NCBI GenBank assembly: GCA_019307135.1
Contig: JAFDKF010000001.1
Coordinates: forward strand, 6,104-70,103
DNA length: 64,000 nt
From: Deltaproteobacteria bacterium
GTDB lineage: Bacteria; Desulfobacterota; Desulfobacteria; Desulfobacterales; C00003060
Reading direction: 5' to 3'
Below the pieces are notes generated by a model that saw only the letters and a program-made list of their open reading frames with translations, did no database searches and was not told where the DNA came from. Positions 1 through 64,000 of the stretch are shown here, piece after piece (within the stretch, counting starts at the first letter, position 1; every line of letters starts with the position of its first letter). The translations under genes and the position numbers were made by a program.

Positions 1-166
1 AGTAACAAGATGGATCTTTTTGGACATAATAACCCCGGAACATTTATCATTGGCCATGTGTAATTGGACCGTCATTATTTTGAAACGCGTGGTGTAAAGA
101 TGCTTTTAGTAATGATAGCAACAAGTTATTTGTGTTGGTATCTATCTCCCAAATTCTACGAATGAG

Positions 167-225
167 CGGTTCAGGGTTTCGGTGAACCCTTGAACCCTGA
201 ACCTCTGAACCCGTGAACGGTTACG
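167..225. repeat. Imperfect hairpin built from GGTTCAG/CTGAACC units and ending GTGAACGGTTACG; same family as 13589-14068, 23401-23458 and 63872-64000
   Basis: GGTTCAGGGTT (168-178) is the exact reverse complement of AACCCTGAACC (193-203). It lies about 40 nt beyond the 3' end of the minus-strand cytochrome gene. Confidence 0.75.
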
Positions 226-265
226 CCGGGTTCTACATGACAGATGACCAATGACAAATGATAAA

Positions 266-1546
266 TTAATACCCCTTATGGCACTGAATACACAACTCCT
301 TTTTCCGATCAAATCTCAACGAAAAGTCGTGACGGCTTCCCATCAGGTTGTGGCATGTGATACACGTAATCTCCGCTTTGGATCTCGGATCAATAGCGCC
401 TTTTCCTATAGGATGGGTGAAAGAAGCATGTCTTTTGTGGCAATCATCACTAGTACAGGTAGTGATTTCATCCGCGCCGAAAAATAGCCTGAAGTTCGAG
501 CCGTGGGGACGATGACAGTCGCCGCATTTTCCTTCTTTAACCGACGGGTGTTTGTGCTTATACTTTTTGTCTCTTAAAAGGTCTGCTGTATCCTCATGAC
601 AGGTGGCGCATGTTTTTGCCTCTTTTGCCTTTATCATGTGGGCTTCGTCTGAGCTATGCGGGCTATGGCAATTTGTGCAAAAAACGCCTGGCCCCACATG
701 GGTGTTGACCTTTCTGAAGTCCTCCTTAATCGACTGGTGGCAGGCAGTACAGACCGACATCCCTTCGGCTTTCACGCCCAAGGGATCTCTTGACTGGGCC
801 GAATTATGACATTGAGTACATTTCTTCCGGGCAAATGGCTTATGCGAACTTTCCTTGATCAAATTCCTCTGGTTTGACGCGTGGGGATTATGGCAGGACG
901 TGCACTTCGCATCCTGGACAGGATAATAACTGTGCGATTTTTTCGCCTCTTTACTTCTAATTCTTTTTGAATGGCAAGAAACACATGCTTGTGTAACGTT
1001 CCTCTTCAGCATGGCTTCATGATCAGACGTGTGGGGGCTGTGGCAGGTCAAGCAGTCACCTTTCTTCACGGGCTTATGCTTGTGTTTCTTTGAAATGATC
1101 TCTTTCCTGGCGTGGCAGCTAAAACAGAGTTCCCCCCTTTCGGCGATTAATAGTTTCCGGTTCTTAGATGAATGAGCGTTGTGGCATTTCAGACACGCCC
1201 CTTCCTCAAATGGGGAGTGACCGTACTTTTTGTCAAAAGCCCCCTTCTTGCCTTTGTGACAGCTTTTGCACAGTTTGCCAATATGCTCTTTGACCAGGTG
1301 TTGGTAATTTGAGGTGTGAGGATTGTGGCAGGTTGAACATTCAAGTTTCTTAAAAGGCGCATGGGCACCCCTGGAGGCGATTTCCCGTTCTAAATCAGTA
1401 TGGCACTTCAGGCATTTTTTTAGGCTGACCCGCGTACTTTCGGCATATGTTTGATCCGCCGCCAGCAGAGCGCTTATGGAGACACAAATAAATATAAAAA
1501 AGGCCCAATAAATCTTTTTCGAAATCACAACTATAGTCTTTTGCAT
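266..1546 (-). CDS. Multiheme c-type cytochrome, 16 heme-binding motifs, secreted
   Basis: ORF-track ORF 266..1579. I place the start at ATG 1546 (MQKTIVVISKKIYWAFFIFICVSISALLAA, a signal-peptide-like N-terminus), which removes the overlap with the upstream gene. I counted 15 CxxCH motifs plus one CxxxxCH (CTSDDCH) in the translation. Confidence 0.9.
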   Translation of the reverse strand: MQKTIVVISKKIYWAFFIFICVSISALLAADQTYAESTRVSLKKCLKCHTDLEREIASRGAHAPFKKLECSTCHNPHTSNYQHLVKEHIGKLCKSCHKGKKGAFDKKYGHSPFEEGACLKCHNAHSSKNRKLLIAERGELCFSCHARKEIISKKHKHKPVKKGDCLTCHSPHTSDHEAMLKRNVTQACVSCHSKRIRSKEAKKSHSYYPVQDAKCTSCHNPHASNQRNLIKESSHKPFARKKCTQCHNSAQSRDPLGVKAEGMSVCTACHQSIKEDFRKVNTHVGPGVFCTNCHSPHSSDEAHMIKAKEAKTCATCHEDTADLLRDKKYKHKHPSVKEGKCGDCHRPHGSNFRLFFGADEITTCTSDDCHKRHASFTHPIGKGAIDPRSKAEITCITCHNLMGSRHDFSLRFDRKKELCIQCHKGY

Positions 1547-1575
1547 CTTATATCCAAATGACCACCAATGACCGA

Positions 1576-3525
1576 TCACTCATGACACGCTGTGCAGTCC
1601 CCGTCGGCAAACGGGCGATGCAAGATCTTGTGCAACAAGCCCTTGTTTTCCGAGGTGTGTGATTCATGACAACCGATACAATCAGAGTCCGATATCGTGA
1701 TTCTACTGTGGGAATTCGCCATAGCTGAAGCTTCGAGATTGTGACAAGTTTCGCACAACCTGGCCCTTTCAGCCGTAAGCAGCCCTTGGATATTTGTATA
1801 GTGGGGCCCATGGCATTTCAGACAGGCCCCTTCCTTTGCAGGACTATGCTTATGTTTATCTTTTTCAATATGAACCCTTAGGTCTGTATGACAGGACAGG
1901 CAAAGGCCCCCCAGGGGTCGGTTCAATTGCCCCTTTATCCTGCTCCCATGGGGATTATGACAGACAGTGCATTCTCCTTGTTCAAGCGGGGCGTGGTTGT
2001 ATTTATTCGTTTTAGAAGCGGCTTGAATCCTGGCATGACACCGGTAACAATTCTCTTCTCCCCTTTCGATCAGTTGAAAGTCATTGTCACTGGCGTGTTC
2101 GTTGTGGCATCTTAGGCACTCACCTTTTGCAAAAGAGGGATGGATAGTTCCACCCTTGACCTCATCCAGCATCCCTTGATGGCAGTTAAAGCAGAGTTTC
2201 TTTTTTGCTTGAATCAACCGTTTCCCCCTGTCATTCGAATGGGGACTGTGGCAAACGACACACCTTCCGATCCTTATTGGGGTGTGGACATTTACCCGAT
2301 CAAAGAGCATTCGCTCCTTCTGGTGGCAGGTGTAACACTGCTCGATTTCAACCAGCTGAAGTTCAAATTTGTTGTCCGATGCATGGGGGTTATGGCAGAC
2401 AACACAGTTTCCTTTCTTAATAGGCTCGTGAATATTTGAACGGGTAAAATCATCTTTCCTGTGACACCTGAAGCATAACGTTTTGCCAGAGTCTTTCAGT
2501 TCATATTCGTTCTTTGATGCATGGGGATTATGGCAGGCAGTACAATTGTTCTCTATTATCGGCTTGTGCACATGCCTCTTCTTGAACGATTCCTCTGTCT
2601 CTTTATGGCACGAATAGCAGAGCTTTCCATCAGGCAGAAGGGTTACATATTTGTTGTCCGTGGCATGGGGGCTGTGGCATGACAGGCAGTTGCCTTCTTT
2701 GACGGGGGCATGGACATGGGCCTTTGTAAAAGCCGTCTGGTTTTCCGTGTGGCACCCGTAGCAGAGCTTTGCCCCTTTTTCTTCAACCTTCAAGGGCTCG
2801 GCTGATCCCGGATGGTGGTGGCAGGCGCTGCACTCGTTTTTGTCAAGCGGCATATGAATGAATTCGTGCAGCAATTTGGGATTGGAAGATGAATGTGACG
2901 TATGACACGATACGCAGCGGCTCTCTCCGACCTTATAGCCCGCGTGGCCTGTGATAAACGTAGATTTCTGAAAATCATGACACTTTGCGCATACATTGTT
3001 TTTTGTGTCAAACAGGCATTGCTCATAATCAGAGGCATGGGCATCATGGCAAACCAAACATCCCTTCGTAGACAAAGGGGCATGTGCCTTTTTTCTGGTA
3101 TAAACATCCTCTTTATGGCAGATAAAACACAGCTCATCCCCCTTTCCTTTTAGCAGGTCTTTGTTCATGGATGAATGGGGATTGTGGCAGTTGACACATT
3201 TTTCCTCTTTTACCGGTCCATGGACATGCTTTTTGTCAAGCATGGCTTTGCTATCCTTGTGACAGGTATAGCAAAGCTCCTTTTCGCTGACCCTTAAATA
3301 CACACCGCCGATCACCCCGTGAGGCCTGTGACACGATTCACACCCATCCTTGGCAACAGGGGAATGCACGACCTTTGCCGCTTTAAATTGTTTGGCCTCT
3401 TCCTGGTGACAGTCAATACACTTCTTTTTGACAAGCCGTCCGATCTTTTTCTGACAGGAAGTGGTGCCGATGAGCATGATGCCGACAAGCAACACGAAAT
3501 AACATAGCGGTTTTATTGGTCTCAT
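1576..3525 (-). CDS. Multiheme c-type cytochrome, 26 CxxCH motifs arranged as 13 tandem di-heme modules; possible lipoprotein
   Basis: ORF-track ORF 1576..3618. The likely start is ATG 3525 (MRPIKPLCYFVLLVGIMLIGTTSC; hydrophobic N-terminus, weak lipobox TTSC). I counted 26 CxxCH motifs. The recurring unit is LCxxCH..(about 15 aa)..HxP(V/I)xxGxCxxCHxPHxS. Confidence 0.9.
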   Translation of the reverse strand: MRPIKPLCYFVLLVGIMLIGTTSCQKKIGRLVKKKCIDCHQEEAKQFKAAKVVHSPVAKDGCESCHRPHGVIGGVYLRVSEKELCYTCHKDSKAMLDKKHVHGPVKEEKCVNCHNPHSSMNKDLLKGKGDELCFICHKEDVYTRKKAHAPLSTKGCLVCHDAHASDYEQCLFDTKNNVCAKCHDFQKSTFITGHAGYKVGESRCVSCHTSHSSSNPKLLHEFIHMPLDKNECSACHHHPGSAEPLKVEEKGAKLCYGCHTENQTAFTKAHVHAPVKEGNCLSCHSPHATDNKYVTLLPDGKLCYSCHKETEESFKKRHVHKPIIENNCTACHNPHASKNEYELKDSGKTLCFRCHRKDDFTRSNIHEPIKKGNCVVCHNPHASDNKFELQLVEIEQCYTCHQKERMLFDRVNVHTPIRIGRCVVCHSPHSNDRGKRLIQAKKKLCFNCHQGMLDEVKGGTIHPSFAKGECLRCHNEHASDNDFQLIERGEENCYRCHARIQAASKTNKYNHAPLEQGECTVCHNPHGSRIKGQLNRPLGGLCLSCHTDLRVHIEKDKHKHSPAKEGACLKCHGPHYTNIQGLLTAERARLCETCHNLEASAMANSHSRITISDSDCIGCHESHTSENKGLLHKILHRPFADGDCTACHE

Positions 3526-3592
3526 ATTTTGATTTGCAGCAGTGTGGCGGGAAATGCCCGCCGTACATTTGTTTAGTCGAGTGGAAAAATGG

Positions 3593-5011
3593 TCAATCGG
3601 TCCTGTACTTTTCTTCAATCCTTTTCAGGGCCTTTTTATTGATCTTTATGTTGGATTCTTTACGCAATTTTGCCAAATAATCGGAAAGCACGATGTTGAA
3701 TTTTTGCTGTCCGACAATTCCCTTTAATCTCCGGGCCACGCGGGAAAATTCCTCAGGCTTCCCCCCTCTTTTTCCCTTCAGTTTTATGATCTTGTATAGC
3801 CTGCCATCCGCAAAGACATCGCTTATCTGCCCGACCTCCAGCCGATTTAGCTCGTTTCTAATTCCAAGAGGAAACCCATCAGCGCTAACCCATACGCGCG
3901 CGCCCTTTGGTGTCCACCTTTCTGACACCTGGGCAGCCAGGTATTCAAAGTTGGCTCCCTCCTTTAATTCCTTCAGGGCCTTCTCAGCATCTTCCCGAGC
4001 CTGAAAGGTCATCTCTCTAAACCATACCTCATAACCCTTTCTGAAGTCGTCTATATTTTCTTCATAGTACTTTGTCAACTCTTTTTTTGCTGGAATGGCA
4101 AGGGGATAGATAATTTTTTCCTTAAATTCGTTAATAAGCAGACCCTCTTTACGCCTTGTAATAATGTCCATGAATGCCGGGTCCTTCGTGTAATTGCGCC
4201 TTAATGCCTCCTGCTCGACCAGCTCATAAGTGATCAGCCCATCCAACGACTGTTGCTTTAGCTCTTCGCGCATCTTTTCTTGCTCGCTATTAGTCTTTAA
4301 CCTGCTAAACATCCTGGCCCTTTTTTGAAATGCCCGTTTCATGTCGTGCACCATGTCATCAAGCGGGATTGGCTGGCCATTGACTCGTGCCGCGACTGAC
4401 TTTTTACCAGCATAATCCTTTTCAGGGTCGAGCAAATCAAACAGTTCTTTGTCAATCTGGATATCCGCTTGTTTTCTTAACATTGCAACAAAGTTTTTAG
4501 ACAACTCTTTCTCTTTTTCCTTTTTCAGTTTTTTCGTGATTCGCCTTTTCCTTTTCTCGAATTCCCCCTCTGGGGCAGACCCGTCTTTCTCGTAATGTTT
4601 TTTGAAATAGTCAAGTAGATCTTCCTCACCTATATCGATTTTGTCGAGCACCTCTTCTTTTCTCAATCTGATAACAGATTGATTTTTTATGGACGCCTGG
4701 AGCTTTTTTTCAAAATCAGGATGCCTGTCGAGTTCGACCCTGTACGCGTCCTGGATTATCAGAGCCTCGTCGATCATCTCTTCAAGAAGGTCCAATATCT
4801 TGATGCTGCCCGCCCCCCCTTCAGCTTGGATCAGGGGCTTATATCTGTGAATGGCCTTGATTCTGTCCTGAATCGCTGTTTCATCTATTGTTTCGCCATT
4901 TACTTCCGCAAGAACCATCGTGCGCTCAGAAGCACAATAAAGGGCATCATGATCTGCTGTGGCAAGCAAAAAGAATGCCATCAAGGCAAATACTGATAAT
5001 TTTCTCATCAT
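3593..5011 (-). CDS. Periplasmic SurA/PpiD-like chaperone with a degenerate parvulin-type PPIase domain
   Basis: Signal peptide MMRKLSVFALMAFFLLATA, a long helical and charged middle, and a C-terminal parvulin-like segment (GANFEYLAAQVSE...GQISDVF...YKIIKLKG). The family call is by eye only. Confidence 0.6.
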   Translation of the reverse strand: MMRKLSVFALMAFFLLATADHDALYCASERTMVLAEVNGETIDETAIQDRIKAIHRYKPLIQAEGGAGSIKILDLLEEMIDEALIIQDAYRVELDRHPDFEKKLQASIKNQSVIRLRKEEVLDKIDIGEEDLLDYFKKHYEKDGSAPEGEFEKRKRRITKKLKKEKEKELSKNFVAMLRKQADIQIDKELFDLLDPEKDYAGKKSVAARVNGQPIPLDDMVHDMKRAFQKRARMFSRLKTNSEQEKMREELKQQSLDGLITYELVEQEALRRNYTKDPAFMDIITRRKEGLLINEFKEKIIYPLAIPAKKELTKYYEENIDDFRKGYEVWFREMTFQAREDAEKALKELKEGANFEYLAAQVSERWTPKGARVWVSADGFPLGIRNELNRLEVGQISDVFADGRLYKIIKLKGKRGGKPEEFSRVARRLKGIVGQQKFNIVLSDYLAKLRKESNIKINKKALKRIEEKYRTD

Positions 5012-5020
5012 ACAGACCTC

Positions 5021-5157
5021 GTTAAGTGGTAGAGTAGTTGAGTGGTTAAGTCGTTATTATTATTTGAATTCATATCGTTTGCCTAAAAATTGGACACTTT
5101 GTATGTTCGCAGCTCTAATACGGTGAAACCATTCAACCACTCAACTATTCGACGATC
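5021..5157. repeat. Inverted-arm element of the GTTGAGT/ACTCAAC family (related to 41523-41614)
   Basis: TAGTTGAGTGGTT (5035-5047) is the exact reverse complement of AACCACTCAACTA (5135-5147), with a loop of about 87 nt. It sits in the 197-nt gap between the lipoprotein gene and the SurA-like gene. Confidence 0.7.
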
Positions 5158-5208
5158 TCTGTCATAATCCTTATCGATTGACTACTGACCTCTGACCACT
5201 CTTCCCCC

Positions 5209-5802
5209 TCACGGCATAGTCTCGATCATTTCGCCGACAACCTTTTGGGTCAATGCTGCTACCGACCTTACCTTCCCAAAATCGAGAACTTTTATGTAAT
5301 CATCACCCGTTCTCCTGTGGTGGGCCATCCACAAGATCTTGCCGTTCCTGCCATCCACCATCCTGGATCTGATGGAAACCAACGGAACGACAGCTTTTTT
5401 TCTGTCATCCACACCTATGTATTCGTCTACCTCCCCCAAGACAACGGCATCTACCTCCAGTCTTTTGGCCATCAGTTTTATGGTTTGAAGATTGACGCCT
5501 GTCCTTACAACAATTCGCTCATTGACAAGAAAGGCTCTTACATTACCCGGAAATTCCACCTTGAACTCTCTCCTTTCAAACAGCCCCGCAATAAACGCCT
5601 CGGTGACAATGCTGCTCGCTTCACCCACCTGGGTGTTGTTGTGGAAAGAGAAAACCGCCACTTTCTTGATCTTTGATTTGTCAATACCGGTCCTTTGGTA
5701 ACTATCTGGGCCGGAAAGGGAGTAACATCCGGGGCAGGCAACTAAGAAGAGGCTGATTAGTGAGGAAAAAAAGCTGACCTTGCATAAGAATCGAAGCCTC
5801 AT
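5209..5802 (-). CDS. Lipoprotein with a CsgG/LpoB/DUF799-like alpha/beta domain (paralog 1 of 3)
   Basis: Lipobox LFLVAC. The motif IKKVAVFSFHNNT aligns with IKTVAIVPFENLT (7345..7902) and IKKIAVMPFGSL (5804..7324). The later segments LEVDAVVLGEVDEY and ILWMAHH are also shared. Confidence 0.65.
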   Translation of the reverse strand: MRLRFLCKVSFFSSLISLFLVACPGCYSLSGPDSYQRTGIDKSKIKKVAVFSFHNNTQVGEASSIVTEAFIAGLFERREFKVEFPGNVRAFLVNERIVVRTGVNLQTIKLMAKRLEVDAVVLGEVDEYIGVDDRKKAVVPLVSIRSRMVDGRNGKILWMAHHRRTGDDYIKVLDFGKVRSVAALTQKVVGEMIETMP

Positions 5803-5803
5803 A

Positions 5804-7324
5804 TCAAAAATCCTCGATCCACACCTCTTTTTTCTCAGACGGTTCTCCCTCGGATACCTCTGGTTCAGGTGGTTTTAGAAGTTCTTTTTCTCTTTCTAAC
5901 CTGTTTCCTGCAACGTCGCTAACTTCGAGTGAATAGGCCAAAAAGCCCTCTTTTTCCGGGTTTGGGCCTTCCTGAGCACGCTTTAACGCGCAACTTAGCT
6001 CGGTCGGCATGTCTCCTTTGCCATCAAATTTGCCCGTCTCATTGCCCTTTCTATCATAGATGATTAAGTCCCAGTCCCCTATTCTGCTATTATCTGTCGT
6101 TTTCAGCTCCAAAGTTATGCCCTTATCATCTTCGGCGGCAAGCACCAGATTTACTTCGGGCGGTGTCGTGTCAACCACTATGGTCTCTCTAGGTGAAACC
6201 GATCTGTTGCCAGCCTTATCTTCCAATATCAACTGGCAGAAATAAGTCCCATCTTTAACCCGCTTAAACCTATTATCCTTGCCCCGCCACATAAACCCCC
6301 CGGGCAACCGTCCAGTGCCCTCTTCCGATCTCACAATCGTTCCGGCTACATCGGCAATCTCAACCCTCCAGCCCTCGAGGACATCTGCCTTCAGGAGTTC
6401 CGGGAAAAACAGGATGTTATCCATTATACCATCATTATTGGGCGATATAAGCCTTTGCCCGAATGAAACGGAAACCTCGGGCGGGGTGTTGTCAACTCTT
6501 AGTTGAGCCAAATCATCCATCCTGAAAAGCCTGTTCCCCTGGTCAGTGGCGTATACCCTGAGGGAATATACGCCTTCGATACTCGGGGCAATGAAGGTTC
6601 CGGTGTACCATCGTGCGTCCTCGGTTTTAAGCTCGACCTCGGTGTCAAGGACAAATGCCTTAATGTCCGCGAGCCTTCCTATAATCTCCCTTACCTCAAT
6701 TGACACGTTGGTCCTCTGGCCACCTTTTAACACTTTGGGGAAGAAACTCGCTTGCGCAATCTCAAATGGTCTTGCCTGCTCATCGTGTACACCGGCCTCG
6801 GCGGGTAAGCCTTTCAGGAGATCGGTTACGGCAACTTCTACCAGCTTCTGGAGGGAATTTATCTTACCTATGCCAAGAAAGGTGGCAAAGTCCGCCCCGG
6901 TGTATGAGACGGAGTTTGCCCAGACAACAGCAGAATCAACACAATCTATCATCTGGGCGCTCACGGCGACCCGGGGATTTTCACCACCGGCAAGCATCCC
7001 CACAGAGCCGGTCATCAAGGCATCTGCGCCTAAGGCCGTACCCATTTCCCTGATAGTTGGCCGGTCTAAGAAGTCTGTCCTGCGGACTCTTTTTTCGACC
7101 AGGAACCCTTCCAATACATCCTGAGGGATGACGATGAATTTGTCGTTTATGAGACGATTTGTGATCAGATGGGTAAAATCAAACGATAGGTCATCAACCA
7201 TGAGGCTTCCAAAGGGCATGACCGCAATCTTCTTTATTTTGATTCCCGTTTTCGCCCCAAAGATCTCGCCTGATGAGCCGAGCAGGAAGATTAGAAAAAC
7301 CAGAATGAATAAACGCCTTTTCAC
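5804..7324 (-). CDS. Secreted protein: N-terminal CsgG/LpoB-like domain (paralog 2 of 3) followed by FlgD-Ig/SPNxDG-type Ig-like domains and an acidic tail
   Basis: Signal peptide MKRRLFILVFLIFLLGSSGEIFG. N-terminal domain shared with the two flanking lipoproteins. ISPNNDGIMDNILFF lies between VDNTPPEV and VDTTPPEV boundaries, as in FlgD-Ig-like domains. The stop is 1 nt from the next gene's start. Confidence 0.6.
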   Translation of the reverse strand: MKRRLFILVFLIFLLGSSGEIFGAKTGIKIKKIAVMPFGSLMVDDLSFDFTHLITNRLINDKFIVIPQDVLEGFLVEKRVRRTDFLDRPTIREMGTALGADALMTGSVGMLAGGENPRVAVSAQMIDCVDSAVVWANSVSYTGADFATFLGIGKINSLQKLVEVAVTDLLKGLPAEAGVHDEQARPFEIAQASFFPKVLKGGQRTNVSIEVREIIGRLADIKAFVLDTEVELKTEDARWYTGTFIAPSIEGVYSLRVYATDQGNRLFRMDDLAQLRVDNTPPEVSVSFGQRLISPNNDGIMDNILFFPELLKADVLEGWRVEIADVAGTIVRSEEGTGRLPGGFMWRGKDNRFKRVKDGTYFCQLILEDKAGNRSVSPRETIVVDTTPPEVNLVLAAEDDKGITLELKTTDNSRIGDWDLIIYDRKGNETGKFDGKGDMPTELSCALKRAQEGPNPEKEGFLAYSLEVSDVAGNRLEREKELLKPPEPEVSEGEPSEKKEVWIEDF

Positions 7325-7344
7325 GGAAACGACACCTCAATTCT

Positions 7345-7902
7345 CTATCCCCCAAACAGCGTGTCAAACATCTCGGCGACCAGCTCTTTTGCAAGATCGC
7401 TTGTGCTTTTCTTACTGATACCAAAGAGCCGGTCTAAGACCGTTGTCCCTTTTACACTGTGGGTCGCTTCCCATAGAATCTTATAAGATTTTGCATCTAT
7501 TAACTTTAGGGAGACAGAGACTTCCGGATACGAGCTTCCGCCTGTTCGTGAGACACCATACTCTTCAACCGAGCCCACGATGAAGGCCTGAACATTCAAG
7601 CGCTTTGCCCCCCTTTCTGCCACGCGCTTGCTGATTAAACCGTCGCCTTTGAAACCTTCCTCCCTCAGTACCTTGGCGACCTCTCCGAATTCAACAACGT
7701 CAAATATGCCCCGTCTTAAGACCTCTGCGGCCACAACATTCATCACCTTGCCTTCTGCCCCTTTCTCCTGGGTCAGATTTTCAAAAGGCACAATAGCCAC
7801 TGTCTTGATATATGTTAGGTCTGCTGTGGGGTGGATATAGCTGATAGGGCCACCACAGCCTGAAAAGAAGAGCAGGAAGAATATGCATAGCGCATAGCGC
7901 AT
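7345..7902 (-). CDS. Lipoprotein with a CsgG/LpoB/DUF799-like domain (paralog 3 of 3)
   Basis: ORF-track ORF 7345..7995. I place the start at ATG 7902 (MRYALCIFFLLFFSGCGG, lipobox FSGC). It is clearly alignable to 5209..5802 along its whole length. Confidence 0.65.
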   Translation of the reverse strand: MRYALCIFFLLFFSGCGGPISYIHPTADLTYIKTVAIVPFENLTQEKGAEGKVMNVVAAEVLRRGIFDVVEFGEVAKVLREEGFKGDGLISKRVAERGAKRLNVQAFIVGSVEEYGVSRTGGSSYPEVSVSLKLIDAKSYKILWEATHSVKGTTVLDRLFGISKKSTSDLAKELVAEMFDTLFGG

Positions 7903-7965
7903 GGGGTTAATAATTGGTTTCGTCTGCCCTCTGCTTCCTGCCTTATGCGCCATGCGCCATGCGCC
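7885..7965. repeat. Inverted heptamer arrays: (AGCGCAT)x2 facing (ATGCGCC)x3
   Basis: The left array (7889-7902) contains the ATG and first codons of the 7345..7902 lipoprotein gene. The right array (7945-7965) is its 6/7 complement. The two are about 42 nt apart, in the gap after the beta-barrel gene. Confidence 0.75.
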
Positions 7966-8006
7966 GTGTGCTTTGCGTGCGTTCAATTCGATCATTGCTT
8001 TACCAT

Positions 8007-10145
8007 CTAAAACCTTGCTGAAAGGTTTGCGGTTATGGTTTGTGTTTCGGTTTCCGTATCGGCTTCCTCCCGGCTCCAGTCATATCCGAACCTGAGCGTG
8101 AACACCTGGCTTAAGTTCCACGAGAGGTCAGAGGAATAGGTTTTCTTGATTGTATCATTCCTGTCTATGGCATAGTCCATACTGAGCTGTACCTTTTTGG
8201 TCAACAACCAGTTCAGATTATAGTCCTGACGAGAGGTTTCATCGCCAGACTCTTCGTCCCGGTCAACGCCATATGATCCCCTGAAATAGAAATCGTGTGA
8301 GGGCCGCCAGTAAAGCGTGACTTCGGCATTGGAAGTTCGGCCTGTCGTATCACCGCTCGGCGCTTCTGTCTTTGACCAGTTTATATTATACTCTATTTCA
8401 GTTGTCAAGACGCTGGTAAGCTCAAGACGTAGGTTCGAGTGAATAGATTTCGTGGTTGACTCGGAATCAGTTGATAGATTTTCAGTGCGGGTAATATCTC
8501 CGTCTATGTCCAGATCTGCCCCCTCACGGAGCTTGGCCGCTATGTGCAGCAGGGCAGATGAGGTCTTTGATTGTGTCTCAGATTCTTCTTTCAATACCCA
8601 GTGGTTCAGGGAAAGGTCGGTATCAAGTGTGGTTAGCGGGGATGAAACAAAGTACAGCCGATACGTATCGGTCGATCTACGCGTTGTCTCTTCCTCAGAA
8701 TCCTCAGAATCCTTTTCTTCATATTCCAACCGCTTTTGATAGTAGGGCCGGACCTCAAGGTATTTGTGCACCTGAAACCCTTTTTCTACAAGGCCGCTTA
8801 AGTATTGGCGCGACTGCTTGGTTGTGGTCGAGTCGCCCTCGTTCTCGTTCTTCCGCCTGTCCTGGTTGAGATCATAAGTAAAAGAGAGCCAGTCAAAGGG
8901 TCTAAGCCCAAGATTGGCCTGGATGGTTTGTGTGGTCGTCTCTTCTTCGGTTGTGGTATAAGGGGCGTAGGTCGTAACGCTGTATGCTTCGATCTTTCTG
9001 GCTTGCAGGGGCTGGGGATCGCTTGCAGTGTTCACCACCTTAAAGTACCGTGCCGATGTCTTGGTAAAGGAGATCTCAAACCGCTCTTGGATCGTGTCAT
9101 AATCGAAGCTGGCATCAGCGGTTATCGGTGTCCATGTGCTGTTATCAGTACTTGAATACACAGCCCACGTAAAGTTGTTCTCGTCAAACGCAGGGTCAGG
9201 CGTGCTCGTATAAAGATAGATCAGTTCAACCTCAGTATCAGGATGCAGCTCCACCCCTATGTTCTGATCGTTCACTCCGCCAATGTTTATGTTTGCTGTG
9301 CCATCTCTCAGGGTGTCGTCAATACCAAGAGCCCCTGTCCCCGGCATGGGGTCAGGAGCATACAGTCCGTGAAGGACGGTCTCTTTTTCGGGCTTGCTGA
9401 CCTCCTCCCCCCTTGCCTTTGTTTCCGTCTCCCTCTCATTTATCGAATAGCTTCCGGATGAGGTGATCTTGTTGCTCCAGAAAGATTTCCTGAAATCGAT
9501 TCGCCCATCAAGGGTATTGGTCTCCTGGGTGCTATCTGCAACATAATCGTCTGAAATTTCGTTCGTGTAGTCGCCAAAAAAGTTCAAAAATCTATAGGCA
9601 TAGTCAGCGCTCCCGGAAAACCTCTTTGTCTCGGTGTTTGTCTCGTGAACTGGCAGGTGGTCATAATTCTTGTCTTGATCGTAGCGGAGCCGGAGCTTGG
9701 GATATTTTTCGAGTCTTGTGTATAAATTGTAATTCCAGGATTCGGTCGTGAACCGTTCTTCATCTGAGTCCGCGGTCAAGACGTCCAGGCCCTTTTCGTC
9801 TAAGCGATACCCGGCAGCGGCATCGAAATATTCGTTTGACACATTGAGCCTCATATCCGGATAGAGCCGTGTTTTCTTGTCGGTGGTTTTCTCGTCGTCT
9901 GTTTCAGTAACATCTTTAGTAACATTGACGCCAACATCAGCGTTAAAACTTACCTTTGATGTTATCTCTTTGGTAAGCCCGAGGTTGTACAACTGTGTAA
10001 GGCTCCAGGTGCTCGTCTTTTCATGATCCTTCTTTGTTTCGCTGGAGCGATAAGAAATGTCTGCCGAGGCGCGTATATCGTCTCCCGCGTAAGCCGCGCG
10101 GAAGCAAGCCAGGGTTAACAAGAAAACAGCAATCCAGCATCTCAT
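8007..10145 (-). CDS. Large outer-membrane beta-barrel protein with a central discoidin (F5/8 type C)-like domain
   Basis: Signal peptide MRCWIAVFLLTLACFRAAYA/GDD. Alternating Y/F/D/T/S-rich beta-strand composition throughout and a C-terminal ...ANLSARF (terminal Phe). The middle segment WAVYSSTDNSTWTPI...SARYFKVVNT resembles galactose-binding-like/discoidin domains. Confidence 0.7.
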   Translation of the reverse strand: MRCWIAVFLLTLACFRAAYAGDDIRASADISYRSSETKKDHEKTSTWSLTQLYNLGLTKEITSKVSFNADVGVNVTKDVTETDDEKTTDKKTRLYPDMRLNVSNEYFDAAAGYRLDEKGLDVLTADSDEERFTTESWNYNLYTRLEKYPKLRLRYDQDKNYDHLPVHETNTETKRFSGSADYAYRFLNFFGDYTNEISDDYVADSTQETNTLDGRIDFRKSFWSNKITSSGSYSINERETETKARGEEVSKPEKETVLHGLYAPDPMPGTGALGIDDTLRDGTANINIGGVNDQNIGVELHPDTEVELIYLYTSTPDPAFDENNFTWAVYSSTDNSTWTPITADASFDYDTIQERFEISFTKTSARYFKVVNTASDPQPLQARKIEAYSVTTYAPYTTTEEETTTQTIQANLGLRPFDWLSFTYDLNQDRRKNENEGDSTTTKQSRQYLSGLVEKGFQVHKYLEVRPYYQKRLEYEEKDSEDSEEETTRRSTDTYRLYFVSSPLTTLDTDLSLNHWVLKEESETQSKTSSALLHIAAKLREGADLDIDGDITRTENLSTDSESTTKSIHSNLRLELTSVLTTEIEYNINWSKTEAPSGDTTGRTSNAEVTLYWRPSHDFYFRGSYGVDRDEESGDETSRQDYNLNWLLTKKVQLSMDYAIDRNDTIKKTYSSDLSWNLSQVFTLRFGYDWSREEADTETETQTITANLSARF

Positions 10146-10164
10146 ATAATTTCAGTTCGCATCT

Positions 10165-10428
10165 CTAGGAGGCTGTCCGAGAATTCAAATTTGACGAAAT
10201 CGCCCTTAATAAATTCAAGTGCTTAGCGAGTCCCAATGTAACTTCTCAATAAGTTGGGGCAGATCATGTTTTGCGACTATTCACTGGATTCCCGCCTTCG
10301 CGGGAATGACAGACACTTGCAGCCAATCGTCATTCCCGCGAAGGCGGGAATCCACTAGTTATTACCCTGACTTTTTGAGAAGTTACGTCCCAATTGGGCA
10401 AAAATGCTATTCTCGGACAACCTCCTAG
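10165..10428. mobile_element. MITE-like nested palindromic element A (264 bp); shares its outer TIR with element B at 40074-40317
   Basis: TIR CTAGGAGGCTGTCCGAGAAT (10165-10184) against ATTCTCGGACAACCTCCTAG (10409-10428), 19/20 complementary. Inner inverted repeats are GTAACTTCTCAA / TTGAGAAGTTAC and GGATTCCCGCCTTCGCGGGAATGAC / GTCATTCCCGCGAAGGCGGGAATCC. Confidence 0.75.
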
Positions 10429-10489
10429 TAGAAATTCGGCGGGCTTGGTCATAATTTCGGCCAGCCAAGTGGGTCCGCACCCCGTAGCG

Positions 10490-10640
10490 TGCCCCCTCCC
10501 CGCCTGCCAACGCCTGGGTCGCACGGAGGTTACAATGCCCACACACAAGGCAACCTGCCCGCCATTGCCAGAGATGCCAGCATATAAGCTCAATGCTGTC
10601 TCAGGCGTTGGCAGGCGGGTGGCGGGCAGGTGTGGGGCAC
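10490..10640. repeat. Palindromic REP-like element (CCGCCTGCCAACGCC family)
   Basis: CCGCCTGCCAACGCCT (10500-10515) is the exact reverse complement of AGGCGTTGGCAGGCGG (10603-10618). The outer GTGCCCC / GGGGCAC also pair. The modules CCGCCTGCCAACGCC and CTGGCAATGGCGGGCAGG recur near 22400-22470, the latter in inverted orientation. Confidence 0.7.
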
Positions 10641-10718
10641 ATATTGTGGGCTAATCGGCTCAACCCGGTGAAGACCAAATTTTTCAGGTAACCGCACAGG
10701 TCCAAATATTTCGTATGG

Positions 10719-12149
10719 CTATTCTTCAATCAGGGCAATGCCGTGGGGGGTTTTTCCCACCTGAACCACTTTCTTCATGGTGTACGTTGGCAGGTCTATG
10801 ACAGACACGTCCTCAGACATCGAATTTATGACATAAAGTTTTCTTCTCAACTGGTCAATGGCCATCTCTGAAGGTAGGTCACCTGCCATCACATTTCTAT
10901 CCACCAAACCCATTCGTGGGTATACAAAAGAAATCTCGTTGCTGTTTGCATTGGACACGTAAATACGTTCTTGCAGGCCGGACAACATGCGGGTAGGCTT
11001 TTGCCCAACAGAAATCGTCTTTGTAGGCCTGTAGGGTGGTTGTAATGGGATCTCCATCACATAGATGTTGTTCGAAGCCGAATTGGCCACATACAGCCTA
11101 TCTTCGTGGATAAGCATTCCCGTGGGCTTCAGGCCAACAGTAACAGTCTTTTCCACAGATCGTTCGTAGTTATCTTCGTACATATCAATGACGGATATGG
11201 TATGCGATGCAGTGTTTGTCACATAGATCTTGCGCCTGTCTTGATCGACTACTATGCAGCAAGGGCGCTTGCCGACAGGTATCGTGCCGATGACCGTACG
11301 CGCAACAGTATCTATGACAGATACATTGTCCGAATCGGGGTTGGTTGCATAAAGCAAAAGGATTTGGCGAACTTCGGAGAGGGCAAGCTCAGCAGGGCTG
11401 TTACCAAAATTGCTGATTGTATTGATCACTCTGTTTATGGCCGTATCGATGACTGAAATTGTGTCTGAACCGGAATTGGCCACATAGACTCTGCGCCCAT
11501 CCGCCCTTGCCACAATTCCCACAGGTGCCCTGCCCACTGCAATACTTGCCACCACCATATCCTGTTCTCTGTCTATCACCGTAACGCAGTGAGAGTCGGT
11601 GTTTGTTACATAGATTAAGGTTTTCGTGATTTCCGCACCCTGTTTCCGAATAGTCAGCTCCGGCCTGAAGAGATATTTCTCGAAAACAGACTGCTCTGGA
11701 TCCCAGTCTGCAAATAGACACTGGCTTTCCCGGCCCAAAACAGAGAACTCGAAGTCCACAAAATGCTCTCCCCCGGGCTGGGGTACGGCTAAGGTAAAGC
11801 TTTTCTTGACCTTTTTCATCCTTGCCTCAGAAATAATCCACTTGACCCGTTTATACTTTCCGGCAGGCAGATAGAACTCGCGCAATTTGATCTGCCTTTC
11901 TGCAAGCTCAGCAGAATCAACGTGCTTATCCAGCGCCACATCGATCCACACTCCCTCCTTGTTCATAAAGCTCATGCCGGAGATAGAAAAGGAGATATCA
12001 AACGTAGGTTTCTTGGGACAGGAAAGATAAAAAAAGACCTGACCCTGGTCGGGAAACCGGGGGGCTTTCCGATCAGGCTCAAAAGCGCAGGAGATTATGC
12101 AGATTGGAGCCACCATTGCCGCGATGAAACGGATAATCATCTTTTGCAT
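10719..12149 (-). CDS. Lipoprotein with a seven-bladed YVTN-family beta-propeller
   Basis: I place the start at ATG 12149, preceded by AAGGTGG (ORF track 10719..12179). Lipobox IISC. Seven repeats of the type (I/L/V)YV(T/A/S/I)N....(V/I)SVID, e.g. IYVTNTDSHCVTVID, VYVANSGSDTISVID, IYVTNTASHTISVID. Confidence 0.85.
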   Translation of the reverse strand: MQKMIIRFIAAMVAPICIISCAFEPDRKAPRFPDQGQVFFYLSCPKKPTFDISFSISGMSFMNKEGVWIDVALDKHVDSAELAERQIKLREFYLPAGKYKRVKWIISEARMKKVKKSFTLAVPQPGGEHFVDFEFSVLGRESQCLFADWDPEQSVFEKYLFRPELTIRKQGAEITKTLIYVTNTDSHCVTVIDREQDMVVASIAVGRAPVGIVARADGRRVYVANSGSDTISVIDTAINRVINTISNFGNSPAELALSEVRQILLLYATNPDSDNVSVIDTVARTVIGTIPVGKRPCCIVVDQDRRKIYVTNTASHTISVIDMYEDNYERSVEKTVTVGLKPTGMLIHEDRLYVANSASNNIYVMEIPLQPPYRPTKTISVGQKPTRMLSGLQERIYVSNANSNEISFVYPRMGLVDRNVMAGDLPSEMAIDQLRRKLYVINSMSEDVSVIDLPTYTMKKVVQVGKTPHGIALIEE

Positions 12150-12207
12150 GATAACCACCTTCTTTAGGGTGTAAATCAAGATTGTTGGTTGTTGAGTTCA
12201 ATTGTAA

Positions 12208-12381
12208 GGTGTCAGTGTTCAGGTTTCAGCTCTTGAAGTTTCGCGATCCTGACACCTGACACCTGACACCCGACACCTGACACCCGACACCTGACACCCG
12301 ACACCTGACACCCGACACCTGACACCCGACACCTGACACCCGACACCTGACACCCGACACCCGACACCCGACACCTGAAAC
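12208..12381. repeat. Tandem heptamer array (CYGACAC)x18 with a partial upstream complement
   Basis: 18 contiguous 7-nt units at 12249-12374, mostly alternating CTGACAC/CCGACAC. GGTGTCAG at 12208-12215 is complementary to the unit. It lies between the YVTN and NHL genes. Confidence 0.9.
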
Positions 12382-12420
12382 CTTTTCCCCAAAACTAAAT
12401 ACGCATCACGGACACGGCAT

Positions 12421-13449
12421 TTACCGTATGTTCAACACCTGCACCCTATTGTTGAATGTATCTGCAACCAGAACGTTGCCCAGGGTGTCCACAGCTATAT
12501 CGGTAGGATACTGGAACCAGCCCCTTGCCCACCCCTTGCCGCCGAACTCGAACAAGAAGCGTCCGTCTTCCGACGAATAGGCACTCGCTGTGTGGCGCAT
12601 ATAGTCTATCACGTAAATCCTTTTGTTGCGGCTGTCCACGCCCATGCCACGGGGGCGGCTCAGTTTCCCGGAACCGCCTCCCTTTTGCCCAAACTTAAAG
12701 AGAAACTGCTCTTGGGGATCATACACATAGATGCGGCCCATGTCTTCGCTCAAAAGGTATATATGGCCCCGGTTGCCTATCTCCACGTCGCATATTGTAG
12801 CCTTTTCAACTGGCCCCTTGCCGAGTTTGTCAGTTGATGTCAAGAGATGGGAAAATCTTCCATCCTTATCCAAAACCACTGCCCCGCGATAGGCAGTGCC
12901 TGTCACGTAGAGATGACCTTTGTCGTTGATGGCAATATTGGTTGGGTTGAAATTGTCTGCACCTTCAAAACCGTCAAAGAAAATATCTTTCTTCCACCTT
13001 AGACAAGGATTCAAGACGGAAATCCTACCCTTTTTCTTTTTCCCGGTTGGCGATTGGGCAATAAACAGATATCCTTCAGGATCAACGGCCAGCCCCACAG
13101 GTACTTGAATCCCGTCCGATTTGCCAATAGAAAGAAGGGGATAGAAATCGTGGGTATAGACCAATATCCTGCTGTTCCCGGAATCGACCACATAGATCTC
13201 CTTCTTTACAGAATCAACGAACACCTTACAGGGGTACGACATAGGCACGCCTTCATAGCCCTCCCGGATAACCTGAAGACAAGTGATTTTCGAGGGCTCA
13301 AAGTCGTTCGTGCTGCGAACACCCTCCTGGGCGTGGAGTAAATGCATCCGCCCGGGTTGTGAGGTGATATCAAAAGGCACAGATAGTAAGGCGACAAGCC
13401 CTATGATGGGTAGGTATTGCCATTTTCGGGATTTGGGTCTTTCGGTCAT
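12421..13449 (-). CDS. Secreted NHL-repeat beta-propeller protein
   Basis: N-terminal hydrophobic segment YLPIIGLVALLSV. Repeats of the type IYVVDSGNSRILVY, IYVIDYMRHTASAY and VLVADTFNNRVQVL are typical of NHL blades. Confidence 0.8.
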   Translation of the reverse strand: MTERPKSRKWQYLPIIGLVALLSVPFDITSQPGRMHLLHAQEGVRSTNDFEPSKITCLQVIREGYEGVPMSYPCKVFVDSVKKEIYVVDSGNSRILVYTHDFYPLLSIGKSDGIQVPVGLAVDPEGYLFIAQSPTGKKKKGRISVLNPCLRWKKDIFFDGFEGADNFNPTNIAINDKGHLYVTGTAYRGAVVLDKDGRFSHLLTSTDKLGKGPVEKATICDVEIGNRGHIYLLSEDMGRIYVYDPQEQFLFKFGQKGGGSGKLSRPRGMGVDSRNKRIYVIDYMRHTASAYSSEDGRFLFEFGGKGWARGWFQYPTDIAVDTLGNVLVADTFNNRVQVLNIR

Positions 13450-13900
13450 GGTGTAATGGGGACTGAATGGCTTATCATTTCAACGGGTTGCAGAAGTACC
13501 GTGACGTTAAGTTGTTCCTATAGCACATTCTGACCAGAAAGTCCCTGTGAAATTTCAAAAAAGCGTCACACCTTAGCCTTATTGTAGGCGTTCACAGGTT
13601 CAGAGTTCACCGTTCAGGGTTACCTTTTGACGCTGATTTTTGGGATTACACTGATTACGCTGATTAATCTGCGTAATCTGCGGAATCAATCTAATCTGCG
13701 TTACTTCTTTCTTTCGTTGGCCTTGCTTGTAGGCCAGCAAGTACTTGACCTGCCCGCTCGTGCCTTAACTCCCATTTGTTTCTTCAGGCATGCCCTGAAC
13801 AGTCCGAATAACCTGTTCTTTCAATATGTTCTCATGTCTCGCATGGCAGGCGGGTGAAACCACGCATGGCAGCGCGGGTGCGTCCGGCGCGATCATACAC

Positions 13901-14068
13901 ACCCTGAACCTTTGAACCCTGAACCTTTAAACCCTGAACCCTGAACCCTGAACCCTGAACCCTGAACCCTGAACCCTGAACCCTGAACCCTGAACCCTGA
14001 ACCCTGAACCCTGAACCCTGAACCCTGAACCCTGAATCCCTGAACCCGTGAACCCGTGAACGGTTACG
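13901..14068. repeat. Tandem heptamer array with (CCCTGAA)x15 perfect core, ending GTGAACGGTTACG; an inverted partner arm lies at 13589-13625
   Basis: 15 perfect units at 13932-14036, flanked by degenerate units. The left arm GCGTTCACAGGTTCAGAGTTCACCGTTCAGGGTTACC is complementary in unit sequence. Confidence 0.9.
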
Positions 14069-14103
14069 TTTTATTTAACCTTTGCGGAGGGGTTTGCCAA
14101 ACA

Positions 14104-14133
14104 TTGACAAAATATAGGATGCAATGATACAGT
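14104..14133 (+). promoter_or_regulatory. Possible sigma70-type promoter for the ccm operon
   Basis: TTGACA (14104-14109), 18-nt spacer, TACAGT (14128-14133). This would give a very short or absent leader before ATG 14144, and no clear Shine-Dalgarno is visible. Confidence 0.25.
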
Positions 14134-14143
14134 TTTATGCCTG

Positions 14144-14761
14144 ATGTTTACGTTAAACGTATCTGGCATAGGCAAGCATTATGGAGAAACACTGTTGTTC
14201 AAAAACATCTCCTTTCAGTTGAATCAAGGAGATGTGTTGGCTGTTGCCGGATGGAACGGATCGGGCAAGAGCACCCTGCTTCGGATTATTGCCGGTCTTG
14301 TAAAGCCATCGGCTGGTCAGGTTGAAATGTTTTTCAACAAGGAGCCCATACCAAGAGAATCGAGGCGGGGGTTTGTTGGTATGGTGGCGCCTGCCTTATC
14401 TCTGTATGACGAGTTGACGGGTCTTGAGAACATGGAGTTTTTCTGCAGGGTGAGAGGCGTCGCCTGCAATCGTAACGATTGTCTCGACATCATTGATCGT
14501 GTGCGGCTGACGGAACATGCAACAAAAATGTGCAGGGACTACTCTTCCGGGTTGAAGCAAAGGTTGAAACTGGCTCAGGCGTTGCTCCATAAACCACCGC
14601 TATTATTGTTAGACGAACCAGGGTGCAACCTTGACAGCCAGGGGATTAAGGTTGTGGAAGAGATTATTTCAAATCAGAGGCAATTAGGGATGACCGTTAT
14701 TGCATCAAACGAAAAACGGGAGGTGGGGTACGCAGGCAAGGTCGTCAACCTATCTGAATGA
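14144..14761 (+). CDS. ccmA: Heme exporter ATP-binding protein CcmA
   Basis: Walker A GWNGSGKST, ABC signature YSSGLKQRL, Walker B LLLLDEP. First gene of a ccm-ordered cluster. Confidence 0.85.
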   Translation: MFTLNVSGIGKHYGETLLFKNISFQLNQGDVLAVAGWNGSGKSTLLRIIAGLVKPSAGQVEMFFNKEPIPRESRRGFVGMVAPALSLYDELTGLENMEFFCRVRGVACNRNDCLDIIDRVRLTEHATKMCRDYSSGLKQRLKLAQALLHKPPLLLLDEPGCNLDSQGIKVVEEIISNQRQLGMTVIASNEKREVGYAGKVVNLSE

Positions 14762-15422
14762 GGCCGTCGCTATTTGGCTTCGTGATCTACGCAGCGAATT
14801 CAGGACCCGCTATGCCCTGAATGCCATCCTGATGTTTGCTGTGACCACCCTCATAGCTGTGAGCTTTTCCATTGGATCCTTCCGCATCGAAGAAGCTGAA
14901 AGGCCCTTTTTATTTTCAGTCCTGTTATGGATAATTTTGACCTTTTCCGCCTTATCCGGGCTTGCCCGCTCCTTTGTCAAGGAAGAAGAGGCCGGCACCA
15001 TAGACGTATTGAAGCTTTCTGCGCGCCCCCAGGCTGTATTCTTGGGAAAGCTATTTTTCAATTTGACCCTGTTGGGAGCTTTGGAGCTCATCATTGTGCC
15101 ATCGTTTGTTCTCTTGATGTCCTACCAGATAAACTCTCCGGGCTTTTTTATCGCCATAATCATCAGCGGCGGGCTTGGTTTGGGGGCGGGCACAACGATA
15201 ATCGCTGCAATGATAGCCAGGGCCAGTACCCGGGGAGCGTTGTTTTCTGCCCTGTCTCTGCCCTTGCTCTTGCCCCTCATGATTACCTGTATCAAGGGCT
15301 GCGAAAGGGCTGCCATTGGCATGAATAATGCGAGTTGGCCTGAGGTCAAAGTCGCTGTTGCCTATTTTATAATAATGATTACAATGTCGTTGCTGCTATT
15401 TCCTTTGGTATGGGAAGAATAA
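14700..15422 (+). CDS. ccmB: Heme exporter membrane protein CcmB (start uncertain)
   Basis: Polytopic membrane protein between ccmA and ccmC. The ORF-track start is TTG 14700, overlapping ccmA by 62 nt. No in-frame ATG occurs before NAILMFAV, so the true start is unresolved. Confidence 0.7.
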   Translation: MHQTKNGRWGTQARSSTYLNEAVAIWLRDLRSEFRTRYALNAILMFAVTTLIAVSFSIGSFRIEEAERPFLFSVLLWIILTFSALSGLARSFVKEEEAGTIDVLKLSARPQAVFLGKLFFNLTLLGALELIIVPSFVLLMSYQINSPGFFIAIIISGGLGLGAGTTIIAAMIARASTRGALFSALSLPLLLPLMITCIKGCERAAIGMNNASWPEVKVAVAYFIIMITMSLLLFPLVWEE

Positions 15423-15438
15423 AAGGATCAGGAGATTT

Positions 15439-16098
15439 ATGATCTGCAAAATCCTATTGACAATCTGGATGGCTGTTATCATTGTTGCTTCCTTTTTGTA
15501 CGCAGGAGCAGCCGCTGGCTTTCCAGGCGAGACGTCCCGCATTTTGTTTTTTCATGTGCCCCAGGCATGGATTGCAACGCTGGCTTTTTTGATATCGATG
15601 ATAGCAAGTGCTGTCTATCTGGCCAAACGCCGTGTGAAGGCAGACTATTTGGCTCAATCTGCCGCAGAACTGGGATTCCTATTCTGTGTTCTTGCCACGA
15701 TTACCGGTTCTGTATTCGCAAAGGCTACATGGGGGGCATTTTGGAATTGGGATCCCAGGCAGACCTCGATTGTAATACTGCTCATGATTTATGGGGCCTA
15801 TTTTGCTATCCGTTCGGCAGTCAGTGATCCTGACAGAAGACGGGTATTTGCGGGGGTATATTCGATCCTGGCTTTTGTCACAGTGCCATTTTTGGTCTTT
15901 GTTGTTCCACGGATAACAACATCACTCCATCCTGAGAACACGATGAACCCCGCCAGTCCTGGTATGGACCCGAAAACCTTGAAGGTGTTCTTAGGCTCAT
16001 TATTTGCGTACACCGGATTGTTCGTCTGGATGCTCTGGTTAAAGATAAGGGTATTAAGGATTGAGGGATTGAGGAATTTGGGAATTGAGGAATTGTGA
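15439..16098 (+). CDS. ccmC: Heme exporter protein CcmC
   Basis: Trp-rich WWD-type motif WGAFWNWDPRQT. RBS AGGAG upstream of ATG 15439. The C-terminal residues RIEGLRNLGIEEL are encoded by ATTGAGG-type short repeats. Confidence 0.85.
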   Translation: MICKILLTIWMAVIIVASFLYAGAAAGFPGETSRILFFHVPQAWIATLAFLISMIASAVYLAKRRVKADYLAQSAAELGFLFCVLATITGSVFAKATWGAFWNWDPRQTSIVILLMIYGAYFAIRSAVSDPDRRRVFAGVYSILAFVTVPFLVFVVPRITTSLHPENTMNPASPGMDPKTLKVFLGSLFAYTGLFVWMLWLKIRVLRIEGLRNLGIEEL

Positions 16099-16262
16099 AT
16101 CGGATGCCAGATGCCTGATAGTAGATGCGAGTCACCTGGTTCCAACACATCTGGCATCAGGGATCGGGTTTCAGCCAGACACGAAGTGAAGCTTGCGCTA
16201 AACGATTCGCAACTAACGGATAACAAATAACAAATAACGATTCACGAAATGGGGGCAGACGC

Positions 16263-16385
16263 ATGAAAGAGGGTTTGAGTTTTGTCATGGGGGTTAATCT
16301 TATTATATGGTGTGGCATAGCCCTTTACCTGTTTATCTTGGATCGTAGGATCAAGAAGCTGGAAGAGAGGAATACGGACACGTGA
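16263..16385 (+). CDS. ccmD: Small membrane protein, CcmD-like (40 aa; absent from the ORF track)
   Basis: My translation: MKEGLSFVMGVNLIIWCGIALYLFILDRRIKKLEERNTDT. It has a single TM helix followed by a basic/acidic tail. The TGA (16383-16385) overlaps the ccmE GTG (16382). Confidence 0.6.
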   Translation: MKEGLSFVMGVNLIIWCGIALYLFILDRRIKKLEERNTDT

Positions 16386-16768
16386 ACATGAAAAAATCCT
16401 ACATCATCGGTGCCGTTATTATCGCTTTAGCCATGGTAATGGCGATGTATTCTTTCAAGTCAACCATGACCACTTATGTGAGTGTCAGCGAGGCCAGGGT
16501 GAGCCCTCGACCGGTGCAGGTGGCCGGGATTGTAGCTCTGGGGAGCAAGAAGTATGACCTTCAAAACAATAGATTGATCTTTACCTTGCGGGAAGACAGC
16601 GGCGACGAGATACCGGTTGAATATCACGGGCACAAACCTGCAAATTTTGATGATGTCACAAAGATTGTTGCTACAGGCAAGTACAACACGGAAAGACGGG
16701 TATTTGTGGCAAGAGAACTGCTGGTCAAGTGCCCTACTAAATACGAACAGCGGGTTAAAGGGCAATGA
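16382..16768 (+). CDS. ccmE: Heme chaperone CcmE, CxxxY variant
   Basis: N-terminal TM anchor and OB-fold-like body. The C-terminal KCPTKYE has CxxxY in place of the canonical HxxxY. The start is GTG 16382 (GTGA overlap) or ATG 16388. The stop overlaps the ccmF ATG (ATGA). Confidence 0.8.
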   Translation: MNMKKSYIIGAVIIALAMVMAMYSFKSTMTTYVSVSEARVSPRPVQVAGIVALGSKKYDLQNNRLIFTLREDSGDEIPVEYHGHKPANFDDVTKIVATGKYNTERRVFVARELLVKCPTKYEQRVKGQ

Positions 16769-19020
16769 ACAATCCTGGTCAGATTACTCTGTGGTTGGAA
16801 CTGATTGCTATTTTTGTATCCTCAATATCTTACCTGGTATTGTGTTTCAAGAAACAGCACGCCCCCGCACAAAAAGTGGCCCGTCTGGGTTTTGTCGGCT
16901 TTGCCATATGTACTACCATAGCTTCAATCCTGTTGATGTACTTCATCCTGAATCACGATTTTCGTTACAGCTATGTAGCCGGATATTCGTCCCGTGACCT
17001 ACCCTTAGAGTATCTGATTAGCTCCTTCTGGGCGGGCCAGGAGGGGAGCTTCCTTCTGTGGGTATTGCTTGGGTCCTGGCTTGGCATCCTGCTTATGTTC
17101 AAGGCAAAGGATATGGAGCCCCAGGTGATGCTCATCTATAACCTGAATCACATCTTCCTTATAATTCTGTTGATCAAGCAGAGTCCCTTTGAATTACTCC
17201 TCTTTCCTCCCCCTGACGGTCACGGGCTAAACATGCTCCTGCAGGACCCGTGGATGGTTATCCATCCGCCTGTGGTGTTTTTAGGTTATGCTGCATTTGC
17301 CATTCCTTTTGCCTTCGCCGTTGCCGCTCTATGGCGCAGAGAATATGACCGGTGGGTAAGGCCTGCCCTGCCCTGGACTGCTTTCGCGTTCGTGAGCTTG
17401 GGGGCTGGTATTTTCATTGGCGGTTATTGGTCGTATAAGGTCTTGGGGTGGGGCGGCTATTGGGGCTGGGATCCAGTGGAAAACGCGTCCCTTTTGCCGT
17501 GGCTTGCAGGAACCGCATTAATGCACGGCATGATATTGCAGCGCACGCTGGGCAAATTGCCCAAGACAAACTTCTTGTTGGCAGCTCTTTCGTTCGTTTT
17601 GGTCATATATTGCACGTTTTTGACGCGCTCAGGGGTTCTTGCTGATTTTTCGGTCCATTCTTTTGTGGATCTCGGGATTACCGGTTGGCTGGTCATCTTC
17701 ATGCTTGCACTCCTGGCGATCTCCCTTGGTCTCTTAGTCATCCGGGCAAAGGATATCCCTGTGCCCAGAAAGGGCAAAAGCATCAAGTTGTTTTCCAGGG
17801 AATTTGGCTTTATCGCCGCCATTATCCTCCTTTGCCTGTGTACGGTTTTTACGGGCCTGGGCACGTCTGCGCCTCTTATAACCAGGGTGCTTGAAAAAGC
17901 CTCAAAGGTGTCAACTGAGTTTTACGTGTACGTGAATTTGCCTCTGGCGATTCCTATGCTGTTGTTGTTGAGCTTTGTTCCGTTGATGGTCTGGGGGAAA
18001 AACAGCCTTTCGAGGCTCGGCCCCAAATTGATCTGGGCCATAGCAGGCGCGATCGTAGCGGTGCTTATCACCCTGTTGAATGGATATCCGGATATGGGGG
18101 TGGGGCTCGTTTCACTTGGGGTGTTGCTCCTTTCACTGTTTGCCGGGGCTGCTGTGGGGATGAATCTTTTCTTGACTGCAAAGCTCATCAGAAAGAAGAT
18201 AATAATCTCAAGTGCTCCAATCGCCCATTTAGGGGTTGGTGTGATGTTTCTCGGCATCGTTGCATCCTCTGCCTATGATAAGTCCGAGAAGGTATTGCTT
18301 GAGCAAGGCGCTGTTAAAAGCGCAATGGGCTATGAACTCGAGCTCGGTGAATCGGCGTTCTCAAGGGAGGGCAAGGGGGTCCGTCTCCGCCTTCCCCTGC
18401 ACGTGGAAAAAGAGGGCGCTAAGTTCATCGCTCAGCCCGATATATACTCTGAACGCGCACCAGATGGTCAGGCCAAGCGCTTCATGCATCCCCATATTGA
18501 GCAAGGACTTGTGTCAGACCTTTACATATCTCCGGTGGATTATCTCCCCGGCAAAAAGAACAATTGTTCAGGAAACCACATCGTATTACAGAAGGACAAC
18601 GAGGTTAAGTTTCATGACTACAGACTAAAATTCGTGGGTTTTGATGTGTCGGGCATGATGGGCAGAAAAGGCGCACAGGATATGAGCGTAGGGGCCGTTA
18701 TTGTGGTTTCCTATAAAGGAGCCGAATCGGTTAGCTTGAAACCGATGATGATTATGGGAAAAAAAGACGACCTCTCAAGCCGGGTCAAACTGCCCGGGCC
18801 GGAAGATGCCTATCTGACTCTCATGACCATAGACGCAGGCGCCAAAACGATTGGTCTTGCCTACCACGGACCGGCATCTGCTGCCAAGAAACATATTGAA
18901 AAACCCCCTGCGCTGATTGCGGAGGTTAGCATAAAACCCGGCATGACCATGCTGTGGCTGGGCACTATCCTTATTCTTGCAGGAGGCACTATCGCTATTG
19001 TTCGGCGTTTGCCGAAATGA
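16765..19020 (+). CDS. ccmF: Cytochrome c-type biogenesis protein CcmF (751 aa, long C-terminal region)
   Basis: Polytopic membrane protein with the WWD motif WGGYWGWDPVENASLLPW. Translationally coupled to ccmE. Confidence 0.85.
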   Translation: MNNPGQITLWLELIAIFVSSISYLVLCFKKQHAPAQKVARLGFVGFAICTTIASILLMYFILNHDFRYSYVAGYSSRDLPLEYLISSFWAGQEGSFLLWVLLGSWLGILLMFKAKDMEPQVMLIYNLNHIFLIILLIKQSPFELLLFPPPDGHGLNMLLQDPWMVIHPPVVFLGYAAFAIPFAFAVAALWRREYDRWVRPALPWTAFAFVSLGAGIFIGGYWSYKVLGWGGYWGWDPVENASLLPWLAGTALMHGMILQRTLGKLPKTNFLLAALSFVLVIYCTFLTRSGVLADFSVHSFVDLGITGWLVIFMLALLAISLGLLVIRAKDIPVPRKGKSIKLFSREFGFIAAIILLCLCTVFTGLGTSAPLITRVLEKASKVSTEFYVYVNLPLAIPMLLLLSFVPLMVWGKNSLSRLGPKLIWAIAGAIVAVLITLLNGYPDMGVGLVSLGVLLLSLFAGAAVGMNLFLTAKLIRKKIIISSAPIAHLGVGVMFLGIVASSAYDKSEKVLLEQGAVKSAMGYELELGESAFSREGKGVRLRLPLHVEKEGAKFIAQPDIYSERAPDGQAKRFMHPHIEQGLVSDLYISPVDYLPGKKNNCSGNHIVLQKDNEVKFHDYRLKFVGFDVSGMMGRKGAQDMSVGAVIVVSYKGAESVSLKPMMIMGKKDDLSSRVKLPGPEDAYLTLMTIDAGAKTIGLAYHGPASAAKKHIEKPPALIAEVSIKPGMTMLWLGTILILAGGTIAIVRRLPK

Positions 19021-19237
19021 GCTAATTTCCATCCAGAAATGGCCCCTTTCCGCTGATGAAACAGTCCCTTTCCCTTCGGCTTCGCTGTATATCTTGAATT
19101 TCCTGTCTTCATTCAATATTAGTCAATAACGTCCCAAGCCATGCACAGCAGCAGAGATGATTAAAAAAACTGTTGAAGATAAGGGATTGTCTAAAAGAAT
19201 CGAGCAACTGATCGAGACCGTTCACGAAAATTAAGAA

Positions 19238-20053
19238 TTAAAGCTCTGACACCGCTTTTTCCTTGAACTGTTTCAGAAACGCAGCCAGGTTCGCATCTTT
19301 GCGAATTCCCAGGCGGGTTAGAGAAAAATCATATCTGACCGGATCCGCGGGAGCAATGGTTTGGAAGGCTTTCGTGATCTGTGTTGCCGTGCGCATGTCT
19401 GCCTGTTTCCGCGTTATAAGCCCAAGGAACTGACAAATCTTGTACATATGAGTATCAACTGGAACGATTAGCTTTGATACAGGAACATTTTCCCATCCTC
19501 CCGGATCTACCTCATCAGAGCGTACCATCCACCGGAGGAAGAGGTTGAGTCGCTTGCATGCGCTGCCCCTCGAGGGCGATGGCACCATGTGCTCCAAGCT
19601 GTCATCAGCGCAGACGATCAATTCGCTTGTAAAGGCGGAAAGGGCCGGAAGTATTGTGTCGTCATCGTCATTCAACCCGGCCGAAAAACACGCCTGAAGA
19701 GAACCGTGGTGCTCCAAAGCTTCCCTGACACCAAACAACATAGCGCAAAGTTTTTGGTCGTCGGTAAACCGGTGCTTGAAGCCAGAAAAGGTCTGGCGCA
19801 TCGTTTTAAGGGAGGTCCGCTTTAAGAAAATCGATGGAGTTGGTTCCATCCGTTCAAGAACAGAGGAAACGCTCTTGAGAATATGGTCAACCCTTCCGTA
19901 GGCAAGCGATGAGGCAACAAATGCCACAATTTCACGGTCACAGAGATCCTCGTAATGATACAGGAACTCAAGGGGGTCAGGATGTACAAACTCGCGCCGA
20001 TTGTATTGACGGTAAAGCTCCTCGAGTCTGTCTTTCGAAATTCTTGGTGACAT
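19238..20053 (-). CDS. Conserved hypothetical protein, TIGR02757/DUF2400-like
   Basis: N-terminal YNRREFVHPDPLEFLY...DREIVAFVASSLAYGRV and later NLFLRWMVR match my recollection of the family. By eye only. Confidence 0.5.
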   Translation of the reverse strand: MSPRISKDRLEELYRQYNRREFVHPDPLEFLYHYEDLCDREIVAFVASSLAYGRVDHILKSVSSVLERMEPTPSIFLKRTSLKTMRQTFSGFKHRFTDDQKLCAMLFGVREALEHHGSLQACFSAGLNDDDDTILPALSAFTSELIVCADDSLEHMVPSPSRGSACKRLNLFLRWMVRSDEVDPGGWENVPVSKLIVPVDTHMYKICQFLGLITRKQADMRTATQITKAFQTIAPADPVRYDFSLTRLGIRKDANLAAFLKQFKEKAVSEL

Positions 20054-20382
20054 GCGTACGCAACTCTATCAAGGCAGAAGCTGAAAAGCGGAAGTGAAAA
20101 GAAATGTTTTTTCAATGATCTTCGACAACCTGTCTCTTTCTGGCTCCTTGTCCTTCTGGCCTCCCTTTTTCGTCCTTATCCTCCTCTATGCTTTATTCGT
20201 AATCCTTGGGAACCGCGCAAATCATGATTAAGGGCTCGCTTGCCGATTTGTTCTTATAAATAAAACCAAACGATATCGATGACAAATCCTCAGCTGTTTC
20301 TCTTTGTACCGCTATAAGTAAATGCCTTTCCTATCATCTTTATATGGTTTCCTTTATCGATACCAATATCCCTACCGCACTT

Positions 20383-20991
20383 TTACAACCCCAATTCATC
20401 ACTGATTTCCTGCATCGCCTTTATAGCGATATCAAAGAATCCATTTAGTTCCACGCCTGTATTTTCTATCTCTGCAATAAACTCCCGATTACAATTTCGT
20501 GCAAATGCCTTACTCTTATACTTCTTTTTGAGTGACTTGACTTTCACATTTGCAAGTTTCTTTTCAGGATTCATCAATGCTGCCGCATAGATCAGCCCGG
20601 TGACAGTTTCGGCAGCCACCAGGGCATGCTCTATGTTCCTTGTTCTCTTTTTGCCTGCCACGTTTCCTCCGCCGCATTCCGATCCCCAGGCGTGCGAGCA
20701 AATAACATCAATGGCCTCACTGGAAACCCCGGCATCCTTCAGGATGCTTATAGCAAGTACACAGTGATTGACCGGATCGTCCTTTGTCTTGTCAAAATCA
20801 ATGTCATGGAGTAGCCCGAGGATCCCCCACTGTTCTTCGTCTTGACCAAAGTATTTAGCCAACCCTCGCATGATTTGCTCTGATGCTCTACAATGCTTAC
20901 GCACACCAGGATCTTTCACATGTGCATCAAACAGTGATTTGGCCTGATCATATGACAAGTTCGTATTTACAGGCTCAAAATGTGGATCCAT
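20383..20991 (-). CDS. HD-domain metal-dependent phosphohydrolase
   Basis: The H...HD motif (LGLLHDIDF) and downstream His residues are typical of the HD superfamily. Confidence 0.65.
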
Positions 20992-21130
20992 AAGTTATAC
21001 CTCCCAATATTTCCTTTCATGCAGCGTACTCGACGGTTGCTGCCGTGTAATTCGATGACACTATCATCCGGAATGCCGGATTCTTGGTGCAGACCGTCAA
21101 TGTTTTGGGTACGGACGTCCTATTTTCATG

Positions 21131-22330
21131 TCAGTATTTGAACACCCCATTCTCGTAAAGGATCACCCGATCTCCTGAAGTGAGATAGGCGGTGACTGTC
21201 TTTTTTTCGGTGTTCACCAGGTCCCAGTGAAGGGCCGAATCATTGAACCCCAATTTCCTCTTCTTCTCCTTTGTCAGCTCAGAGGGATTTCCGTCGTAGG
21301 TATCCGAATAGGATGCACCCAGGGCAATATGGCAGTTTCCGTAACGGCCGCCGTAATTTTCATCAAAAAGGGTATTCGCCATGAACTTATCAATCCTGGA
21401 GAATCGCCTGTCGGTCAAGGAAAACTCCCCAACCCTGCGTGCGCCTTTATCCATTGCTATTTGTTTGATGACGAAATCCTCCCCTTTTTCCGCTTCGGCC
21501 TTCAAGGCGTTTCCCTTCTTGAACTCCAATTTCACGCCCTCCACATAGTTTCCGCTCCGGAAAGATGGTTGGTTCGCAAAATAGACCCCTTCGGTTTCTC
21601 TCCAGTCAGGGGAAAGAAAGATTTCAAAGCTGGGAATGTTATGTCCCGAGATTCCAATCCACTTCCTCCTTTGTCCCGGCGTGATTCTGAGGTCAATCTT
21701 TTCGGACTGGATATGATAGTATTTTACCTCCATGCTATTGATCCATTTTTTGACAGCCATGGCCTCTTTGTAAAAGGTCTTCCACCCTCGAACCGGATCG
21801 CCTCTATCAAGGTAACACGCTTTGATGATCTGATTTGAATACTGCCTCATGGTGAGCCCGGCCCGCTTTGCCAGCTCTGGGGTTGGAAGCATACAAAGGG
21901 TCCAGCCAAAGGCCCCCACTTCTTCTCGTTTTTCCAGGATCTCGCGAAGCGGCTTCCTGGAGATCACCGCCTTTGCAATCTTTCTTGGATCAATGTCGCT
22001 GAGATGGGTCAGCGATTCCGGGGCATGGAGATACAGGCTACCGTTTAAATGTTCGTAAAGCTCCTTCTCTCCTGGTGGCTGGAAAACGAGTTGTTTGTTA
22101 TTGGCCTTCTCGTAGAAATGGCGCTCCATTTTGGATGTCAGGCCCATGCGCAAGACCGGGTGCATCCCCATATCAAGAACCTTTGCCTGAAGGCGCTCGG
22201 CCATCCCCATGGCAGCAAGATCGTATCGAATCAAGACGATGTCATTTTTTCTGAAGTTGCCGCTCCTTGCGGTTTTTAGCCCCCACAGCAAGACATCTGC
22301 ATAGCGGTCTAATTGTGTATCTGAAAGCAT
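21131..22330 (-). CDS. Aminopeptidase, M29 (AmpS/PepS) family
   Basis: I place the start at ATG 22330, preceded by GGAGGG (the ORF track starts at TTG 22345). N-terminal LDRYADVLLWGL..., C-terminal NCHIALGASY, and a length typical of M29. Confidence 0.7.
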   Translation of the reverse strand: MLSDTQLDRYADVLLWGLKTARSGNFRKNDIVLIRYDLAAMGMAERLQAKVLDMGMHPVLRMGLTSKMERHFYEKANNKQLVFQPPGEKELYEHLNGSLYLHAPESLTHLSDIDPRKIAKAVISRKPLREILEKREEVGAFGWTLCMLPTPELAKRAGLTMRQYSNQIIKACYLDRGDPVRGWKTFYKEAMAVKKWINSMEVKYYHIQSEKIDLRITPGQRRKWIGISGHNIPSFEIFLSPDWRETEGVYFANQPSFRSGNYVEGVKLEFKKGNALKAEAEKGEDFVIKQIAMDKGARRVGEFSLTDRRFSRIDKFMANTLFDENYGGRYGNCHIALGASYSDTYDGNPSELTKEKKRKLGFNDSALHWDLVNTEKKTVTAYLTSGDRVILYENGVFKY

Positions 22331-22729
22331 GATCGAGCCCTCCAACTTGACGGTATAGGATTTCCTTTTATTAAGCGGCGTAGCCGTGTTATATAAAATC
22401 CCCGCCTGCCAACGCCCCGTACGGCATGCAGCTTACACGCTAGCGTGCCTGGCAATGGCGGGCAGGGCGAAGCGATTTTATAACTTGAAATTTTCTCCCC
22501 CGCGTTCTTGTGGTGAAGTGTAGCTCAACTTCGAACGGAAATCAATCATCCCGTCGTCTAAGTACCCCCCTACCTTGACGTTGCCTTGCTCCGTCAGGCT
22601 GGGTCTGGACTTTGCCCGATACCTGTGTCATAGTATCGGACAGCACCATTTAGCAGCCGGGCCATGCCCGGTACACAACAATGGATGCATTGTGCCTTCT
22701 AGCAAGAGAATCCAAATAAGGAAGTCTGC

Positions 22730-22831
22730 ATGATCACAAATGGTGAAAAAGGCTACATCGACGCTGAGATTGTCAAGAAGAAAGCCAGCTTCCCTGAAAG
22801 GCAAACCATCGTAGGGGTGCTTTTGTTATGA
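22730..22831 (+). CDS. Possible 33-aa upstream ORF translationally coupled to pgsA
   Basis: ATG 22730 is preceded by AAGGAAG. My translation is MITNGEKGYIDAEIVKKKASFPERQTIVGVLLL. The TGA overlaps the pgsA ATG (ATGA). No recognisable family. Confidence 0.3.
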   Translation: MITNGEKGYIDAEIVKKKASFPERQTIVGVLLL

Positions 22832-23388
22832 CTGTTGCGAACAAAATTACCGTGTTGCGGATTATCCTTGTGCCGGTTTTCATTGTATTCACCATTCCGG
22901 ATGCCACCTGGACCAGGTTTGTCGCTGCTTCAATCTTCGTGATAGCCTGTGCCACAGACCCTTTGGACGGGTACTTTGCTCGAAGCCGCGACGAGGTCAG
23001 TGTGCTGGGAAGTTTTCTTGACCCCCTGGCCGACAAACTGCTCACCATGAGCGCTTTTATCGTTATGGTAAAGTATCAGATCGTGGCTGCGTGGATGGCA
23101 ACCATTATCGTCGGTAGAGAGGTTACGATCACCGGGCTCAGGGCCATAGTCTCTCAGCAGATGGGTGCCGTTATCCCGGCTAACCGATGGGGAAAAATAA
23201 AGACACTGGTGCAAATGGTAGGTGGCAGTATCCTGCTCTTCATGATCCCTTCTGGCGATTACAGTCAGGAAGTAAGTCTTGCCCTGCCTCCGGTTGCCAA
23301 TCTCATTATGTCGGTTATATTAGCAGCCACAATTTGGTCGGGATGGGTGTATGTTAAGGAATACAGGGACTACCTTAAAGGCTCCTAG
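22828..23388 (+). CDS. pgsA: CDP-diacylglycerol--glycerol-3-phosphate 3-phosphatidyltransferase
   Basis: CDP-alcohol phosphatidyltransferase motif DPLDGYFAR...G..LDPLADK. About 186 aa, multi-TM. Confidence 0.85.
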   Translation: MTVANKITVLRIILVPVFIVFTIPDATWTRFVAASIFVIACATDPLDGYFARSRDEVSVLGSFLDPLADKLLTMSAFIVMVKYQIVAAWMATIIVGREVTITGLRAIVSQQMGAVIPANRWGKIKTLVQMVGGSILLFMIPSGDYSQEVSLALPPVANLIMSVILAATIWSGWVYVKEYRDYLKGS

Positions 23389-23400
23389 TTCTCTTGTGGG

Positions 23401-23458
23401 GGTTCACAGGTTCAGAGTTTCGGTGAACCCTGAATCTGTGAACCCATGAACGGTTACG
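23401..23458. repeat. Hairpin of the GGTTCAG/CTGAACC family ending ATGAACGGTTACG
   Basis: GGTTCACAGGTTCAGAGTTTCGGTGAACCCTGAATCTGTGAACCCATGAACGGTTACG. It starts 12 nt after the pgsA stop and ends 4 nt before the ATG of the radical-SAM gene. Confidence 0.8.
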
Positions 23459-23462
23459 TAAC

Positions 23463-25325
23463 ATGAAAGGAGAGAGAACCGGTCAATTGGAACGCGTTGC
23501 TTTGGTTTCAACCCCCTGGCCTCTTTATAACCGTCCTTCCATTCAGCTCGGTGCCCTTAAGGCCTATCTAAAAGCGCAGTTTCCCGAGTTAAAGGTACAG
23601 GCCCTTCACGTCTATCTCAAGGTAGCCGAATGCATTGGATACAAACTGTATCGTGCCATATCGGAAAGGACCTGGCTGGCAGAATCGGTTTATGCCGCCC
23701 TGCTATTTTCTGAACGAACAAAAGAGATCGAAAAGGTTTTTTACCGAGAGGCCAGGGGTAAGCCCCACCTTCGCAAGATTGATTTCAAGACGCTAACCTC
23801 CCATGTCAGGGACGTGTCCGACAGTTTTATTAACAGCGTGGATTGGGGACATTGCAGGCTTGCAGCTTTTTCAATATGTCTTTGTCAGCTCACCTCTTCG
23901 CTCTATTTTATCAAGCGAATCAAGCAGAAGTTTCCAGATCTTGCCATCGTGATAGGCGGGTCTATGTTCGCGGGAGACTCAACCCGGAACCTGTTCCAGG
24001 TGTTTCCGGAGATCGATTTTGTGGTCAATGGTGAAGGCGAGCTTCCGCTGAGCCAATTGGTTCGTCATCTGATAGATTCTCAAAGCCGTGAGGATATACC
24101 CCCGATTCCAGGGGTTGTCACGCGAAACGCTGCAAGAGATAGCACCCCTGCTCCCTTCTGCCAGGTGGAGGCCCTGAGCAGCCTCCCACCCCCGGACTAC
24201 GATGACTACTTTCATATGCTTAAAACATTCAGCCCGCAAAAAACCTTCTTCCCCACCGTTCCAGCCGAAATATCCCGGGGCTGCTGGTGGCGCCGGCAAC
24301 AAAGCGCCGGCAAATACTCGGGGTGCGCCTTTTGCAATCTCAACCTCCAGTGGGACGGATACAGGTCAAAGAGTCCAATACAAGTGGTCTCCGAGATCGA
24401 TCACCTGACCACAAAGCACAAGACACTCTCTGTGGCCTTTATGGATAACCTCTTTCCGGTGAAAGCGTCCAGAGAGATTTTTGAACAGCTTGGCAGGTTA
24501 AACAAGGATTTTCGTTTCTTCGGCGAGATGCGGGCCTCCACACCAAGACGCGTGCTGGAGGCCATGCAGGCCGCAGGGATGCACGAGGTCCAGATCGGTA
24601 TTGAGGCCCTTAGCACACGGCTGCTTAAGAAACTGAACAAAGGGACCACGGCCATCCAGAACCTGGAAATCATGAAACACTGCGAAGACCTCGGCATTGC
24701 AAATGTTTCGAATCTGATACTCCATTTTCCTGGCAGCGACCACCATGATGTGGAGGAGACTCTGCAAAACTTAGAGTTCGCCCTGCCGTTCCGTCCACTG
24801 AGGTTTGTCCATTTCTGGCTTGGCCTTGGGAGTCCTGTGTGGCAAGATTCACGGGCCTTTGGGCTTAGGGCGGTCTTCAACCATCCAAATTATGCTGCCC
24901 TATTCCCACCAGATATTTCCCGCTCCATGCGTTTTATGATCCAGGCATATCGCGGCGACCTTGGGCATCAAAGGAAACTCTGGCAACCGGTCAAGAAAAA
25001 GGTAAGGGCCTGGAAAAAGGCATACGCCGAAATACACAAAGGTTCTTCGCGTTCACCCATCCTCAGCTTTCGGGATGGCCGGGACTTTTTGATCATACGC
25101 CAGAAGCGGTTTAAGGCCGAACCCTTGACGCACCGCCTCGTGGGAACGTCCAGAACGATCTACCTTTTCTGCCAGAAACATCGTTCGCTCAAGATGATCC
25201 TGGCCCATTTTCCGGGGGTAGCTGAGGACAGGATCACGCCTTTTTTAAGGATGATGGTGGACAAGAAATTGATGTTCGAAGAAAATGGGAAATACCTGAG
25301 CCTGGCCGTGCCGGTCAGGCCATAG
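23463..25325 (+). CDS. B12-binding-domain radical SAM enzyme, resembling RiPP-maturation C-methyltransferase-type (TIGR03975-like) proteins
   Basis: N-terminal VALVSTPWPLYNRPSIQLGALKAYL (B12-domain style). Cluster motif SRGCWWRRQQSAGKYSGCAFCNLN, i.e. C-x13-C-x2-C rather than C-x3-C-x2-C. The subfamily call is from memory only. Confidence 0.55.
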   Translation: MKGERTGQLERVALVSTPWPLYNRPSIQLGALKAYLKAQFPELKVQALHVYLKVAECIGYKLYRAISERTWLAESVYAALLFSERTKEIEKVFYREARGKPHLRKIDFKTLTSHVRDVSDSFINSVDWGHCRLAAFSICLCQLTSSLYFIKRIKQKFPDLAIVIGGSMFAGDSTRNLFQVFPEIDFVVNGEGELPLSQLVRHLIDSQSREDIPPIPGVVTRNAARDSTPAPFCQVEALSSLPPPDYDDYFHMLKTFSPQKTFFPTVPAEISRGCWWRRQQSAGKYSGCAFCNLNLQWDGYRSKSPIQVVSEIDHLTTKHKTLSVAFMDNLFPVKASREIFEQLGRLNKDFRFFGEMRASTPRRVLEAMQAAGMHEVQIGIEALSTRLLKKLNKGTTAIQNLEIMKHCEDLGIANVSNLILHFPGSDHHDVEETLQNLEFALPFRPLRFVHFWLGLGSPVWQDSRAFGLRAVFNHPNYAALFPPDISRSMRFMIQAYRGDLGHQRKLWQPVKKKVRAWKKAYAEIHKGSSRSPILSFRDGRDFLIIRQKRFKAEPLTHRLVGTSRTIYLFCQKHRSLKMILAHFPGVAEDRITPFLRMMVDKKLMFEENGKYLSLAVPVRP

Positions 25326-25632
25326 GTTTTTGCTCAATGCAAAATGGAAAGTGCAAATGAAAAATGAAAAAATAGCCCCGTATTCGCCGAAAGGTTGCGG
25401 TTGCGCGGCTCGTTTCGGTGATCGGTTGTGGGAGCGGCTTTCTAGCCGCGACCATCGGGGCTGAAAGCCCCTCCCGCAGCGCCCTGGCACGACAGCTCGT
25501 AGGGGCGGGTTTATCCCGCCCGAATGACAGGCGGCGTAAAGCCGTCCCTACGAGAAAAACCCGGTCTGGGCCAGGGTCTCGAAAAATGACGCAGCCGACT
25601 GACGATAGCCGTTAACTCGATGAGGATAAACC

Positions 25633-25980
25633 ATGAGCAAATACATGCAATTGACGATTCGCATCCGCCCCTATTACAAGAAGAGTTTTAAGAAGGCATA
25701 CCCCAGACTTGCCCATCGCCTCAGTTATCTGGATGAGGCATGGGTGGAGGAGGATCCTTCACTCTTTGAAATCATAGGAAAGCTTGACCAACTCCTGTAC
25801 CAACTGGAAGGCGACCCGCCTTTTAGAGAGCTTCTCCTCCAGCACAGATCAGCCCTTCACAGACTCTACGAGGACATAGAGGAACGTATTGGCGACTGGC
25901 AGCTAGCAAAGGCCGATCAGCTTCTGTATAGAATAGAGGATATTTTTGACGACATAGAAGACGAGTTGGGCGGGTTATAG
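25633..25980 (+). CDS. Hypothetical acidic helical protein (115 aa)
   Basis: ORF with a GAGGA RBS upstream of ATG 25633. No recognisable motif. Confidence 0.5.
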   Translation: MSKYMQLTIRIRPYYKKSFKKAYPRLAHRLSYLDEAWVEEDPSLFEIIGKLDQLLYQLEGDPPFRELLLQHRSALHRLYEDIEERIGDWQLAKADQLLYRIEDIFDDIEDELGGL

Positions 25981-26001
25981 ATTATGATTTTGGTTTTTCT
26001 A

Positions 26002-26307
26002 TCATGATTTTCTCTTCGACGTGATAGCTTCTATCTCCTGGCGGATGAGTTTCTTTCTGGACCAGCGCTGGAGCTTTCCGATCAGGCCATATTCATAGGC
26101 CTGGTCCACCTTTTCTTCCTGTAGCTTGAGGCCTTCAGGGCCGCGCATGGCTGCCTGGAGGCACGACTTGGCATAAGGGCACCTCATACATTCGGGCGGG
26201 ATTGTGCGTAGTCCCTCCTCGCCTACAGGAAAAACCGTGTCAAGCTGACCAAAGCACTCCGGATGTTCAATGATTTGGGATTTGGGATTTGGGATTTGGG
26301 ATTTCAT
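26002..26307 (-). CDS. Hypothetical small Cys-containing protein (PECFG...PECMRCPYAKSC)
   Basis: ORF-track ORF 26002..26337. The first plausible ATG is 26307 (MKSQIPNPKSQIIEHPEC). Codons 2-11 are encoded by a heptamer repeat, so the start assignment is fragile. Confidence 0.45.
   Translation of the reverse strand: MKSQIPNPKSQIIEHPECFGQLDTVFPVGEEGLRTIPPECMRCPYAKSCLQAAMRGPEGLKLQEEKVDQAYEYGLIGKLQRWSRKKLIRQEIEAITSKRKS
26272..26303. repeat. Tandem heptamer (GATTTGG)x4, i.e. GGGATTT units
   Basis: Four perfect units at 26272-26299 plus a partial one. It overlaps the predicted 5' end of the 26002..26307 ORF. Confidence 0.9.
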
Positions 26308-26388
26308 TTGACTACACTCTACACGTAGGGTGGGCATTGCCCACCGATTACCGCGTTCCGAGTTGACAAGGGATTTCGTTTGGCCTTT

Positions 26389-26806
26389 GAGCTTGTTGAC
26401 AGTCGGATTCTCAGTACCACAGAGATGGAAAAAAGGAAAGCCTTAGACGAATCAGAGACGCCGCGTCAATCGATTATTAGACTGTCGCCGAGCGTCATAA
26501 ATCCCGCTGATCATTGAATATGAAGATGTATTAAGACGTGGGAAACTTCCTGCTTCCATTTCAGAAAAGGATATCAGCGATTTCATCGACTTTTTCTGTT
26601 ATGTAGGTGATCACCAAGAAATTTTTTTCCTCTGGCGACCTTTCTTACCGGATTCATCTGATGACCTTGTTCTGGAAGTTGCAGTGGCAGGGGGTTGCGA
26701 TGCAATTATAACGTACAACAAACGTCATTTTAAAAACGTTGAAAAATTCGGTTTGAGAATTCTTGATCCAAAAGAATTCCTTACCGAGATAGGAGTAATA
26801 TCATGA
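26389..26806 (+). pseudogene. Decayed PIN-domain toxin (TIGR00305-like); no start codon and a frame break near 26500
   Basis: The 3' frame reads LIIEYEDVLRRGKLP...DDLVLEVAVAGGCDAIITYNKRHF...; it opens just after TAA 26498-26500 and has no ATG. An upstream frame reads ..LVDSRILSTTEMEKRK..IIRLSPSVI and ends in TGA. The stop overlaps the antitoxin ATG. Confidence 0.55.
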
Positions 26807-27039
26807 GTACCTTGAGTTTGCGTATCCCAAATTCTCTCCATGAACAGATAAGACAATTGGCTAAGCGTGAGGGCATTTCCATCAATCAGTTTGTCGCCTC
26901 TGCTGCTGCCGAAAAAATGGCCGCGCTATTGACCGAGGAATACATTGAAACAAGAGCAAGAAGGGCAAGTTTAAAGAAATTCCAGAAAGTACTGAAAAAG
27001 ATACCGGATGTAGAACCGGAAGATTACGATAGAATATAA
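26803..27039 (+). CDS. Ribbon-helix-helix / HicB-like antitoxin
   Basis: MSTLSLRIPNSLHEQIRQLAKREGISINQFVASAAAEKM is a typical RHH antitoxin N-terminus. ATGA overlap with the PIN remnant. Confidence 0.7.
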   Translation: MSTLSLRIPNSLHEQIRQLAKREGISINQFVASAAAEKMAALLTEEYIETRARRASLKKFQKVLKKIPDVEPEDYDRI

Positions 27040-27277
27040 CTCATAAATTCTGCAGAACAAAGCCCATGCACTCAGACGGCGAGCAGCGGCGTCTGAGTGA
27101 CTTCAGATCTCAGTGTAGCAACAACCCATAGTTGTGCCATCACCTCATCCCCGCTGGTGATGGCCGATGTTATGCATAAAAGGAAATGATTATGCTTAAA
27201 GTGGTATAGTTGTAGCCCAATTAAGGATACAATCTTTACCGTTAGCAACCATGCTTTATAACTTTAGGTGACAGAGC

Positions 27278-27709
27278 ATGCTCGACTACAGCTTCAAACT
27301 CGACTTTCAGGTTCGTGATTACGAATGTGATATGCAAGGCATCGTCAATAACTCTGTGTATCAAAACTACTTGGAGCACACGCGCCACGAGTTCTTGAAG
27401 ACACTCGGAATGGATTTCGCTGAAGTAACGAGGCGAAAGATCCTTCTTGTTGTGATCCGATGTGAACTCGATTACAAGTACCCTTTGCGAAGTGGCGATA
27501 GTTTTTGGGTCGGACTGAACCTGCAACAGGTATCTCGCATCCGGTTTGCCTTCCTGCAAGACGTATACAGATATCCGGACAATCGACTAATTCTGAATGC
27601 CAGGATTATTGGAACAGCGATGAACGAAAAGGGGAGGCCGAAGCTACCTCCCGAGATTGCAAAGGCGTTAGGCCAGAGTAGCATGAACACAAACAGTTTA
27701 AAAGATTGA
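27278..27709 (+). CDS. Acyl-CoA thioesterase, YbgC/4HBT hotdog family
   Basis: VRDYECDMQGIVNNSVYQNYLEHTRHEFL matches the 4HBT catalytic-Asp region. About 140 aa. Confidence 0.75.
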   Translation: MLDYSFKLDFQVRDYECDMQGIVNNSVYQNYLEHTRHEFLKTLGMDFAEVTRRKILLVVIRCELDYKYPLRSGDSFWVGLNLQQVSRIRFAFLQDVYRYPDNRLILNARIIGTAMNEKGRPKLPPEIAKALGQSSMNTNSLKD

Positions 27710-27736
27710 TAGGAAATTAAGAGTAAAATTAAAAAG

Positions 27737-27963
27737 GGGTCGGGCCAAGCTATGTTGCTGATATTCGTAGAAATGATCAGGAGATATGGGCTGATATTGG
27801 CCCTATAATGGCATTTTGGGGTCAAAAAGGAGCGGTTTCAGCAGGCGCACATGGCGAGAGCAAAGTGATATCTTTGGTACTAAAAATCTCGATATTGATG
27901 CTGAAAACAGCTATTTCTGAAACATTAATCCAGATATTTCAACATGATAGCTTGGCCCGACCC
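27737..27963. mobile_element. MITE-like element D (227 bp) with a perfect 17-bp TIR
   Basis: GGGTCGGGCCAAGCTAT (27737-27753) is the exact reverse complement of ATAGCTTGGCCCGACCC (27947-27963). No credible ORF inside. Confidence 0.65.
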
Positions 27964-28259
27964 TATTTGCTGTCAAGATTCTCACCCTTACGTTTGCGTC
28001 CGGCTTAATTCAATCATTATTTATCGCTGTTTCCTGCCATGTCCAGGCCTATCAGCGTGGAGAGTGCCTTGAGGAAACGTTTTTGAAAGCTGAGAAAGGG
28101 CCTGCAGTTATTACCAGAATTTTTCCATGGGGTTCTAAACCTCAAGGAGAAGTTTTTTCACCTTTGCATCTTTTTGGGGATCCCTCCCTTGTGGTAATCA
28201 AATCAGAATAAGTGAAGAAAAAGCTCATCTATTTACTAACAGGAAGGAATTGATAAAAT

Positions 28260-29012
28260 ATGGCAAGTGATATAAACAATAAAAGGCCGCAGAATCTCCT
28301 GCTCGTTGCCTTACTTATAATTATTACCCTCTTTACAGCATTCCATGAAGGGTATCTCCTATCAATATCTGCCCTCTTCTGGGGCTCGCTCATTGCTGGT
28401 TTTTCAATATCTGCATGGCTTGCCTTGAGCATCTCAACCAGACGGCTTCTATCCCTTATGCTCGGTATATTCATCATTGAATATGTCAAAGAGGCCATAG
28501 GGATAAGGTCGAGGCTGTGGACTTATCATGGTGTTGGAGGCCATTTCAATTTTGGCGTGTGGGCATGGGTATTGGGGGGCCTGGTAACTTATACCCTGTC
28601 AATTAGAGTAGTGATAAGGCTCATAAGAAAGCTAAAACTCTCTTTACCCGGATGGTTGAACCCGGTCATTCTGATACTCATATCTTCGTTGATCCCCTTG
28701 ACCCTGGGTGACTATTGGATTGGGGCAGGAGGCTTCTTCTGGTCATTTTATGCCTTGCTCTTGATAGCAGGCATCTATACATCCGTCAGGATGGAATTTG
28801 CTGTCTTCGCAGGTATTGTTATTACCGCCTGGATTATCAGCAACCCCAGTGAGTATTTAGGGTCTGTAAGCAGCGGGGTGTGGACCTTTACCCATAACCC
28901 TGATTATCCCCCTTTCTTCCTACTCTTTGGTTGTTGGCCTTTAGAGATACTGGCACAATATTCACTATCGGCCTTTTTGGCTAACGAACCCTTAGATAAA
29001 GATACCTTTTAG
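28260..29012 (+). CDS. Hypothetical polytopic membrane protein (250 aa)
   Basis: Multiple hydrophobic helices. No motif recognised. Confidence 0.6.
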   Translation: MASDINNKRPQNLLLVALLIIITLFTAFHEGYLLSISALFWGSLIAGFSISAWLALSISTRRLLSLMLGIFIIEYVKEAIGIRSRLWTYHGVGGHFNFGVWAWVLGGLVTYTLSIRVVIRLIRKLKLSLPGWLNPVILILISSLIPLTLGDYWIGAGGFFWSFYALLLIAGIYTSVRMEFAVFAGIVITAWIISNPSEYLGSVSSGVWTFTHNPDYPPFFLLFGCWPLEILAQYSLSAFLANEPLDKDTF

Positions 29013-29029
29013 AAATATGGAGGTGAGCC

Positions 29030-30568
29030 ATGATTGAGGTGACCAGGGAAGAGAAACACTTAAAGACCTTTATGGTAATAAGTGCCATAACTTATCTCGT
29101 GGTGGGGTTTGCCTTTGTACTTATGCCTGAACAAATACTTAGGGCGTTCAACCTAATCTCCCGAATCATAACACCCAGCTTTCCAGAGACGCCTATATCG
29201 GTAGAGAAGTTCTGGCTGTCCATGACGTTTTCCATGATGATGACCATTGCAGCCCTGTGCTATATTGCCCAGCATAACATCAGGAAGAACAAGGGTTATG
29301 TCATTCCACTGCTCATCTCAAAGTCCGCATCGGCTCTGTCTGCTCTATGCTTCTTCATTTTCTCGGCCAGGTACCTTGCTTATCTGGGCATATTCATAGT
29401 CGATGGTTCGATCTTCTGGATAACTCTCTTCTTTTACATCAAGGCCAATAAGGCATTCTTTGAAGCCCAGACCGCCTATTTGAGAAAAAAGCCGGTCATC
29501 CCCAAGAGTACAGGCCCCACAACCGTAGTAGCGCTAAAAGGTGATGATAAGTTCGAGCTTTTGGACAGGATTTTGGATCAGACGGGATTCTCTGAGATTC
29601 TGGACAGACGCTTTAAAGAGACAGGCAAGTCCAAGGAGGACTTCTCTGTGGTGATCAAGCCCAACTTCATGTATATGCACGCCAAAAAAGACATCTCCAC
29701 ATATACCGACCCCGAGCTTGTGGAGGCTCTCATCAACAAGATCGCTGAAAGGGGATTCCCGAATATTACGATTGTAGAGGCCCAGAGCACCCTTGGGAAT
29801 TATTACCAGAATAGAGAGGTGGTAAAGGTGGCCGAATATATTGGATATTCGACCAACAAGAACTATCGAATCGTTGACCTGACGGAGGAGATGGTCCCAT
29901 ACGACTACGGCGGAAGGTTGGGTAAGCACGTTGTTGGACCTACATGGAGGGATGCAGATTTCAGGATTTCTTTTGCCAAGAACAAGACCCACGTATTCTG
30001 CCACTATACCCTCACCTTGAAGAATATCTACGGTACCCTCCCCATGCAGAATAAATTGAAGGAGTACCACACAAAGAGGGAATACGATTGGCCCACCATA
30101 GAGACCCTGAAACACTTTCCCGTCCATTTCGGTCTAATCGATGCCATCTACAGTGCAGATGGACAATTTGGAGTTATAGTAGATGCAAAACCAAACCATA
30201 CCAAAGCAATAATCGGGGGTGAAAACCTGATGGCAGTGGATTGGGTAGGGGCCAAAAAGATGGGCCTTGATCCCGACGATCCCAAAGTGGGACGCTTTCT
30301 TCCCCTGGCTTTGGAAGCCTTTGGAAAACCCGAGATAAACTGGGTGGGAGACAGGTCTGTATATGATCCCTGGGAGAATGTCAGCGAGTTCTTTATCCAA
30401 TCTCTGGATATCATTGAAGAGGCGTATGCCTTCAGCGATTGGTGGTTCTCTGGTCTGACGGCTATGGATAAGTACTTCGCCTTTAAGAAGAGGGCATGGC
30501 CAATTCTAATTCTTAGGAAACTGTTGAGGCCATTTAAGCGCCTCTTTTTCAGGTACGATTACTTATAG
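29030..30568 (+). CDS. Membrane-anchored DUF362-domain protein
   Basis: About 140 aa of N-terminal TM helices, then a DUF362-like region (FSVVIKPNFMY...). RBS GGAGGTGA upstream. The family call is by eye. Confidence 0.55.
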   Translation: MIEVTREEKHLKTFMVISAITYLVVGFAFVLMPEQILRAFNLISRIITPSFPETPISVEKFWLSMTFSMMMTIAALCYIAQHNIRKNKGYVIPLLISKSASALSALCFFIFSARYLAYLGIFIVDGSIFWITLFFYIKANKAFFEAQTAYLRKKPVIPKSTGPTTVVALKGDDKFELLDRILDQTGFSEILDRRFKETGKSKEDFSVVIKPNFMYMHAKKDISTYTDPELVEALINKIAERGFPNITIVEAQSTLGNYYQNREVVKVAEYIGYSTNKNYRIVDLTEEMVPYDYGGRLGKHVVGPTWRDADFRISFAKNKTHVFCHYTLTLKNIYGTLPMQNKLKEYHTKREYDWPTIETLKHFPVHFGLIDAIYSADGQFGVIVDAKPNHTKAIIGGENLMAVDWVGAKKMGLDPDDPKVGRFLPLALEAFGKPEINWVGDRSVYDPWENVSEFFIQSLDIIEEAYAFSDWWFSGLTAMDKYFAFKKRAWPILILRKLLRPFKRLFFRYDYL

Positions 30569-30582
30569 GCATAGGAGTACGT

Positions 30583-31062
30583 ATGAAAACTAACGAGAAG
30601 TGGATGAGGTACCTTCGGTGGGTGTTGCTCTTTCTTGTCTTCTTTGATCTGTCCATAGCAATACCTGCCCTGTTCTTTCCCAAGTGGATCATCGAGATGG
30701 GAAAATTAAATTCCGACCTTGTGGTGGGAGCCATGTATCGCAGTGGACCAGTAGAGCCGATTTTTCTTCGTGGGATAGGTATATTATGGTTGCTCGCCGC
30801 TTATGTGCAGTACCTAGCCTGGAAAGATCCGGCCAAAAGACTTCAGGCCGTCAATATCGCACTTGTTTTTCGTTTTACCGGCGGGACCTTTGAACTCATC
30901 GAGGCAGCCTGGCTCTTGAGGACCGTTCAGTTTGGTGACTCCCTCATCTACTGGGTTCTAGGGGTCTTTGTGGCAGGAGATTACCTGCTGATAGCCGTCA
31001 TGATCCTTTTGTTGAAACGGCTTGACCTGAAGTGGTGGCAGATAGGAGGAAATTCAAAATGA
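30583..31062 (+). CDS. Hypothetical membrane protein (159 aa)
   Basis: Four predicted hydrophobic helices. It starts 14 nt after the DUF362 gene. Confidence 0.55.
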   Translation: MKTNEKWMRYLRWVLLFLVFFDLSIAIPALFFPKWIIEMGKLNSDLVVGAMYRSGPVEPIFLRGIGILWLLAAYVQYLAWKDPAKRLQAVNIALVFRFTGGTFELIEAAWLLRTVQFGDSLIYWVLGVFVAGDYLLIAVMILLLKRLDLKWWQIGGNSK

Positions 31063-31175
31063 AGGAACAATCAAGAAGACAATTTGCTAAATCATGAGCC
31101 TCTTGCAAAATTCTTAGAATGAGATGATTTTTTTGAGGCCAACGGGAGGCCAACGGGGACGTTCATAAAAAATCC

Positions 31176-31381
31176 ATGACCCCAAAATCTTTTTCTGAAA
31201 CTCTATATCATCCGCGGGATAGAGCGTCGCAAGATATTTTTGAACTATCTATTCGAGAAGCCGTCAAAAGATTCGAGCTGAAACCATGAGGTTGTTTTGC
31301 TACTGGGCTGTCAGAGAGTTAGGATACGGGTTGAGGGAAGACGCCGTTAAGGCTGTGGAGAACCTGAAGGCGGGTGAATAG
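31176..31381 (+). pseudogene. Internally deleted, frameshifted remnant of a RayT/IS200-like (COG1943-type) transposase with a DnaA-C-like HTH tail
   Basis: One frame reads ..LYIIRGIERRKIFLN.. (N-terminal motif). A second frame reads MRLFCYWAVRELGYGLREDAVKAVENLKAGE* (C-terminal HTH-like tail). No intact ORF. Confidence 0.4.
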
Positions 31382-31404
31382 GCCACGCACGGCGCGTCAA
31401 CCCT

Positions 31405-34400
31405 TCAGGCCGTTGGCCCGATGGCGAGCCTGGCCTTCAGGTTGGCCGCCAGATCGTGCACATCTTCCAGAATCATGTAGAGGGAGGGGACGAGCAGCAA
31501 CGTGATGCCGGTGCCGAAGAGCACGCCAAAGCCAAGGCTTATGGCCATGGGGATGAGAAATTGAGCCTGGAGGCTACGCTCCAGGAGCATGGGGGTTAAG
31601 CCGGCAAAGGTGGTCAAAGAGGTAAGGATGATGGCCCTGAAGCGCAGGGCACCGGCCCGGGTAATCGCGTCATGGGCATCTGTCCCCTGACTGCGGATCC
31701 GATTGGTCGCGTGAATCAATACAAGAGAGTCATTCACAACGACGCCGGCCAGTCCGACGATGCCGAACAAGCTCAGAAGGCTCAGGTTGTGCCCCATAAT
31801 CAGGTGCCCGAACACGGCGCCAATAATCCCGAAAGGGATGGCCGACATAACGATCAGGGGCTGGGTGAATGACTTGAAAGGAATCGCCAGCAGGGCATAG
31901 ATGCAAAAAAGTGCGATGCCAAAGCCCCTGACCACACCGGCCAAGGACTCTTTCTGTTCTTTGCCGGCCCCTTCTATGGTGTATCGCAAGGCCGGGTAAC
32001 GGTTTTTCAGTTCCGGCAAAAAGCGGCTCTCTAAATCAATACGTACCTCATTGGCGTTGGTGACCGTCTCATCCACGTCGGCGGTGACCTTGATCACCCG
32101 GAGGCGCTGGGCCCGCTCTATGGAAGCATATCCCTGCTCCATGCTCACCTCAGCCACCTGACTGAAAGGGACCTCGAAGCCGTCGGGCGTGCGGATGCGC
32201 ATCTCTTCCACATGGCCCAAGGACTTTCGTTCGGATTCCGGGTAGAGAACCATGACCTTGACCTCATCCTGGTCCCGCTGCAAACGCAAAGCCTCGGCCC
32301 CGTAAAAGGCATGCCGCACCTGCTGGGCCAGGTCGTTTAACGTCAGGCCCAGGCTGCGGACTGCCGGTTTCAGTTTGAGCTGCATTTCTTTTTTGCCAGG
32401 CAAGAAACTGTCGCTCACATCAAACACCCCGGGATAACCTCTCAGTTCCTTCTTGAGTTCGTCCGCCGCAGCCAGAAGCTGGTCGTGATCGTCTAAAGAC
32501 AGGTGAACCTCAACAGGATTGCCTGCACTGAAAAGCGCACTCCGGAACGTGATAGCCTCGGCATCCGGGATGACACCCGCCTTTTTGCGCCATAACGCAG
32601 CGAGTGTAGTCGCACTAACATCCCGTTGTTCGCCTTCCAGGAGCTGGACCCTGACCTGGGCCAGATGCCCGCCCACCTGCGGCCCGGATGCCATGGGGCC
32701 GTGTCCCCCCGAGTGACGTCCGATCAAGGCTCTGCTGTGTTCAAAAAGCGGCGGCGCGTCCTTGGGCCGCTTTTTGTCCATTTCGGCCAAGGCTTCTTTT
32801 ACAGACCGCTCCAAATGGGTGACGATCTCTCTCGTACGTTCAACCGGTGTGCCTGCCGGCATGGTTAGGGAACCTATCAAAGTGTCACTGTCTATCTTGG
32901 GGAACAAGGTGAACTTGATCCACCCGCCTCTCCATACTCCCAGTGTCAACAGGAGCATGGCGATACCCAGGGCCACTGTGGCGTAACGCCACCTGACACA
33001 GAAACTGACTAGTTTGGCATAAGGGCCATTGATGAACCACCGCAGCCACCGCACCATGCGCTTTTCTTTTTTGGGGCCTCTCCTACGGCCGGCCGCTCCA
33101 TGTTTGGATCGAGATAGGTGGGCCGGTAGAATCAGCAGCGACTCCACCAAGGAGCCGAGCAAGACCAGGATCACCACAATCGGAATGTTGCGCATGACCT
33201 TTCCCATGGTGCCGGTCCCCAAAAGCAACGGCCAGAAGGCCACCACCGTGGTCAGGACAGCAAAAATCACAGGACGGCCCACTTCCAGTGCGCCTTGCAC
33301 TGCAGCATTAAGAGGCTCAAGCCCCTCGTCTTGCTTGCGAAAGATATTCTCGCCAACGATTATGGCGTCATCCACCACAATACCCAACACCGTAATGAAA
33401 GCAAACAGGGAAATCATGTTGATGGACACATCAAATCTGGGCAAAACCCAGATCCCGGCTGCAAAGGAAATCGGTATCCCCAAAGTGACCCAAAAGGCCA
33501 GTCGCAGGTTTAAAAACATCCCCAACAGGATACTCACCAGGATCAGACCTATGGCCATGTTTCTCAACAGCAGGTCAATGCGGCTCCGCAATATCTTGGA
33601 CCGGTCCCGATAAAAACCTATCTCCACCCCCGCAGGAAGGCTGGACCTGATCTTCTCAATGTAGCGCTTGACCGTATCGGCCACGGTCAGGGCATTTTGA
33701 TCGGCCACCCGGAAGACCTCGATAACGCCGCACGGTTTGCCTTGAAATTGGGACGTGAGATCCACATCCTCAAATCCGTCTATGAGGTTCGCGATTTGGC
33801 CCAGTGTCACATTGCTGCCGTCAGCCCGGGTAATCACGGCCACGTCCTGATAATCCGACGCATGGTAACGCCGGCCCTTGGTTCGGACCAGGATTTCGCC
33901 ACCGGCTGTCTTGACGCTGCCGGCCGGCAGGTCCAGGCTGGCCCTTCTTACGACTTCGGCTATCTTGCCAAGTGTGACCCCGTAACGGCGAAGGGTTTGC
34001 TCAGAGATTTCAATATGAATTTCGCCCTGGCGTATGCCGGAGAGCTCGGCATAGGTGATATCCGGCAGATTGGTAATGTCGTCTTTGATCTTTTCGGCTA
34101 AGTGCTTGATGCTTGATTCCGGTGCATCACCATAAACGGCGACATTAATCACCTGGGTTTGCCGTGTCACCTCCCGGACCACGGGTTCTTCCGCCTCTAC
34201 GGGAAAGGTGGTAATGCGGTCCACCTCGGCCTTGACCTCGTCCAGAAGCTCCTTTATATCCCAGTCCTTTATGACTTCCAGGCTTACCGAGCCGAACCCT
34301 TCTCTAGCCACGGAATCGATGCGCTTGATACCGGCCAGGCCGGCTACGTTTTCCTCAATCCGGCGGACGATGGCCTCCTCCACCTCGGCCGGTGAGGCAC

Positions 34401-34560
34401 CAGGATATGCCATGCTGATGGAGATTCGGTCCAATGAAGTCTCGGGAAAGACCTCCAGTTTCATGGTCAGGCCTGTGACCACACCTGCCAACAAGAGAAA
34501 GACCATGAGCAGATTGGCGGTAACGTGATTTTCCGCGAACCAGGCGACGATCCCTTTCAT
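31405..34560 (-). CDS. RND efflux pump inner-membrane permease (AcrB/HAE1-like)
   Basis: 1051 aa with the 12-TM RND layout. N-terminal IVAWFAENHVTANLLMV; typical VVDDAIIVGENI and SIERAQRLR segments. Confidence 0.9.
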   Translation of the reverse strand: MKGIVAWFAENHVTANLLMVFLLLAGVVTGLTMKLEVFPETSLDRISISMAYPGASPAEVEEAIVRRIEENVAGLAGIKRIDSVAREGFGSVSLEVIKDWDIKELLDEVKAEVDRITTFPVEAEEPVVREVTRQTQVINVAVYGDAPESSIKHLAEKIKDDITNLPDITYAELSGIRQGEIHIEISEQTLRRYGVTLGKIAEVVRRASLDLPAGSVKTAGGEILVRTKGRRYHASDYQDVAVITRADGSNVTLGQIANLIDGFEDVDLTSQFQGKPCGVIEVFRVADQNALTVADTVKRYIEKIRSSLPAGVEIGFYRDRSKILRSRIDLLLRNMAIGLILVSILLGMFLNLRLAFWVTLGIPISFAAGIWVLPRFDVSINMISLFAFITVLGIVVDDAIIVGENIFRKQDEGLEPLNAAVQGALEVGRPVIFAVLTTVVAFWPLLLGTGTMGKVMRNIPIVVILVLLGSLVESLLILPAHLSRSKHGAAGRRRGPKKEKRMVRWLRWFINGPYAKLVSFCVRWRYATVALGIAMLLLTLGVWRGGWIKFTLFPKIDSDTLIGSLTMPAGTPVERTREIVTHLERSVKEALAEMDKKRPKDAPPLFEHSRALIGRHSGGHGPMASGPQVGGHLAQVRVQLLEGEQRDVSATTLAALWRKKAGVIPDAEAITFRSALFSAGNPVEVHLSLDDHDQLLAAADELKKELRGYPGVFDVSDSFLPGKKEMQLKLKPAVRSLGLTLNDLAQQVRHAFYGAEALRLQRDQDEVKVMVLYPESERKSLGHVEEMRIRTPDGFEVPFSQVAEVSMEQGYASIERAQRLRVIKVTADVDETVTNANEVRIDLESRFLPELKNRYPALRYTIEGAGKEQKESLAGVVRGFGIALFCIYALLAIPFKSFTQPLIVMSAIPFGIIGAVFGHLIMGHNLSLLSLFGIVGLAGVVVNDSLVLIHATNRIRSQGTDAHDAITRAGALRFRAIILTSLTTFAGLTPMLLERSLQAQFLIPMAISLGFGVLFGTGITLLLVPSLYMILEDVHDLAANLKARLAIGPTA

Positions 34561-35744
34561 GACCGATTTGTCTCCTTCACTTCTCCGATCCGTACGGCCA
34601 TGCCGTTGGTGACCGCCTTAAGCGGGGTGGTGACCACCCTTTCTCCGTCCTTGAGCCCGTCCTGAACCATGACGTCATCACCCTGAACCCGGGCCACATC
34701 CACTTTACGGAAGTGAAGCCGACCGTCGTTGTCCACCACCCAGACCACATCCCCCTGGTGCAAGGCGGACCGGGGAATGATAGCGGCATTGGGCAATGTA
34801 TGGCCTTCAAGATCCACGGTGACAAAGAGACCCACGGGGAGTGGAGGCTTTTTGGCGTAGGGTTTCTCCACGCGTACGACCACATTGATCATCCGGGTGC
34901 GCTCATCCAATTTTCCTTCGGTGCGAACCACTGCGCCTGACCATGTCCGCTCCCGTCCGGCAATACGGGCCCGGACCACAGCACGAGAACCAGGGCTGTC
35001 ACCAGGGGTGAAACCGGGCACATGGAACCAGAATAAGTGCTCGTCTTCCAATGGGAGCGCTATCTCGGCCGCCTCAGTGGAGTAAAGGGTAGCCAGGGCC
35101 TGTCCGGGTGAGACATATTGGCCGATATCTACGTTTTCTTGACTCACCCGTCCGTCAAAAGGGGCCTTGAGTTCGGTCCGTTCCAAGCTCAGGAGAGCCT
35201 TCCTAAGATCCGCCCGTTCGGCCTCCAGTTTAGCCTGAGCTGCCGTCAGTTGTGGCTCCTTAGCCACCAACGGCGGCGGATTTCTATTTGCTTTGGGACC
35301 TCCGGCATGCAGCAGTCGCCACTCCTCCTGTGCCGCAGCAGCTTCTTCTTCGGCCAATTTAAGATGACTTTCAGCGTCTTTCGCCTTTGCTCTGGCTAAA
35401 GTGACGCCCAATTGGTAATCCACCGGATCTATGCGCAATAAGGTCTCGCCCTGGCTGAATTCGCCTCCATTTACCAGGGCGGGAGAGACATGAACCACTT
35501 TGCCGCCCACTTGAGGCACCAGATTGATTTCCCGCAAGGGTGTAACTGTACCCTCACCTAAGATATGGACCGATTGTGGTCCGGTTTTGACCTTGATTGT
35601 CCGGACCATGGGTATTGCAGCAGTCGGTTTACGTTTCTTGATCTCGGGTTTGCTTGCCGTCAATGCGCGCATGCCTAGGGCACCCAAGGTGACTAAGACT
35701 ATGGGAATGGCGAAATGTAATAATCGTCTCTTTGTCTTGTTCAT
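34557..35744 (-). CDS. RND efflux periplasmic adaptor (membrane fusion protein)
   Basis: N-terminal anchor, coiled-coil AQAKLEAERADLRKA, and beta-barrel/lipoyl motifs. 4-nt overlap with the permease gene. Confidence 0.85.
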   Translation of the reverse strand: MNKTKRRLLHFAIPIVLVTLGALGMRALTASKPEIKKRKPTAAIPMVRTIKVKTGPQSVHILGEGTVTPLREINLVPQVGGKVVHVSPALVNGGEFSQGETLLRIDPVDYQLGVTLARAKAKDAESHLKLAEEEAAAAQEEWRLLHAGGPKANRNPPPLVAKEPQLTAAQAKLEAERADLRKALLSLERTELKAPFDGRVSQENVDIGQYVSPGQALATLYSTEAAEIALPLEDEHLFWFHVPGFTPGDSPGSRAVVRARIAGRERTWSGAVVRTEGKLDERTRMINVVVRVEKPYAKKPPLPVGLFVTVDLEGHTLPNAAIIPRSALHQGDVVWVVDNDGRLHFRKVDVARVQGDDVMVQDGLKDGERVVTTPLKAVTNGMAVRIGEVKETNRS

Positions 35745-35842
35745 GTCACGTTATTCCCTATTCTTATCCATTCACTTTTTCAGATATAGAGGATGTCCGT
35801 TATGAGTTGTCCGTGGTCCGTTGCTGGACTACCAACTATCAA

Positions 35843-35892
35843 CTAACTACTGACCACTAACTACTGACCACTGACCACTGACCACTGATCAC
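35843..35892. repeat. Short-period array of CTGACCA/CTAACTA units
   Basis: CTAACTACTGACCACTAACTACTGACCACTGACCACTGACCACTGATCAC. It spans the stop codon (35857-35859) and encodes the last residues (..SGQWSVVSS) of the OMF gene. Confidence 0.85.
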
Positions 35893-37314
35893 TTCACTCG
35901 GCTCTGCCCATCCGCCGCCCAAAGCCCGATGTAATGCGACTCGGTTACTCAGAATGGCAAGATCGACCAAGGCCAGGTTCTCCTCGGCCTTGAACCGGGT
36001 TTGCTGGGCCTCCAGCACGGTTAGGTAATCCACTATACCCCGTTTGTAGCGCTTCTCGGCCACATCCTGGGTGGCTCGAGCTTCCACCAGAAAATTCAGT
36101 ACCCGATCCCGACGTTCCAACTGCTCCTTACGAGTCAAGAGGGCGCTTTCCACCTCGTAAAATGCCGTCAACACCGTCTTTGCATGTTCGGCCACGCCCT
36201 GCTCATATCTTGCCTCTGCTGCCCGTTGGCCGGCCTTCAATTTACCGGCGTCAAACAATGGTTGCGCAATGCCCAGGGCCAGGTTCCACAACTTGCTCTC
36301 ATGCCGTAAAAGTTGATCCAATTCCTCGCTGGAGTACCCGAAACTGCCCGTCAAGGTAATGCGGGGAAACCGGTTGGCCCTGGCCACGCCCATCCGGGCG
36401 TTTAAGCCCATCAATCTGGCCTCGGCTGCTCTGATGTCCGGCCGACGCAACAAGAGATCAGAGGGCAGGCCTGGCGGCACCGGGGCCAGGCGTTTAAAGT
36501 AGTCTTCCGGCTGGGTCCGAGGTGGTCGAGTCTCGGGGTAGCGTCCCAGCAGCACGGCCATTTTCTGCTGGGTGATTCCCAGGTCCTGACGGAGGGATGG
36601 GAGGGCGGCTTCCGCCTGGGTCAGGGTGCGACGGGCCTGCCTTAAATCCAGGACAGAGGTCAGACCGCGCTCGTAACGACTTTCGACCAGGGCTAAACTG
36701 CGGCGGTAGTTTTCGATGCTCAGCAAAGTAATCTGTATCCGCCGCTCTAAGGACTCCATCTGTAAATAGAGACTGATCGTCTCGGCCACTACGGTTAGGG
36801 CTACAGTACGACGGTTTTCCTCCGCCTCATAGAGATCGGCCCGCACCGCTTCTTCAGCCCGAGCCAGACGACCCCACAAGTCCAACTCAAAGGAAGCGGG
36901 CAATGAGAGTGTGTAGATGTCGGTTTCAATACTAAAACTCTTGCCCGGTATGACCCCAATGATCGGCCGATGTTGCCGTCGACCCTGACCCTCAAGGCTT
37001 AAGTCGGGGAAACGGTCTGCTCTGGTCTGGACGAACTGGGACCGCACCTCCAGAATCCTGGCTGTGGCCTTTTTGATGTCTAAGTTGTTTTTCAATACTT
37101 CCTCTACCAGTTGGTTTAATTCCGGATCGGTGAAAACCTGCCACCACCAGTCTTCGGGCCTGGGTATTACCGTCTCGGTCGGGGCATGCTGGTAGGACTC
37201 CGGCATTTGGATACCGGTGTCGGGTCGCTGGTAATCCGGGCCCACCTTCATACATCCGCTTGATACAAGGAGAGTGGCTAAGGCCACAAACAGATGAAAG
37301 AACATGTGCTTCAC
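35857..37314 (-). CDS. Efflux outer-membrane factor lipoprotein (NodT/TolC family)
   Basis: Lipobox LVSSGC followed by VGPDYQRP. Two repeated TolC-like halves. Confidence 0.85.
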   Translation of the reverse strand: MKHMFFHLFVALATLLVSSGCMKVGPDYQRPDTGIQMPESYQHAPTETVIPRPEDWWWQVFTDPELNQLVEEVLKNNLDIKKATARILEVRSQFVQTRADRFPDLSLEGQGRRQHRPIIGVIPGKSFSIETDIYTLSLPASFELDLWGRLARAEEAVRADLYEAEENRRTVALTVVAETISLYLQMESLERRIQITLLSIENYRRSLALVESRYERGLTSVLDLRQARRTLTQAEAALPSLRQDLGITQQKMAVLLGRYPETRPPRTQPEDYFKRLAPVPPGLPSDLLLRRPDIRAAEARLMGLNARMGVARANRFPRITLTGSFGYSSEELDQLLRHESKLWNLALGIAQPLFDAGKLKAGQRAAEARYEQGVAEHAKTVLTAFYEVESALLTRKEQLERRDRVLNFLVEARATQDVAEKRYKRGIVDYLTVLEAQQTRFKAEENLALVDLAILSNRVALHRALGGGWAEPSEVISGQWSVVSS

Positions 37315-37964
37315 CGCATCTCCTCCTTTTCGGCCCCGCCCAACCCTTTAAGGGAAAATTCCACGATGTGTTCTACCAACCGGGCCTTGAAAGCTGTGTC
37401 GTATTCGTACCCGGCGATGCGGGTTACCGCCGCCCGGGCGAAGTTGAAGTAAAGCACCATGCCGAATATACTCAATATGTTGAGCATCAGGCGCTTTTCT
37501 CCCAGCCCTTCGGGCATGACTGGACGCAACATGTCGGCTAACTCCTTGAAGAATGGCCGCATGACCTGATCAGCCACCAGCTCAAAGGCCTCGGTAGGCT
37601 GGCCCAGCTCTCTAACTATAAGTTGATGGTGGCGGTGACGCTCCTCATCCGATAGAGGGCCTACAAGAAATGCCTCGGCCAGGGCTTTTGCCACTGCGGT
37701 CGGTGAGGGGGAACCTTGAGCGGCCAAAGACTTCCTGAAATGTTCTTGCAACAGCCCGGCCCGCGGCACCCACCGGGCGCGGAACACTTCCAGGTAGAGG
37801 TTTTGCTTATTGCCAAAATGGTAGTTCACTGCCGCCAGGTTGCAGTTGGCGGCCTTTGTAATTTCCCTGACGCTGACGGCGTCGTAGCCTTTTTGGGCGA
37901 ACAGGCCTTCGGCCTCATTCAGGAGGCGTTCTTTAGTGACGTCGTTTTTATTTTTTTGGGCCAT
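37311..37964 (-). CDS. TetR/AcrR family transcriptional regulator
   Basis: N-terminal HTH LFAQKGYDAVSVREITKAANCNLAAVNYHFGNK. First gene of the efflux operon, with a 4-nt overlap. Confidence 0.85.
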   Translation of the reverse strand: MAQKNKNDVTKERLLNEAEGLFAQKGYDAVSVREITKAANCNLAAVNYHFGNKQNLYLEVFRARWVPRAGLLQEHFRKSLAAQGSPSPTAVAKALAEAFLVGPLSDEERHRHHQLIVRELGQPTEAFELVADQVMRPFFKELADMLRPVMPEGLGEKRLMLNILSIFGMVLYFNFARAAVTRIAGYEYDTAFKARLVEHIVEFSLKGLGGAEKEEMR

Positions 37965-38155
37965 GCTTTAACCCAACCCCGCTTTTTTAACAAACGTTTG
38001 TATCAAACGATCGTTTTAATGTCAAGCAATTTTTTCCCTGAATTGGAAACCATCAACAAAGCGTATTCATAAAAGAAAAGCAAGGCTGGGGGTCACGCAC
38101 GGAACCAGGAAGAGTGATCAGGGGGGTTGGAAGGAGGGAACTGAAAGTGGAATTC

Positions 38156-39064
38156 TTACGTATCCTTCCCTATGATTTCTTCCAATGCGCTCATGATCTC
38201 CGGATAGCGAAAAGCGAAGCCGTGCTTAAGCAGCTTAGCGGGGACGACTCTCTGGCCTTCCAGAAGAATAGATCCAAATTCTCCAAGCACCAGGCGCACC
38301 ATGAAGGCAGGCGTCGTCAAGAAGGACGGCCGCGACAGGACCTTTCCCAATGCTTTAGCCAAGTCCTTGTTCCGGACAGGGTTCGGCGAACAGAAATTAA
38401 CCGGGCCGCTGATGTCCTGATTCTCGAAGAGAAACACAAATGCGTTTGACAGGTCTTCCATGTGAATCCAGGAAAACCACTGATTGCCACTTCCCAATGG
38501 TCCTCCAACAAATTTCTTGAAAGCAGGAAGCATTTGTCCAAGCGCGCCTCCCTCCTTGCCCAGGACTATGCCGAATCGGGTTATGACAACCCGAACGCCC
38601 TTGGCCTGTGCCTTGCGAGCTTCATTTTCCCAGTCAACACAGAGCGTGGCCAGGAAATCATTGCCAGGCGCGTCTTCCTCTGTGAGTTCTTCATCGCCCT
38701 GGAAGCCGTAGTATCCCACTGCAGACGCGCTGCAAAGCAGTGCCCCTTTTTCTTGGACCATGGCCTTGACCACGTTGCATGTGGTAAGAACCCGGCTGTC
38801 ATAGATGAAACGTTTAGTCTTATCGTTCCATCGCCTAAAAATCGAGGCCCCGGCCGGATTGATCACGATGTCCTGACCAGCCACTTCTTCCTGCCATGGC
38901 CCTTTCACTGTAGTGTCCGCCGAGATGTAAGTGATTTCTGATGGCGTGTCAGCCCGCGGCTCAGGGGCACGCCCCACAACGGTGACCTGGTGCCCCTCTT
39001 CCAGCAGACGGGTGGAAAGATGGGTGCCGACAAAGCCAAGACCGCCGGTGATAAGGACCTTCAT
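38156..39064 (-). CDS. TIGR01777/YfcH-like NAD-dependent epimerase family protein (SDR39U1)
   Basis: MKVLITGGLGFVGTHL Rossmann motif. C-terminal DUF1731-like RVVPAKLLKHGFAFRYPEI. Confidence 0.8.
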   Translation of the reverse strand: MKVLITGGLGFVGTHLSTRLLEEGHQVTVVGRAPEPRADTPSEITYISADTTVKGPWQEEVAGQDIVINPAGASIFRRWNDKTKRFIYDSRVLTTCNVVKAMVQEKGALLCSASAVGYYGFQGDEELTEEDAPGNDFLATLCVDWENEARKAQAKGVRVVITRFGIVLGKEGGALGQMLPAFKKFVGGPLGSGNQWFSWIHMEDLSNAFVFLFENQDISGPVNFCSPNPVRNKDLAKALGKVLSRPSFLTTPAFMVRLVLGEFGSILLEGQRVVPAKLLKHGFAFRYPEIMSALEEIIGKDT

Positions 39065-39083
39065 GTTACCTCCTTATTTGATT

Positions 39084-39223
39084 GCGGAATGCGGAATGCG
39101 GAATGCGGATTGTTTTTCTTCTCCATTTGATTCCAAAATCCGAAATCACGTGGGCTGGATGCTGGTTACTCGTTGCTGGAATTGTTTTTCATTCCGCAAT
39201 CCGCAATCCGCATTCCGCATTCG
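39084..39223. repeat. Inverted heptamer arrays: (GCGGAAT)x4 facing (ATTCCGC/AATCCGC)x4
   Basis: The left array (39084-39111) and right array (39191-39218) are mutually complementary, with a 79-nt spacer. It lies between the cysC 3' end and the SDR start. Confidence 0.9.
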
Positions 39224-39276
39224 ATTCATCCAGTATTATTTTGCTGGACATAGCCCATCCTGTGGACATTCGGATA

Positions 39277-39888
39277 CTATTGAATCAGCTTACACTTTTC
39301 TATCAGTTCAATCACTCGTTCTGCGGCTTGCGATGCATCCTCCTTGTAGGAGTGGATGACTATGTCCGGGTTTTCGGGCGCTTCGTAGGGGGCAGAAATC
39401 CCCGTAAATTCCTTGATCACCCCGGCTTTGGCCCTGGCGTAGATGCCCTTCTGGTCTCGCGTGGCACAGACCTCCGAGGGGCACTCCACGTAGACTTCCA
39501 AAAACTGTCCGTCCTCTAGCAAGGACCGGACCTTTTGGCGATCCTGGCGATAGGGGGAGATGAAAGCGGTGAGGACAATCATACCAGCATCCACAAAGAG
39601 TTTAACCATCTCGCCGATTCGGCGGACGTTTTCTATTCTGTCTTCACGACGAAATGTCAGATCTGAACAAAGGCCGTGACGAACATTGTCCCCGTCGAAC
39701 ACATAGGTGGAACAGCCTCGGCGGTGCAGCTCTTTTTCTACCAGGTGGGCAATTGTTGATTTGCCGGAAGCCGAAAGGCCCGTAAACCAGATGAGCCCTC
39801 CCTTGTGGCCATGGAGCCTTTCTCGATCCTTGCGAGACACATAGCCGTCGAACCAGGTGATATTGCTGTTTTTTGAGGTGTTATCCAT
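39277..39888 (-). CDS. cysC: Adenylyl-sulfate (APS) kinase
   Basis: P-loop GLSASGKSTIA, then DGDNVRHGL and ENVRRIGEM, typical of CysC. Confidence 0.9.
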   Translation of the reverse strand: MDNTSKNSNITWFDGYVSRKDRERLHGHKGGLIWFTGLSASGKSTIAHLVEKELHRRGCSTYVFDGDNVRHGLCSDLTFRREDRIENVRRIGEMVKLFVDAGMIVLTAFISPYRQDRQKVRSLLEDGQFLEVYVECPSEVCATRDQKGIYARAKAGVIKEFTGISAPYEAPENPDIVIHSYKEDASQAAERVIELIEKCKLIQ

Positions 39889-39901
39889 CTTGCAAAACTC
39901 C

Positions 39902-39964
39902 GTTTATTGTGTTTATTGTGTTCGTTGTGTTTATTGTGTTTGTTGTGTTTACACGGTTTGTTGT
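39902..39964. repeat. Tandem 9-mer array (GTTTRTTGT)x7
   Basis: Seven contiguous 9-nt units. Complementary CAACAAAC-type units occur at 40444-40513, at the other end of the same intergenic region. Confidence 0.85.
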
Positions 39965-40073
39965 GCCTGCCTTGCCCGCCCTGGCGCTTGGGCTTATATT
40001 ATGAGCTACCAAGCCAGCAATTCAGGTCTGGGCCAAGGGTGCGTACCACACTTTACTGCCTGCCCTACGTGCC

Positions 40074-40317
40074 CTAGGAGGCTGTCCGAGAACTCAGCAA
40101 AGTTGTCATTTCGAGCGTAGCGCCCGCCCTGGCGCGACACGTGTTACAATGAGCCCGCTAGCCTTATGGAGCCCGGTCTGGGCCAGGGAGAAATCTTATT
40201 GTATCGAAAATACGTAAGTTTTAGATTTCTCCCTTTCAGCCGTCGTAGCCGAGGCTACTATGGCGAAGTCGGCTCGGTCGAAATGACATGAAGACGTATT
40301 CTCGGACAGCCTCCTAG
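40074..40317. mobile_element. MITE-like nested palindromic element B (244 bp); same outer TIR as element A
   Basis: TIR CTAGGAGGCTGTCCGAGAAC (40074-40093) against ATTCTCGGACAGCCTCCTAG (40298-40317). Inner inverted repeats are GTCATTTCGAGCG / GCTCGGTCGAAATGAC and GGGAGAAATCT / AGATTTCTCCC. Confidence 0.75.
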
Positions 40318-40406
40318 TGCTTACTGCTTGCTAAAAGCCGTAAAGCTGGCAAACCAGGCCCGCCCTGGCGCGTCTGCTTGTTATAAGGTATTAAGCTGTT
40401 AAACCC

Positions 40407-40442
40407 GGTCTGGGCCAGGGTCTGGGCCAGGGTCTGGGCCAG
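40407..40442. repeat. Tandem 12-mer (GGTCTGGGCCAG)x3
   Basis: Three perfect units. The motif CCCGGTCTGGGCCAGGG also occurs singly near 25559 and 40166. Confidence 0.85.
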
Positions 40443-40509
40443 GGTTTGTCGTGTTTGTTGTGACCCAATAAACCCAACAAACTCAACAAACCCAATGAAC
40501 CCAATGAAC

Positions 40510-41493
40510 TCAATATCCATTCGGATTGTTTTTGTGCCAGGTCCAGGCGGTTTGCACGATAGTTTCAAGGTCAGGAAATTGCGGGCTCCAGCCCAGATCC
40601 TTCGTGGCCTTTTGACTCGAGCTGATAAGGACCGCGGGGTCGCCAGGGCGCCTTTCTACCACCCTTGCCGGAATTTCTTTGCCAGTTACACGCCGGGCAA
40701 TTTCGATGACCTGCTTCACCGAATAACCCTTAGCGTTTCCGAGATTGTATTGTCCGCCTGGCAAGCCCGCCAACAACCTCTCCAAAGCAAGTAGATGGGC
40801 CTGAGCCAGGTCCTCGATGTGGATGTAATCTCGAACACATGTGCCGTCCGGCGTTGGATAGTCATCCCCGAAGATATCTACACGGGGTCGCTGACCAAGG
40901 GCAGTCTTAAGAACCAGGGGGATAAGGTGTGTTTCCGGATTGTGATCTTCCCCCAACTCGCCATCAAGGTCTGCCCCGGCTGCATTGAAATACCGCAGAC
41001 AAACTGATTCCAGCCCGTAGGCGTTCCTGAAATCATTCAGTATCTGTTCAACCATGAGCTTGGTTCTGCCGTAAGGATTGATCGGTTTTTGAGGATGCTC
41101 TTCGGTCATAGGAATTTCGACCGGTTCTCCGTAACTGGCACAAGAAGATGAGAATATGAAATTGCCAACATTCCTTTCAACCATGACATCAAGGAGGACC
41201 AGGGTATTGGCCACGTTATTCTGGTAGTATTTGGCCGGTTCCTCTACCGATTCCCCGACATAACAAAACGCAGCAAAGTGCATGACGGCTGAGATGGGAT
41301 AGTCTGAAAATATTTTTTGAAGCAGACTTGAATCATTCATGGAACCTTCGAAAAACGGTCCGTACTTTACGGCTTGACGGTGACCCAAAACAAGGTTGTC
41401 AAGAACTATCGGCATGTAACCCTTTTTCGAAAGGTACTTGGCCATGTGTGATCCAATATATCCTGCGCCACCAACCACCAGGATGTTTTTCAC
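40510..41493 (-). CDS. galE: UDP-glucose 4-epimerase
   Basis: I place the start at GTG 41493, preceded by GGGAGGA (the ORF track extends to 41508). VVGGAGYIGSH, then the YxxxK region and NLGN..G.SV are typical of GalE. Confidence 0.85.
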   Translation of the reverse strand: MKNILVVGGAGYIGSHMAKYLSKKGYMPIVLDNLVLGHRQAVKYGPFFEGSMNDSSLLQKIFSDYPISAVMHFAAFCYVGESVEEPAKYYQNNVANTLVLLDVMVERNVGNFIFSSSCASYGEPVEIPMTEEHPQKPINPYGRTKLMVEQILNDFRNAYGLESVCLRYFNAAGADLDGELGEDHNPETHLIPLVLKTALGQRPRVDIFGDDYPTPDGTCVRDYIHIEDLAQAHLLALERLLAGLPGGQYNLGNAKGYSVKQVIEIARRVTGKEIPARVVERRPGDPAVLISSSQKATKDLGWSPQFPDLETIVQTAWTWHKNNPNGY

Positions 41494-41522
41494 GACGTAT
41501 CCTCCCACGTCCCTACTTCAAT

Positions 41523-41614
41523 GGTGTTGAGTTGTTGAGTTGTCGATTGGTTGAGTCGTTACGCTTTATCAAACTCAACGACTTAACGACTCAACCACTT
41601 AACTGCTTAACTGC
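41523..41614. repeat. Inverted-arm element of the GTTGAGT/ACTCAAC family
   Basis: GGTTGAGTCGTTACG faces CAACGACTTAACGACTCAACC. The right arm overlaps the recD2 stop (41599-41601) and encodes its last residues (..MQLSS). Confidence 0.75.
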
Positions 41615-43782
41615 ATTCGATCACAAAGGCGGGTCATCCGTTTTTGCGGCCTGTCGTTCCGCAGGGCAATGGCCAGGGCCTGTTTGGTTCCAATGAGCAC
41701 GACCAACTCCTTTGCACGGGTTACCCCGGTATAAATGAGGTTTCTCTGAAGTAAGATAAAGTGCTGAGTCATCACCGGCAGGATCACTGCTCCATATTCT
41801 GAGCCCTGGGATTTGTGGACGGACACGGCATAAGCCAGTACGAGCTCGTCGAGTTCAACAAACTTATAGTCAACAGCACGGCCGTCGTATTTGACAGTGA
41901 TCTTTTCAATATCCCGATCGATTCCGCTGATGGTTCCAATATCTCCGTTGAAGACATCTTTTGCATAATTGTTTCTAATCTGCATCACCTTGTCCCCGCG
42001 CTTGAAGGTGCGCCCCATACGCTCAATAATATCATCGGAGGGGTTCAAGGCCTGCTGAAGCACGCGATTAAGATTCGTTGTGCCAATAATTCCTTTGTGC
42101 ATGGGGCTCAGCACCTGGATGTCTGACAAGGGATCAAGTTTAAAGCGATCCGGAATACGCTCGCAGCAAAGCTCCAGGATCGTTGAAAGCACCTTTTCGG
42201 GATCCTCTTGCTGGATAAAGTAGAAATCCTGCAGGGTGTCGTGTTTGGAATCTGAAATGGTCGGGGAAAACCCCTGGTTGATCCTGTGGGCATTTACGAT
42301 GATCAGACTTTCCCGGGCCTGTCTGAAGATTTCTTGCAAGAACACGACCGGGACCTGTTTGGAATCGATCATATCCCGCAGCACGTTTCCGGGACCTACA
42401 GAAGGGAGCTGATAGATATCCCCAACCAGGATGAGTGCGGCGATCATGGGAACCGCTTTGACAAGGTGATACATCAAAAAAGTATCTACCATGGACGCTT
42501 CATCCACAATCACTACATCAGCATCGAGTGGATTTTTTTCGTTTTTCTGAAACCCGCCGCTCTTGAAGTTATAGGCAAGAAGGCGATGGATCGTTTTTGC
42601 CTCATGGCCCGTGACCTCCGAAAGCCTCTTGGCCGCCCGGCCCGTCGGTGCGCAAAGCAAGACCTCCTTTCCGGCCGCCTCAAAGACCGCCAGGATGGCC
42701 TTGACCAAGGTGGTTTTCCCCGTACCGGGTCCACCCGTGAGAATCGACACCTTTTGCGAAAGCGCTGTGTGCAGGCCAATCCATTGTTCTTTTGAAAGCA
42801 TAATGGCCAGCCTCTGCAGGACCAGTTTTTCTGTACGCCTGGCATCTATGCCAATGCCTTTTATGGGTACAGAAAGCAGGGCCTTAAGGCGGTTGGCCAG
42901 ACCCACCTCTGCTGCGTGAAAAGCCTTCAAGTAGACCGCTGTCATGGCTTTGGGTGGATCACCCTCAAGGTGAAAGTCTTCCAGCACAATGCGTCCGGAT
43001 GCAGCCAGATTCCTGACAGCCGTCTCAAGGGCGGTGCGGTCTATCTCAAGGAGTGCTTCGGCCCGATCCAGTAGTTGATCATACAGGACAAACACATGTC
43101 CTTCATCAGACACCTTTTCGAGGACATGCAAGATTCCTGCCTCGGCACGTATGATGGCATCCTTGGCAATGCCGACTTTTTCTGCAATCCGGTCAGCTAT
43201 AAGAAAACCAATGCCAAATACGTCGGATGCCAGCCGATAAGGGTTTTCCCGCACCACCCGGATGGCGTTCTGGCCGTACTCCTTGAATATCTTGGCGCTA
43301 TAGCCGGAGCTCACACCGTGGCCCTGAAGAAAGATCATAACGTCTCTGACCTCTCTTTGATCTTCCCATGCCTTGAGGATCATCTGAAGCCGCTTCTCGC
43401 CAATCCCTTCTACCCCAAGGAGCTTGTTGGGAGAACGCTCAATGACCTGGAGGGTTTTTTCTCGGAACCGGTCCACCAATTGCTTGGCCATAGCAGGGCC
43501 GATCCCCTTGATCAGGCCTGATCCCAGGTACTTTTCAATCCCGTCCATTTTGGCGGGAAGGCTAACACTGTAGCCGTTGGCCTTGAACTGCTGGCCGTAT
43601 TTGGGATGGATTTCCCAACTGCCCCAGAGCTTCAATACCTCGCCTGGTGCGATCCCTGCCAGTTGTCCCACGACTGTCACGAGTTCGGGGTTTCCCCTGA
43701 CCTTTAACCTGGCTACTGTGTAGTGGTTCTCCTCGTTAAAGTAGACAATTCGTTCCAGGTGGCCTTCCAGAGTTTCAGACAT
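41599..43782 (-). CDS. recD2: RecD2-type SF1B ATP-dependent DNA helicase
   Basis: Walker A ILTGGPGTGKTT, DEASMVD, a C-terminal SH3-like region and YAVSVHKSQGSE. N-terminal OB/HhH region. Confidence 0.85.
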   Translation of the reverse strand: MSETLEGHLERIVYFNEENHYTVARLKVRGNPELVTVVGQLAGIAPGEVLKLWGSWEIHPKYGQQFKANGYSVSLPAKMDGIEKYLGSGLIKGIGPAMAKQLVDRFREKTLQVIERSPNKLLGVEGIGEKRLQMILKAWEDQREVRDVMIFLQGHGVSSGYSAKIFKEYGQNAIRVVRENPYRLASDVFGIGFLIADRIAEKVGIAKDAIIRAEAGILHVLEKVSDEGHVFVLYDQLLDRAEALLEIDRTALETAVRNLAASGRIVLEDFHLEGDPPKAMTAVYLKAFHAAEVGLANRLKALLSVPIKGIGIDARRTEKLVLQRLAIMLSKEQWIGLHTALSQKVSILTGGPGTGKTTLVKAILAVFEAAGKEVLLCAPTGRAAKRLSEVTGHEAKTIHRLLAYNFKSGGFQKNEKNPLDADVVIVDEASMVDTFLMYHLVKAVPMIAALILVGDIYQLPSVGPGNVLRDMIDSKQVPVVFLQEIFRQARESLIIVNAHRINQGFSPTISDSKHDTLQDFYFIQQEDPEKVLSTILELCCERIPDRFKLDPLSDIQVLSPMHKGIIGTTNLNRVLQQALNPSDDIIERMGRTFKRGDKVMQIRNNYAKDVFNGDIGTISGIDRDIEKITVKYDGRAVDYKFVELDELVLAYAVSVHKSQGSEYGAVILPVMTQHFILLQRNLIYTGVTRAKELVVLIGTKQALAIALRNDRPQKRMTRLCDRMQLSS

Positions 43783-44437
43783 AGAGGCTTGTCATACCCC
43801 CTAATAAATGTTACACGCGGAGTCTTGTTAGCAATAAGATGTATTTTAAATAAGTTATCTAACACAAAGCGATATGTCAATCGATTTGAAGGCCCCTTTT
43901 CCCGACACTTTATCCGGTCGTTAGCCAGGCCCTTTCTTATGACCGGGAATTCATATATTTTAACAAAGGCGCACACGACAGGACAGTTTTTTCTTAAGGC
44001 TCACTAATGCGCTCAGACAGTCAGACATTTCCAAATTTAACCACCTGTCGGCTCAGGTTATTGAGAAGATACCAATAATCACCGCGAAAGACTGGGGCAA
44101 TGTCACCAGGCAGCGGCATACCTGCCTCAAGGGAAACGTCTGCTTTCAAGACGCGATACCCGGACTTATTGAGAACTTACAGATTTGTTGGGTTTTTGTA
44201 TCATTTCCCTACATTTTTTAGTGAAGTAAATGGAAACTCACATTTTTAGGAGATATGCTCAGCAAAAAATAATCCTTTAATAACATATACTTATAATTCC
44301 ACATTAATCAAAATAGCCGTAAATAGGAAGCTGGGGATAGGGAAGAATTGTTGCGTGTAAGCAAAATTGTTATCTAATTTTTTTGCTTATACGCAAAACA
44401 TGTTGACATTGTCGTTTAAGGGTTGTAATGGATATCT

Positions 44438-45610
44438 ATGCTGAAAAACAGATATTTAACGCAATATGTACTTGAAGACCTTGCTGAAAAGATGGTGTTT
44501 GTGGGCGGGCCGCGACAGGTCGGCAAAACGACCCTCGCCAGAGAGTTTGTCGCAACGCATTTCCAGGGGGTCGGTTACTATAATTGGGACAAAAGGAGTG
44601 ACCGCCGAAAAATCATGGAATCGGATTGGCCGGGAAATGCCGAATTAATCATTCTCGACGAGATACACAAATTCAAGAAATGGAAATCATTTGTTAAAGG
44701 AGAATACGATACACTTAAAGGCAAATATAAGTTCATGATTACAGGCAGCGCCCGTCTTGATGTATACAGAAAAGGCGGTGATTCAATGCTGGGAAGATAT
44801 CATTACTACCGGTTGCATCCGTTTTCTCTGGCCGAAATAACGGGAAAGATGTCTGTGTCGTCTGTTCTCACGGAAATACCCATTAATTCACGAAGTAAAA
44901 GGGATGCGTTTCTAACTCTTGACAAGTTCGGCGGGTTTCCAGAACCCTTTATGAAGCAAAATATGAGGGTTCTCAGAAGATGGCACAACGAAAAAATTGA
45001 TAGATTGTTCCGTGAGGATATCAGAGATATCCAACAAATCAGGGATATTGCCAGTATGCAGCTTCTTAGCGATATCCTCCCGGAGCGAGCAGGCGCATTG
45101 TTATCCATTAATTCCTTGAGAGAGGATCTTGAAGTAAGCCACCGCGCAGTATCGAACTGGCTCAATATTTTGGAGACATTTTACTATTGCTTTAGAATAT
45201 ATCCATATATCGGAAAGAACTATCGTTCACTAAAAAAGGAACCCAAACTCTATCTTTGGGACTGGTCGGAAATTAGTGATGAACCGGTGCGGTTTGAAAA
45301 TTGCGTGGCATCTCATCTTTTGAAACTCGTTCATTTTTTCCAGGATTATGAAGGACATAGAATCAATCTGCATTACTTAAGAAATGTGGATAAAAAGGAA
45401 GTCGATTTTCTTGTGACTGTTGATGAGAAGCCGTGGTTTTCGGTAGAAGCGAAAATGAATGATACAAACGTTTCGCCTCATTTGCGTTATTTCAGAAAAA
45501 AGCTGAACATACCCTTTGCATTCCAGGTCGTTAAGAAAAGCGGCGTGGACAGGTTTGTGAGCGGAATTCGAGTTGTGTCCGCTGATAGGTTTCTTTTGGG
45601 GCTTATTTAA
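44438..45610 (+). CDS. AAA-family ATPase with a DUF4143-like C-terminus
   Basis: Walker A GGPRQVGKTTLA, Walker B LIILDEIH, and a C-terminal restriction-endonuclease-like/DUF4143-type region. An AT-rich upstream region holds a near-perfect palindrome, GCGTGTAAGCAAAA...TTTTGCTTATACGC. Confidence 0.7.
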   Translation: MLKNRYLTQYVLEDLAEKMVFVGGPRQVGKTTLAREFVATHFQGVGYYNWDKRSDRRKIMESDWPGNAELIILDEIHKFKKWKSFVKGEYDTLKGKYKFMITGSARLDVYRKGGDSMLGRYHYYRLHPFSLAEITGKMSVSSVLTEIPINSRSKRDAFLTLDKFGGFPEPFMKQNMRVLRRWHNEKIDRLFREDIRDIQQIRDIASMQLLSDILPERAGALLSINSLREDLEVSHRAVSNWLNILETFYYCFRIYPYIGKNYRSLKKEPKLYLWDWSEISDEPVRFENCVASHLLKLVHFFQDYEGHRINLHYLRNVDKKEVDFLVTVDEKPWFSVEAKMNDTNVSPHLRYFRKKLNIPFAFQVVKKSGVDRFVSGIRVVSADRFLLGLI

Positions 45611-45694
45611 TGACTTGTCCTAAAGGCACTCATCAACAAGGTGTAGAAATTCCGAAACGTTCAAGTAAACCGCATCACAAGATGGAGAATCGAC

Positions 45695-46037
45695 ATGAAT
45701 TCTTCAAAAAGATCCAGAAAGTTTTTAATTATTCCAGCCGTAGTCCTGGGTGCGCTCGTACTTATCCTGGTGGTCAAGTTCAAGCAAGTCCCTAAGCAGT
45801 TAGAGGTTCGGGAGCGGCTTCAGGCCGTGAGGGTCATCCCCGCCCCGGAAGTGGCCCTTGCTCACCGAGCGAAGTCTTCAGGCTCAGATCCTTATCCCTT
45901 TAGCTGCAAGCCTCGTATTCAGGCTCATAACATCCACGGTCCTGGTCCTCATCGTGATCCCAGCCCTCTACACCATACTCGGAGACCTTGGACTGACCGC
46001 GAGTCGTGTGGAGGAGAAAACAATGTACAGTTCCTGA
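45695..46037 (+). pseudogene. Deletion scar of a second RND efflux operon: adaptor N-terminus joined to permease C-terminus
   Basis: Frame 1 reads MNSSKRSRKFLIIPAVVLGALVLILV...RLQAVRVIPAPEV (adaptor-like start). From about 45850, a second frame reads ..LLTERSLQAQILIPLAASLVFRLITSTVLVLIVIPALYTILGDL..*, which aligns to the last TM of the intact permease (ERSLQAQFLIPMAISLGFG...LLLVPSLYMILEDV). Confidence 0.7.
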
Positions 46038-46234
46038 AGGACCTTGTGCGATTCGATTGAAAGAGTGAGATCGTTCGTTTTATCCGACAGGATTATCCCT
46101 GCGGGATGCTTCGCGCGAAAGGATTATAAGGCAAAAAAATATCTTGATTATCCCGTAAATCCTGTCTCAGCGAAAGGGCGTTTATGCGCAACAACGTTAC
46201 ACCTGTGTTTTCTCGAGACGGGAAAAGAGCAACT

Positions 46235-46684
46235 ATGAAGCCGATAAATATCATACCACCGGTCTACTTGTTTCTTTCTATAGCAATTATGGTATTGCTC
46301 CATTTTCTGTTACCAGGAATCAAAATCCTTGCTCTTCCTTGGAATCTCTTGGGCGTTATTCCTTTGGCGCTCGGCATTGTCTTGAACCTTGTTGCGGACA
46401 GGTCATTCAAAAAACATGAAACAACAGTTAAACCCGTTGAAGAATCAACAGCACTGATCACCAGTGGAGCATTCCGACTTAGCAGGCATCCCATGTATCT
46501 TGGGTTCGTGCTGATTCTCTTTGGAATCGCAGTACTCAAGGGATCTCTAATGCCCTATGTAGTTCTCCTTGTATTTGCTATCTTCATAGACATGATCTTC
46601 ATAAGGTTCGAAGAGAAAAAGCTTGGACAGACCTTCGGTGAAGCCTGGTTGGAGTACAAGAAGAACGTAAGGCGATGGGTATAG
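46235..46684 (+). CDS. Isoprenylcysteine carboxyl methyltransferase (ICMT/PEMT)-family membrane methyltransferase
   Basis: LITSGAFRLSRHPMYLGFVLILFG is the family signature region. I place the start at ATG 46235 (the ORF track starts at 46184). Confidence 0.7.
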   Translation: MKPINIIPPVYLFLSIAIMVLLHFLLPGIKILALPWNLLGVIPLALGIVLNLVADRSFKKHETTVKPVEESTALITSGAFRLSRHPMYLGFVLILFGIAVLKGSLMPYVVLLVFAIFIDMIFIRFEEKKLGQTFGEAWLEYKKNVRRWV

Positions 46685-46817
46685 GGTTGGCCTGATTTCG
46701 CTGCAACCGACAGCGGTACAGTTTCGCTGAACCGTTGGGTCGCTAAAGGGGACGTTCTTAACTAATTAACTTGATAAGTCTCAATTTGAAGGGCATCAGT
46801 ACTGCGGTCACAGCGTC

Positions 46818-47006
46818 TTGATGGCAAAAAGAAAAAACGACTGGCAGGATACGGACAAAGTACTGGGGATGTTTGGTAAGAAAACTGGTCCTGCCAGACG
46901 CGCATACAGAGCGTTTGTTGAAATAGGTGACGGCAATTTTGTGGAAAGTGTCCTTAAGCTAAAAATTTCAGTTCCGTCTGTCAGCAAATCAGCAATTCGA
47001 GGATAG
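46818..47006 (+). pseudogene. Remnant of a RayT/IS200-like transposase (central and HTH-tail pieces only)
   Basis: WQDTDKVLGMFGKKTGPARRAYRAFVEIG and LKISVPSVSKSAIRG resemble the middle and C-terminal HTH of COG1943-type proteins. The Y1 catalytic region is absent. Confidence 0.4.
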
Positions 47007-47104
47007 AAGCCAGTAAAGGAGAAAATATTCGCTGGTTGGATAAACTTAAGTCCCCATGTCCCCATGGCCCTTTTCCGCAACCTCGGCGTCAATCTGCGGG
47101 ATCG

Positions 47105-48805
47105 TTAATCACCTAATTCTTTATGACATTGTTCAATATAATAGCTCGCTTTTTTTGAATCCTGTAATTTCAGCAAATATGAAAGAGCGCTCCTAAAGTC
47201 TCTCATATTCATATAACTTATTCCCAAACACAAGTTTAATTCTTCACTCTCCGGGAAAAGCTCAACTCCTTTAGAAAGAATCTTTATAGCCCCTTCAAAC
47301 TCCTTTCTGTTCTGTTTAATAAGCCCCAATCCCAGATAAGCTCGATGATTTGGATAATAAGTCAATGACTTGTTGAATAATTTTTCGGCAATGTTGTCTT
47401 TGTCTTTAATAGCCTCAATCTTCGAATAATCGCCGTGGCTAAAGGTCATGCCAAGTCTTGACAAAAAATCAGAATGCATTTCATAAAGTTCTTCTTTTTC
47501 TATGAGGTTCACTGACTCAACGAAATGATTGATATTTTTATATAACTCGGTTCTGAGTCTTTGCCCAAAGGCAAAAACTGATTCCTGGGATAAATTCGGA
47601 TCTGTTTCAAAATAGCAAATACCTTCCATTCTTTTTAACCAGATATCGTCAGTCACATTAGACCTTTTCTGAAAGTCTAAATAAAGCTTGGTGCCTGGAT
47701 ATATCTCAAGGATATATAGTACACAGATTAAGGGCTTTATTTGGTTTATTAAGTCAATGGTAGCTTGAATCGTTTCCCAGCTTTCCTCCGGAGATCCGTA
47801 TATGAAATAAGCCCGCGCTATGATCCCATATTTGTGGGTTAGGGCAAAGGCATTCTTAACCTGAACAGTTTTGACTTCTTTGTTCAACAGGTCTCTTATT
47901 TTTTCAGAACCACTTTCGATTCCGTAACTTATCTGAGTACAACCGGCTTTTCGCATCCAATATAAAATTTTCTCGTCAATATAACTAACCCGCGAGATAG
48001 CAACCCAGACAATTCTGAGATCTTTGTCAATAATTGTCTTACAGATTTCAATCACCTTGTTCTTGTTAATCGTAAAATTGTCATCTGAAACATAGAAGAA
48101 AGTGATGCCTTTATTGTAGAGCAGTTCGATATGGCTAACGAAGTTTTTTGGTGAATGAAATCTTATCTTCCCTCCCCAGAACCTCGGGCTCCCACAAAAA
48201 GTGCATTTCCAGGGGCATCCTCGAGAAAATACCACATGCTGGTACTCAAAATACTTTGCCGGGATTGGCAATTCATCAAGGTTTTGAATGACTTGAGCGG
48301 GTTTTGTTTTTACGATCGTTCTTTTTTTTCTAAAGGCGATTCCTTTAATATTTTTGGTGTTTCTATAATTCCCTTTTTCAATTGACTTAACCAGATTCAA
48401 AAAAGCATATTCCCCTTCGCCTATAACAACAAAATCTATTTGTGGAAAATGTTTCAGGAAATGTTTCCACAAAAAAGTCGCAGCAACGCCACCAAAAACG
48501 ACTTTGACGTGGGGATTGATTTCCTTGGCTATTTGAGCGATCTCTATGCCACCCCAGCGATTTGCATTTAGAATAGAAAAACCAATAATGTCAGGCTTCT
48601 TTTCGAGCAAAACCTCAGCAATTTTTTGAGGCGTTTTATGCATATTATACCAATTCAATACTTCAACATCGTAATGATTTTCTTTTAAAACAGCACCAAT
48701 ATAATAGACTCCTATGGGTACTGGTTTGATGTCTTCTTCTTGAGATCGATCATAAAGAGGATAAGGATAAATGAGTAATATCTTCATGCTCGTCATCGTT
48801 CCCAT
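47105..48805 (-). CDS. B12-binding-domain radical SAM protein with C-terminal TPR repeats
   Basis: N-terminal cobalamin-domain layout (KILLIYPYP...), canonical SRGCPWKCTFC (C-x3-C-x2-C), and C-terminal TPR-like helices. The start could be ATG 48787. Confidence 0.8.
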   Translation of the reverse strand: MGTMTSMKILLIYPYPLYDRSQEEDIKPVPIGVYYIGAVLKENHYDVEVLNWYNMHKTPQKIAEVLLEKKPDIIGFSILNANRWGGIEIAQIAKEINPHVKVVFGGVAATFLWKHFLKHFPQIDFVVIGEGEYAFLNLVKSIEKGNYRNTKNIKGIAFRKKRTIVKTKPAQVIQNLDELPIPAKYFEYQHVVFSRGCPWKCTFCGSPRFWGGKIRFHSPKNFVSHIELLYNKGITFFYVSDDNFTINKNKVIEICKTIIDKDLRIVWVAISRVSYIDEKILYWMRKAGCTQISYGIESGSEKIRDLLNKEVKTVQVKNAFALTHKYGIIARAYFIYGSPEESWETIQATIDLINQIKPLICVLYILEIYPGTKLYLDFQKRSNVTDDIWLKRMEGICYFETDPNLSQESVFAFGQRLRTELYKNINHFVESVNLIEKEELYEMHSDFLSRLGMTFSHGDYSKIEAIKDKDNIAEKLFNKSLTYYPNHRAYLGLGLIKQNRKEFEGAIKILSKGVELFPESEELNLCLGISYMNMRDFRSALSYLLKLQDSKKASYYIEQCHKELGD

Positions 48806-48875
48806 GGATTAACAGGTTGCCCACCCAGGAAGAAGGTGCGTGAGAGGTCTTTTGCCGTGTGGAGGCTCTTTATAT

Positions 48876-51185
48876 CTATTTACGGGGTGAAGTCCTTCCA
48901 GCTATTACTTTGTGTAATGCCTCCCCCAGTTCATTGAGTTCATATGGTTTGGCAACAACACCACTAAAACCATATTTTCTAAAGTCGGCCATTATGGGAT
49001 CAGTGGAATAACCGCTGGAAACAATGGCTTTGACTTCAGGATCAATCTCGATAAGTTTCTCAACGGCTTCCTTGCCTCCCATCCTGCCAGGAATCGTTAG
49101 ATCCATTATGATTGCATCAAAGGGTTGTGCGGATTCTTTAGCTTTTTTATACAGTTCAATCGCTTCGGCACCGTCTTCGGCGAACTCCACTTCATAGCCT
49201 AAAATGTCGAGCATCTCGCCTCCTACCTCTCTGACCAGGTCTTCGTCATCCATTATTAAAATCTTACCCTTTCCCGTAGGAATTCTTTCTCTGAGTTCTT
49301 TTTCTATCAATGCTTCCTTTGAAGAAGCCGGGAGATAAATATGAAAAGTGCTTCCCACTCCAAGTTCTGATTTGACCCGAATACATCCATCATGCCTTTT
49401 GACAATTGAATAAGCAGTGGCAAGTCCCAGACCACTTCCTTTCTGTTTGCTCGTAAAGTAGGGGTCAAATATTTTTTGGAGATGCTCTTCCGGTATACCA
49501 ATCCCCCGATCTTCAATAGATATCTTCATATACTTTCCCTCTTTTAGAGGAAGACCCTGTTCTGCATCTACAACAATATTTTCAGCGCGCGCCCTGATTA
49601 TCCCACCTTCCGGCATGGCCTGGCTGGCATTGATTATCAAATTGTTGATGACCTGAGTGATCTGTCCCTCATCTACTTCAACCGGCCAGACGTCACCTGG
49701 TATAGAAAATTCGCACCTGACATTGGAACCACTCAAGGCAAAGACGGCTGCATCCTTTAGTAATTCTGAGATAAAAACTGTTTTCTTGATTGGTGCTCCG
49801 CCTCTGGAAAAGGTAAGTAATTGTTGGGTCAAATGTTTTGCCCGCAAGGACGCATTTTCTGCCCCTCTCAATTTTTCAAATATTTTATCATCTGGTTTTG
49901 CATATATCTTTGCCAGCGTAATATTACCCAAAATTCCCGTCAGAATATTGTTGAAATCATGGGCAATGCCGCCAGCAAGTACGCCGACCGATTCAAGTTT
50001 ATCAGCGTTTATTAGTTCTTGTTCTAATCTTCGTTTTTCAGTGACATCGCGAAATACCAAAACTACACCAATAATATTGCCATCTTTATCACGGATAGGC
50101 GCACCGCTGTCTGCTATAACTCTCTCTGTACCATCTCTGGCGATAAGGGCTGTATCGTTAGCAAGGCCAACAATACCATTGGTTTTAATTACCTTCTCAA
50201 AAGGATTTTCACAGCGCTTACGGGTGTGCTCATTGATAATATGAAAGACCTCAGTTAGCGGTTTGCCAGTAGCTTCTTCGTGGAGCCAGGCAGTTAATTT
50301 TTCTGCTACTTTATTGATTAGAACTATCCTCCCTTCCGTATCAGTAGTAATTACACCATCCCCAATCGAGCGCAGAGTAACAGCTAGTCGTTCCTTTTCG
50401 GCAGCCAGCGCTTTTTCCGCCTGCCTGCGCTCGGTAATGTCGCGGAAGACCAAAACGACACCAATGATGTTTCCTTTGTCATCTCTGATAGGTGCACCAC
50501 TGTCATCAATAGGCCGTCTCATTCCGTCTTTGGCTATCAATACTGTGTGGTTTGCCAGCCCGACGACAAAACCTTCTCGGAGCACCCTCGTTGCAGGATC
50601 CTCGGCCTGTTTACCTGTTTCCTCATTTATGATATTGAAAACCTCTGAAAGAGGTTTTCCTGCAACGTCTTCCTGCTTCCAGCCCGTCAGAGCCTCGGCA
50701 ACAGGATTCATAAATGTTACGAATCCATTGGCATCGGTGGCAATCACAGCATCGCCTATACTCTTGAGTGTGGTGGATAGCCATTGCTCGCTTTCTTTTA
50801 ATTTTCTTTCCATCTCATGCTTGTAAAGGGCAATTTCGATGGCAGTGTGTAATTCTCTTTCTTCAAAAGGTTTGAGTATATAGCCATAAGGCTCTGTCAC
50901 CTTCGCCCGCTCCAATGTTTTGTCATTTGCATAAGCAGTGAGATATACCACCGGGATATCTAAGTGATGACGGATTTGCTCAGCCGCTTCAACCCCGTCC
51001 ATTTCCCCTTCTAACACGATATCCATCAGCACTAAATCCGGGTGCGTTTCTGCTGCTTTTTTAATGGCTTCCTCTCCGGAAAAGGCGATAGCAGGAACAG
51101 CATATCCCAAATTTTTTAACGTATTTTCTATATCCTTCGCGATGACGCCTTCATCTTCAACAACCAACACCTGTGCATTCGCCAT
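48876..51185 (-). CDS. Hybrid sensor histidine kinase/response regulator (REC-PAS-PAS-HisKA-HATPase-REC)
   Basis: N-terminal REC (VLVVEDE...DLVLMD). Two near-duplicate PAS units, each ending VVLVFRDITERR or VVLVFRDVTEKR. H-box AHDFNNIL, G-boxes, and a C-terminal REC (ILIMDDE...IIMDLTIPG). Confidence 0.9.
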   Translation of the reverse strand: MANAQVLVVEDEGVIAKDIENTLKNLGYAVPAIAFSGEEAIKKAAETHPDLVLMDIVLEGEMDGVEAAEQIRHHLDIPVVYLTAYANDKTLERAKVTEPYGYILKPFEERELHTAIEIALYKHEMERKLKESEQWLSTTLKSIGDAVIATDANGFVTFMNPVAEALTGWKQEDVAGKPLSEVFNIINEETGKQAEDPATRVLREGFVVGLANHTVLIAKDGMRRPIDDSGAPIRDDKGNIIGVVLVFRDITERRQAEKALAAEKERLAVTLRSIGDGVITTDTEGRIVLINKVAEKLTAWLHEEATGKPLTEVFHIINEHTRKRCENPFEKVIKTNGIVGLANDTALIARDGTERVIADSGAPIRDKDGNIIGVVLVFRDVTEKRRLEQELINADKLESVGVLAGGIAHDFNNILTGILGNITLAKIYAKPDDKIFEKLRGAENASLRAKHLTQQLLTFSRGGAPIKKTVFISELLKDAAVFALSGSNVRCEFSIPGDVWPVEVDEGQITQVINNLIINASQAMPEGGIIRARAENIVVDAEQGLPLKEGKYMKISIEDRGIGIPEEHLQKIFDPYFTSKQKGSGLGLATAYSIVKRHDGCIRVKSELGVGSTFHIYLPASSKEALIEKELRERIPTGKGKILIMDDEDLVREVGGEMLDILGYEVEFAEDGAEAIELYKKAKESAQPFDAIIMDLTIPGRMGGKEAVEKLIEIDPEVKAIVSSGYSTDPIMADFRKYGFSGVVAKPYELNELGEALHKVIAGRTSPRK

Positions 51186-51202
51186 TGTCTTAGCTCCTTC
51201 TA

Positions 51203-54200
51203 TTATTTCTTCCTTATTTCTATCGGGGCAAATGTAATCTTGAATTCTGTTCCATTATTCGTATCAAGCTCGATCGTACCCTTAAGCTGTTTTGCTAAAG
51301 TGATTACTAATTGCAAACCTAAGGTTTCCGCGTTTTCGAAGTCCAAATCTTTCGGGAAGCCGACGCCATTATCACTGATAATCAGTATAAACTTATCATC
51401 ATTATCCGAACGAAGGTTAATGCGGATTTCGCCTTCCTTGCTTGCAGTAAAGGCGTGTTTTAGGGAATTTGAAATAAGTTCATTGATAATCAAAGCACAA
51501 GGAATTGCCGTATCAATGCCCAGTAAAACATCATCGCCATTTATCTTCAGGATGATGGCATCTGGACTGACTCCGTAGGAACGAAACAAACTAGTTGCCA
51601 GGCTTCGGATGTATTCAGCAAAGTCAATCCTCGACAGGTCTTTGGATTCATACAATTTTTCGTGGATGAGCGCCATTGATTTGACACGGTTCTGGCTTTC
51701 CTTGAATATCTCGATGCCATGTTTATCCTCGATATATCCGAGCTGAAGGTTGAGCAGACTGGAAATGACCTGCAAATTGTTTTTAACCCGATGGTGAATC
51801 TCCTTCAGAAGCACCTCTTTTTCTTGAAGCGATCCCTTTATTTGCTCTTTCGCCTTTTTCATCTCATCTACTAATCGGGCGTTTTCCAGAGAGATGGCCG
51901 CCTGGGAGGCCAGGAGTTCGGTCATCCTTGCCTTTTCTGACGTGAAAACCGAATCGGACAAACGGTTTTCGAGGTATAGAATTCCAATCAACTCAGATTG
52001 CTTGATCAATGGGAGACAAAGGACGGACCGAAGCCCCATGGCCTGAACCTCGGGATTGTCCTTGAACTCACCCTCTTCTGAAGCATTGTTCAGGGCCACC
52101 TTCTCTTTTGTTCGATGCACATAACGGATGATAGCCTTGCAAACATCCGTGGCATCTTCAAGGTCATACTTGACAGTCCGGACCACATCTTTTTCGGTAA
52201 CGTGGCTTTCAGCGCGAATAATCAGGCTACTATCCTCTTCAATCAAAAGATACCCATGCTGCGCCCCCGACGCCTCCAGGGCCACGTTCATAATCTTTCT
52301 CAAGAGGACATCAGGATCGATCTCTGCTGAAATGGCAACGGAGGATTTCATCAGGTAGTCAGCATCCAGACAGGGAAGGGTGTAAGCAGCCGGTTCTGCT
52401 TCGACTGGCTCTGCTTCGACTGGCATGTAAGCAGGCGCTTCTTCCTCGAAATACTCCGGGTGTTTCTCCATGATAAAGATCTCTTTACGTTCCGCATGAC
52501 ATTTTTTATACAAACGCGCTGCCTCCTGCAGGTAGACCCCGGCCGTACCCAGACCAGCGTCCTTGAGAAGTTCACCCCGACATTCATTAAGGTGACCTTC
52601 CAGCAGGGTGAATCGCTGTTCATGGGCAATAGCTATAGCATCAAAGTAGAGGCTTCTTGCCTTTCTGAAATCCCCGGTAAATCTTTCTAATTCCGCATAG
52701 ATAAAGGCAAGATAAGGTTTAAGCATTGGCCCGTATTGAGCCCAGGTCTCAACCTTCTTGATGAGCGGTTGAATAAAAGATAGTAATTCTTCTTTGCTTT
52801 TGTATATGATTCCCCTTGCATACAGCCTGAGGGCATTCAGCACCTGAAAGGCATGCCACTGTCGCTTCAGTAAATGGTCGGTAAGCCCTCTCAGATACCG
52901 CCTGACTTCAAGTAAATACTGTTCAGCCTTTTCATACTCTCCCAAATAATAGCGGGTCAAAGCCATGTGGACAAAATAGCTTCCCGCAGCGGAAACATGA
53001 TTCTCCCTCTCCCATTTTTTAATCTTTTCCTCCATGGGGACAGATGTATAATTTTTTTTCATCGGCGCAACCCAGCCGGCCTGCATGGCCTCGGCCAGAG
53101 CAACGGAAAAGGATAAATGGTATTTTTGAGAAAACTGAAGACATTCCTTAACGTACTCCTCAACGGCTAACAGGTTGGCTCCCTGCACCTGAAGACCCCA
53201 CATCAAGGGTCCGTAGGAAAGCCCGGCATTATACAGATCACCGCAGTTTTTTCCGCACTCGATCGCTTTCAGACAATGTTTGGCCAGTTCTTCGGGATGA
53301 TTCCGCGTATGCATAGTAACCCAGGCAACCCCGTTCATCCCCCGGGTGGCCCCAAAGGTGTTCGGGTACCTTTCACACAAATTAAGGGCCAGTTCTTCAT
53401 ATCGAAAGACCTGATCAAATTTTTCTTGCTCTCCCAGATAGAGCCCCATGATAGAAAAAGAGTAGATCACCGATTCATCCATGCCGCCTTCCAAGCAATG
53501 TTGGGTTGACTGCACTGCCGAAAGATAGAGTTGTGGCACCAGGCCGGAGATGTATAAATCCGGGATAAGTTCACTGTAGAAGGCCAATTCAATCTCACTC
53601 TTCCTTTCCCTGGCAAACGGCATATTCAGGATGGTGTCCCAAATTTTGGAACCATATTGAGAATTGATTTCATTCATCAACTGCTCTCGTTTTTTCTCCG
53701 CAAGCTCAGGATCATCCGGGATCGATTTTCCGAAAAATGCCAACCCGCGGTTAGCAGTTTCAATGGCCTTTATAAAATTGCCTATGGATGAGAGTGAGGT
53801 GGTCTGCTCAGCCAGGGCTTCCGCCTTATCCAGATCGGTTTTGGCATGATCAAGTAATTGATTGAGCAGTTTTTCCGAGCTCTGATATCTCCCGCACATC
53901 AACTCGGTTTTTGCCAATTTCTGGAATATCTTGAAAGTCCTGTCGTATTGTATTTCCCAGCAGTCATCCGGCAAAAACTGAAGGCTTTGTCGAAAATACT
54001 CATTGGCTGCTTCTGTAGCCAGGGAATCCAGGGCCTTGTTACCCGCATGATGATTGATATCCGACAATTGGTAAGCAGTTTCTCTGTCCAGCGTCCTCTG
54101 CCTTCCTAAGTTGAGATGGGAGACAATGGTGAACAGGTTATCCAGTTTTTCCAGATCTGCCCCTTTGGGGACAGCAGAAAGAAGGTGGTTTCCGATCTGC

Positions 54201-56287
54201 CAATGTATCTGCTGCCGCATTTCAGGTTTTATGCTACTCAGGACCGCCTCCTGCACCCGGTCGTGAACGAATTGCAATTCATCTTTGCTCTCTATCAGAA
54301 GGCCCCGGCCTAAGGCTGGCTTCAACTTTTCAAATGTATCAAGTAATGTAATTTCTCTGACCAGAGCAACTTCATCCGGTGTAAAGCGGTTTCCCATGCA
54401 AGCGCAGTATTCGAGCAGGTCAATCGTATCAGGAGGCAGTTTTTGTACCTTTGAGCTAAAAAGCGCCACCACCGTAGACGGCATGTCAGACTGGCTGATC
54501 TTATCCATGTCCCAATGCCATTGCATGTTTTCATCTAAAATGAGCAAATTTTCATTATGCAGATATGACAGCATCTCACTTACAAACAAAGGGTTTCCCT
54601 CGGTGAGTTCGGTTATAAAATTGGCTAAGACCTCGGTTTGTGAAAGAGGTGCATCGAGGATATAGGAGACCATCTCGTGGCAGTGCTCGGGTTTAAGAGG
54701 TTCCAACCTGATTTCTTTCAGGGGTTGGCGGTTTTCCTTGATACTTCGCATTAGCTTTGTCAGGGGATGGCTTGAGTCTACCTCGTTATGGCGATAGGCT
54801 CCTAATAAAAAAAGGTATGGGTGCTCCTTGTAGTTGGCAAAGATGTTGGCCAGGAAATCAAACGAGGCAACATCGCACCACTGAAGATCGTCGATGAAAA
54901 GCGCCAGGGGGTTTTCCTCGCTGGCCAGGCAGGTCAAAAAACGGCCAAAGACATCATGGAAGCGGTTTCTGGATTCCACAGGAGGAAGCGGTTTAACCTC
55001 TAATTGAGGGCCGATCAGGGTTTCCAGTTCCGGGATCACGTCGGTGATCACCCGGCCATTGTTTCCAACCGCTTTGATGATCTTTTGCTTCCAGAGAGCG
55101 ACCCTTACATCACTTTCCGTTAAAAAGGTCCTCACCAAATTCCTGAGGGCCTGGATAAGGGAGCTATATGGAATGTTCTTTTGATAGACATCGAATTTCC
55201 CTGAGGTAAAATAGCCCCTGTGCTCCACGATTGGCTTCTGAAGCTCTTGAATCAAGCGGGTTTTTCCAATGCCGGGCAGCCCTGAAATGAATAGGGAGAA
55301 GAAAAAGCCTTTGGCTGCTTCATCATATTCCTCAAGGATAATTTCAGTTTCTGTATCGCGTCCCACCATTTTGGAGACGAAGGTAACCCGATGGGTACGA
55401 TCATAAATCCCCAAAGGAAATTCGCCGATCGTGCCGGTGGCTGAATATTCATCCCGACACCGCATGAGGTCAACCAGAAGCCCGGAAGCGCTCTGGTAAC
55501 GTTTCTCCGGCTGCTTGAGCATTAATTTGCCTATGATCTTGCTTAAAATAGGGGGGATTTTCGGATCCAATTCGTGGGCGGGCGGCGCTTCTTCTGCCAG
55601 GTGGGAATGGATCAATTCGAGAGGATCGGTAGAGAAGAAGGGAAGTCTGCCGGTCAGCACTTCATAGGAGGTAATCCCCAGCGAGTAAAGATCACTTGGA
55701 AAATCGACTTTATGGTTGATGCGCCCGGTCTGTTCGGGAGAGGTATAGGCCAGAGTACCCTCCACATAACTCCGGTCATAAATGAAATGACTCACATCTC
55801 TCACATCGAGGGGGGTTATAAAATCAATCAACCGGACATCGAGGCTTTCCGGCTGAATCAATATATTGTGCGGTTTGATGCCGCCATGAATAATCCCTGC
55901 TTCATGAACTTCATTCAGGACTTCAGTCAGCTTGCAAGCTATGGTGAAAAAATCATTTAAGGTGATCTTAGTTTGTTCTTTGGCCCACTCATCAAGGGTT
56001 ATCCCTTCGAAATAGTCCTGAGTGAAAAAGTGGATATCCCCTCTGACATTAAAGGATAAAGGCGTGATAAGGTGGGTATCATGTAAGACCTTGAGATGCT
56101 CCATTTTTTGTCGAAAGTGTCTTTTTTGGCCTTTGGACAGGGAGATCGTTTTTAGAATCTTGAGAACCAATGGCCGATTAGGAATTTTTTTGTGAAAGGC
56201 CTTATAGACGACGGATTGGGGGCTCTCGCCCAACTTTTCAATAATGTCATAACCAGGAATTATTGTTATTATTTCGTCCATATTCAA
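51203..56287 (-). CDS. 1694-aa signalling protein: degenerate Ser/Thr-kinase-like domain, AAA/STAND ATPase, TPR-like region, GAF, and HisKA_2-type histidine kinase
   Basis: The kinase-like N-terminus has HGGIKPHN in place of HRDxKPxN and DFI in place of DFG. Walker A GLPGIGKT. GAF region. HHRVKNNLQVISSLL H-box and a C-terminal HATPase (ISDNGVGFP). Confidence 0.85.
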   Translation of the reverse strand: MNMDEIITIIPGYDIIEKLGESPQSVVYKAFHKKIPNRPLVLKILKTISLSKGQKRHFRQKMEHLKVLHDTHLITPLSFNVRGDIHFFTQDYFEGITLDEWAKEQTKITLNDFFTIACKLTEVLNEVHEAGIIHGGIKPHNILIQPESLDVRLIDFITPLDVRDVSHFIYDRSYVEGTLAYTSPEQTGRINHKVDFPSDLYSLGITSYEVLTGRLPFFSTDPLELIHSHLAEEAPPAHELDPKIPPILSKIIGKLMLKQPEKRYQSASGLLVDLMRCRDEYSATGTIGEFPLGIYDRTHRVTFVSKMVGRDTETEIILEEYDEAAKGFFFSLFISGLPGIGKTRLIQELQKPIVEHRGYFTSGKFDVYQKNIPYSSLIQALRNLVRTFLTESDVRVALWKQKIIKAVGNNGRVITDVIPELETLIGPQLEVKPLPPVESRNRFHDVFGRFLTCLASEENPLALFIDDLQWCDVASFDFLANIFANYKEHPYLFLLGAYRHNEVDSSHPLTKLMRSIKENRQPLKEIRLEPLKPEHCHEMVSYILDAPLSQTEVLANFITELTEGNPLFVSEMLSYLHNENLLILDENMQWHWDMDKISQSDMPSTVVALFSSKVQKLPPDTIDLLEYCACMGNRFTPDEVALVREITLLDTFEKLKPALGRGLLIESKDELQFVHDRVQEAVLSSIKPEMRQQIHWQIGNHLLSAVPKGADLEKLDNLFTIVSHLNLGRQRTLDRETAYQLSDINHHAGNKALDSLATEAANEYFRQSLQFLPDDCWEIQYDRTFKIFQKLAKTELMCGRYQSSEKLLNQLLDHAKTDLDKAEALAEQTTSLSSIGNFIKAIETANRGLAFFGKSIPDDPELAEKKREQLMNEINSQYGSKIWDTILNMPFARERKSEIELAFYSELIPDLYISGLVPQLYLSAVQSTQHCLEGGMDESVIYSFSIMGLYLGEQEKFDQVFRYEELALNLCERYPNTFGATRGMNGVAWVTMHTRNHPEELAKHCLKAIECGKNCGDLYNAGLSYGPLMWGLQVQGANLLAVEEYVKECLQFSQKYHLSFSVALAEAMQAGWVAPMKKNYTSVPMEEKIKKWERENHVSAAGSYFVHMALTRYYLGEYEKAEQYLLEVRRYLRGLTDHLLKRQWHAFQVLNALRLYARGIIYKSKEELLSFIQPLIKKVETWAQYGPMLKPYLAFIYAELERFTGDFRKARSLYFDAIAIAHEQRFTLLEGHLNECRGELLKDAGLGTAGVYLQEAARLYKKCHAERKEIFIMEKHPEYFEEEAPAYMPVEAEPVEAEPAAYTLPCLDADYLMKSSVAISAEIDPDVLLRKIMNVALEASGAQHGYLLIEEDSSLIIRAESHVTEKDVVRTVKYDLEDATDVCKAIIRYVHRTKEKVALNNASEEGEFKDNPEVQAMGLRSVLCLPLIKQSELIGILYLENRLSDSVFTSEKARMTELLASQAAISLENARLVDEMKKAKEQIKGSLQEKEVLLKEIHHRVKNNLQVISSLLNLQLGYIEDKHGIEIFKESQNRVKSMALIHEKLYESKDLSRIDFAEYIRSLATSLFRSYGVSPDAIILKINGDDVLLGIDTAIPCALIINELISNSLKHAFTASKEGEIRINLRSDNDDKFILIISDNGVGFPKDLDFENAETLGLQLVITLAKQLKGTIELDTNNGTEFKITFAPIEIRKK

Positions 56288-56418
56288 GGTTCACCTCCTT
56301 GCTTAAAGCCATATCAGGCTGTTCAATAATCCACATTCGCCTTGAAATGATGTTCTTTCTTATAACCCGAGGTTTCATACATGGTCAAGTCAAAGCCGAT
56401 ATTTTCGACTCTTGAATG

Positions 56419-56476
56419 AATCATTGAAAATTTCAATAACAATCACCCAATAATGTTGATATTACCTATTTGACAT
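56419..56476 (+). promoter_or_regulatory. Conserved regulatory module copy 1: palindrome ATTGAA-N3-TTCAAT, ATCACCCAA box, TTGACA
   Basis: ATTGAAAATTTCAAT (56423-56437), then TTGACA (56470-75) at a 32-nt gap. It aligns over about 58 nt with 63298-63355. It lies in the divergent region between the giant kinase gene and yedF. Confidence 0.6.
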
Positions 56477-56596
56477 TTATGTGGACATTATTAGAAGGTC
56501 CTTCTAAAATCCGAAATACTATAATGGGGTAATCGGCTGAATTACGAAAATCATGCCTGAAAGCCCCTGAGTTGAATTACCAAGAGGAGAGGTCGT

Positions 56597-57193
56597 GTGG
56601 AAACATTGAATTGCCGGGGGCTTGCCTGTCCCCAGCCGGTGCTCAGGACCAAGCACTTTGTTGAATCCAATCCCCAGGCCCCTAAATTCACAGTGGTGGT
56701 GGACAATGCCGCCTCGGCCCAAAACGTCGTCCGGTTTCTGGAAAGCCGGGGCTTCAGTGCGTCTCTTCACCAAGAGGGCACTGACTTTGAGATCAAGGCC
56801 GTAAAGTCTGACGAAAGCCGTGGAGAAGCCCCCGGGAAAGAGGAGGCTAAATCGAGCGAGAAGATGCTGGTGCTGGTTACCAAGAGCACCATGGGTTCCG
56901 GAGATGATGTGCTGGGAGAAGGCCTCATGTTCAATTTTTTGAATACCCTCGACGAGATGGGGGAGGTTCTCTGGAGATTGGTCTTCCTTAACAGCGGGGT
57001 AAAGCTGACGATTGAGGGGGCCAGGACTCTGCCTGCCATACAACAGCTGGAGGCCCAGGGTGTTAGCGTCCTGGTGTGCGGCACCTGCCTGACTCATTTC
57101 AACCTGCTAGAGCAAAAGAGGGTGGGTGAGACCACCAACATGCTTGATATTGTGACAAGCCTGCAGCTTGCCGACAAGGTGATAAGCGTATAG
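56597..57193 (+). CDS. yedF: Sulfurtransferase-like selenium metabolism protein YedF
   Basis: GTG start preceded by AGAGGAGAGG. N-terminal TusA/SirA motif CRGLACPQP. C-terminal DsrE-like half with FLNSGVKLT, CGTCLTHF and ETTNMLDIV. Confidence 0.85.
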   Translation: METLNCRGLACPQPVLRTKHFVESNPQAPKFTVVVDNAASAQNVVRFLESRGFSASLHQEGTDFEIKAVKSDESRGEAPGKEEAKSSEKMLVLVTKSTMGSGDDVLGEGLMFNFLNTLDEMGEVLWRLVFLNSGVKLTIEGARTLPAIQQLEAQGVSVLVCGTCLTHFNLLEQKRVGETTNMLDIVTSLQLADKVISV

Positions 57194-57261
57194 GATTTCC
57201 ATTTCTTAGACAGGATAAATAAAAATCATAAAAATCATGTAAATCCTGTCAAAAAAAACCC

Positions 57262-57464
57262 TGCCGCAGGAATGCTGAAAAGGGTCTCTGTGAAAGAGCC
57301 GATTGTATTTGCTGGCGGTGTGGCTCGAAATGTGTGCATGCGCCGTCTATTGGAAGCGACCCTCGAAAAAAAAGATAACGGGTCCAGAAAATCCACAGAT
57401 GGTAGGTGCCTTAGGTGCGGCACCGCTGGCAGCACGTCAATATAAAGCCGATAAGCAAGCCTAA
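57262..57464 (+). pseudogene. 3' fragment of a BadF/BadG/BcrA/BcrD (HgdC-like) activase ATPase, frameshifted in an A8 run
   Basis: ..KEPIVFAGGVARNVCMRRLLEATLEKK reads into an A8 run (57366-57373). The +1 frame continues ITGPENPQMVGALGAAPLAARQYK*. The N-terminal two-thirds of the gene is absent. Confidence 0.6.
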
Positions 57465-57800
57465 AGGCTTGCCCTACGTGTAGCGCAGGGCTTTAGGTTT
57501 GCATGGCGGACGGCAAGGCTGATGCCTTGCGCTACGTTTCTCGTTCCCATGCTCTGCGTGGGAACGCATACCACCGGGCGCTCTGCGCCCGTACATGATT
57601 CCAATATGAACTCCTCATGGGCGGTTCCTGCGCTATCACAAACGCAGAGCGTCAAGCGGATCGGGTTCCGACGCAGAGCATCGGAACCAGAATGATTCGC
57701 CTCTGGCGGATCACCCCCACCCTAGCCATGTAGCGAGCCCCTGTAGCAAGGGCTTTAGCCGTGCATGGCGAGTTTCACCTTGTGGAAGAAGGCACGTTTT
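57465..57800. repeat. Mosaic of palindromic REP-like modules (GTTCCCAYGC...GCGTGGGAAC, GGGCGCTCTGCGCCC, CATGTAGCGAG types)
   Basis: CGTTCCCATGCTCTGCGTGGGAACG, CGGGCGCTCTGCGCCCG, GGTTCCGACGCAGAGCATCGGAACC, CCATGTAGCGAGCCCCTGTAGCAAGGGC. The same module types recur at 63400-63620. Confidence 0.8.
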
Positions 57801-57857
57801 TAATGTGGACGAACTTGCGTGCCTCTTTGTTAATGATGTATAGATGTTAGGCAAAAA

Positions 57858-58322
57858 ATGGCAACACAGGCTATAACATTTCTTAATCAAAAAGGGATTC
57901 ATTTTGAAGTCATCGAATATGAGCACAAAGAAAAAGGGGCCGTGTTTGCAGCGGAAGCTATGGGATTGCCACTCGAAAGAACAATCAAGACGCTGGTTGT
58001 TGATCTGGGTCGAAAGCGTTACATCATTGTGCTCATGCCAGGAGACAAGAATGTAGACTTAAAAAGCCTTGCCAGGGCCTATTCAGTGCAAAGGGCTGCA
58101 ATGGCAGACACATCAACTGCGGAGCGCCTGACCGGGTATTTGGTGGGAGGCATCAGTCCTTTTGGGACGAAACAGAATTTGCCGGTTGTCATGGAAGCAG
58201 GTCTCTTAAAATTTGACAAGGTGGCTATAAATGCCGGTGAAAGAGGAGTTATGCTGATTATGGACCCGAAGGATATATTGCTGGCAGTTAATGGAGATGT
58301 CCTGGGGATTCCCCAAAATTAA
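57858..58322 (+). CDS. ybaK: YbaK-type Cys-tRNA(Pro)/aminoacyl-tRNA deacylase
   Basis: About 154 aa. N-terminal TQAITFLNQKGIHFEVIEYEH and the GGISPFG motif. Confidence 0.8.
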   Translation: MATQAITFLNQKGIHFEVIEYEHKEKGAVFAAEAMGLPLERTIKTLVVDLGRKRYIIVLMPGDKNVDLKSLARAYSVQRAAMADTSTAERLTGYLVGGISPFGTKQNLPVVMEAGLLKFDKVAINAGERGVMLIMDPKDILLAVNGDVLGIPQN

Positions 58323-58337
58323 GTGACTAATTGTATA

Positions 58338-58574
58338 GAAATTTCGGCATCCTTCACAGAAGCCCAAAAGTAGTTTACACTTTTTGGCCTCGATCATTGT
58401 TTGGGCCAATTTGTGGGAGCGGCTTTCCAGCCGCGACAATCGCGGCAAGAATGCCGCTTCCACACACATGTTGAAGTTGCCAAAACCATAATGAAAGCCG
58501 AAAGGGGTTGGAACATAACCTTTTCGTCTGTATGGAAAAAGTGTAAACAGCAAGATGAAGGATGCCGAAATTTC
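58338..58574. mobile_element. MITE-like nested palindromic element C (237 bp)
   Basis: Perfect 19-bp TIR GAAATTTCGGCATCCTTCA (58338-56) / TGAAGGATGCCGAAATTTC (58556-74). Inner inverted repeat GTTTACACTTTTT / AAAAAGTGTAAAC. The core is the palindrome GTGGGAGCGGCTTTCCAGCCGCGA...GCCGCTTCCACAC, which also occurs at 25421-25470. Confidence 0.75.
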
Positions 58575-58643
58575 CTTTTTTTTAAGTCCGCCGGAGGCGG
58601 ACGTTATATAAAATCGCACTGCGATTTTATAAGGGAGAAAACC

Positions 58644-59693
58644 ATGACAGACCAAAAAGGTCTTCGCCTCACGGAGACTGTTAGCGGCTCAGGTTGAGCC
58701 TCAAAACTGCCTCCAGGGGACCTGGAGATGGGACTGTGCGGACTCGAAATTCCGACTGATTCGAGTGTGATTGTGGGGATGGACCGGCCGGACGACGCTG
58801 GGGTTTACAAAATCAGTGATGATCTCGCCATTATCCAGACCGTGGATTTCTTTACCCCCATTGTAGATGATCCTTACTGGTTCGGGCAGATCGCTGCGGC
58901 CAATGCCTTAAGCGATGTCTATGCCATGGGAGGGGTTCCTAAAACAGCCATGAATCTGGTAGCCTTCCCGTTGAAACAAATGGACATGTCCGTGCTCCGG
59001 CAGATCCTTCAGGGAGGATTGGACAAAATGAAAGAGGCTGGAGTGGTTCTGCTCGGAGGACATAGTGTGGAGGACAATGAACTCAAATACGGTCTGTCTG
59101 TCACTGGCTTCATTCACCCGGATCGTGTCCTCACGAAGAAGGACCTCAAGGTTGGAGATCGTCTGATACTGACCAAGCCGCTCGGTACCGGTATCATTAA
59201 CACCGCTATTAAAGGCGGGCTCGCCTCCGCCGAAATCATAGAAACCGTCACCCATCTCATGGCCGCCCTTAACCGCGATGCGGCAAAGGTAATGCACGAT
59301 TACCCTGTGCACGCCTGCACAGATATTACCGGTTTTGGTCTGCTGGGTCATCTTGCGGAAATGGTGATGGATTCCGAATTCGGGGTGGAGATTCAGGCAA
59401 ATAGGGTTCCTCTTTTACCGGAAGCCCTGGAATATGCTGCGATGGGGCTGGTGCCGGCCGGACTTTATAAAAACCGGGAGTTTCGCCAGGCCATGGTGGA
59501 TATATCGCCTTCTGTGGACACCTTCATTCAGGACATTCTCTTTGACCCGCAGACATCCGGAGGCCTGCTGATCTGTGTAGCCAGAGAAAGCGCCGATGAT
59601 CTGGTGGACAGATTAAAGGAAAAAGGGATGGATAAAACGGCAATCATAGGAGAGGTGTTGTCTGAACCAAAAGGAAGAATTGTGGTAACTTAG
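58644..59693 (+). CDS. selD: Selenide, water dikinase SelD, selenocysteine-containing form (in-frame UGA at 58695-58697)
   Basis: ATG 58644 is preceded by AAGGGAG. MTDQKGLRLTETVSGSG-U-ASKLPPGDLE aligns to the E. coli-type ..RLTQYSHGAG-C-GCKISP.., so UGA falls on the catalytic Cys/Sec and the Lys is conserved. It is in the same frame as ORF-track ORF 58728..59693. 349 codons. Confidence 0.85.
58698..58740 (+). promoter_or_regulatory. Candidate bacterial SECIS hairpin downstream of the selD UGA
   Basis: CTCCAGG-GGA-CCTGGAG (58711-58727), a 6-7 bp stem with a G-rich loop, starts 13 nt after the UGA. The position fits a SECIS, but the structure was folded by eye only. Confidence 0.45.
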
Positions 59694-59753
59694 TTTGCTC
59701 CGCTCATCCGCAAAAGGCGGAAATTGACTCAAATCCTGCAGAGCTTTCGCAAT

Positions 59754-59825
59754 GTCATTGCGAGGAGCGGAGCGACGTGGCAATCCCATCACCTGGAGAT
59801 TGCTTCGCCTTCGGCTCGGAATGAC
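59754..59825. repeat. Nested palindromic REP (GTCATTGCGAGG...CTCGGAATGAC type)
   Basis: GTCATTGCGAG / CTCGGAATGAC are 10/11 complementary. The inner pair is GCAATC / GATTGC. It shares GTCATT...AATGAC ends with the cores of elements A and B. Confidence 0.75.
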
Positions 59826-59900
59826 AGGATTGACAGGCATTTTCAGCCGGCCATTGCGCAATTCGGGATTGATGGAGTAATGGAGTGGTGGAGTAATGGG

Positions 59901-60245
59901 CTAAGAGGTTAGGATTTTCTTCCTAAACTCTTGCCAGAGATCTATCAAGCCAAGTCCTTTGAATGTCTTTTCTGCCTCATCTCTGGAGATTTTCCGGATA
60001 AACTCTTCTGATTTCTGTATAGAATAAACCCCTTCCGATGCCAGCATAAAATCGCATGTAGGGCAACTCACATCCGTGCCCTGTTTTTGTCTCTGCTCTT
60101 GTTTTTTGAATGCCCTGGCTAATTGGCCCCCTTTTGCTAGAAATAGGATATCCTGTCCCCGGTCAAGGACAACGACATAATACGTGCTTCCACGAGCCAA
60201 AAGAGACAGATTCCCTTTTTTCTCCCTTTTTGCCAATACTTCCAA
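59901..60245 (-). CDS. Hypothetical protein downstream of the tusA-like gene (start uncertain)
   Basis: The 179-aa ORF-track ORF (59901..60440) overlaps the tusA-like gene for about 190 nt in another frame. Only the non-overlapping part (possible TTG 60245 or 60236, or ATT 60269) is likely to be coding. No motif recognised. Confidence 0.35.
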   Translation of the reverse strand: MEVLAKREKKGNLSLLARGSTYYVVVLDRGQDILFLAKGGQLARAFKKQEQRQKQGTDVSCPTCDFMLASEGVYSIQKSEEFIRKISRDEAEKTFKGLGLIDLWQEFRKKILTS

Positions 60246-60250
60246 TATTT

Positions 60251-60475
60251 CTATGACTTCTTGATCAATAACCTTATTATCTCTTCCTCCTCGGCAATGT
60301 TGACAATCTCGTGGCCTTTGCTCGTAGCAAGCCTCCTCACATTCTCCTTTGATGGTGGATAATCGACTATCACTTCTAAGGTCTCTCCTGATTTCATTTT
60401 CGCCAATGCCTCGTTGGTCTTCATCACAGGCAAGGGACAAACCTCACCACATACATCTAAGGTTACGTCGGGCAT
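60251..60475 (-). CDS. TusA/SirA-family sulfur (or selenium) carrier protein
   Basis: LDVCGEVCPLPVMKT contains the CPxP active-site motif. 74 aa. Strong AGGAGG RBS. Confidence 0.85.
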   Translation of the reverse strand: MPDVTLDVCGEVCPLPVMKTNEALAKMKSGETLEVIVDYPPSKENVRRLATSKGHEIVNIAEEEEIIRLLIKKS

Positions 60476-60503
60476 AACATTTACCTCCTAACCCGGACAA
60501 GCC

Positions 60504-60657
60504 GGAAATCCGAAGCACGAAATCCGAAATTCGAAACAAATTCAAATGACAGAAATTCCAAATCCAAAACAAAAGCTGCATGGTTGTTACAGAATAACTG
60601 TTTTGAACATTTGATATTCGGATTTGTTTCGGATTTCGATATTCGGATTTCGAATTT
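60504..60657. repeat. Long imperfect inverted repeat of GAAATCCGAA / TTCGGATTTC units
   Basis: The left arm (60504-60548) and right arm (60609-60657) are built from complementary short units. It lies between the yedE-like gene and the tusA-like gene. The core AAAATCCGAAAT also occurs at 39131-39142 and 56508-56519. Confidence 0.7.
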
Positions 60658-60697
60658 ACTTTCTGCCATAAAAAGCATAAAATTGATTGTTAACGAA

Positions 60698-61228
60698 CTA
60701 ACCTAAAACCGCTTTAATAAGGGGGGCGACAAACCTGTGAAAAATTATAGCCCCCAAGGCAAATCCTACAAGATAGACTATGGCACTCTTACTTCCTTCA
60801 GCGGCCATTATATGTTGCCTGAAGGGACAGCCCCCAGCAATGCAGGAAAAAAAACCAAGGCCAAATCCGCCCACTATGGCAAGGGTTATGTGTGCCCACG
60901 CCTTTGGAGACCAGGTTATGGGGTCTCCAGGCACAGGTAATAATGAACTGGGGCTTGCTGTCACTCCCATACCTGCCCACTTTTTGGCAAAGACCTCACC
61001 GCCATCCAGAAACCAGGGAAAGGTCTTAATGGCAGGGGATACAAATTGAAACAGTATAAATCCTGCAAGGGCGCATACCAGGAAGGCAAATAGCCCTTTG
61101 ATCAGGTATGTGTCCTTTACCAGATAATAATCCCTCATTCCTCCTACAAAGCACATCCTTGCCCGTTGGCCAAGGTATCCCATTATTAACCCCAGAAAGA
61201 TAGTGGCAATTGGTGGTAATAAGTCCAT
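60698..61228 (-). CDS. YeeE/YedE-family membrane protein, half-size subunit B
   Basis: Polytopic. Conserved-Cys motifs RMCFVGGMRD and GGCPFRQ, typical of the sulfur/selenium transport (Sulf_transp) domain. Confidence 0.75.
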   Translation of the reverse strand: MDLLPPIATIFLGLIMGYLGQRARMCFVGGMRDYYLVKDTYLIKGLFAFLVCALAGFILFQFVSPAIKTFPWFLDGGEVFAKKWAGMGVTASPSSLLPVPGDPITWSPKAWAHITLAIVGGFGLGFFSCIAGGCPFRQHIMAAEGSKSAIVYLVGFALGAIIFHRFVAPLIKAVLG

Positions 61229-61238
61229 TGTTACCTCC

Positions 61239-61733
61239 TCAGCTTAGTTTCCTTAGTACCTGACATCCCACAAAAACCCCCACTCCGATCATTATAAGGC
61301 CTATGATGGCTGTTATATCCAGGTATACAGCCTTAAGCGCTGTCCTGACGGGACATCCACCAAAAGTTAAGGCCGATATCATTACCAGTATCCCCAGGAA
61401 AAACTCCGCCCACGGTTTTTGCCACCATACCCTCATGACTTTCCACTTAAACTCCTTATTGACTGAGGCAGCTATAACTGCCCCAATCAATATTCCTACA
61501 ATGGTAAGCAACGGAAAGTTATAAGAGACCGGGCCGCCGGGTATTATCATGGCGCCACTGGCCTTCAGGCCATATATGGGGCTTATGTGAGCCGTCACCC
61601 AGTTCACCATGTCTCTCATATGGCAGGCGATACAGATACCATAGGCTGGTGGAGGTATCACGTGAAAGAATGCCTGGCCAGCAGCGCCCAGTAAACCAAA
61701 AATGCCTCCTGCTATTGCGGCTGTCATGCGCAT
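61239..61733 (-). CDS. YeeE/YedE-family membrane protein, half-size subunit A
   Basis: Polytopic. Motifs CIACHMRD and GGCPVRT parallel those of the adjacent gene. 10-nt gap to subunit B. Confidence 0.75.
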   Translation of the reverse strand: MRMTAAIAGGIFGLLGAAGQAFFHVIPPPAYGICIACHMRDMVNWVTAHISPIYGLKASGAMIIPGGPVSYNFPLLTIVGILIGAVIAASVNKEFKWKVMRVWWQKPWAEFFLGILVMISALTFGGCPVRTALKAVYLDITAIIGLIMIGVGVFVGCQVLRKLS

Positions 61734-62587
61734 AATCCAACCTCCTTTAATGCATCAGGGATTTTACCTATTATGTTCAGAATCGATGTGGCAGGATCAG
61801 GCTCTGCCAGTTTACCTGCGATGCGGTTGATTTTGGCTGCCTTTATGCAGGCGTCAATCTTCTCATAGCCCCCATGAATCAGGGCAGACAGAATCCCGGT
61901 CAGGCTATCCCCTGTCCCTCCGATTGCTTCCATGGCAGAAATGGAAGGCTCCTCAATGGTCTCAACCACTTCTCCGTCTTCCACAATGTAATCTACAGGT
62001 CCCTTCACCAATAATATCTTTGGAGTATTCCTGGTCTCATAAGCCTTCCTTATCAAGGTGACAACTTCAGTTGCATCCAACTCAAATAGAAGATGCTCCA
62101 CATAGGCGGGATGTGTAGCTTTAGGGTCTGCTAAATAGGCCATTTCACCTGCATCAGGGGTAAAAATATCAATTTTTTGTGCAAGGTCCGCCGCCTTAGC
62201 GGCATACATGGCACCTGCATCCGCTATCACGGTTGCTTCCTTCCGTGCTTCTCTCAGAGAATTAAGGATATTCCTCATTCCGGGTATATCAGGCATGATA
62301 TAATGCATGGCCAAAACCGTGACATCCAGCGTTCCCAGGTTGGCGGCCACGTATTGATAAAGCTCTTTACTCCTTTTTCCATCTCCGATATCTCCAGAGG
62401 TGACAAAATAGGGTGATTTTAAGTTAAGAGCTTCACAGGTAATGCAAGCTGATGCTACCATGACGCTGGTGCCTAAGCTGGGCGTAACCTCAAAATCCTC
62501 TACTTTAAGGCGTCCACCTTCGAATGTTGCCTTCCCTGCCTTTAGTCCCATTTCATTAAAAGGCAGGGTGCCCATGATAGCAAGCAA
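61724..62587 (-). CDS. Ribokinase-fold, YjeF-C/NAD(P)HX-dehydratase-like (Carb_kinase family) protein
   Basis: VIADAGAMY...FTPDAGEMAYL...LLVKGPVDYIV...AIGGTGDSLTG follows the Carb_kinase motif order. TTG start 2 nt after the DUF3343 stop. It overlaps the yedE-like gene by 10 nt. Confidence 0.6.
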   Translation of the reverse strand: MLAIMGTLPFNEMGLKAGKATFEGGRLKVEDFEVTPSLGTSVMVASACITCEALNLKSPYFVTSGDIGDGKRSKELYQYVAANLGTLDVTVLAMHYIMPDIPGMRNILNSLREARKEATVIADAGAMYAAKAADLAQKIDIFTPDAGEMAYLADPKATHPAYVEHLLFELDATEVVTLIRKAYETRNTPKILLVKGPVDYIVEDGEVVETIEEPSISAMEAIGGTGDSLTGILSALIHGGYEKIDACIKAAKINRIAGKLAEPDPATSILNIIGKIPDALKEVGLCA

Positions 62588-62589
62588 AG

Positions 62590-63165
62590 TCAGGCACTCC
62601 CCCTCATCTGCTGACTGTTGACCATGCTCAGGGCCTTTTGATATGCCTTTTCTAACATATAGGCACAGAGGGAGTAGCCATTCTCTCCGGGATTTTCCAC
62701 CTCCGCTATCTTGTTTCCTACCAGGCTTACGGTCAAATAAGGAACATCCGGACAGCCCCCACCTGAAATGTTTACGATGGTGCCTTTTTCTTTATCTACT
62801 GTTATCTTCATGTTGGCTGCGGTCACCATAAGATACCTTCCAAAGTCCTTTTCCTTGGTTATATCTAAAGGCTTCTGAGATAAACTATCCAGAGCCACTA
62901 TGTCTAAGGGGCTAAGCCCACTTCTTTTAAGGAGCCTTTCCACGCCTAATTGATCAATAAGATTAAATTCTACTGCCAGGTCACAACCCTTCCGGATCTC
63001 AGGAGGAGGAGCTACCCCCCTCACCCCGTAGCCAAAGCCTTTTAGCATCTTTTCTGCCTGCATGGCCTCTGATACCTCGTTTAAGATGATCAATCCTTTC
63101 CCCTTTTCAAATGCCTCTTTTTTCCTGGGTGCGAGTCTCTTCTTCAGCCTATTCAATATTTTCAT
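62590..63165 (-). CDS. DUF3343 (putative Se/S carrier-like) domain protein with a C-terminal extension
   Basis: LIILNEVSEAMQAEKMLKGFGYGVRGVAPPPEIRKGCDLAVEF matches the DUF3343 pattern (helix, then P.P..I...C). It has about 100 extra C-terminal residues including GGGCPD. RBS AAGGAAA. Confidence 0.6.
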   Translation of the reverse strand: MKILNRLKKRLAPRKKEAFEKGKGLIILNEVSEAMQAEKMLKGFGYGVRGVAPPPEIRKGCDLAVEFNLIDQLGVERLLKRSGLSPLDIVALDSLSQKPLDITKEKDFGRYLMVTAANMKITVDKEKGTIVNISGGGCPDVPYLTVSLVGNKIAEVENPGENGYSLCAYMLEKAYQKALSMVNSQQMRGSA

Positions 63166-63297
63166 ATGGTTTCCTTATAAACGATATACTTTGAAGGACT
63201 TGCTAATCTGAAGAAAACGATATGTCAAATAGCAAATATCTATATCTTTTCCAACCATCTATAGCTTTTGTCAATACCACCTTTCATGACAGGGTGT

Positions 63298-63355
63298 GAT
63301 CATTGAAATGTTCAATAAGGATCACCCAAATGAATCAATATTATCTATTTGACAG
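63298..63355 (+). promoter_or_regulatory. Conserved regulatory module copy 2: palindrome ATTGAA-N3-TTCAAT, ATCACCCAA box, TTGACA
   Basis: ATTGAAATGTTCAAT (63302-16), ATCACCCAA, and TTGACA (63349-54), with the same 32-nt palindrome-to-TTGACA gap as copy 1. It lies in the divergent region between the DUF3343 operon and the Mop/TOBE gene. Confidence 0.6.
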
Positions 63356-63399
63356 TTAAATAAAAAGTATAGATAAGGAGGGAGCTTGCGGGTTTCCGA

Positions 63400-63620
63400 T
63401 AGGGAGCATTACCGGTTCATTCTGGTTCCCACGCTCCGCGTGGGAACCCAAAGCCCTTGGCGCTCCGCGCCATGTAGCGAGCGGTCGCCTGTCTATCGGC
63501 AGACAGGTCACTAATACCTTTCCTGATTGGGCGCAGAGCGCCCGGTTGAACCCGTTCCCACGCAGAGCGTGGGAACGAGAAGTATATTCCAATCGCGTAC
63601 CGTAGCGTAGCCAAGTTCTG
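63400..63620. repeat. Mosaic of palindromic REP-like modules (same module types as 57465-57800)
   Basis: GGTTCCCACGCTCCGCGTGGGAACC, GGCGCTCCGCGCC, CCATGTAGCGAG, GGGCGCAGAGCGCCC, CGTTCCCACGCAGAGCGTGGGAACG. Confidence 0.8.
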
Positions 63621-63639
63621 TATGACTCAAAAGGAGGTG

Positions 63640-63855
63640 ATGGGTTTGAAGGTAGGAGCCAGAAATCAACTGATCGGCAAAGTGACCGAGATAAAAAAGG
63701 GCGATTTGATGAGCTTCATAAGGATGACGATTCCCGCAGAATCCGTGATGGGCTCGGTTATAACGCTCGAATCACTAGATGAGATCGGAATAAAAGAGGG
63801 TGATGAAGTCAAGGTGATCGTGAAAGCAGTAAACGTTCTTATCATGAAGGAATAA
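63640..63855 (+). CDS. Molybdopterin/molybdate-binding TOBE-domain protein (Mop-like)
   Basis: I place the start at ATG 63640, directly after AAGGAGGTG (the ORF track starts at 63622). GARNQLIGKVTEIKKG...VITLESLDEIGIKEGDEVKVIVKA is a typical single TOBE/Mop domain. 71 aa. Confidence 0.8.
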   Translation: MGLKVGARNQLIGKVTEIKKGDLMSFIRMTIPAESVMGSVITLESLDEIGIKEGDEVKVIVKAVNVLIMKE

Positions 63856-63871
63856 GAGATGAGGTAGATTT

Positions 63872-64000
63872 GTAACCGTTCACGGTTGAAAGAGGTTCAG
63901 CGTTCCAAGTTGTCTGTTTGTAGATTTGGAGACTGTTATCAGCTTCAGCGGCTGCGAATACCTTGCGACAGAGATCAAAACCAACTGAACCTTTGAACCT
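63872..64000. repeat. Element of the GGTTCAG/CTGAACC family, opposite orientation, truncated by the window end
   Basis: It starts GTAACCGTTCACGG (the reverse complement of the GTGAACGGTTAC terminus seen at three other loci). The window ends in ..CTGAACCTTTGAACCT. Confidence 0.6.

Follow-up and report, generated by a model that had tools for sequence, protein, structure and literature searches.

A probable IS66-type MITE with an expanded end array among short-period palindromic repeats in a Desulfobacterales genome

The tandem heptanucleotide repeats (STRRs) of heterocystous cyanobacteria, with small dispersed repeats (SDRs) embedded in them, were reportedly described by Mazel in 1990 and by Elhai in 2008. 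STRRs are intergenic tandem arrays of heptamers with several different unit sequences, and are associated with mini-transposons and also with nested palindromic insertions of very small size. Insertion through single-stranded DNA or RNA intermediates was once proposed for the cyanobacterial SDRs. Heptamer arrays have also been described outside the cyanobacteria, in Beggiatoaceae and Bacteroidetes (PMC4679880), and an excess of heptamers has been reported for Xanthomonas and for 'many bacterial genomes' (PMC4692102). The latter paper tentatively puts forward polymerase slippage for this over-representation, and a general over-representation of heptamers in bacteria is attributed there to Mrazek (2007, as summarised in PMC4692102). 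Among insertion sequences, the IS66 family has ends that start with GTAAGCG, terminal inverted repeats of 20–30 bp and direct repeats of 8 bp (PMC11946415); its member ISDge4 has GTAAC/GTGAC ends and an 8-bp repeat (PMC12898284).

Here we analyse the repeats of a 64-kb stretch of DNA, which in its entirety is called the window. A preceding sequence-only reading had likened its many short tandem arrays to STRRs and knew of no precedent in such an organism. Our literature search found no description of such heptamer arrays for Desulfobacterales, and in this respect the claim stands; an excess of heptamers, on the other hand, extends beyond the filamentous cyanobacteria. The feature is genuine, though most of it belongs to known kinds, here in a lineage for which we found no earlier description: palindromic mini-elements and heptamer arrays, in a combination typical of the lineage, coexist in the window, and they represent no new kind of system. 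Taken as a whole, the evidence makes it probable that the element at 13584–14067 is an IS66-type MITE with an expanded end array, and that the remaining repeats are a mixture of palindromic families and solo arrays (Table 1).

Table 1. Repeat features of the window, named according to the favoured reading (TRF, Tandem Repeats Finder; z, DNA-fold z-score)
Coordinates	Strand	Feature	Remarks
150–224	+	Truncated putative MITE copy, inner hairpin and right end	Resembles 'type c' right halves in related loci
5019–5157		8-nt-unit arms TCGTTAAG / AACCACTC, spacer of about 70 nt	Related copy in L064
7885–7965		GCATAGC x2.6 / ATGCGCC x3 arms	z −2.1; arms at 7885–7902 and 7945–7965 (TRF)
12198–12383		Short left arm of GGTGTCAG type and long right array CCTGACA/CCCGACA, 19 units	
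13576–13583		Left target-site duplication GCCTTATT, decayed	6/8 match to GTTTTATT; L032 flanks the same
13584–13625	+	Left terminal inverted repeat GTAGGCGTTCAC, then GGTTCAG-type units	Aligns with left ends of 48 complete elements
13626–13705	+	Nested 80-nt hairpin, 9-nt units GATTACRCT / complement	Interrupts the putative MITE
13706–13900	+	Mosaic interior modules of the putative MITE	Segments match L040, L069, L052, L043
13901–14067	+	Right terminal inverted repeat, terminus GTGAACGGTTAC, xTGAACC sub-repeat x22	TRF 22.3 copies
14068–14075		Right target-site duplication GTTTTATT	
16060–16238	+	ATTGAGGA x4.5 array (8 nt) at ccmC 3' end and ATAACAA x2.7 array	
23396–23457	+	Minimal, ends-only putative MITE copy	Orthologs in L061, L072; z −5.5
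25336–25371	+	Degenerate AATGAAA array	Common to L072; L061 spacer differs
26272–26304		Solo GATTTGG x4.7 array	Also in L061; region replaced in L072
35835–35893		ACTGACC/ACTAACT array, overlaps OEP gene 3' end	ACTGACC x6.4 at 35849–35893 (TRF)
39080–39222		Hairpin, TGCGGAA x4 / TTCCGCA x4.7 arms	z −5.3; TGCGGAA x3.9 at 39083–39109, complement x4.7 at 39190–39222 (TRF)
39902–40515		Composite, 9-nt-unit arms GTTTATTGT / ACCCAAYAA around 63-nt module copies and other palindromes	
41525–41614		Hairpin, 8-nt units TGTTGAGT / ACTYAACG	z −3.7
60505–60657		Palindromic element, arms of CGAAATCC-type 7–8-nt units	Homologs L020, L034, L052, L117
63872–64000	+	Putative MITE copy of about 155 nt, left end 63872	Extends beyond window end

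The observation of heptamer arrays is confirmed, and Tandem Repeats Finder recovered each array listed in the sequence-only reading at essentially the same coordinates. Counting exact match-runs of 11 nt or longer, we found 10 at period 7, two at period 8 and four at period 9 in the window, where 50 local shuffles gave 0.02–0.04 runs per period (0.02 for period 7). Runs also occur at multiples of seven (14 and 21), and none was found at periods 2–6 or 10, for which the shuffles likewise gave about zero. The unit length had been called nearly always 7 nt; the dominance of this period holds, but several loci have other periods, namely 8 nt at the GTTGAGT-type loci (5019–5157 and 41525–41614) and the ATTGAGG locus, and 9 nt at 39902–40515 and 13630–13701. 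The frequent arrangement as two complementary arms around a spacer is borne out as well: 33 of 110 arrays in the window and related loci have an inverted partner (two reverse-complement units with at most two mismatches, within 700 nt), compared with 2–3 of 110 in reverse-only and complement-only controls. When folded as single-stranded DNA, seven of eight hairpins gave z-scores of −2 to −7, in agreement with the suggested complementarity of the arms; the odd one is the hairpin at 5015–5160 (−0.9). All arrays of the window lie in intergenic spacers or at the edges of open reading frames, with the sole exception of one in-frame 9-nt repeat inside a gene, and their flanking genes encode housekeeping proteins and multihaem cytochromes. 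Per 100 kb, the window has 27 arrays and the other sets of sequence have 9–14.

The period-7 excess extends through the lineage. In 672 kb of loci selected for the MITE family there are 50 runs at period 7, 14 at period 8, eight at period 9 and 0–2 at other non-multiples, with periods 12, 15 and 18 also represented by 9–16 runs. A set of metagenome contigs selected by cysC (395 kb), which is unbiased towards the MITE, has 18 runs at period 7, two at period 8, seven at period 9 and mostly 0–1 at others. Altogether, 69 distinct heptamer units occupy 111 places in 1.13 Mb. Since the spectra peak at 7 and so many different heptamers are present, the diversity of units at a constant period is real, and the excess of 7-nt and then of 8- and 9-nt periods is strong and lineage-wide. 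The proposal that each locus carries its own unit is supported by this diversity but holds only in part, as at least four other units of the window recur at non-orthologous loci; in part the impression stems from a sample of no more than 64 kb.

Comparison with close relatives reveals both persistence and turnover. Two contigs from two JGI metagenome samples (L001 and L191) are 99.8–100% identical to parts of the window, and contigs of the cold-seep Desulfobacterales MAGs CSMAG_143, CSMAG_1091 and CSMAG_1531 (L032, L061 and L072 come from three cold-seep MAGs) are 94–99% identical to it over orthologous genes; the DNA is therefore that of an uncultured member of the Desulfobacterales from marine sediment. 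Arrays recur across these independent assemblies, and they are therefore not assembly artefacts. In relatives with 78–89% CysC protein identity, some arrays have kept their orthologous place immediately before a ribosome-binding site, and such positional persistence could mean function. At the same time, whole modules that carry arrays are found in one sister genome and missing from another: 470 nt are inserted between ccmB and ccmC in L032, an insertion of 130 nt is seen in L072, and in L061 and L072 spacers have been replaced.

One subfamily, with GGTTCAG/CTGAACC arms, had been described as bounded by the same 13-nt terminus at four loci. The terminus is exact at 213–225 and 14056–14068 and inexact at the other two, being ATGAACGGTTACG at 23446–23458 and an inverted copy with a one-base offset at 63872. 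A degenerate 14-mer, CCRTGAACGGTTAC, occurs four times in the window, with 0.03 occurrences expected. When the 20-mer TGAACCCRTGAACGGTTACG was scanned against 185,579 species-representative genomes, at least 109 stretches matched, compared with about nine that we estimate to arise by chance. Among the matches listed, those with array context are overwhelmingly from MAGs of Desulfobacterales, Desulfobacteraceae or Thermodesulfobacteriota, and about ten lie outside such a context (e.g. L045, L074, L078 and L013), in line with the chance estimate. The family thus counts at least 109 loci across dozens of MAGs, with at least 11 in MAG CSMAG_456 alone. Matches with array context labelled Anaerolineales, Bacteroidota and Aenigmatarchaeota come from contigs that are short or of low coverage, and binning errors may explain them.

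Members of the family are short, non-coding, multi-copy and dispersed, with sizes of 64–484 nt and a mode of 220–300 nt (end-to-end distances: 220–300 nt, n = 34; 150–220 nt, n = 15; 64–150 nt, n = 11), and have two types of interior that are 80–93% identical between MAGs. Their inverted ends of about 36–40 nt start with GTAAGCG, GTAACCG or GTAGGCG followed by TTCAC, and finish with GTGAACGGTTAC; left ends read GTAAGCGTTCAC, GTAACCGTTCAC or GTAGGCGTTCAC, right ends GTGAACGGTTAC, and an imperfect inverse of the terminus, (C)GTAA(G/C)CGTTCACAGGTTCAG, lies upstream. Each end is normally built of about five xTGAACC units spaced by 7–8 nt. Counted as xGAAC units at 7- or 8-nt spacing, the number of units per end has its mode at five across 146 family ends; the 22 units of the window copy are the maximum, and the next unrelated copy has nine. 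For the copy that runs off the end of the window at 63872, L191 supplies the remainder, with the terminus ...CCTGTGAACGGGTAC.

Evidence for transposition comes from the flanks of these elements. Around 48 complete elements, 8-bp target-site duplications match at 8/8 positions in 22, at 7/8 in nine and at 6/8 in four (the window copy has 6/8), whereas in an offset control 1/48 reaches 6/8. Copies that consist of ends only (64–126 nt) also have target duplications. The preferred target is usually a G followed by A/T-rich sequence (G-N7) in intergenic spacers. Duplications of 8 bp point to transposition of the DDE type, and the family shows both hallmarks of IS66, GTAAGCG-type inverted ends and the 8-bp target duplication, which together amount to an IS66-family signature. 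A search of the window, of related loci amounting to about 1.1 Mb (short MAG contigs, including 672 kb of flanks) and, by BLAST, of PLSDB plasmids found no IS66 transposase with matching ends; the IS66-family enzyme acting in trans is therefore a putative one. Candidate full-length insertion sequences, with pairs of ends 2.8–3.3 kb apart (L083 and L055), were rejected, as they enclose ordinary genes and represent two MITEs flanking regulator genes. Likewise rejected were 55 large open reading frames upstream of solitary ends, which look like housekeeping genes.

The copy at 13584–14067 has a layered anatomy. Its left terminal inverted repeat is complementary to the right arm, and the only open reading frame inside it is spurious (29 aa). 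The nested 80-nt hairpin, with arms at 13630–13665 and 13666–13701 and a DNA-fold z-score of −7.2, splits the junction GGGTTAC|CTTTCTTTCG, which is contiguous in other copies; in the family members L011, L052 and L069 the hairpin is absent and GGGTTAC is joined directly to CTTTCTTTCGTTGGCC. A segment of the interior that follows is 87% identical to L040 over 86 nt. Towards the right end, a perfect CCCTGAA run at 13930–14036 (15.3 units) lies within an array of 22.3 units at 13901–14061 (TRF), so that a homogeneous core, (CCCTGAA)15, is bordered by degenerate units at both edges.

Two relatives suggest how this copy came about. At the orthologous site in the sister-species locus L032, where the flanks are the same and 94–98% identical, the interior of the window MITE is absent and there is only a 64-nt hairpin made of the two ends. 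In the near-identical strain L001 (99.8%) the right end has 15 units where the window has 22, a count that could partly reflect array collapse, L001 being a short-read assembly. The difference of 49 nt (seven units) is the sole multi-base indel across the 11 kb common to both, and the unit number differs between near-identical strains. Given the different unit numbers and the 64-nt ortholog, we interpret the window copy as an old insertion that later received nested palindromic insertions and a slippage expansion. That the copy is old is shown by the decayed target duplication, which is common to the sister species, and the simplest reading of the right-end array is a slippage expansion of the terminal sub-repeat.

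The remaining arrays of the window form a more varied group. The palindromic element at 60505–60657 is a member of a second dispersed family, of CGAAATCC type, four copies of which show no visible target-site duplication; none was seen for the other hairpins of the window either. TGCGGAA arms are also found in L121 and L123, the ATTGAGGA unit in L095 and arrays of TAAAGTGCC type at seven loci or more. The recurrence of the CGAAATCC, TGCGGAA, ATTGAGGA and TAAAGTGCC units at non-orthologous loci identifies them as dispersed families rather than purely local inventions. For the hairpins at 41520, 7880, 12195 and 35800 and for the nested 9-nt hairpin, no relatives were found in the 1.1 Mb sampled; for this reason, and as no target duplications were seen in four copies of the CGAAATCC family, we do not extend mobility to all arrays. 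The CYGACAC array at 12248–12383 measures 19.4 units, and is really a 14-nt super-unit repeated 9.6 times (TRF). The hairpin at 39080–39222 adjoins the ribosome-binding site of an epimerase gene that lies downstream on the minus strand; its orthologous site in L112, L123 and L157 has a single AATCCGC arm of 2–4 units, compared with two arms in the window. L112 has, ahead of the ribosome-binding site of cysC, an ACAAYAAAC array that is orthologous to the composite at 39902 but has another interior, and the arrays at 16060–16238 differ between the window and L032 by indels of 25 and 12 nt.

These observations can be brought together as follows. A non-autonomous, IS66-type MITE family is abundant in uncultured Desulfobacterales of marine sediments and cold seeps; its insertion duplicates 8 bp of the target, and it would be moved by a cognate IS66-family transposase supplied in trans. 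The window copy has later gained interior modules, including the nested 80-nt hairpin of 9-nt units, and its right-end sub-repeat has grown from about five to 22 units, presumably by replication slippage. The other arrays of the window probably represent further dispersed palindromic families of MITE- or REP-like character, with arms of 7–9-nt units, together with solo heptamer arrays; slippage with a preference for 7–8 nt would lengthen and shorten both. As they are tolerated only in intergenic spacers, the arrays come to lie beside stop codons and ribosome-binding sites. The repeats of the window are most likely selfish or neutral DNA, and any effect on operon mRNA may be a secondary, regulatory side-effect.

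The sequence-only reading held that a constant period with variable sequence suggests a common mechanism rather than common descent, and a purely local origin, in which slippage extends a chance proto-repeat and a template-switching inverted duplication mirrors it, would agree with the 69 heptamer units at 111 places, with homogeneous array cores and a 14-nt super-unit that resemble products of slippage, with the hairpins that lack relatives, and with the single AATCCGC arm found in relatives where the window has two. For the GGTTCAG/CTGAACC subfamily, a local origin is refuted by the 8-bp target-site duplications and the no fewer than 109 loci of a MITE family that has moved by transposition; elsewhere it has to contend with units that recur at non-orthologous loci and with modules that come and go as blocks between sister genomes; as a general account it is unlikely. 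Of the common mechanism, replication slippage that favours 7–8 nt is left, and this idea has been published before (PMC4692102). Slippage alone leaves unexplained why a period of 7–9 nt is common to both arms of so many elements. A mobilisation specific to the lineage might explain it, by which palindromic modules would be inserted into hairpins and arrays through single-stranded DNA or RNA, the arms being bound in tandem by a protein that covers about 7 nt; we regard this extension as rather improbable, and if true, it would link the STRR-like repeats of cyanobacteria, Beggiatoaceae and Desulfobacterales by one mechanism. An interpretation of the arrays as stacked footprints of target-site duplications was rejected, as the arms are inverted and not direct, and the dominant period is 7 and not 8. 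That the arrays are artefacts of assembly in low-complexity sequence has practically no probability: the short-read contig L001 does break off at the CYGACAC array, and its CCCTGAA array is shorter, but no fewer than five independent assemblies contain the same arrays and hairpins, and dozens of MAGs contain the family. As to the existence of the arrays, the artefact reading is effectively refuted; it is only the exact copy numbers that are less certain.

For the families other than GGTTCAG/CTGAACC, a REPIN-like nature could be envisaged, in which hairpin doublets are moved in single-stranded form by a RAYT or an IS200/IS605-type tyrosine transposase, leaving no duplication. The CGAAATCC family, dispersed and palindromic with no visible target-site duplication in four copies, would be a candidate, and extragenic elements inserted into or beside one another recall REPIN clusters (PMC3116915). 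The RayT-like gene that the sequence-only reading had proposed to look for is, however, absent from the window, with neither a Y1 transposase nor RayT among the 30 window proteins scanned or the annotated neighbours, and REP families are few per genome and uniform in sequence where dozens of units are found here, so that we think such a nature quite unlikely. Another possibility is that the arrays are functional cis-elements, either tandem sites for a cold-shock or S1-type OB-fold protein with a footprint of about 7 nt, or hairpins that affect mRNA stability or translation. Most arrays do lie between genes on the same strand, several stop 5–20 nt short of a ribosome-binding site or start codon, their position is conserved across orthologs, and a precedent has been proposed for the TAACTGA repeats of Beggiatoaceae (PMC4679880). 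This location is also what purifying selection against insertions into genes would leave, and the preference for A/T-rich G-N7 targets is in keeping with this. Folding of ten hairpins on both strands gave no support for selection at the RNA level, as five loci favoured the sense and four the antisense strand with one tied, and no G-U asymmetry; U-tracts are absent from the hairpins, a scan for intrinsic terminators around the locus remained at chance level, and no Rfam 15 family matched at gathering score in the whole window. With units that are highly diverse, and copy number and presence that vary freely between close relatives, a primary function in cis is very unlikely. The reading that we favour thus remains that of an IS66-type MITE with an expanded end array, accompanied by mixed palindromic families and solo arrays.

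On this reading, one long heptamer array has a concrete origin, in that a sub-repeat within a transposon end has expanded, and this offers a testable explanation for at least some of the long-unexplained, STRR-like heptamer repeats of bacteria. The abundant MITE family and its several companion mini-elements are apparently previously undescribed in Desulfobacterales, a group of environmentally important sulfate reducers that includes partners of methane-oxidising archaea. The repeats fragment short-read MAGs, could be used as strain markers and may perturb operon expression.

Several known systems come close to the repeats of the window. REP/BIME and REPIN elements with their RAYTs are likewise extragenic palindromes between the genes of operons, with clusters and nested insertions (PMC3116915), whereas the GGTTCAG/CTGAACC family makes 8-bp target duplications, no RAYT was seen in the window, and many more sequence families are present per genome. 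The GGGAATC/GGGGAYT repeats of Xanthomonas and Nostoc are similar in being intergenic, in their 2–26 units with some inverted pairs, in varying in length between close relatives and in the polymerase slippage proposed for them; they are G-rich, prone to G-quadruplex formation and dominated by one unit, whereas those described here are diverse and not G-rich (PMC4692102). The TAACTGA repeats of marine Beggiatoaceae, cyanobacteria and Bacteroidetes are also intergenic heptamers of variable copy number in sediment bacteria, often just upstream of starts, but comprise essentially one unit in direct orientation with one inverted case (PMC4679880). Dozens of units and frequent inverted arms are found here, and only some arrays adjoin ribosome-binding sites, in place of a single forward unit directly upstream of starts.

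IS66 insertion sequences and derived MITEs resemble the family in their GTAAGCG-type ends, 8-bp duplication and short, non-coding, dispersed copies with inverted ends. The family differs in its longer ends (about 36–40 nt) composed of about five tandem xTGAACC units, in the capacity of these units to expand into microsatellite-like arrays, and in that no partner transposase was found in the sequence sampled. With the STRRs, finally, the arrays have in common tandem 7-nt units of several types in intergenic positions at many loci, and the SDR insertions have a counterpart in the palindrome TCCCGC-N3-5-GCGGGA, of which 27 were found with about one expected. They occur in another phylum, the closest genomes being Desulfobacterales MAGs, and have other unit sequences; and one of them, unlike the STRRs, has an explicit origin, as the expanded terminal sub-repeat of what is probably a MITE.

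Dispersed through the window and related loci is a module of about 63 nt, GCCCGCCCTGG(C/T)GCGAC-N33-CC(C/A)GGTCTGGGCCAGG, present in between 21 and 29 copies in the 1.1 Mb sampled. It frequently occurs in tandem, as with GGTCTGGGCCAG, repeated 3.2 times at 40407-40445. Intergenic arrays of 7-9-nt units, which vary in sequence, often immediately adjoin the module, and one arm of the array hairpins appears to be its insertion site. In the sister-species ortholog L032, from a cold-seep MAG, the orthologs of ccmB and ccmC are separated by a composite palindromic insertion of 470 nt (approximately 1175-1645), in which TAAAGTGCC-type arms enclose 63-nt modules. This insertion takes the place of a 12-nt spacer and, with it, of the ribosome-binding site of ccmC, which the window has at 15423-15438. 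The ccmABCDEF cytochrome-maturation cluster is complete in the window, which also encodes two large multihaem cytochromes with 8 and 11 paired-CXXCH domains; together, these genes fit a seep sulfate reducer with the capacity for extracellular electron transfer.

Repeat families and cytochrome genes, with their positions in the window and occurrence at related loci from other assemblies.
Feature	Window positions	Details	Elsewhere
63-nt module	40122-40187, 40350-40445, 25563-25575		L032, L034, L035, L052, L072, L093 and others
TCCCGC-N3-5-GCGGGA hairpin	10285-10354	two copies, together a perfect 26-nt inverted repeat	L004, L006, L007, L027, L041, L087, L103, L110 and others
Further palindromic repeat family	57538-57692, 63420-63581	core GTTCCCACGC(A/T)GAGCGTGGGAAC; inverted pairs I4, I12	
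Long imperfect inverted repeat	27732-27968	33-nt arms separated by 171 nt	
Long imperfect inverted repeat	10490-10628	27-nt arms separated by 85 nt	
Multihaem cytochrome genes and ccmABCDEF	266-3618, 14144-19020		

The short-read metagenome contig L001 ends exactly at the CYGACAC array (12248-12383), so it is likely that arrays of this kind systematically fragment the MAGs of this lineage. Full array context also surrounds copies of the MITE, the IS66-type non-autonomous element with xTGAACC-unit ends, in contigs that binning assigned to Bacteroidota, Anaerolineales, Aenigmatarchaeota or Gammaproteobacteria (L003, L010, L015, L031, L043, L051, L098). Because every one of these contigs is short or of low coverage, mis-binning is a likelier explanation than transfer across phyla. 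In L083 (CBETWD010000008.1, reverse-strand coordinates 2201-4969), 2.8 kb of DNA with genes for a response regulator and a regulator-like protein of 548 amino acids lies between two MITE copies; the MITEs and these genes together could constitute a composite, transposon-like arrangement.

Neither of the long imperfect inverted repeats is made up of short tandem units. Motifs related to the further palindromic family, GTGGAAAC/GTGGGAAC, lie downstream of cysC in L123 and L157. A 221-nt segment (58346-58566) has a second copy, 86% identical, in the near-identical metagenome contig L191 (5729-5949), approximately 2.4 kb past the right end of the window.

The TCCCGC-N3-5-GCGGGA mini hairpin, of 15-17 nt, is found 27 times in 1.13 Mb compared with about one expected occurrence. 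It is often nested within xTGAACC or other arrays, an arrangement that recalls the heptamer arrays of cyanobacteria, which have very small dispersed repeats inside them.

Follow-up and report, generated by a model that had tools for sequence, protein, structure and literature searches.

LysR-type regulators act on operators of a recognizable layout, in which a symmetric T-N11-A site lies upstream and a second site lies over the -35 element (review PMC11495319). In the operators of BenM, CbnR and OccR, the upstream site is the one of high affinity and the regulatory site has a textbook position of -65. The second site is less symmetric, a third dyad may be present in the -35/-10 spacer, the whole spans about 50-55 bp, and the regulator gene is divergent from its target (PMC11495319). 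In 2015 Lin et al. predicted that one subfamily of these proteins, LysR_Se, acts as a selenium regulator, the prediction being based on an association with selD, selA and selB (PMC5322559). Bacterial LysR_Se has since stood as a prediction of comparative genomics only, and our literature searches retrieved no published operator, regulon or ligand for it. The archaeal orthologue HrsM of Methanococcus represses under selenium sufficiency (PMC11097638). In M. maripaludis, selenium depletion raises the transcripts of yedE, a PstS-like gene and a ModA-like gene by 3-6 log2 units (PMC11097638). According to PMC11097638, no organism is known to have a dedicated selenium transporter. The ExtI porin of Geobacter sulfurreducens has been implicated in the uptake of selenite and tellurite (PMC5877670).

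Here we analyse a stretch of 64,000 nucleotides (the window; contig C39:6104-70103) from a draft genome of 4.3 Mb (314 contigs, 96.7% complete). Its source is a genus of uncultured Desulfobacterales, known from metagenome bins. An earlier reading of this DNA, made from its letters and open reading frames (the sequence-only reading), had described two same-orientation copies of an element with perfect half-sites followed by a TTGACA. We located both copies on the + strand, with the following parts:

56421-56475, + strand: module copy 1, of the duplicated 58-bp element
56423-56437, no strand: Box A of copy 1, ATTGAAAATTTCAAT, a perfect dyad ATTGAA-AAT-TTCAAT of the T-N11-A type
56459-56475, + strand: Box B of copy 1, ATATTACCTATTTGACA, which includes a consensus -35, TTGACA, at 56470-56475
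56493-56498, + strand: -10 position of copy 1 at 17-bp spacing, AGAAGG, a poor hexamer
56482-56510, + strand: alternative promoter near copy 1, TGGACA-17-TAAAAT
63300-63354, + strand: module copy 2, of the duplicated 58-bp element
63302-63316, no strand: Box A of copy 2, ATTGAAATGTTCAAT, a dyad ATTGAA-ATG-TTCAAT
63338-63354, + strand: Box B of copy 2, ATATTATCTATTTGACA, which includes the -35 TTGACA at 63349-63354
63372-63377, + strand: inferred -10 of copy 2 at 17-bp spacing, GATAAG

The geometry of the two copies is identical. Both dyads have perfect 6-3-6 symmetry, with T at position 2 and A at position 14. Box B (ATATTAYCTATTTGACA) begins 21 nt past the dyad, and TTGACA follows exactly 32 nt past it, as the sequence-only reading had it. 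When the whole 4.3-Mb draft was searched, the perfect ATTGAA-N3-TTCAAT dyad occurred twice, both times within a module copy. An nhmmer search of the same genome with the 58-bp core returned the two copies and nothing else. A profile of 18 sites, all taken from other genomes, also recovered both copies (E = 1.8e-13 and 6e-13), the next match having E > 1. A simple sigma-70 scan left the TTGACA promoters of both copies uncalled in this genome, because their -10 hexamers (GATAAG and AGAAGG) lack the final T.

The gene neighbours named in the sequence-only reading (the giant kinase-like protein, YedF, DUF3343, the Carb_kinase-like protein, YedE and Mop/TOBE) were confirmed by Pfam and NCBIfam. The genes around the modules are the following:

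51203-56281, - strand: giant kinase-like/AAA_16/TPR/GAF/HisKA_2 protein of 1692 aa, divergent from copy 1
56597-57193, + strand: yedF, first gene after copy 1 (TIGR03527, 216 bits against a cut-off of 110; Pfam TusA and DsrE)
57858-58322, + strand: gene with a YbaK/aminoacyl-tRNA-editing domain (PF04073), in the interval between yedF and selD
58644-59693, + strand: selD, selenophosphate synthetase (AIRS and AIRS_C domains)
60251-63165, - strand: operon of DUF3343, Carb_kinase-like, YedE halves and TusA (Pfam)
62590-63165, - strand: DUF3343 (Se_S_carrier) gene (Pfam)
61724-62587, - strand: Carb_kinase-like gene (Pfam)
61239-61733 and 60698-61228, - strand: YedE, split in two halves (Pfam)
60251-60475, - strand: TusA gene (Pfam)
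63622-63855, + strand: mop, a single TOBE/Mop domain of 77 aa, after copy 2 (PF03459, TIGR00638)
C39:70160-71380, + strand: ExtI-family porin gene directly after mop and past the window end (window 64057-65277; L160:161-1381)

The selD gene, which is possibly co-transcribed with yedF, itself encodes a selenoprotein. An in-frame Sec codon, TGA, lies at 58695-58697 (read-through ...TETVSGSGUASKL...), and the same N-terminus with TGA recurs at one other lysR_Se locus of the phylum (L195). The porin after mop is a protein of 406 aa with a signal peptide, which matches Pfam Porin_O_P and scores 170.9 bits for NF040900 (porin_ExtI; cut-off 150). It is a candidate for the outer-membrane entry step of selenite. 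As in G. sulfurreducens, the protein is of the ExtI family, and the porins found after the module in six relatives score for the same model. In contrast to ExtI, which belongs to the extHIJKLMNOPQS cytochrome cluster, the putative porin here is part of a selenium assimilation regulon (yedF, selD, yedE). The giant kinase-like neighbour of copy 1 is kept only in the closest relative (G033), and hence this gene probably lies outside the core regulon.

Relatives were screened for the dyad followed by N25-40 and TTGACA, which yielded many exact 53-bp sites of the form ATTGAAnnnTTCAATAA, about 18 variable nt and ATATTACCTATTTGACA. Box B alone (at most one mismatch) was found at 28 sites in 19 of the 37 genus genomes, against a single site in the reversed control, and in 21 of the 28 it was accompanied by a Box A at the fixed 36-nt offset upstream. 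Column conservation across these 21 sites displayed two invariant boxes and a diverged linker (consensus ATTGAAAtnTtCAATAAc ... aTcgATATTACCTATTTGACA). All 17 positions of Box B were nearly invariant, and Box A was less conserved than Box B. Most relatives also carried GATAAT, GATAAG, GTTAAT, GACAAT or GAAAAT exactly 17 bp past the -35, and many had a third dyad, CTAT-N7-ATAG, within the -35/-10 spacer. The gene that follows the module in the genus is yedF at nine loci, selD at two and a gene for a PstS-family binding protein at one. The ExtI-type porin comes first at six loci and stands behind yedF at two more. High-quality genus genomes that lack Box B were also devoid of yedF.

The module extends beyond the genus. 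Our order-level search with a degenerate in-register pattern covered 201 genomes and gave about 50 matches, against 6 in the reversed control, in 34 genomes of 22 genera. These modules lie ahead of yedF in four genomes (G319, G360, G041 and G048) and of selD in another (G329). Other targets include a Porin_5 porin, a MauE/DoxX-rhodanese protein, a DsrE plus TusA-like protein and a PstS-family gene. Across the genus and in several further families of Desulfobacterales, the 53-bp register is thus fixed around a divergent 21-nt linker, and the downstream genes are nearly always selenium genes. Judging from this conservation, the duplicated element is a real, conserved control module that, in this uncultured sulfate-reducer, precedes operons for taking up and activating selenium. 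The proposal of a shared operator-plus-promoter module is borne out by this register, which is conserved ahead of orthologous selenium genes. Meanwhile, the genus profile gave no significant match at the lysR_Se loci of other families of the phylum, which indicates that the exact module sequence is restricted to Desulfobacterales.

No regulator gene had been seen nearby by the sequence-only reading, and this holds for the window. The genome as a whole, however, contains one HTH_1 gene, a LysR-type gene located behind coaD on contig C249. Its product, a protein of 305 aa, scores 306.9 bits for NF040786 ("selenium metabolism-associated LysR"; cut-off 250). The present system thus agrees with LysR_Se as described (PMC5322559; NF040786) in that the candidate passes the family cut-off and in that the regulon includes the yedE, yedF, DUF3343 and selD genes by which the association of LysR_Se was defined. 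All 15 high-quality genus genomes carry LysR_Se, as do all 24 order families tested and 161 of 251 phylum genomes. Since it is universal in the order, the presence or absence of regulator and module does not discriminate. In this genus lysR_Se is unlinked to the module, and no module or autoregulatory site was found upstream of it at the genus loci. An apparent module upstream of lysR_Se in another genome (G458, L217) was rejected as a chance match inside the coaD coding region.

A physical link between regulator and module is found in one other family (f27), at two loci retrieved by the order search, which used sequence only (G430 and G392; L219 and L221). There, the module drives a PstS-family gene and is divergent from a lysR gene (302.9 bits for NF040786), at a distance of about 80-90 bp; a third locus of this family (G461) is interrupted by Ns. 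Across the phylum, lysR_Se adjoins selenium genes of the kinds preceded by the module here at 6 of 40 family-diverse loci, in agreement with the association described by Lin et al. (PMC5322559). Its neighbours there are yedE/DUF3343/kinase-like genes (L165 and L170, with the same gene set as the operon of the window), yedF (L175, L191) or selD (L192, L195). Where Box A is retained, the recognition helix of LysR_Se, SQPTVSSHIKDLE, hardly varies. A second clade with the helix AQASVSERI (L191 of G070, L195 of G217 and L116 of G059) is associated with a different conserved box, TTCCWGTTTGAC, which covers the -35 of yedF and selD and often lies right beside lysR_Se. Helix and operator may thus co-vary between the clades, a weaker and anecdotal line of evidence.

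The module resembles the known LysR-type operators in its upstream symmetric T-N11-A site, in its less symmetric second site overlapping the -35 (here at a fixed 36-nt offset), in the optional spacer dyad and in its total span of 53 bp. The loci of family f27 also share the divergent arrangement of regulator and target. This two-box layout fits a LysR-type tetramer (a dimer of dimers) better than the simple dimeric regulator that had been suggested for the palindrome. We consider it probable that the module is the operator-promoter of a selenium acquisition regulon, with LysR_Se (NF040786, C249) as its most likely binder. In contrast to the known operators, the dyad centre is placed at about -76 by the -35/-10 geometry, about one helical turn further than the textbook site. 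Conservation is higher in the proximal box than in the distal dyad, the reverse of what is usual. Moreover, the regulator gene of this genus lies apart from the module, which apparently does not serve its autoregulation. These departures count against the LysR_Se reading.

We propose that Box A is the high-affinity regulatory site, separated by the variable 21-nt linker from the almost invariant Box B, which holds the -35 and would act as a second, activation-type site. A LysR_Se tetramer would anchor on Box A, with its second dimer touching Box B and the spacer dyad, and a selenium metabolite would alter the contact of this second dimer. The units under control would be yedF(-ybaK-selD), mop with the ExtI-type porin, and the DUF3343/kinase-like/yedE/tusA operon. 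These genes would be expressed when selenium is scarce and shut down by an ample supply of a selenium metabolite, such as selenophosphate.

Regarding this direction of control, we lean towards promoters that are on under selenium scarcity and off under sufficiency, based on the consensus -35, on the repression by HrsM and on the transcripts of selenium-depleted M. maripaludis. Unlike the uptake genes considered here, the known targets of HrsM are operons of Cys-isoform hydrogenases. The consensus -35, together with the good -10 hexamers and spacing in relatives, suggests that the promoters are intrinsically active. Meanwhile, the weak -10 hexamers of both copies in this genome leave room for an activating component.

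A third, degenerate module lies in register ahead of the DUF3343/yedE operon:

63275-63223, - strand: third in-register module, degenerate
63275-63261, - strand: its Box A', ATTGACAAAAGCTAT
63239-63223, - strand: its Box B', ATATTTGCTATTTGACA
63205-63200, - strand: TAGCAA, at 17-bp spacing

About 45 nt of this module are kept nearly identical in one relative (G029), while the flanks have diverged. We propose it as the promoter of the DUF3343 operon, which would thereby join the regulon. There are also sites that consist of Box B ((A/C)AATTATCTATTTGACATAT) without an in-register Box A. One of these occurs in this genome (G000), at C39:71799-71815, 1.7 kb past the window end, with orthologues at three loci (L055, L056, L058) and similar sites at two more (L048, L050). 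An HdrC/HdrA/MvhD-like cluster (C39:72840 onward) follows about 1 kb downstream of it, and nothing in Rfam matched the gap. This site may be a selenium-linked promoter of the Hdr/Mvh genes or a sign that another factor reads Box B. The existence of such sites implies that Box B could be read by something other than LysR_Se.

These Box B-only promoters bring up the alternative of a genuine selenium-regulon module in which a different dimeric regulator, for instance of the Fur family, occupies Box A, with Box B serving as an extended -35/UP-type element or as the site of a second factor. A Fur-family protein comes into question because the dyad of copy 1 can also be parsed as a perfect 7-1-7 repeat, ATTGAAA-A-TTTCAAT. 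Many regulator families could bind a dyad this short, and both the higher conservation of Box B and the unlinked lysR_Se of this genus would suit such a regulator. Nevertheless, the boxes keep their 36-nt offset across families, which argues for one oligomer spanning both of them. Repression of the Fur type would be unusual from a site some 40 bp ahead of the -35, where Box A lies. Furthermore, no other regulator gene recurs beside the module at the 58 loci examined, and lysR_Se itself is the divergent neighbour of the module in family f27. We therefore regard a different regulator as unlikely, and favour the LysR_Se reading.

The presence of mop after copy 2 had led the sequence-only reading to suggest an operator that co-ordinates selenium/sulfur trafficking with molybdate handling. 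Such an operator would be read by a ModE-like or molybdate-responsive regulator, and the induction of a ModA-like binding protein by selenium depletion in M. maripaludis (PMC11097638) is in line with it. Phylogenetic footprinting, which had been put forward as a check, supported the module upstream of yedF, selD and related genes. Among the 28 genus loci, mop follows the module in this genome only. Elsewhere the porin, or yedF and then the porin, follows directly, and the porin is the conserved target. By this distribution, the mop gene that separates the module from the conserved porin here is an insert specific to the lineage. No ModE-type gene (HTH_1 plus Mop domains) was found in the genome, its sole HTH_1 match being LysR_Se. 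The operators of E. coli ModE, which are of the TATAT-N-ATATA type, share with the module a palindromic form and the proximity of a Mop-domain gene, but the dyad is unlike them in sequence. Control by such a regulator is highly improbable, and the proposed co-ordination with molybdate is not supported by the data. Mop may serve selenium acquisition by binding an oxyanion, and this role in oxyanion or selenium acquisition is more likely than a sign of selenium-molybdenum co-ordination.

A recent duplicate or mobile REP/MITE-like repeat with no regulatory role, which the REP-like hairpin mosaics nearby (63400-63620 and 57465-57800) might bring to mind, is barely conceivable given that the element has only two full copies in 4.3 Mb, which excludes the dispersed repeat named as a refutation by the sequence-only reading, and that many genomes preserve its position and register, around a divergent linker, ahead of orthologous selenium genes.

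Under the LysR_Se reading, the gene content of the regulon offers a view of how selenium may enter these cells. We tentatively put forward, as a possibility short of an even chance, that a selenium-starvation regulon run by LysR_Se comprises a complete dedicated selenium import route. Its members would be the ExtI-type porin, the PstS-family binding protein, the Mop-type oxyanion binder and YedE as inner-membrane channel. The YedF/TusA/DUF3343/kinase-like carriers and the Sec-containing SelD would follow, and selenophosphate would feed back on the regulator. The LysR-type operator and the regulator family were already known or predicted, and the module is most likely the hitherto undescribed binding site of LysR_Se. 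If the reading is true, this would be the first time that an operator, a regulon and a testable set of transporters are defined for bacterial selenium homeostasis. The defined operator supplies a binding-site model with which genomes can be scanned for selenium regulons. It also singles out a few co-regulated proteins as candidates for uptake (the ExtI-type porin, the PstS-family protein, YedE and Mop) and gives a handle for testing the regulator, its ligand and the direction of control.

Additional features accompany the modules. In one other family (f5), a one-mismatch module with a perfect Box B core (L226 of G471 and L228 of G441) precedes a 2-hydroxyacyl-CoA-dehydratase D-component-like gene (PF06050, E = 1e-103), an unexpected regulon member. 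At 61724-63165 on the - strand, an extended DUF3343 protein of 191 aa is paired with a Carb_kinase/NAD(P)HX-dehydratase-like protein. This selenium-linked pair is conserved, and in distantly related families of the phylum (L165, L170) it accompanies yedE, TusA and lysR_Se. On the side of the giant kinase gene, a promoter-like TTGACC-N17-TTATAA is found on the minus strand, about 55 bp from Box A of copy 1.

An Rfam search of 50000-64000 plus 3 kb beyond the window gave no relevant match at E <= 1, and hence the idea of a riboswitch or other RNA element was dropped. A Sec-sensing upstream frame in the yedF leader was rejected as well. The mini-frame ATG-CCT-GAA-AGC-CCC-TGA ahead of yedF is absent from the closest relative, and the yedF leaders that were compared displayed no conserved UGA uORF. 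Small open reading frames at 57262-57464 had no Pfam match. Between the inferred start of copy 2 and mop, the leader contains about 240 nt of GC-rich, REP-like hairpins (63400-63620; e.g., GGTTCCCACGCTCCGCGTGGGAACC and GTTCCCACGCAGAGCGTGGGAAC), and in several relatives this place is taken by GGTTCA-type tandem repeats. The 5′ leader of yedF contains a small hairpin (about 56528-56545 of the window; also at L032, L038 and L049) whose place is shared and whose sequence differs, being TCGGC-N5-GCCGA in L032 and L038 and TTGC-N6-GCAA in L049. These differences may represent compensatory change.
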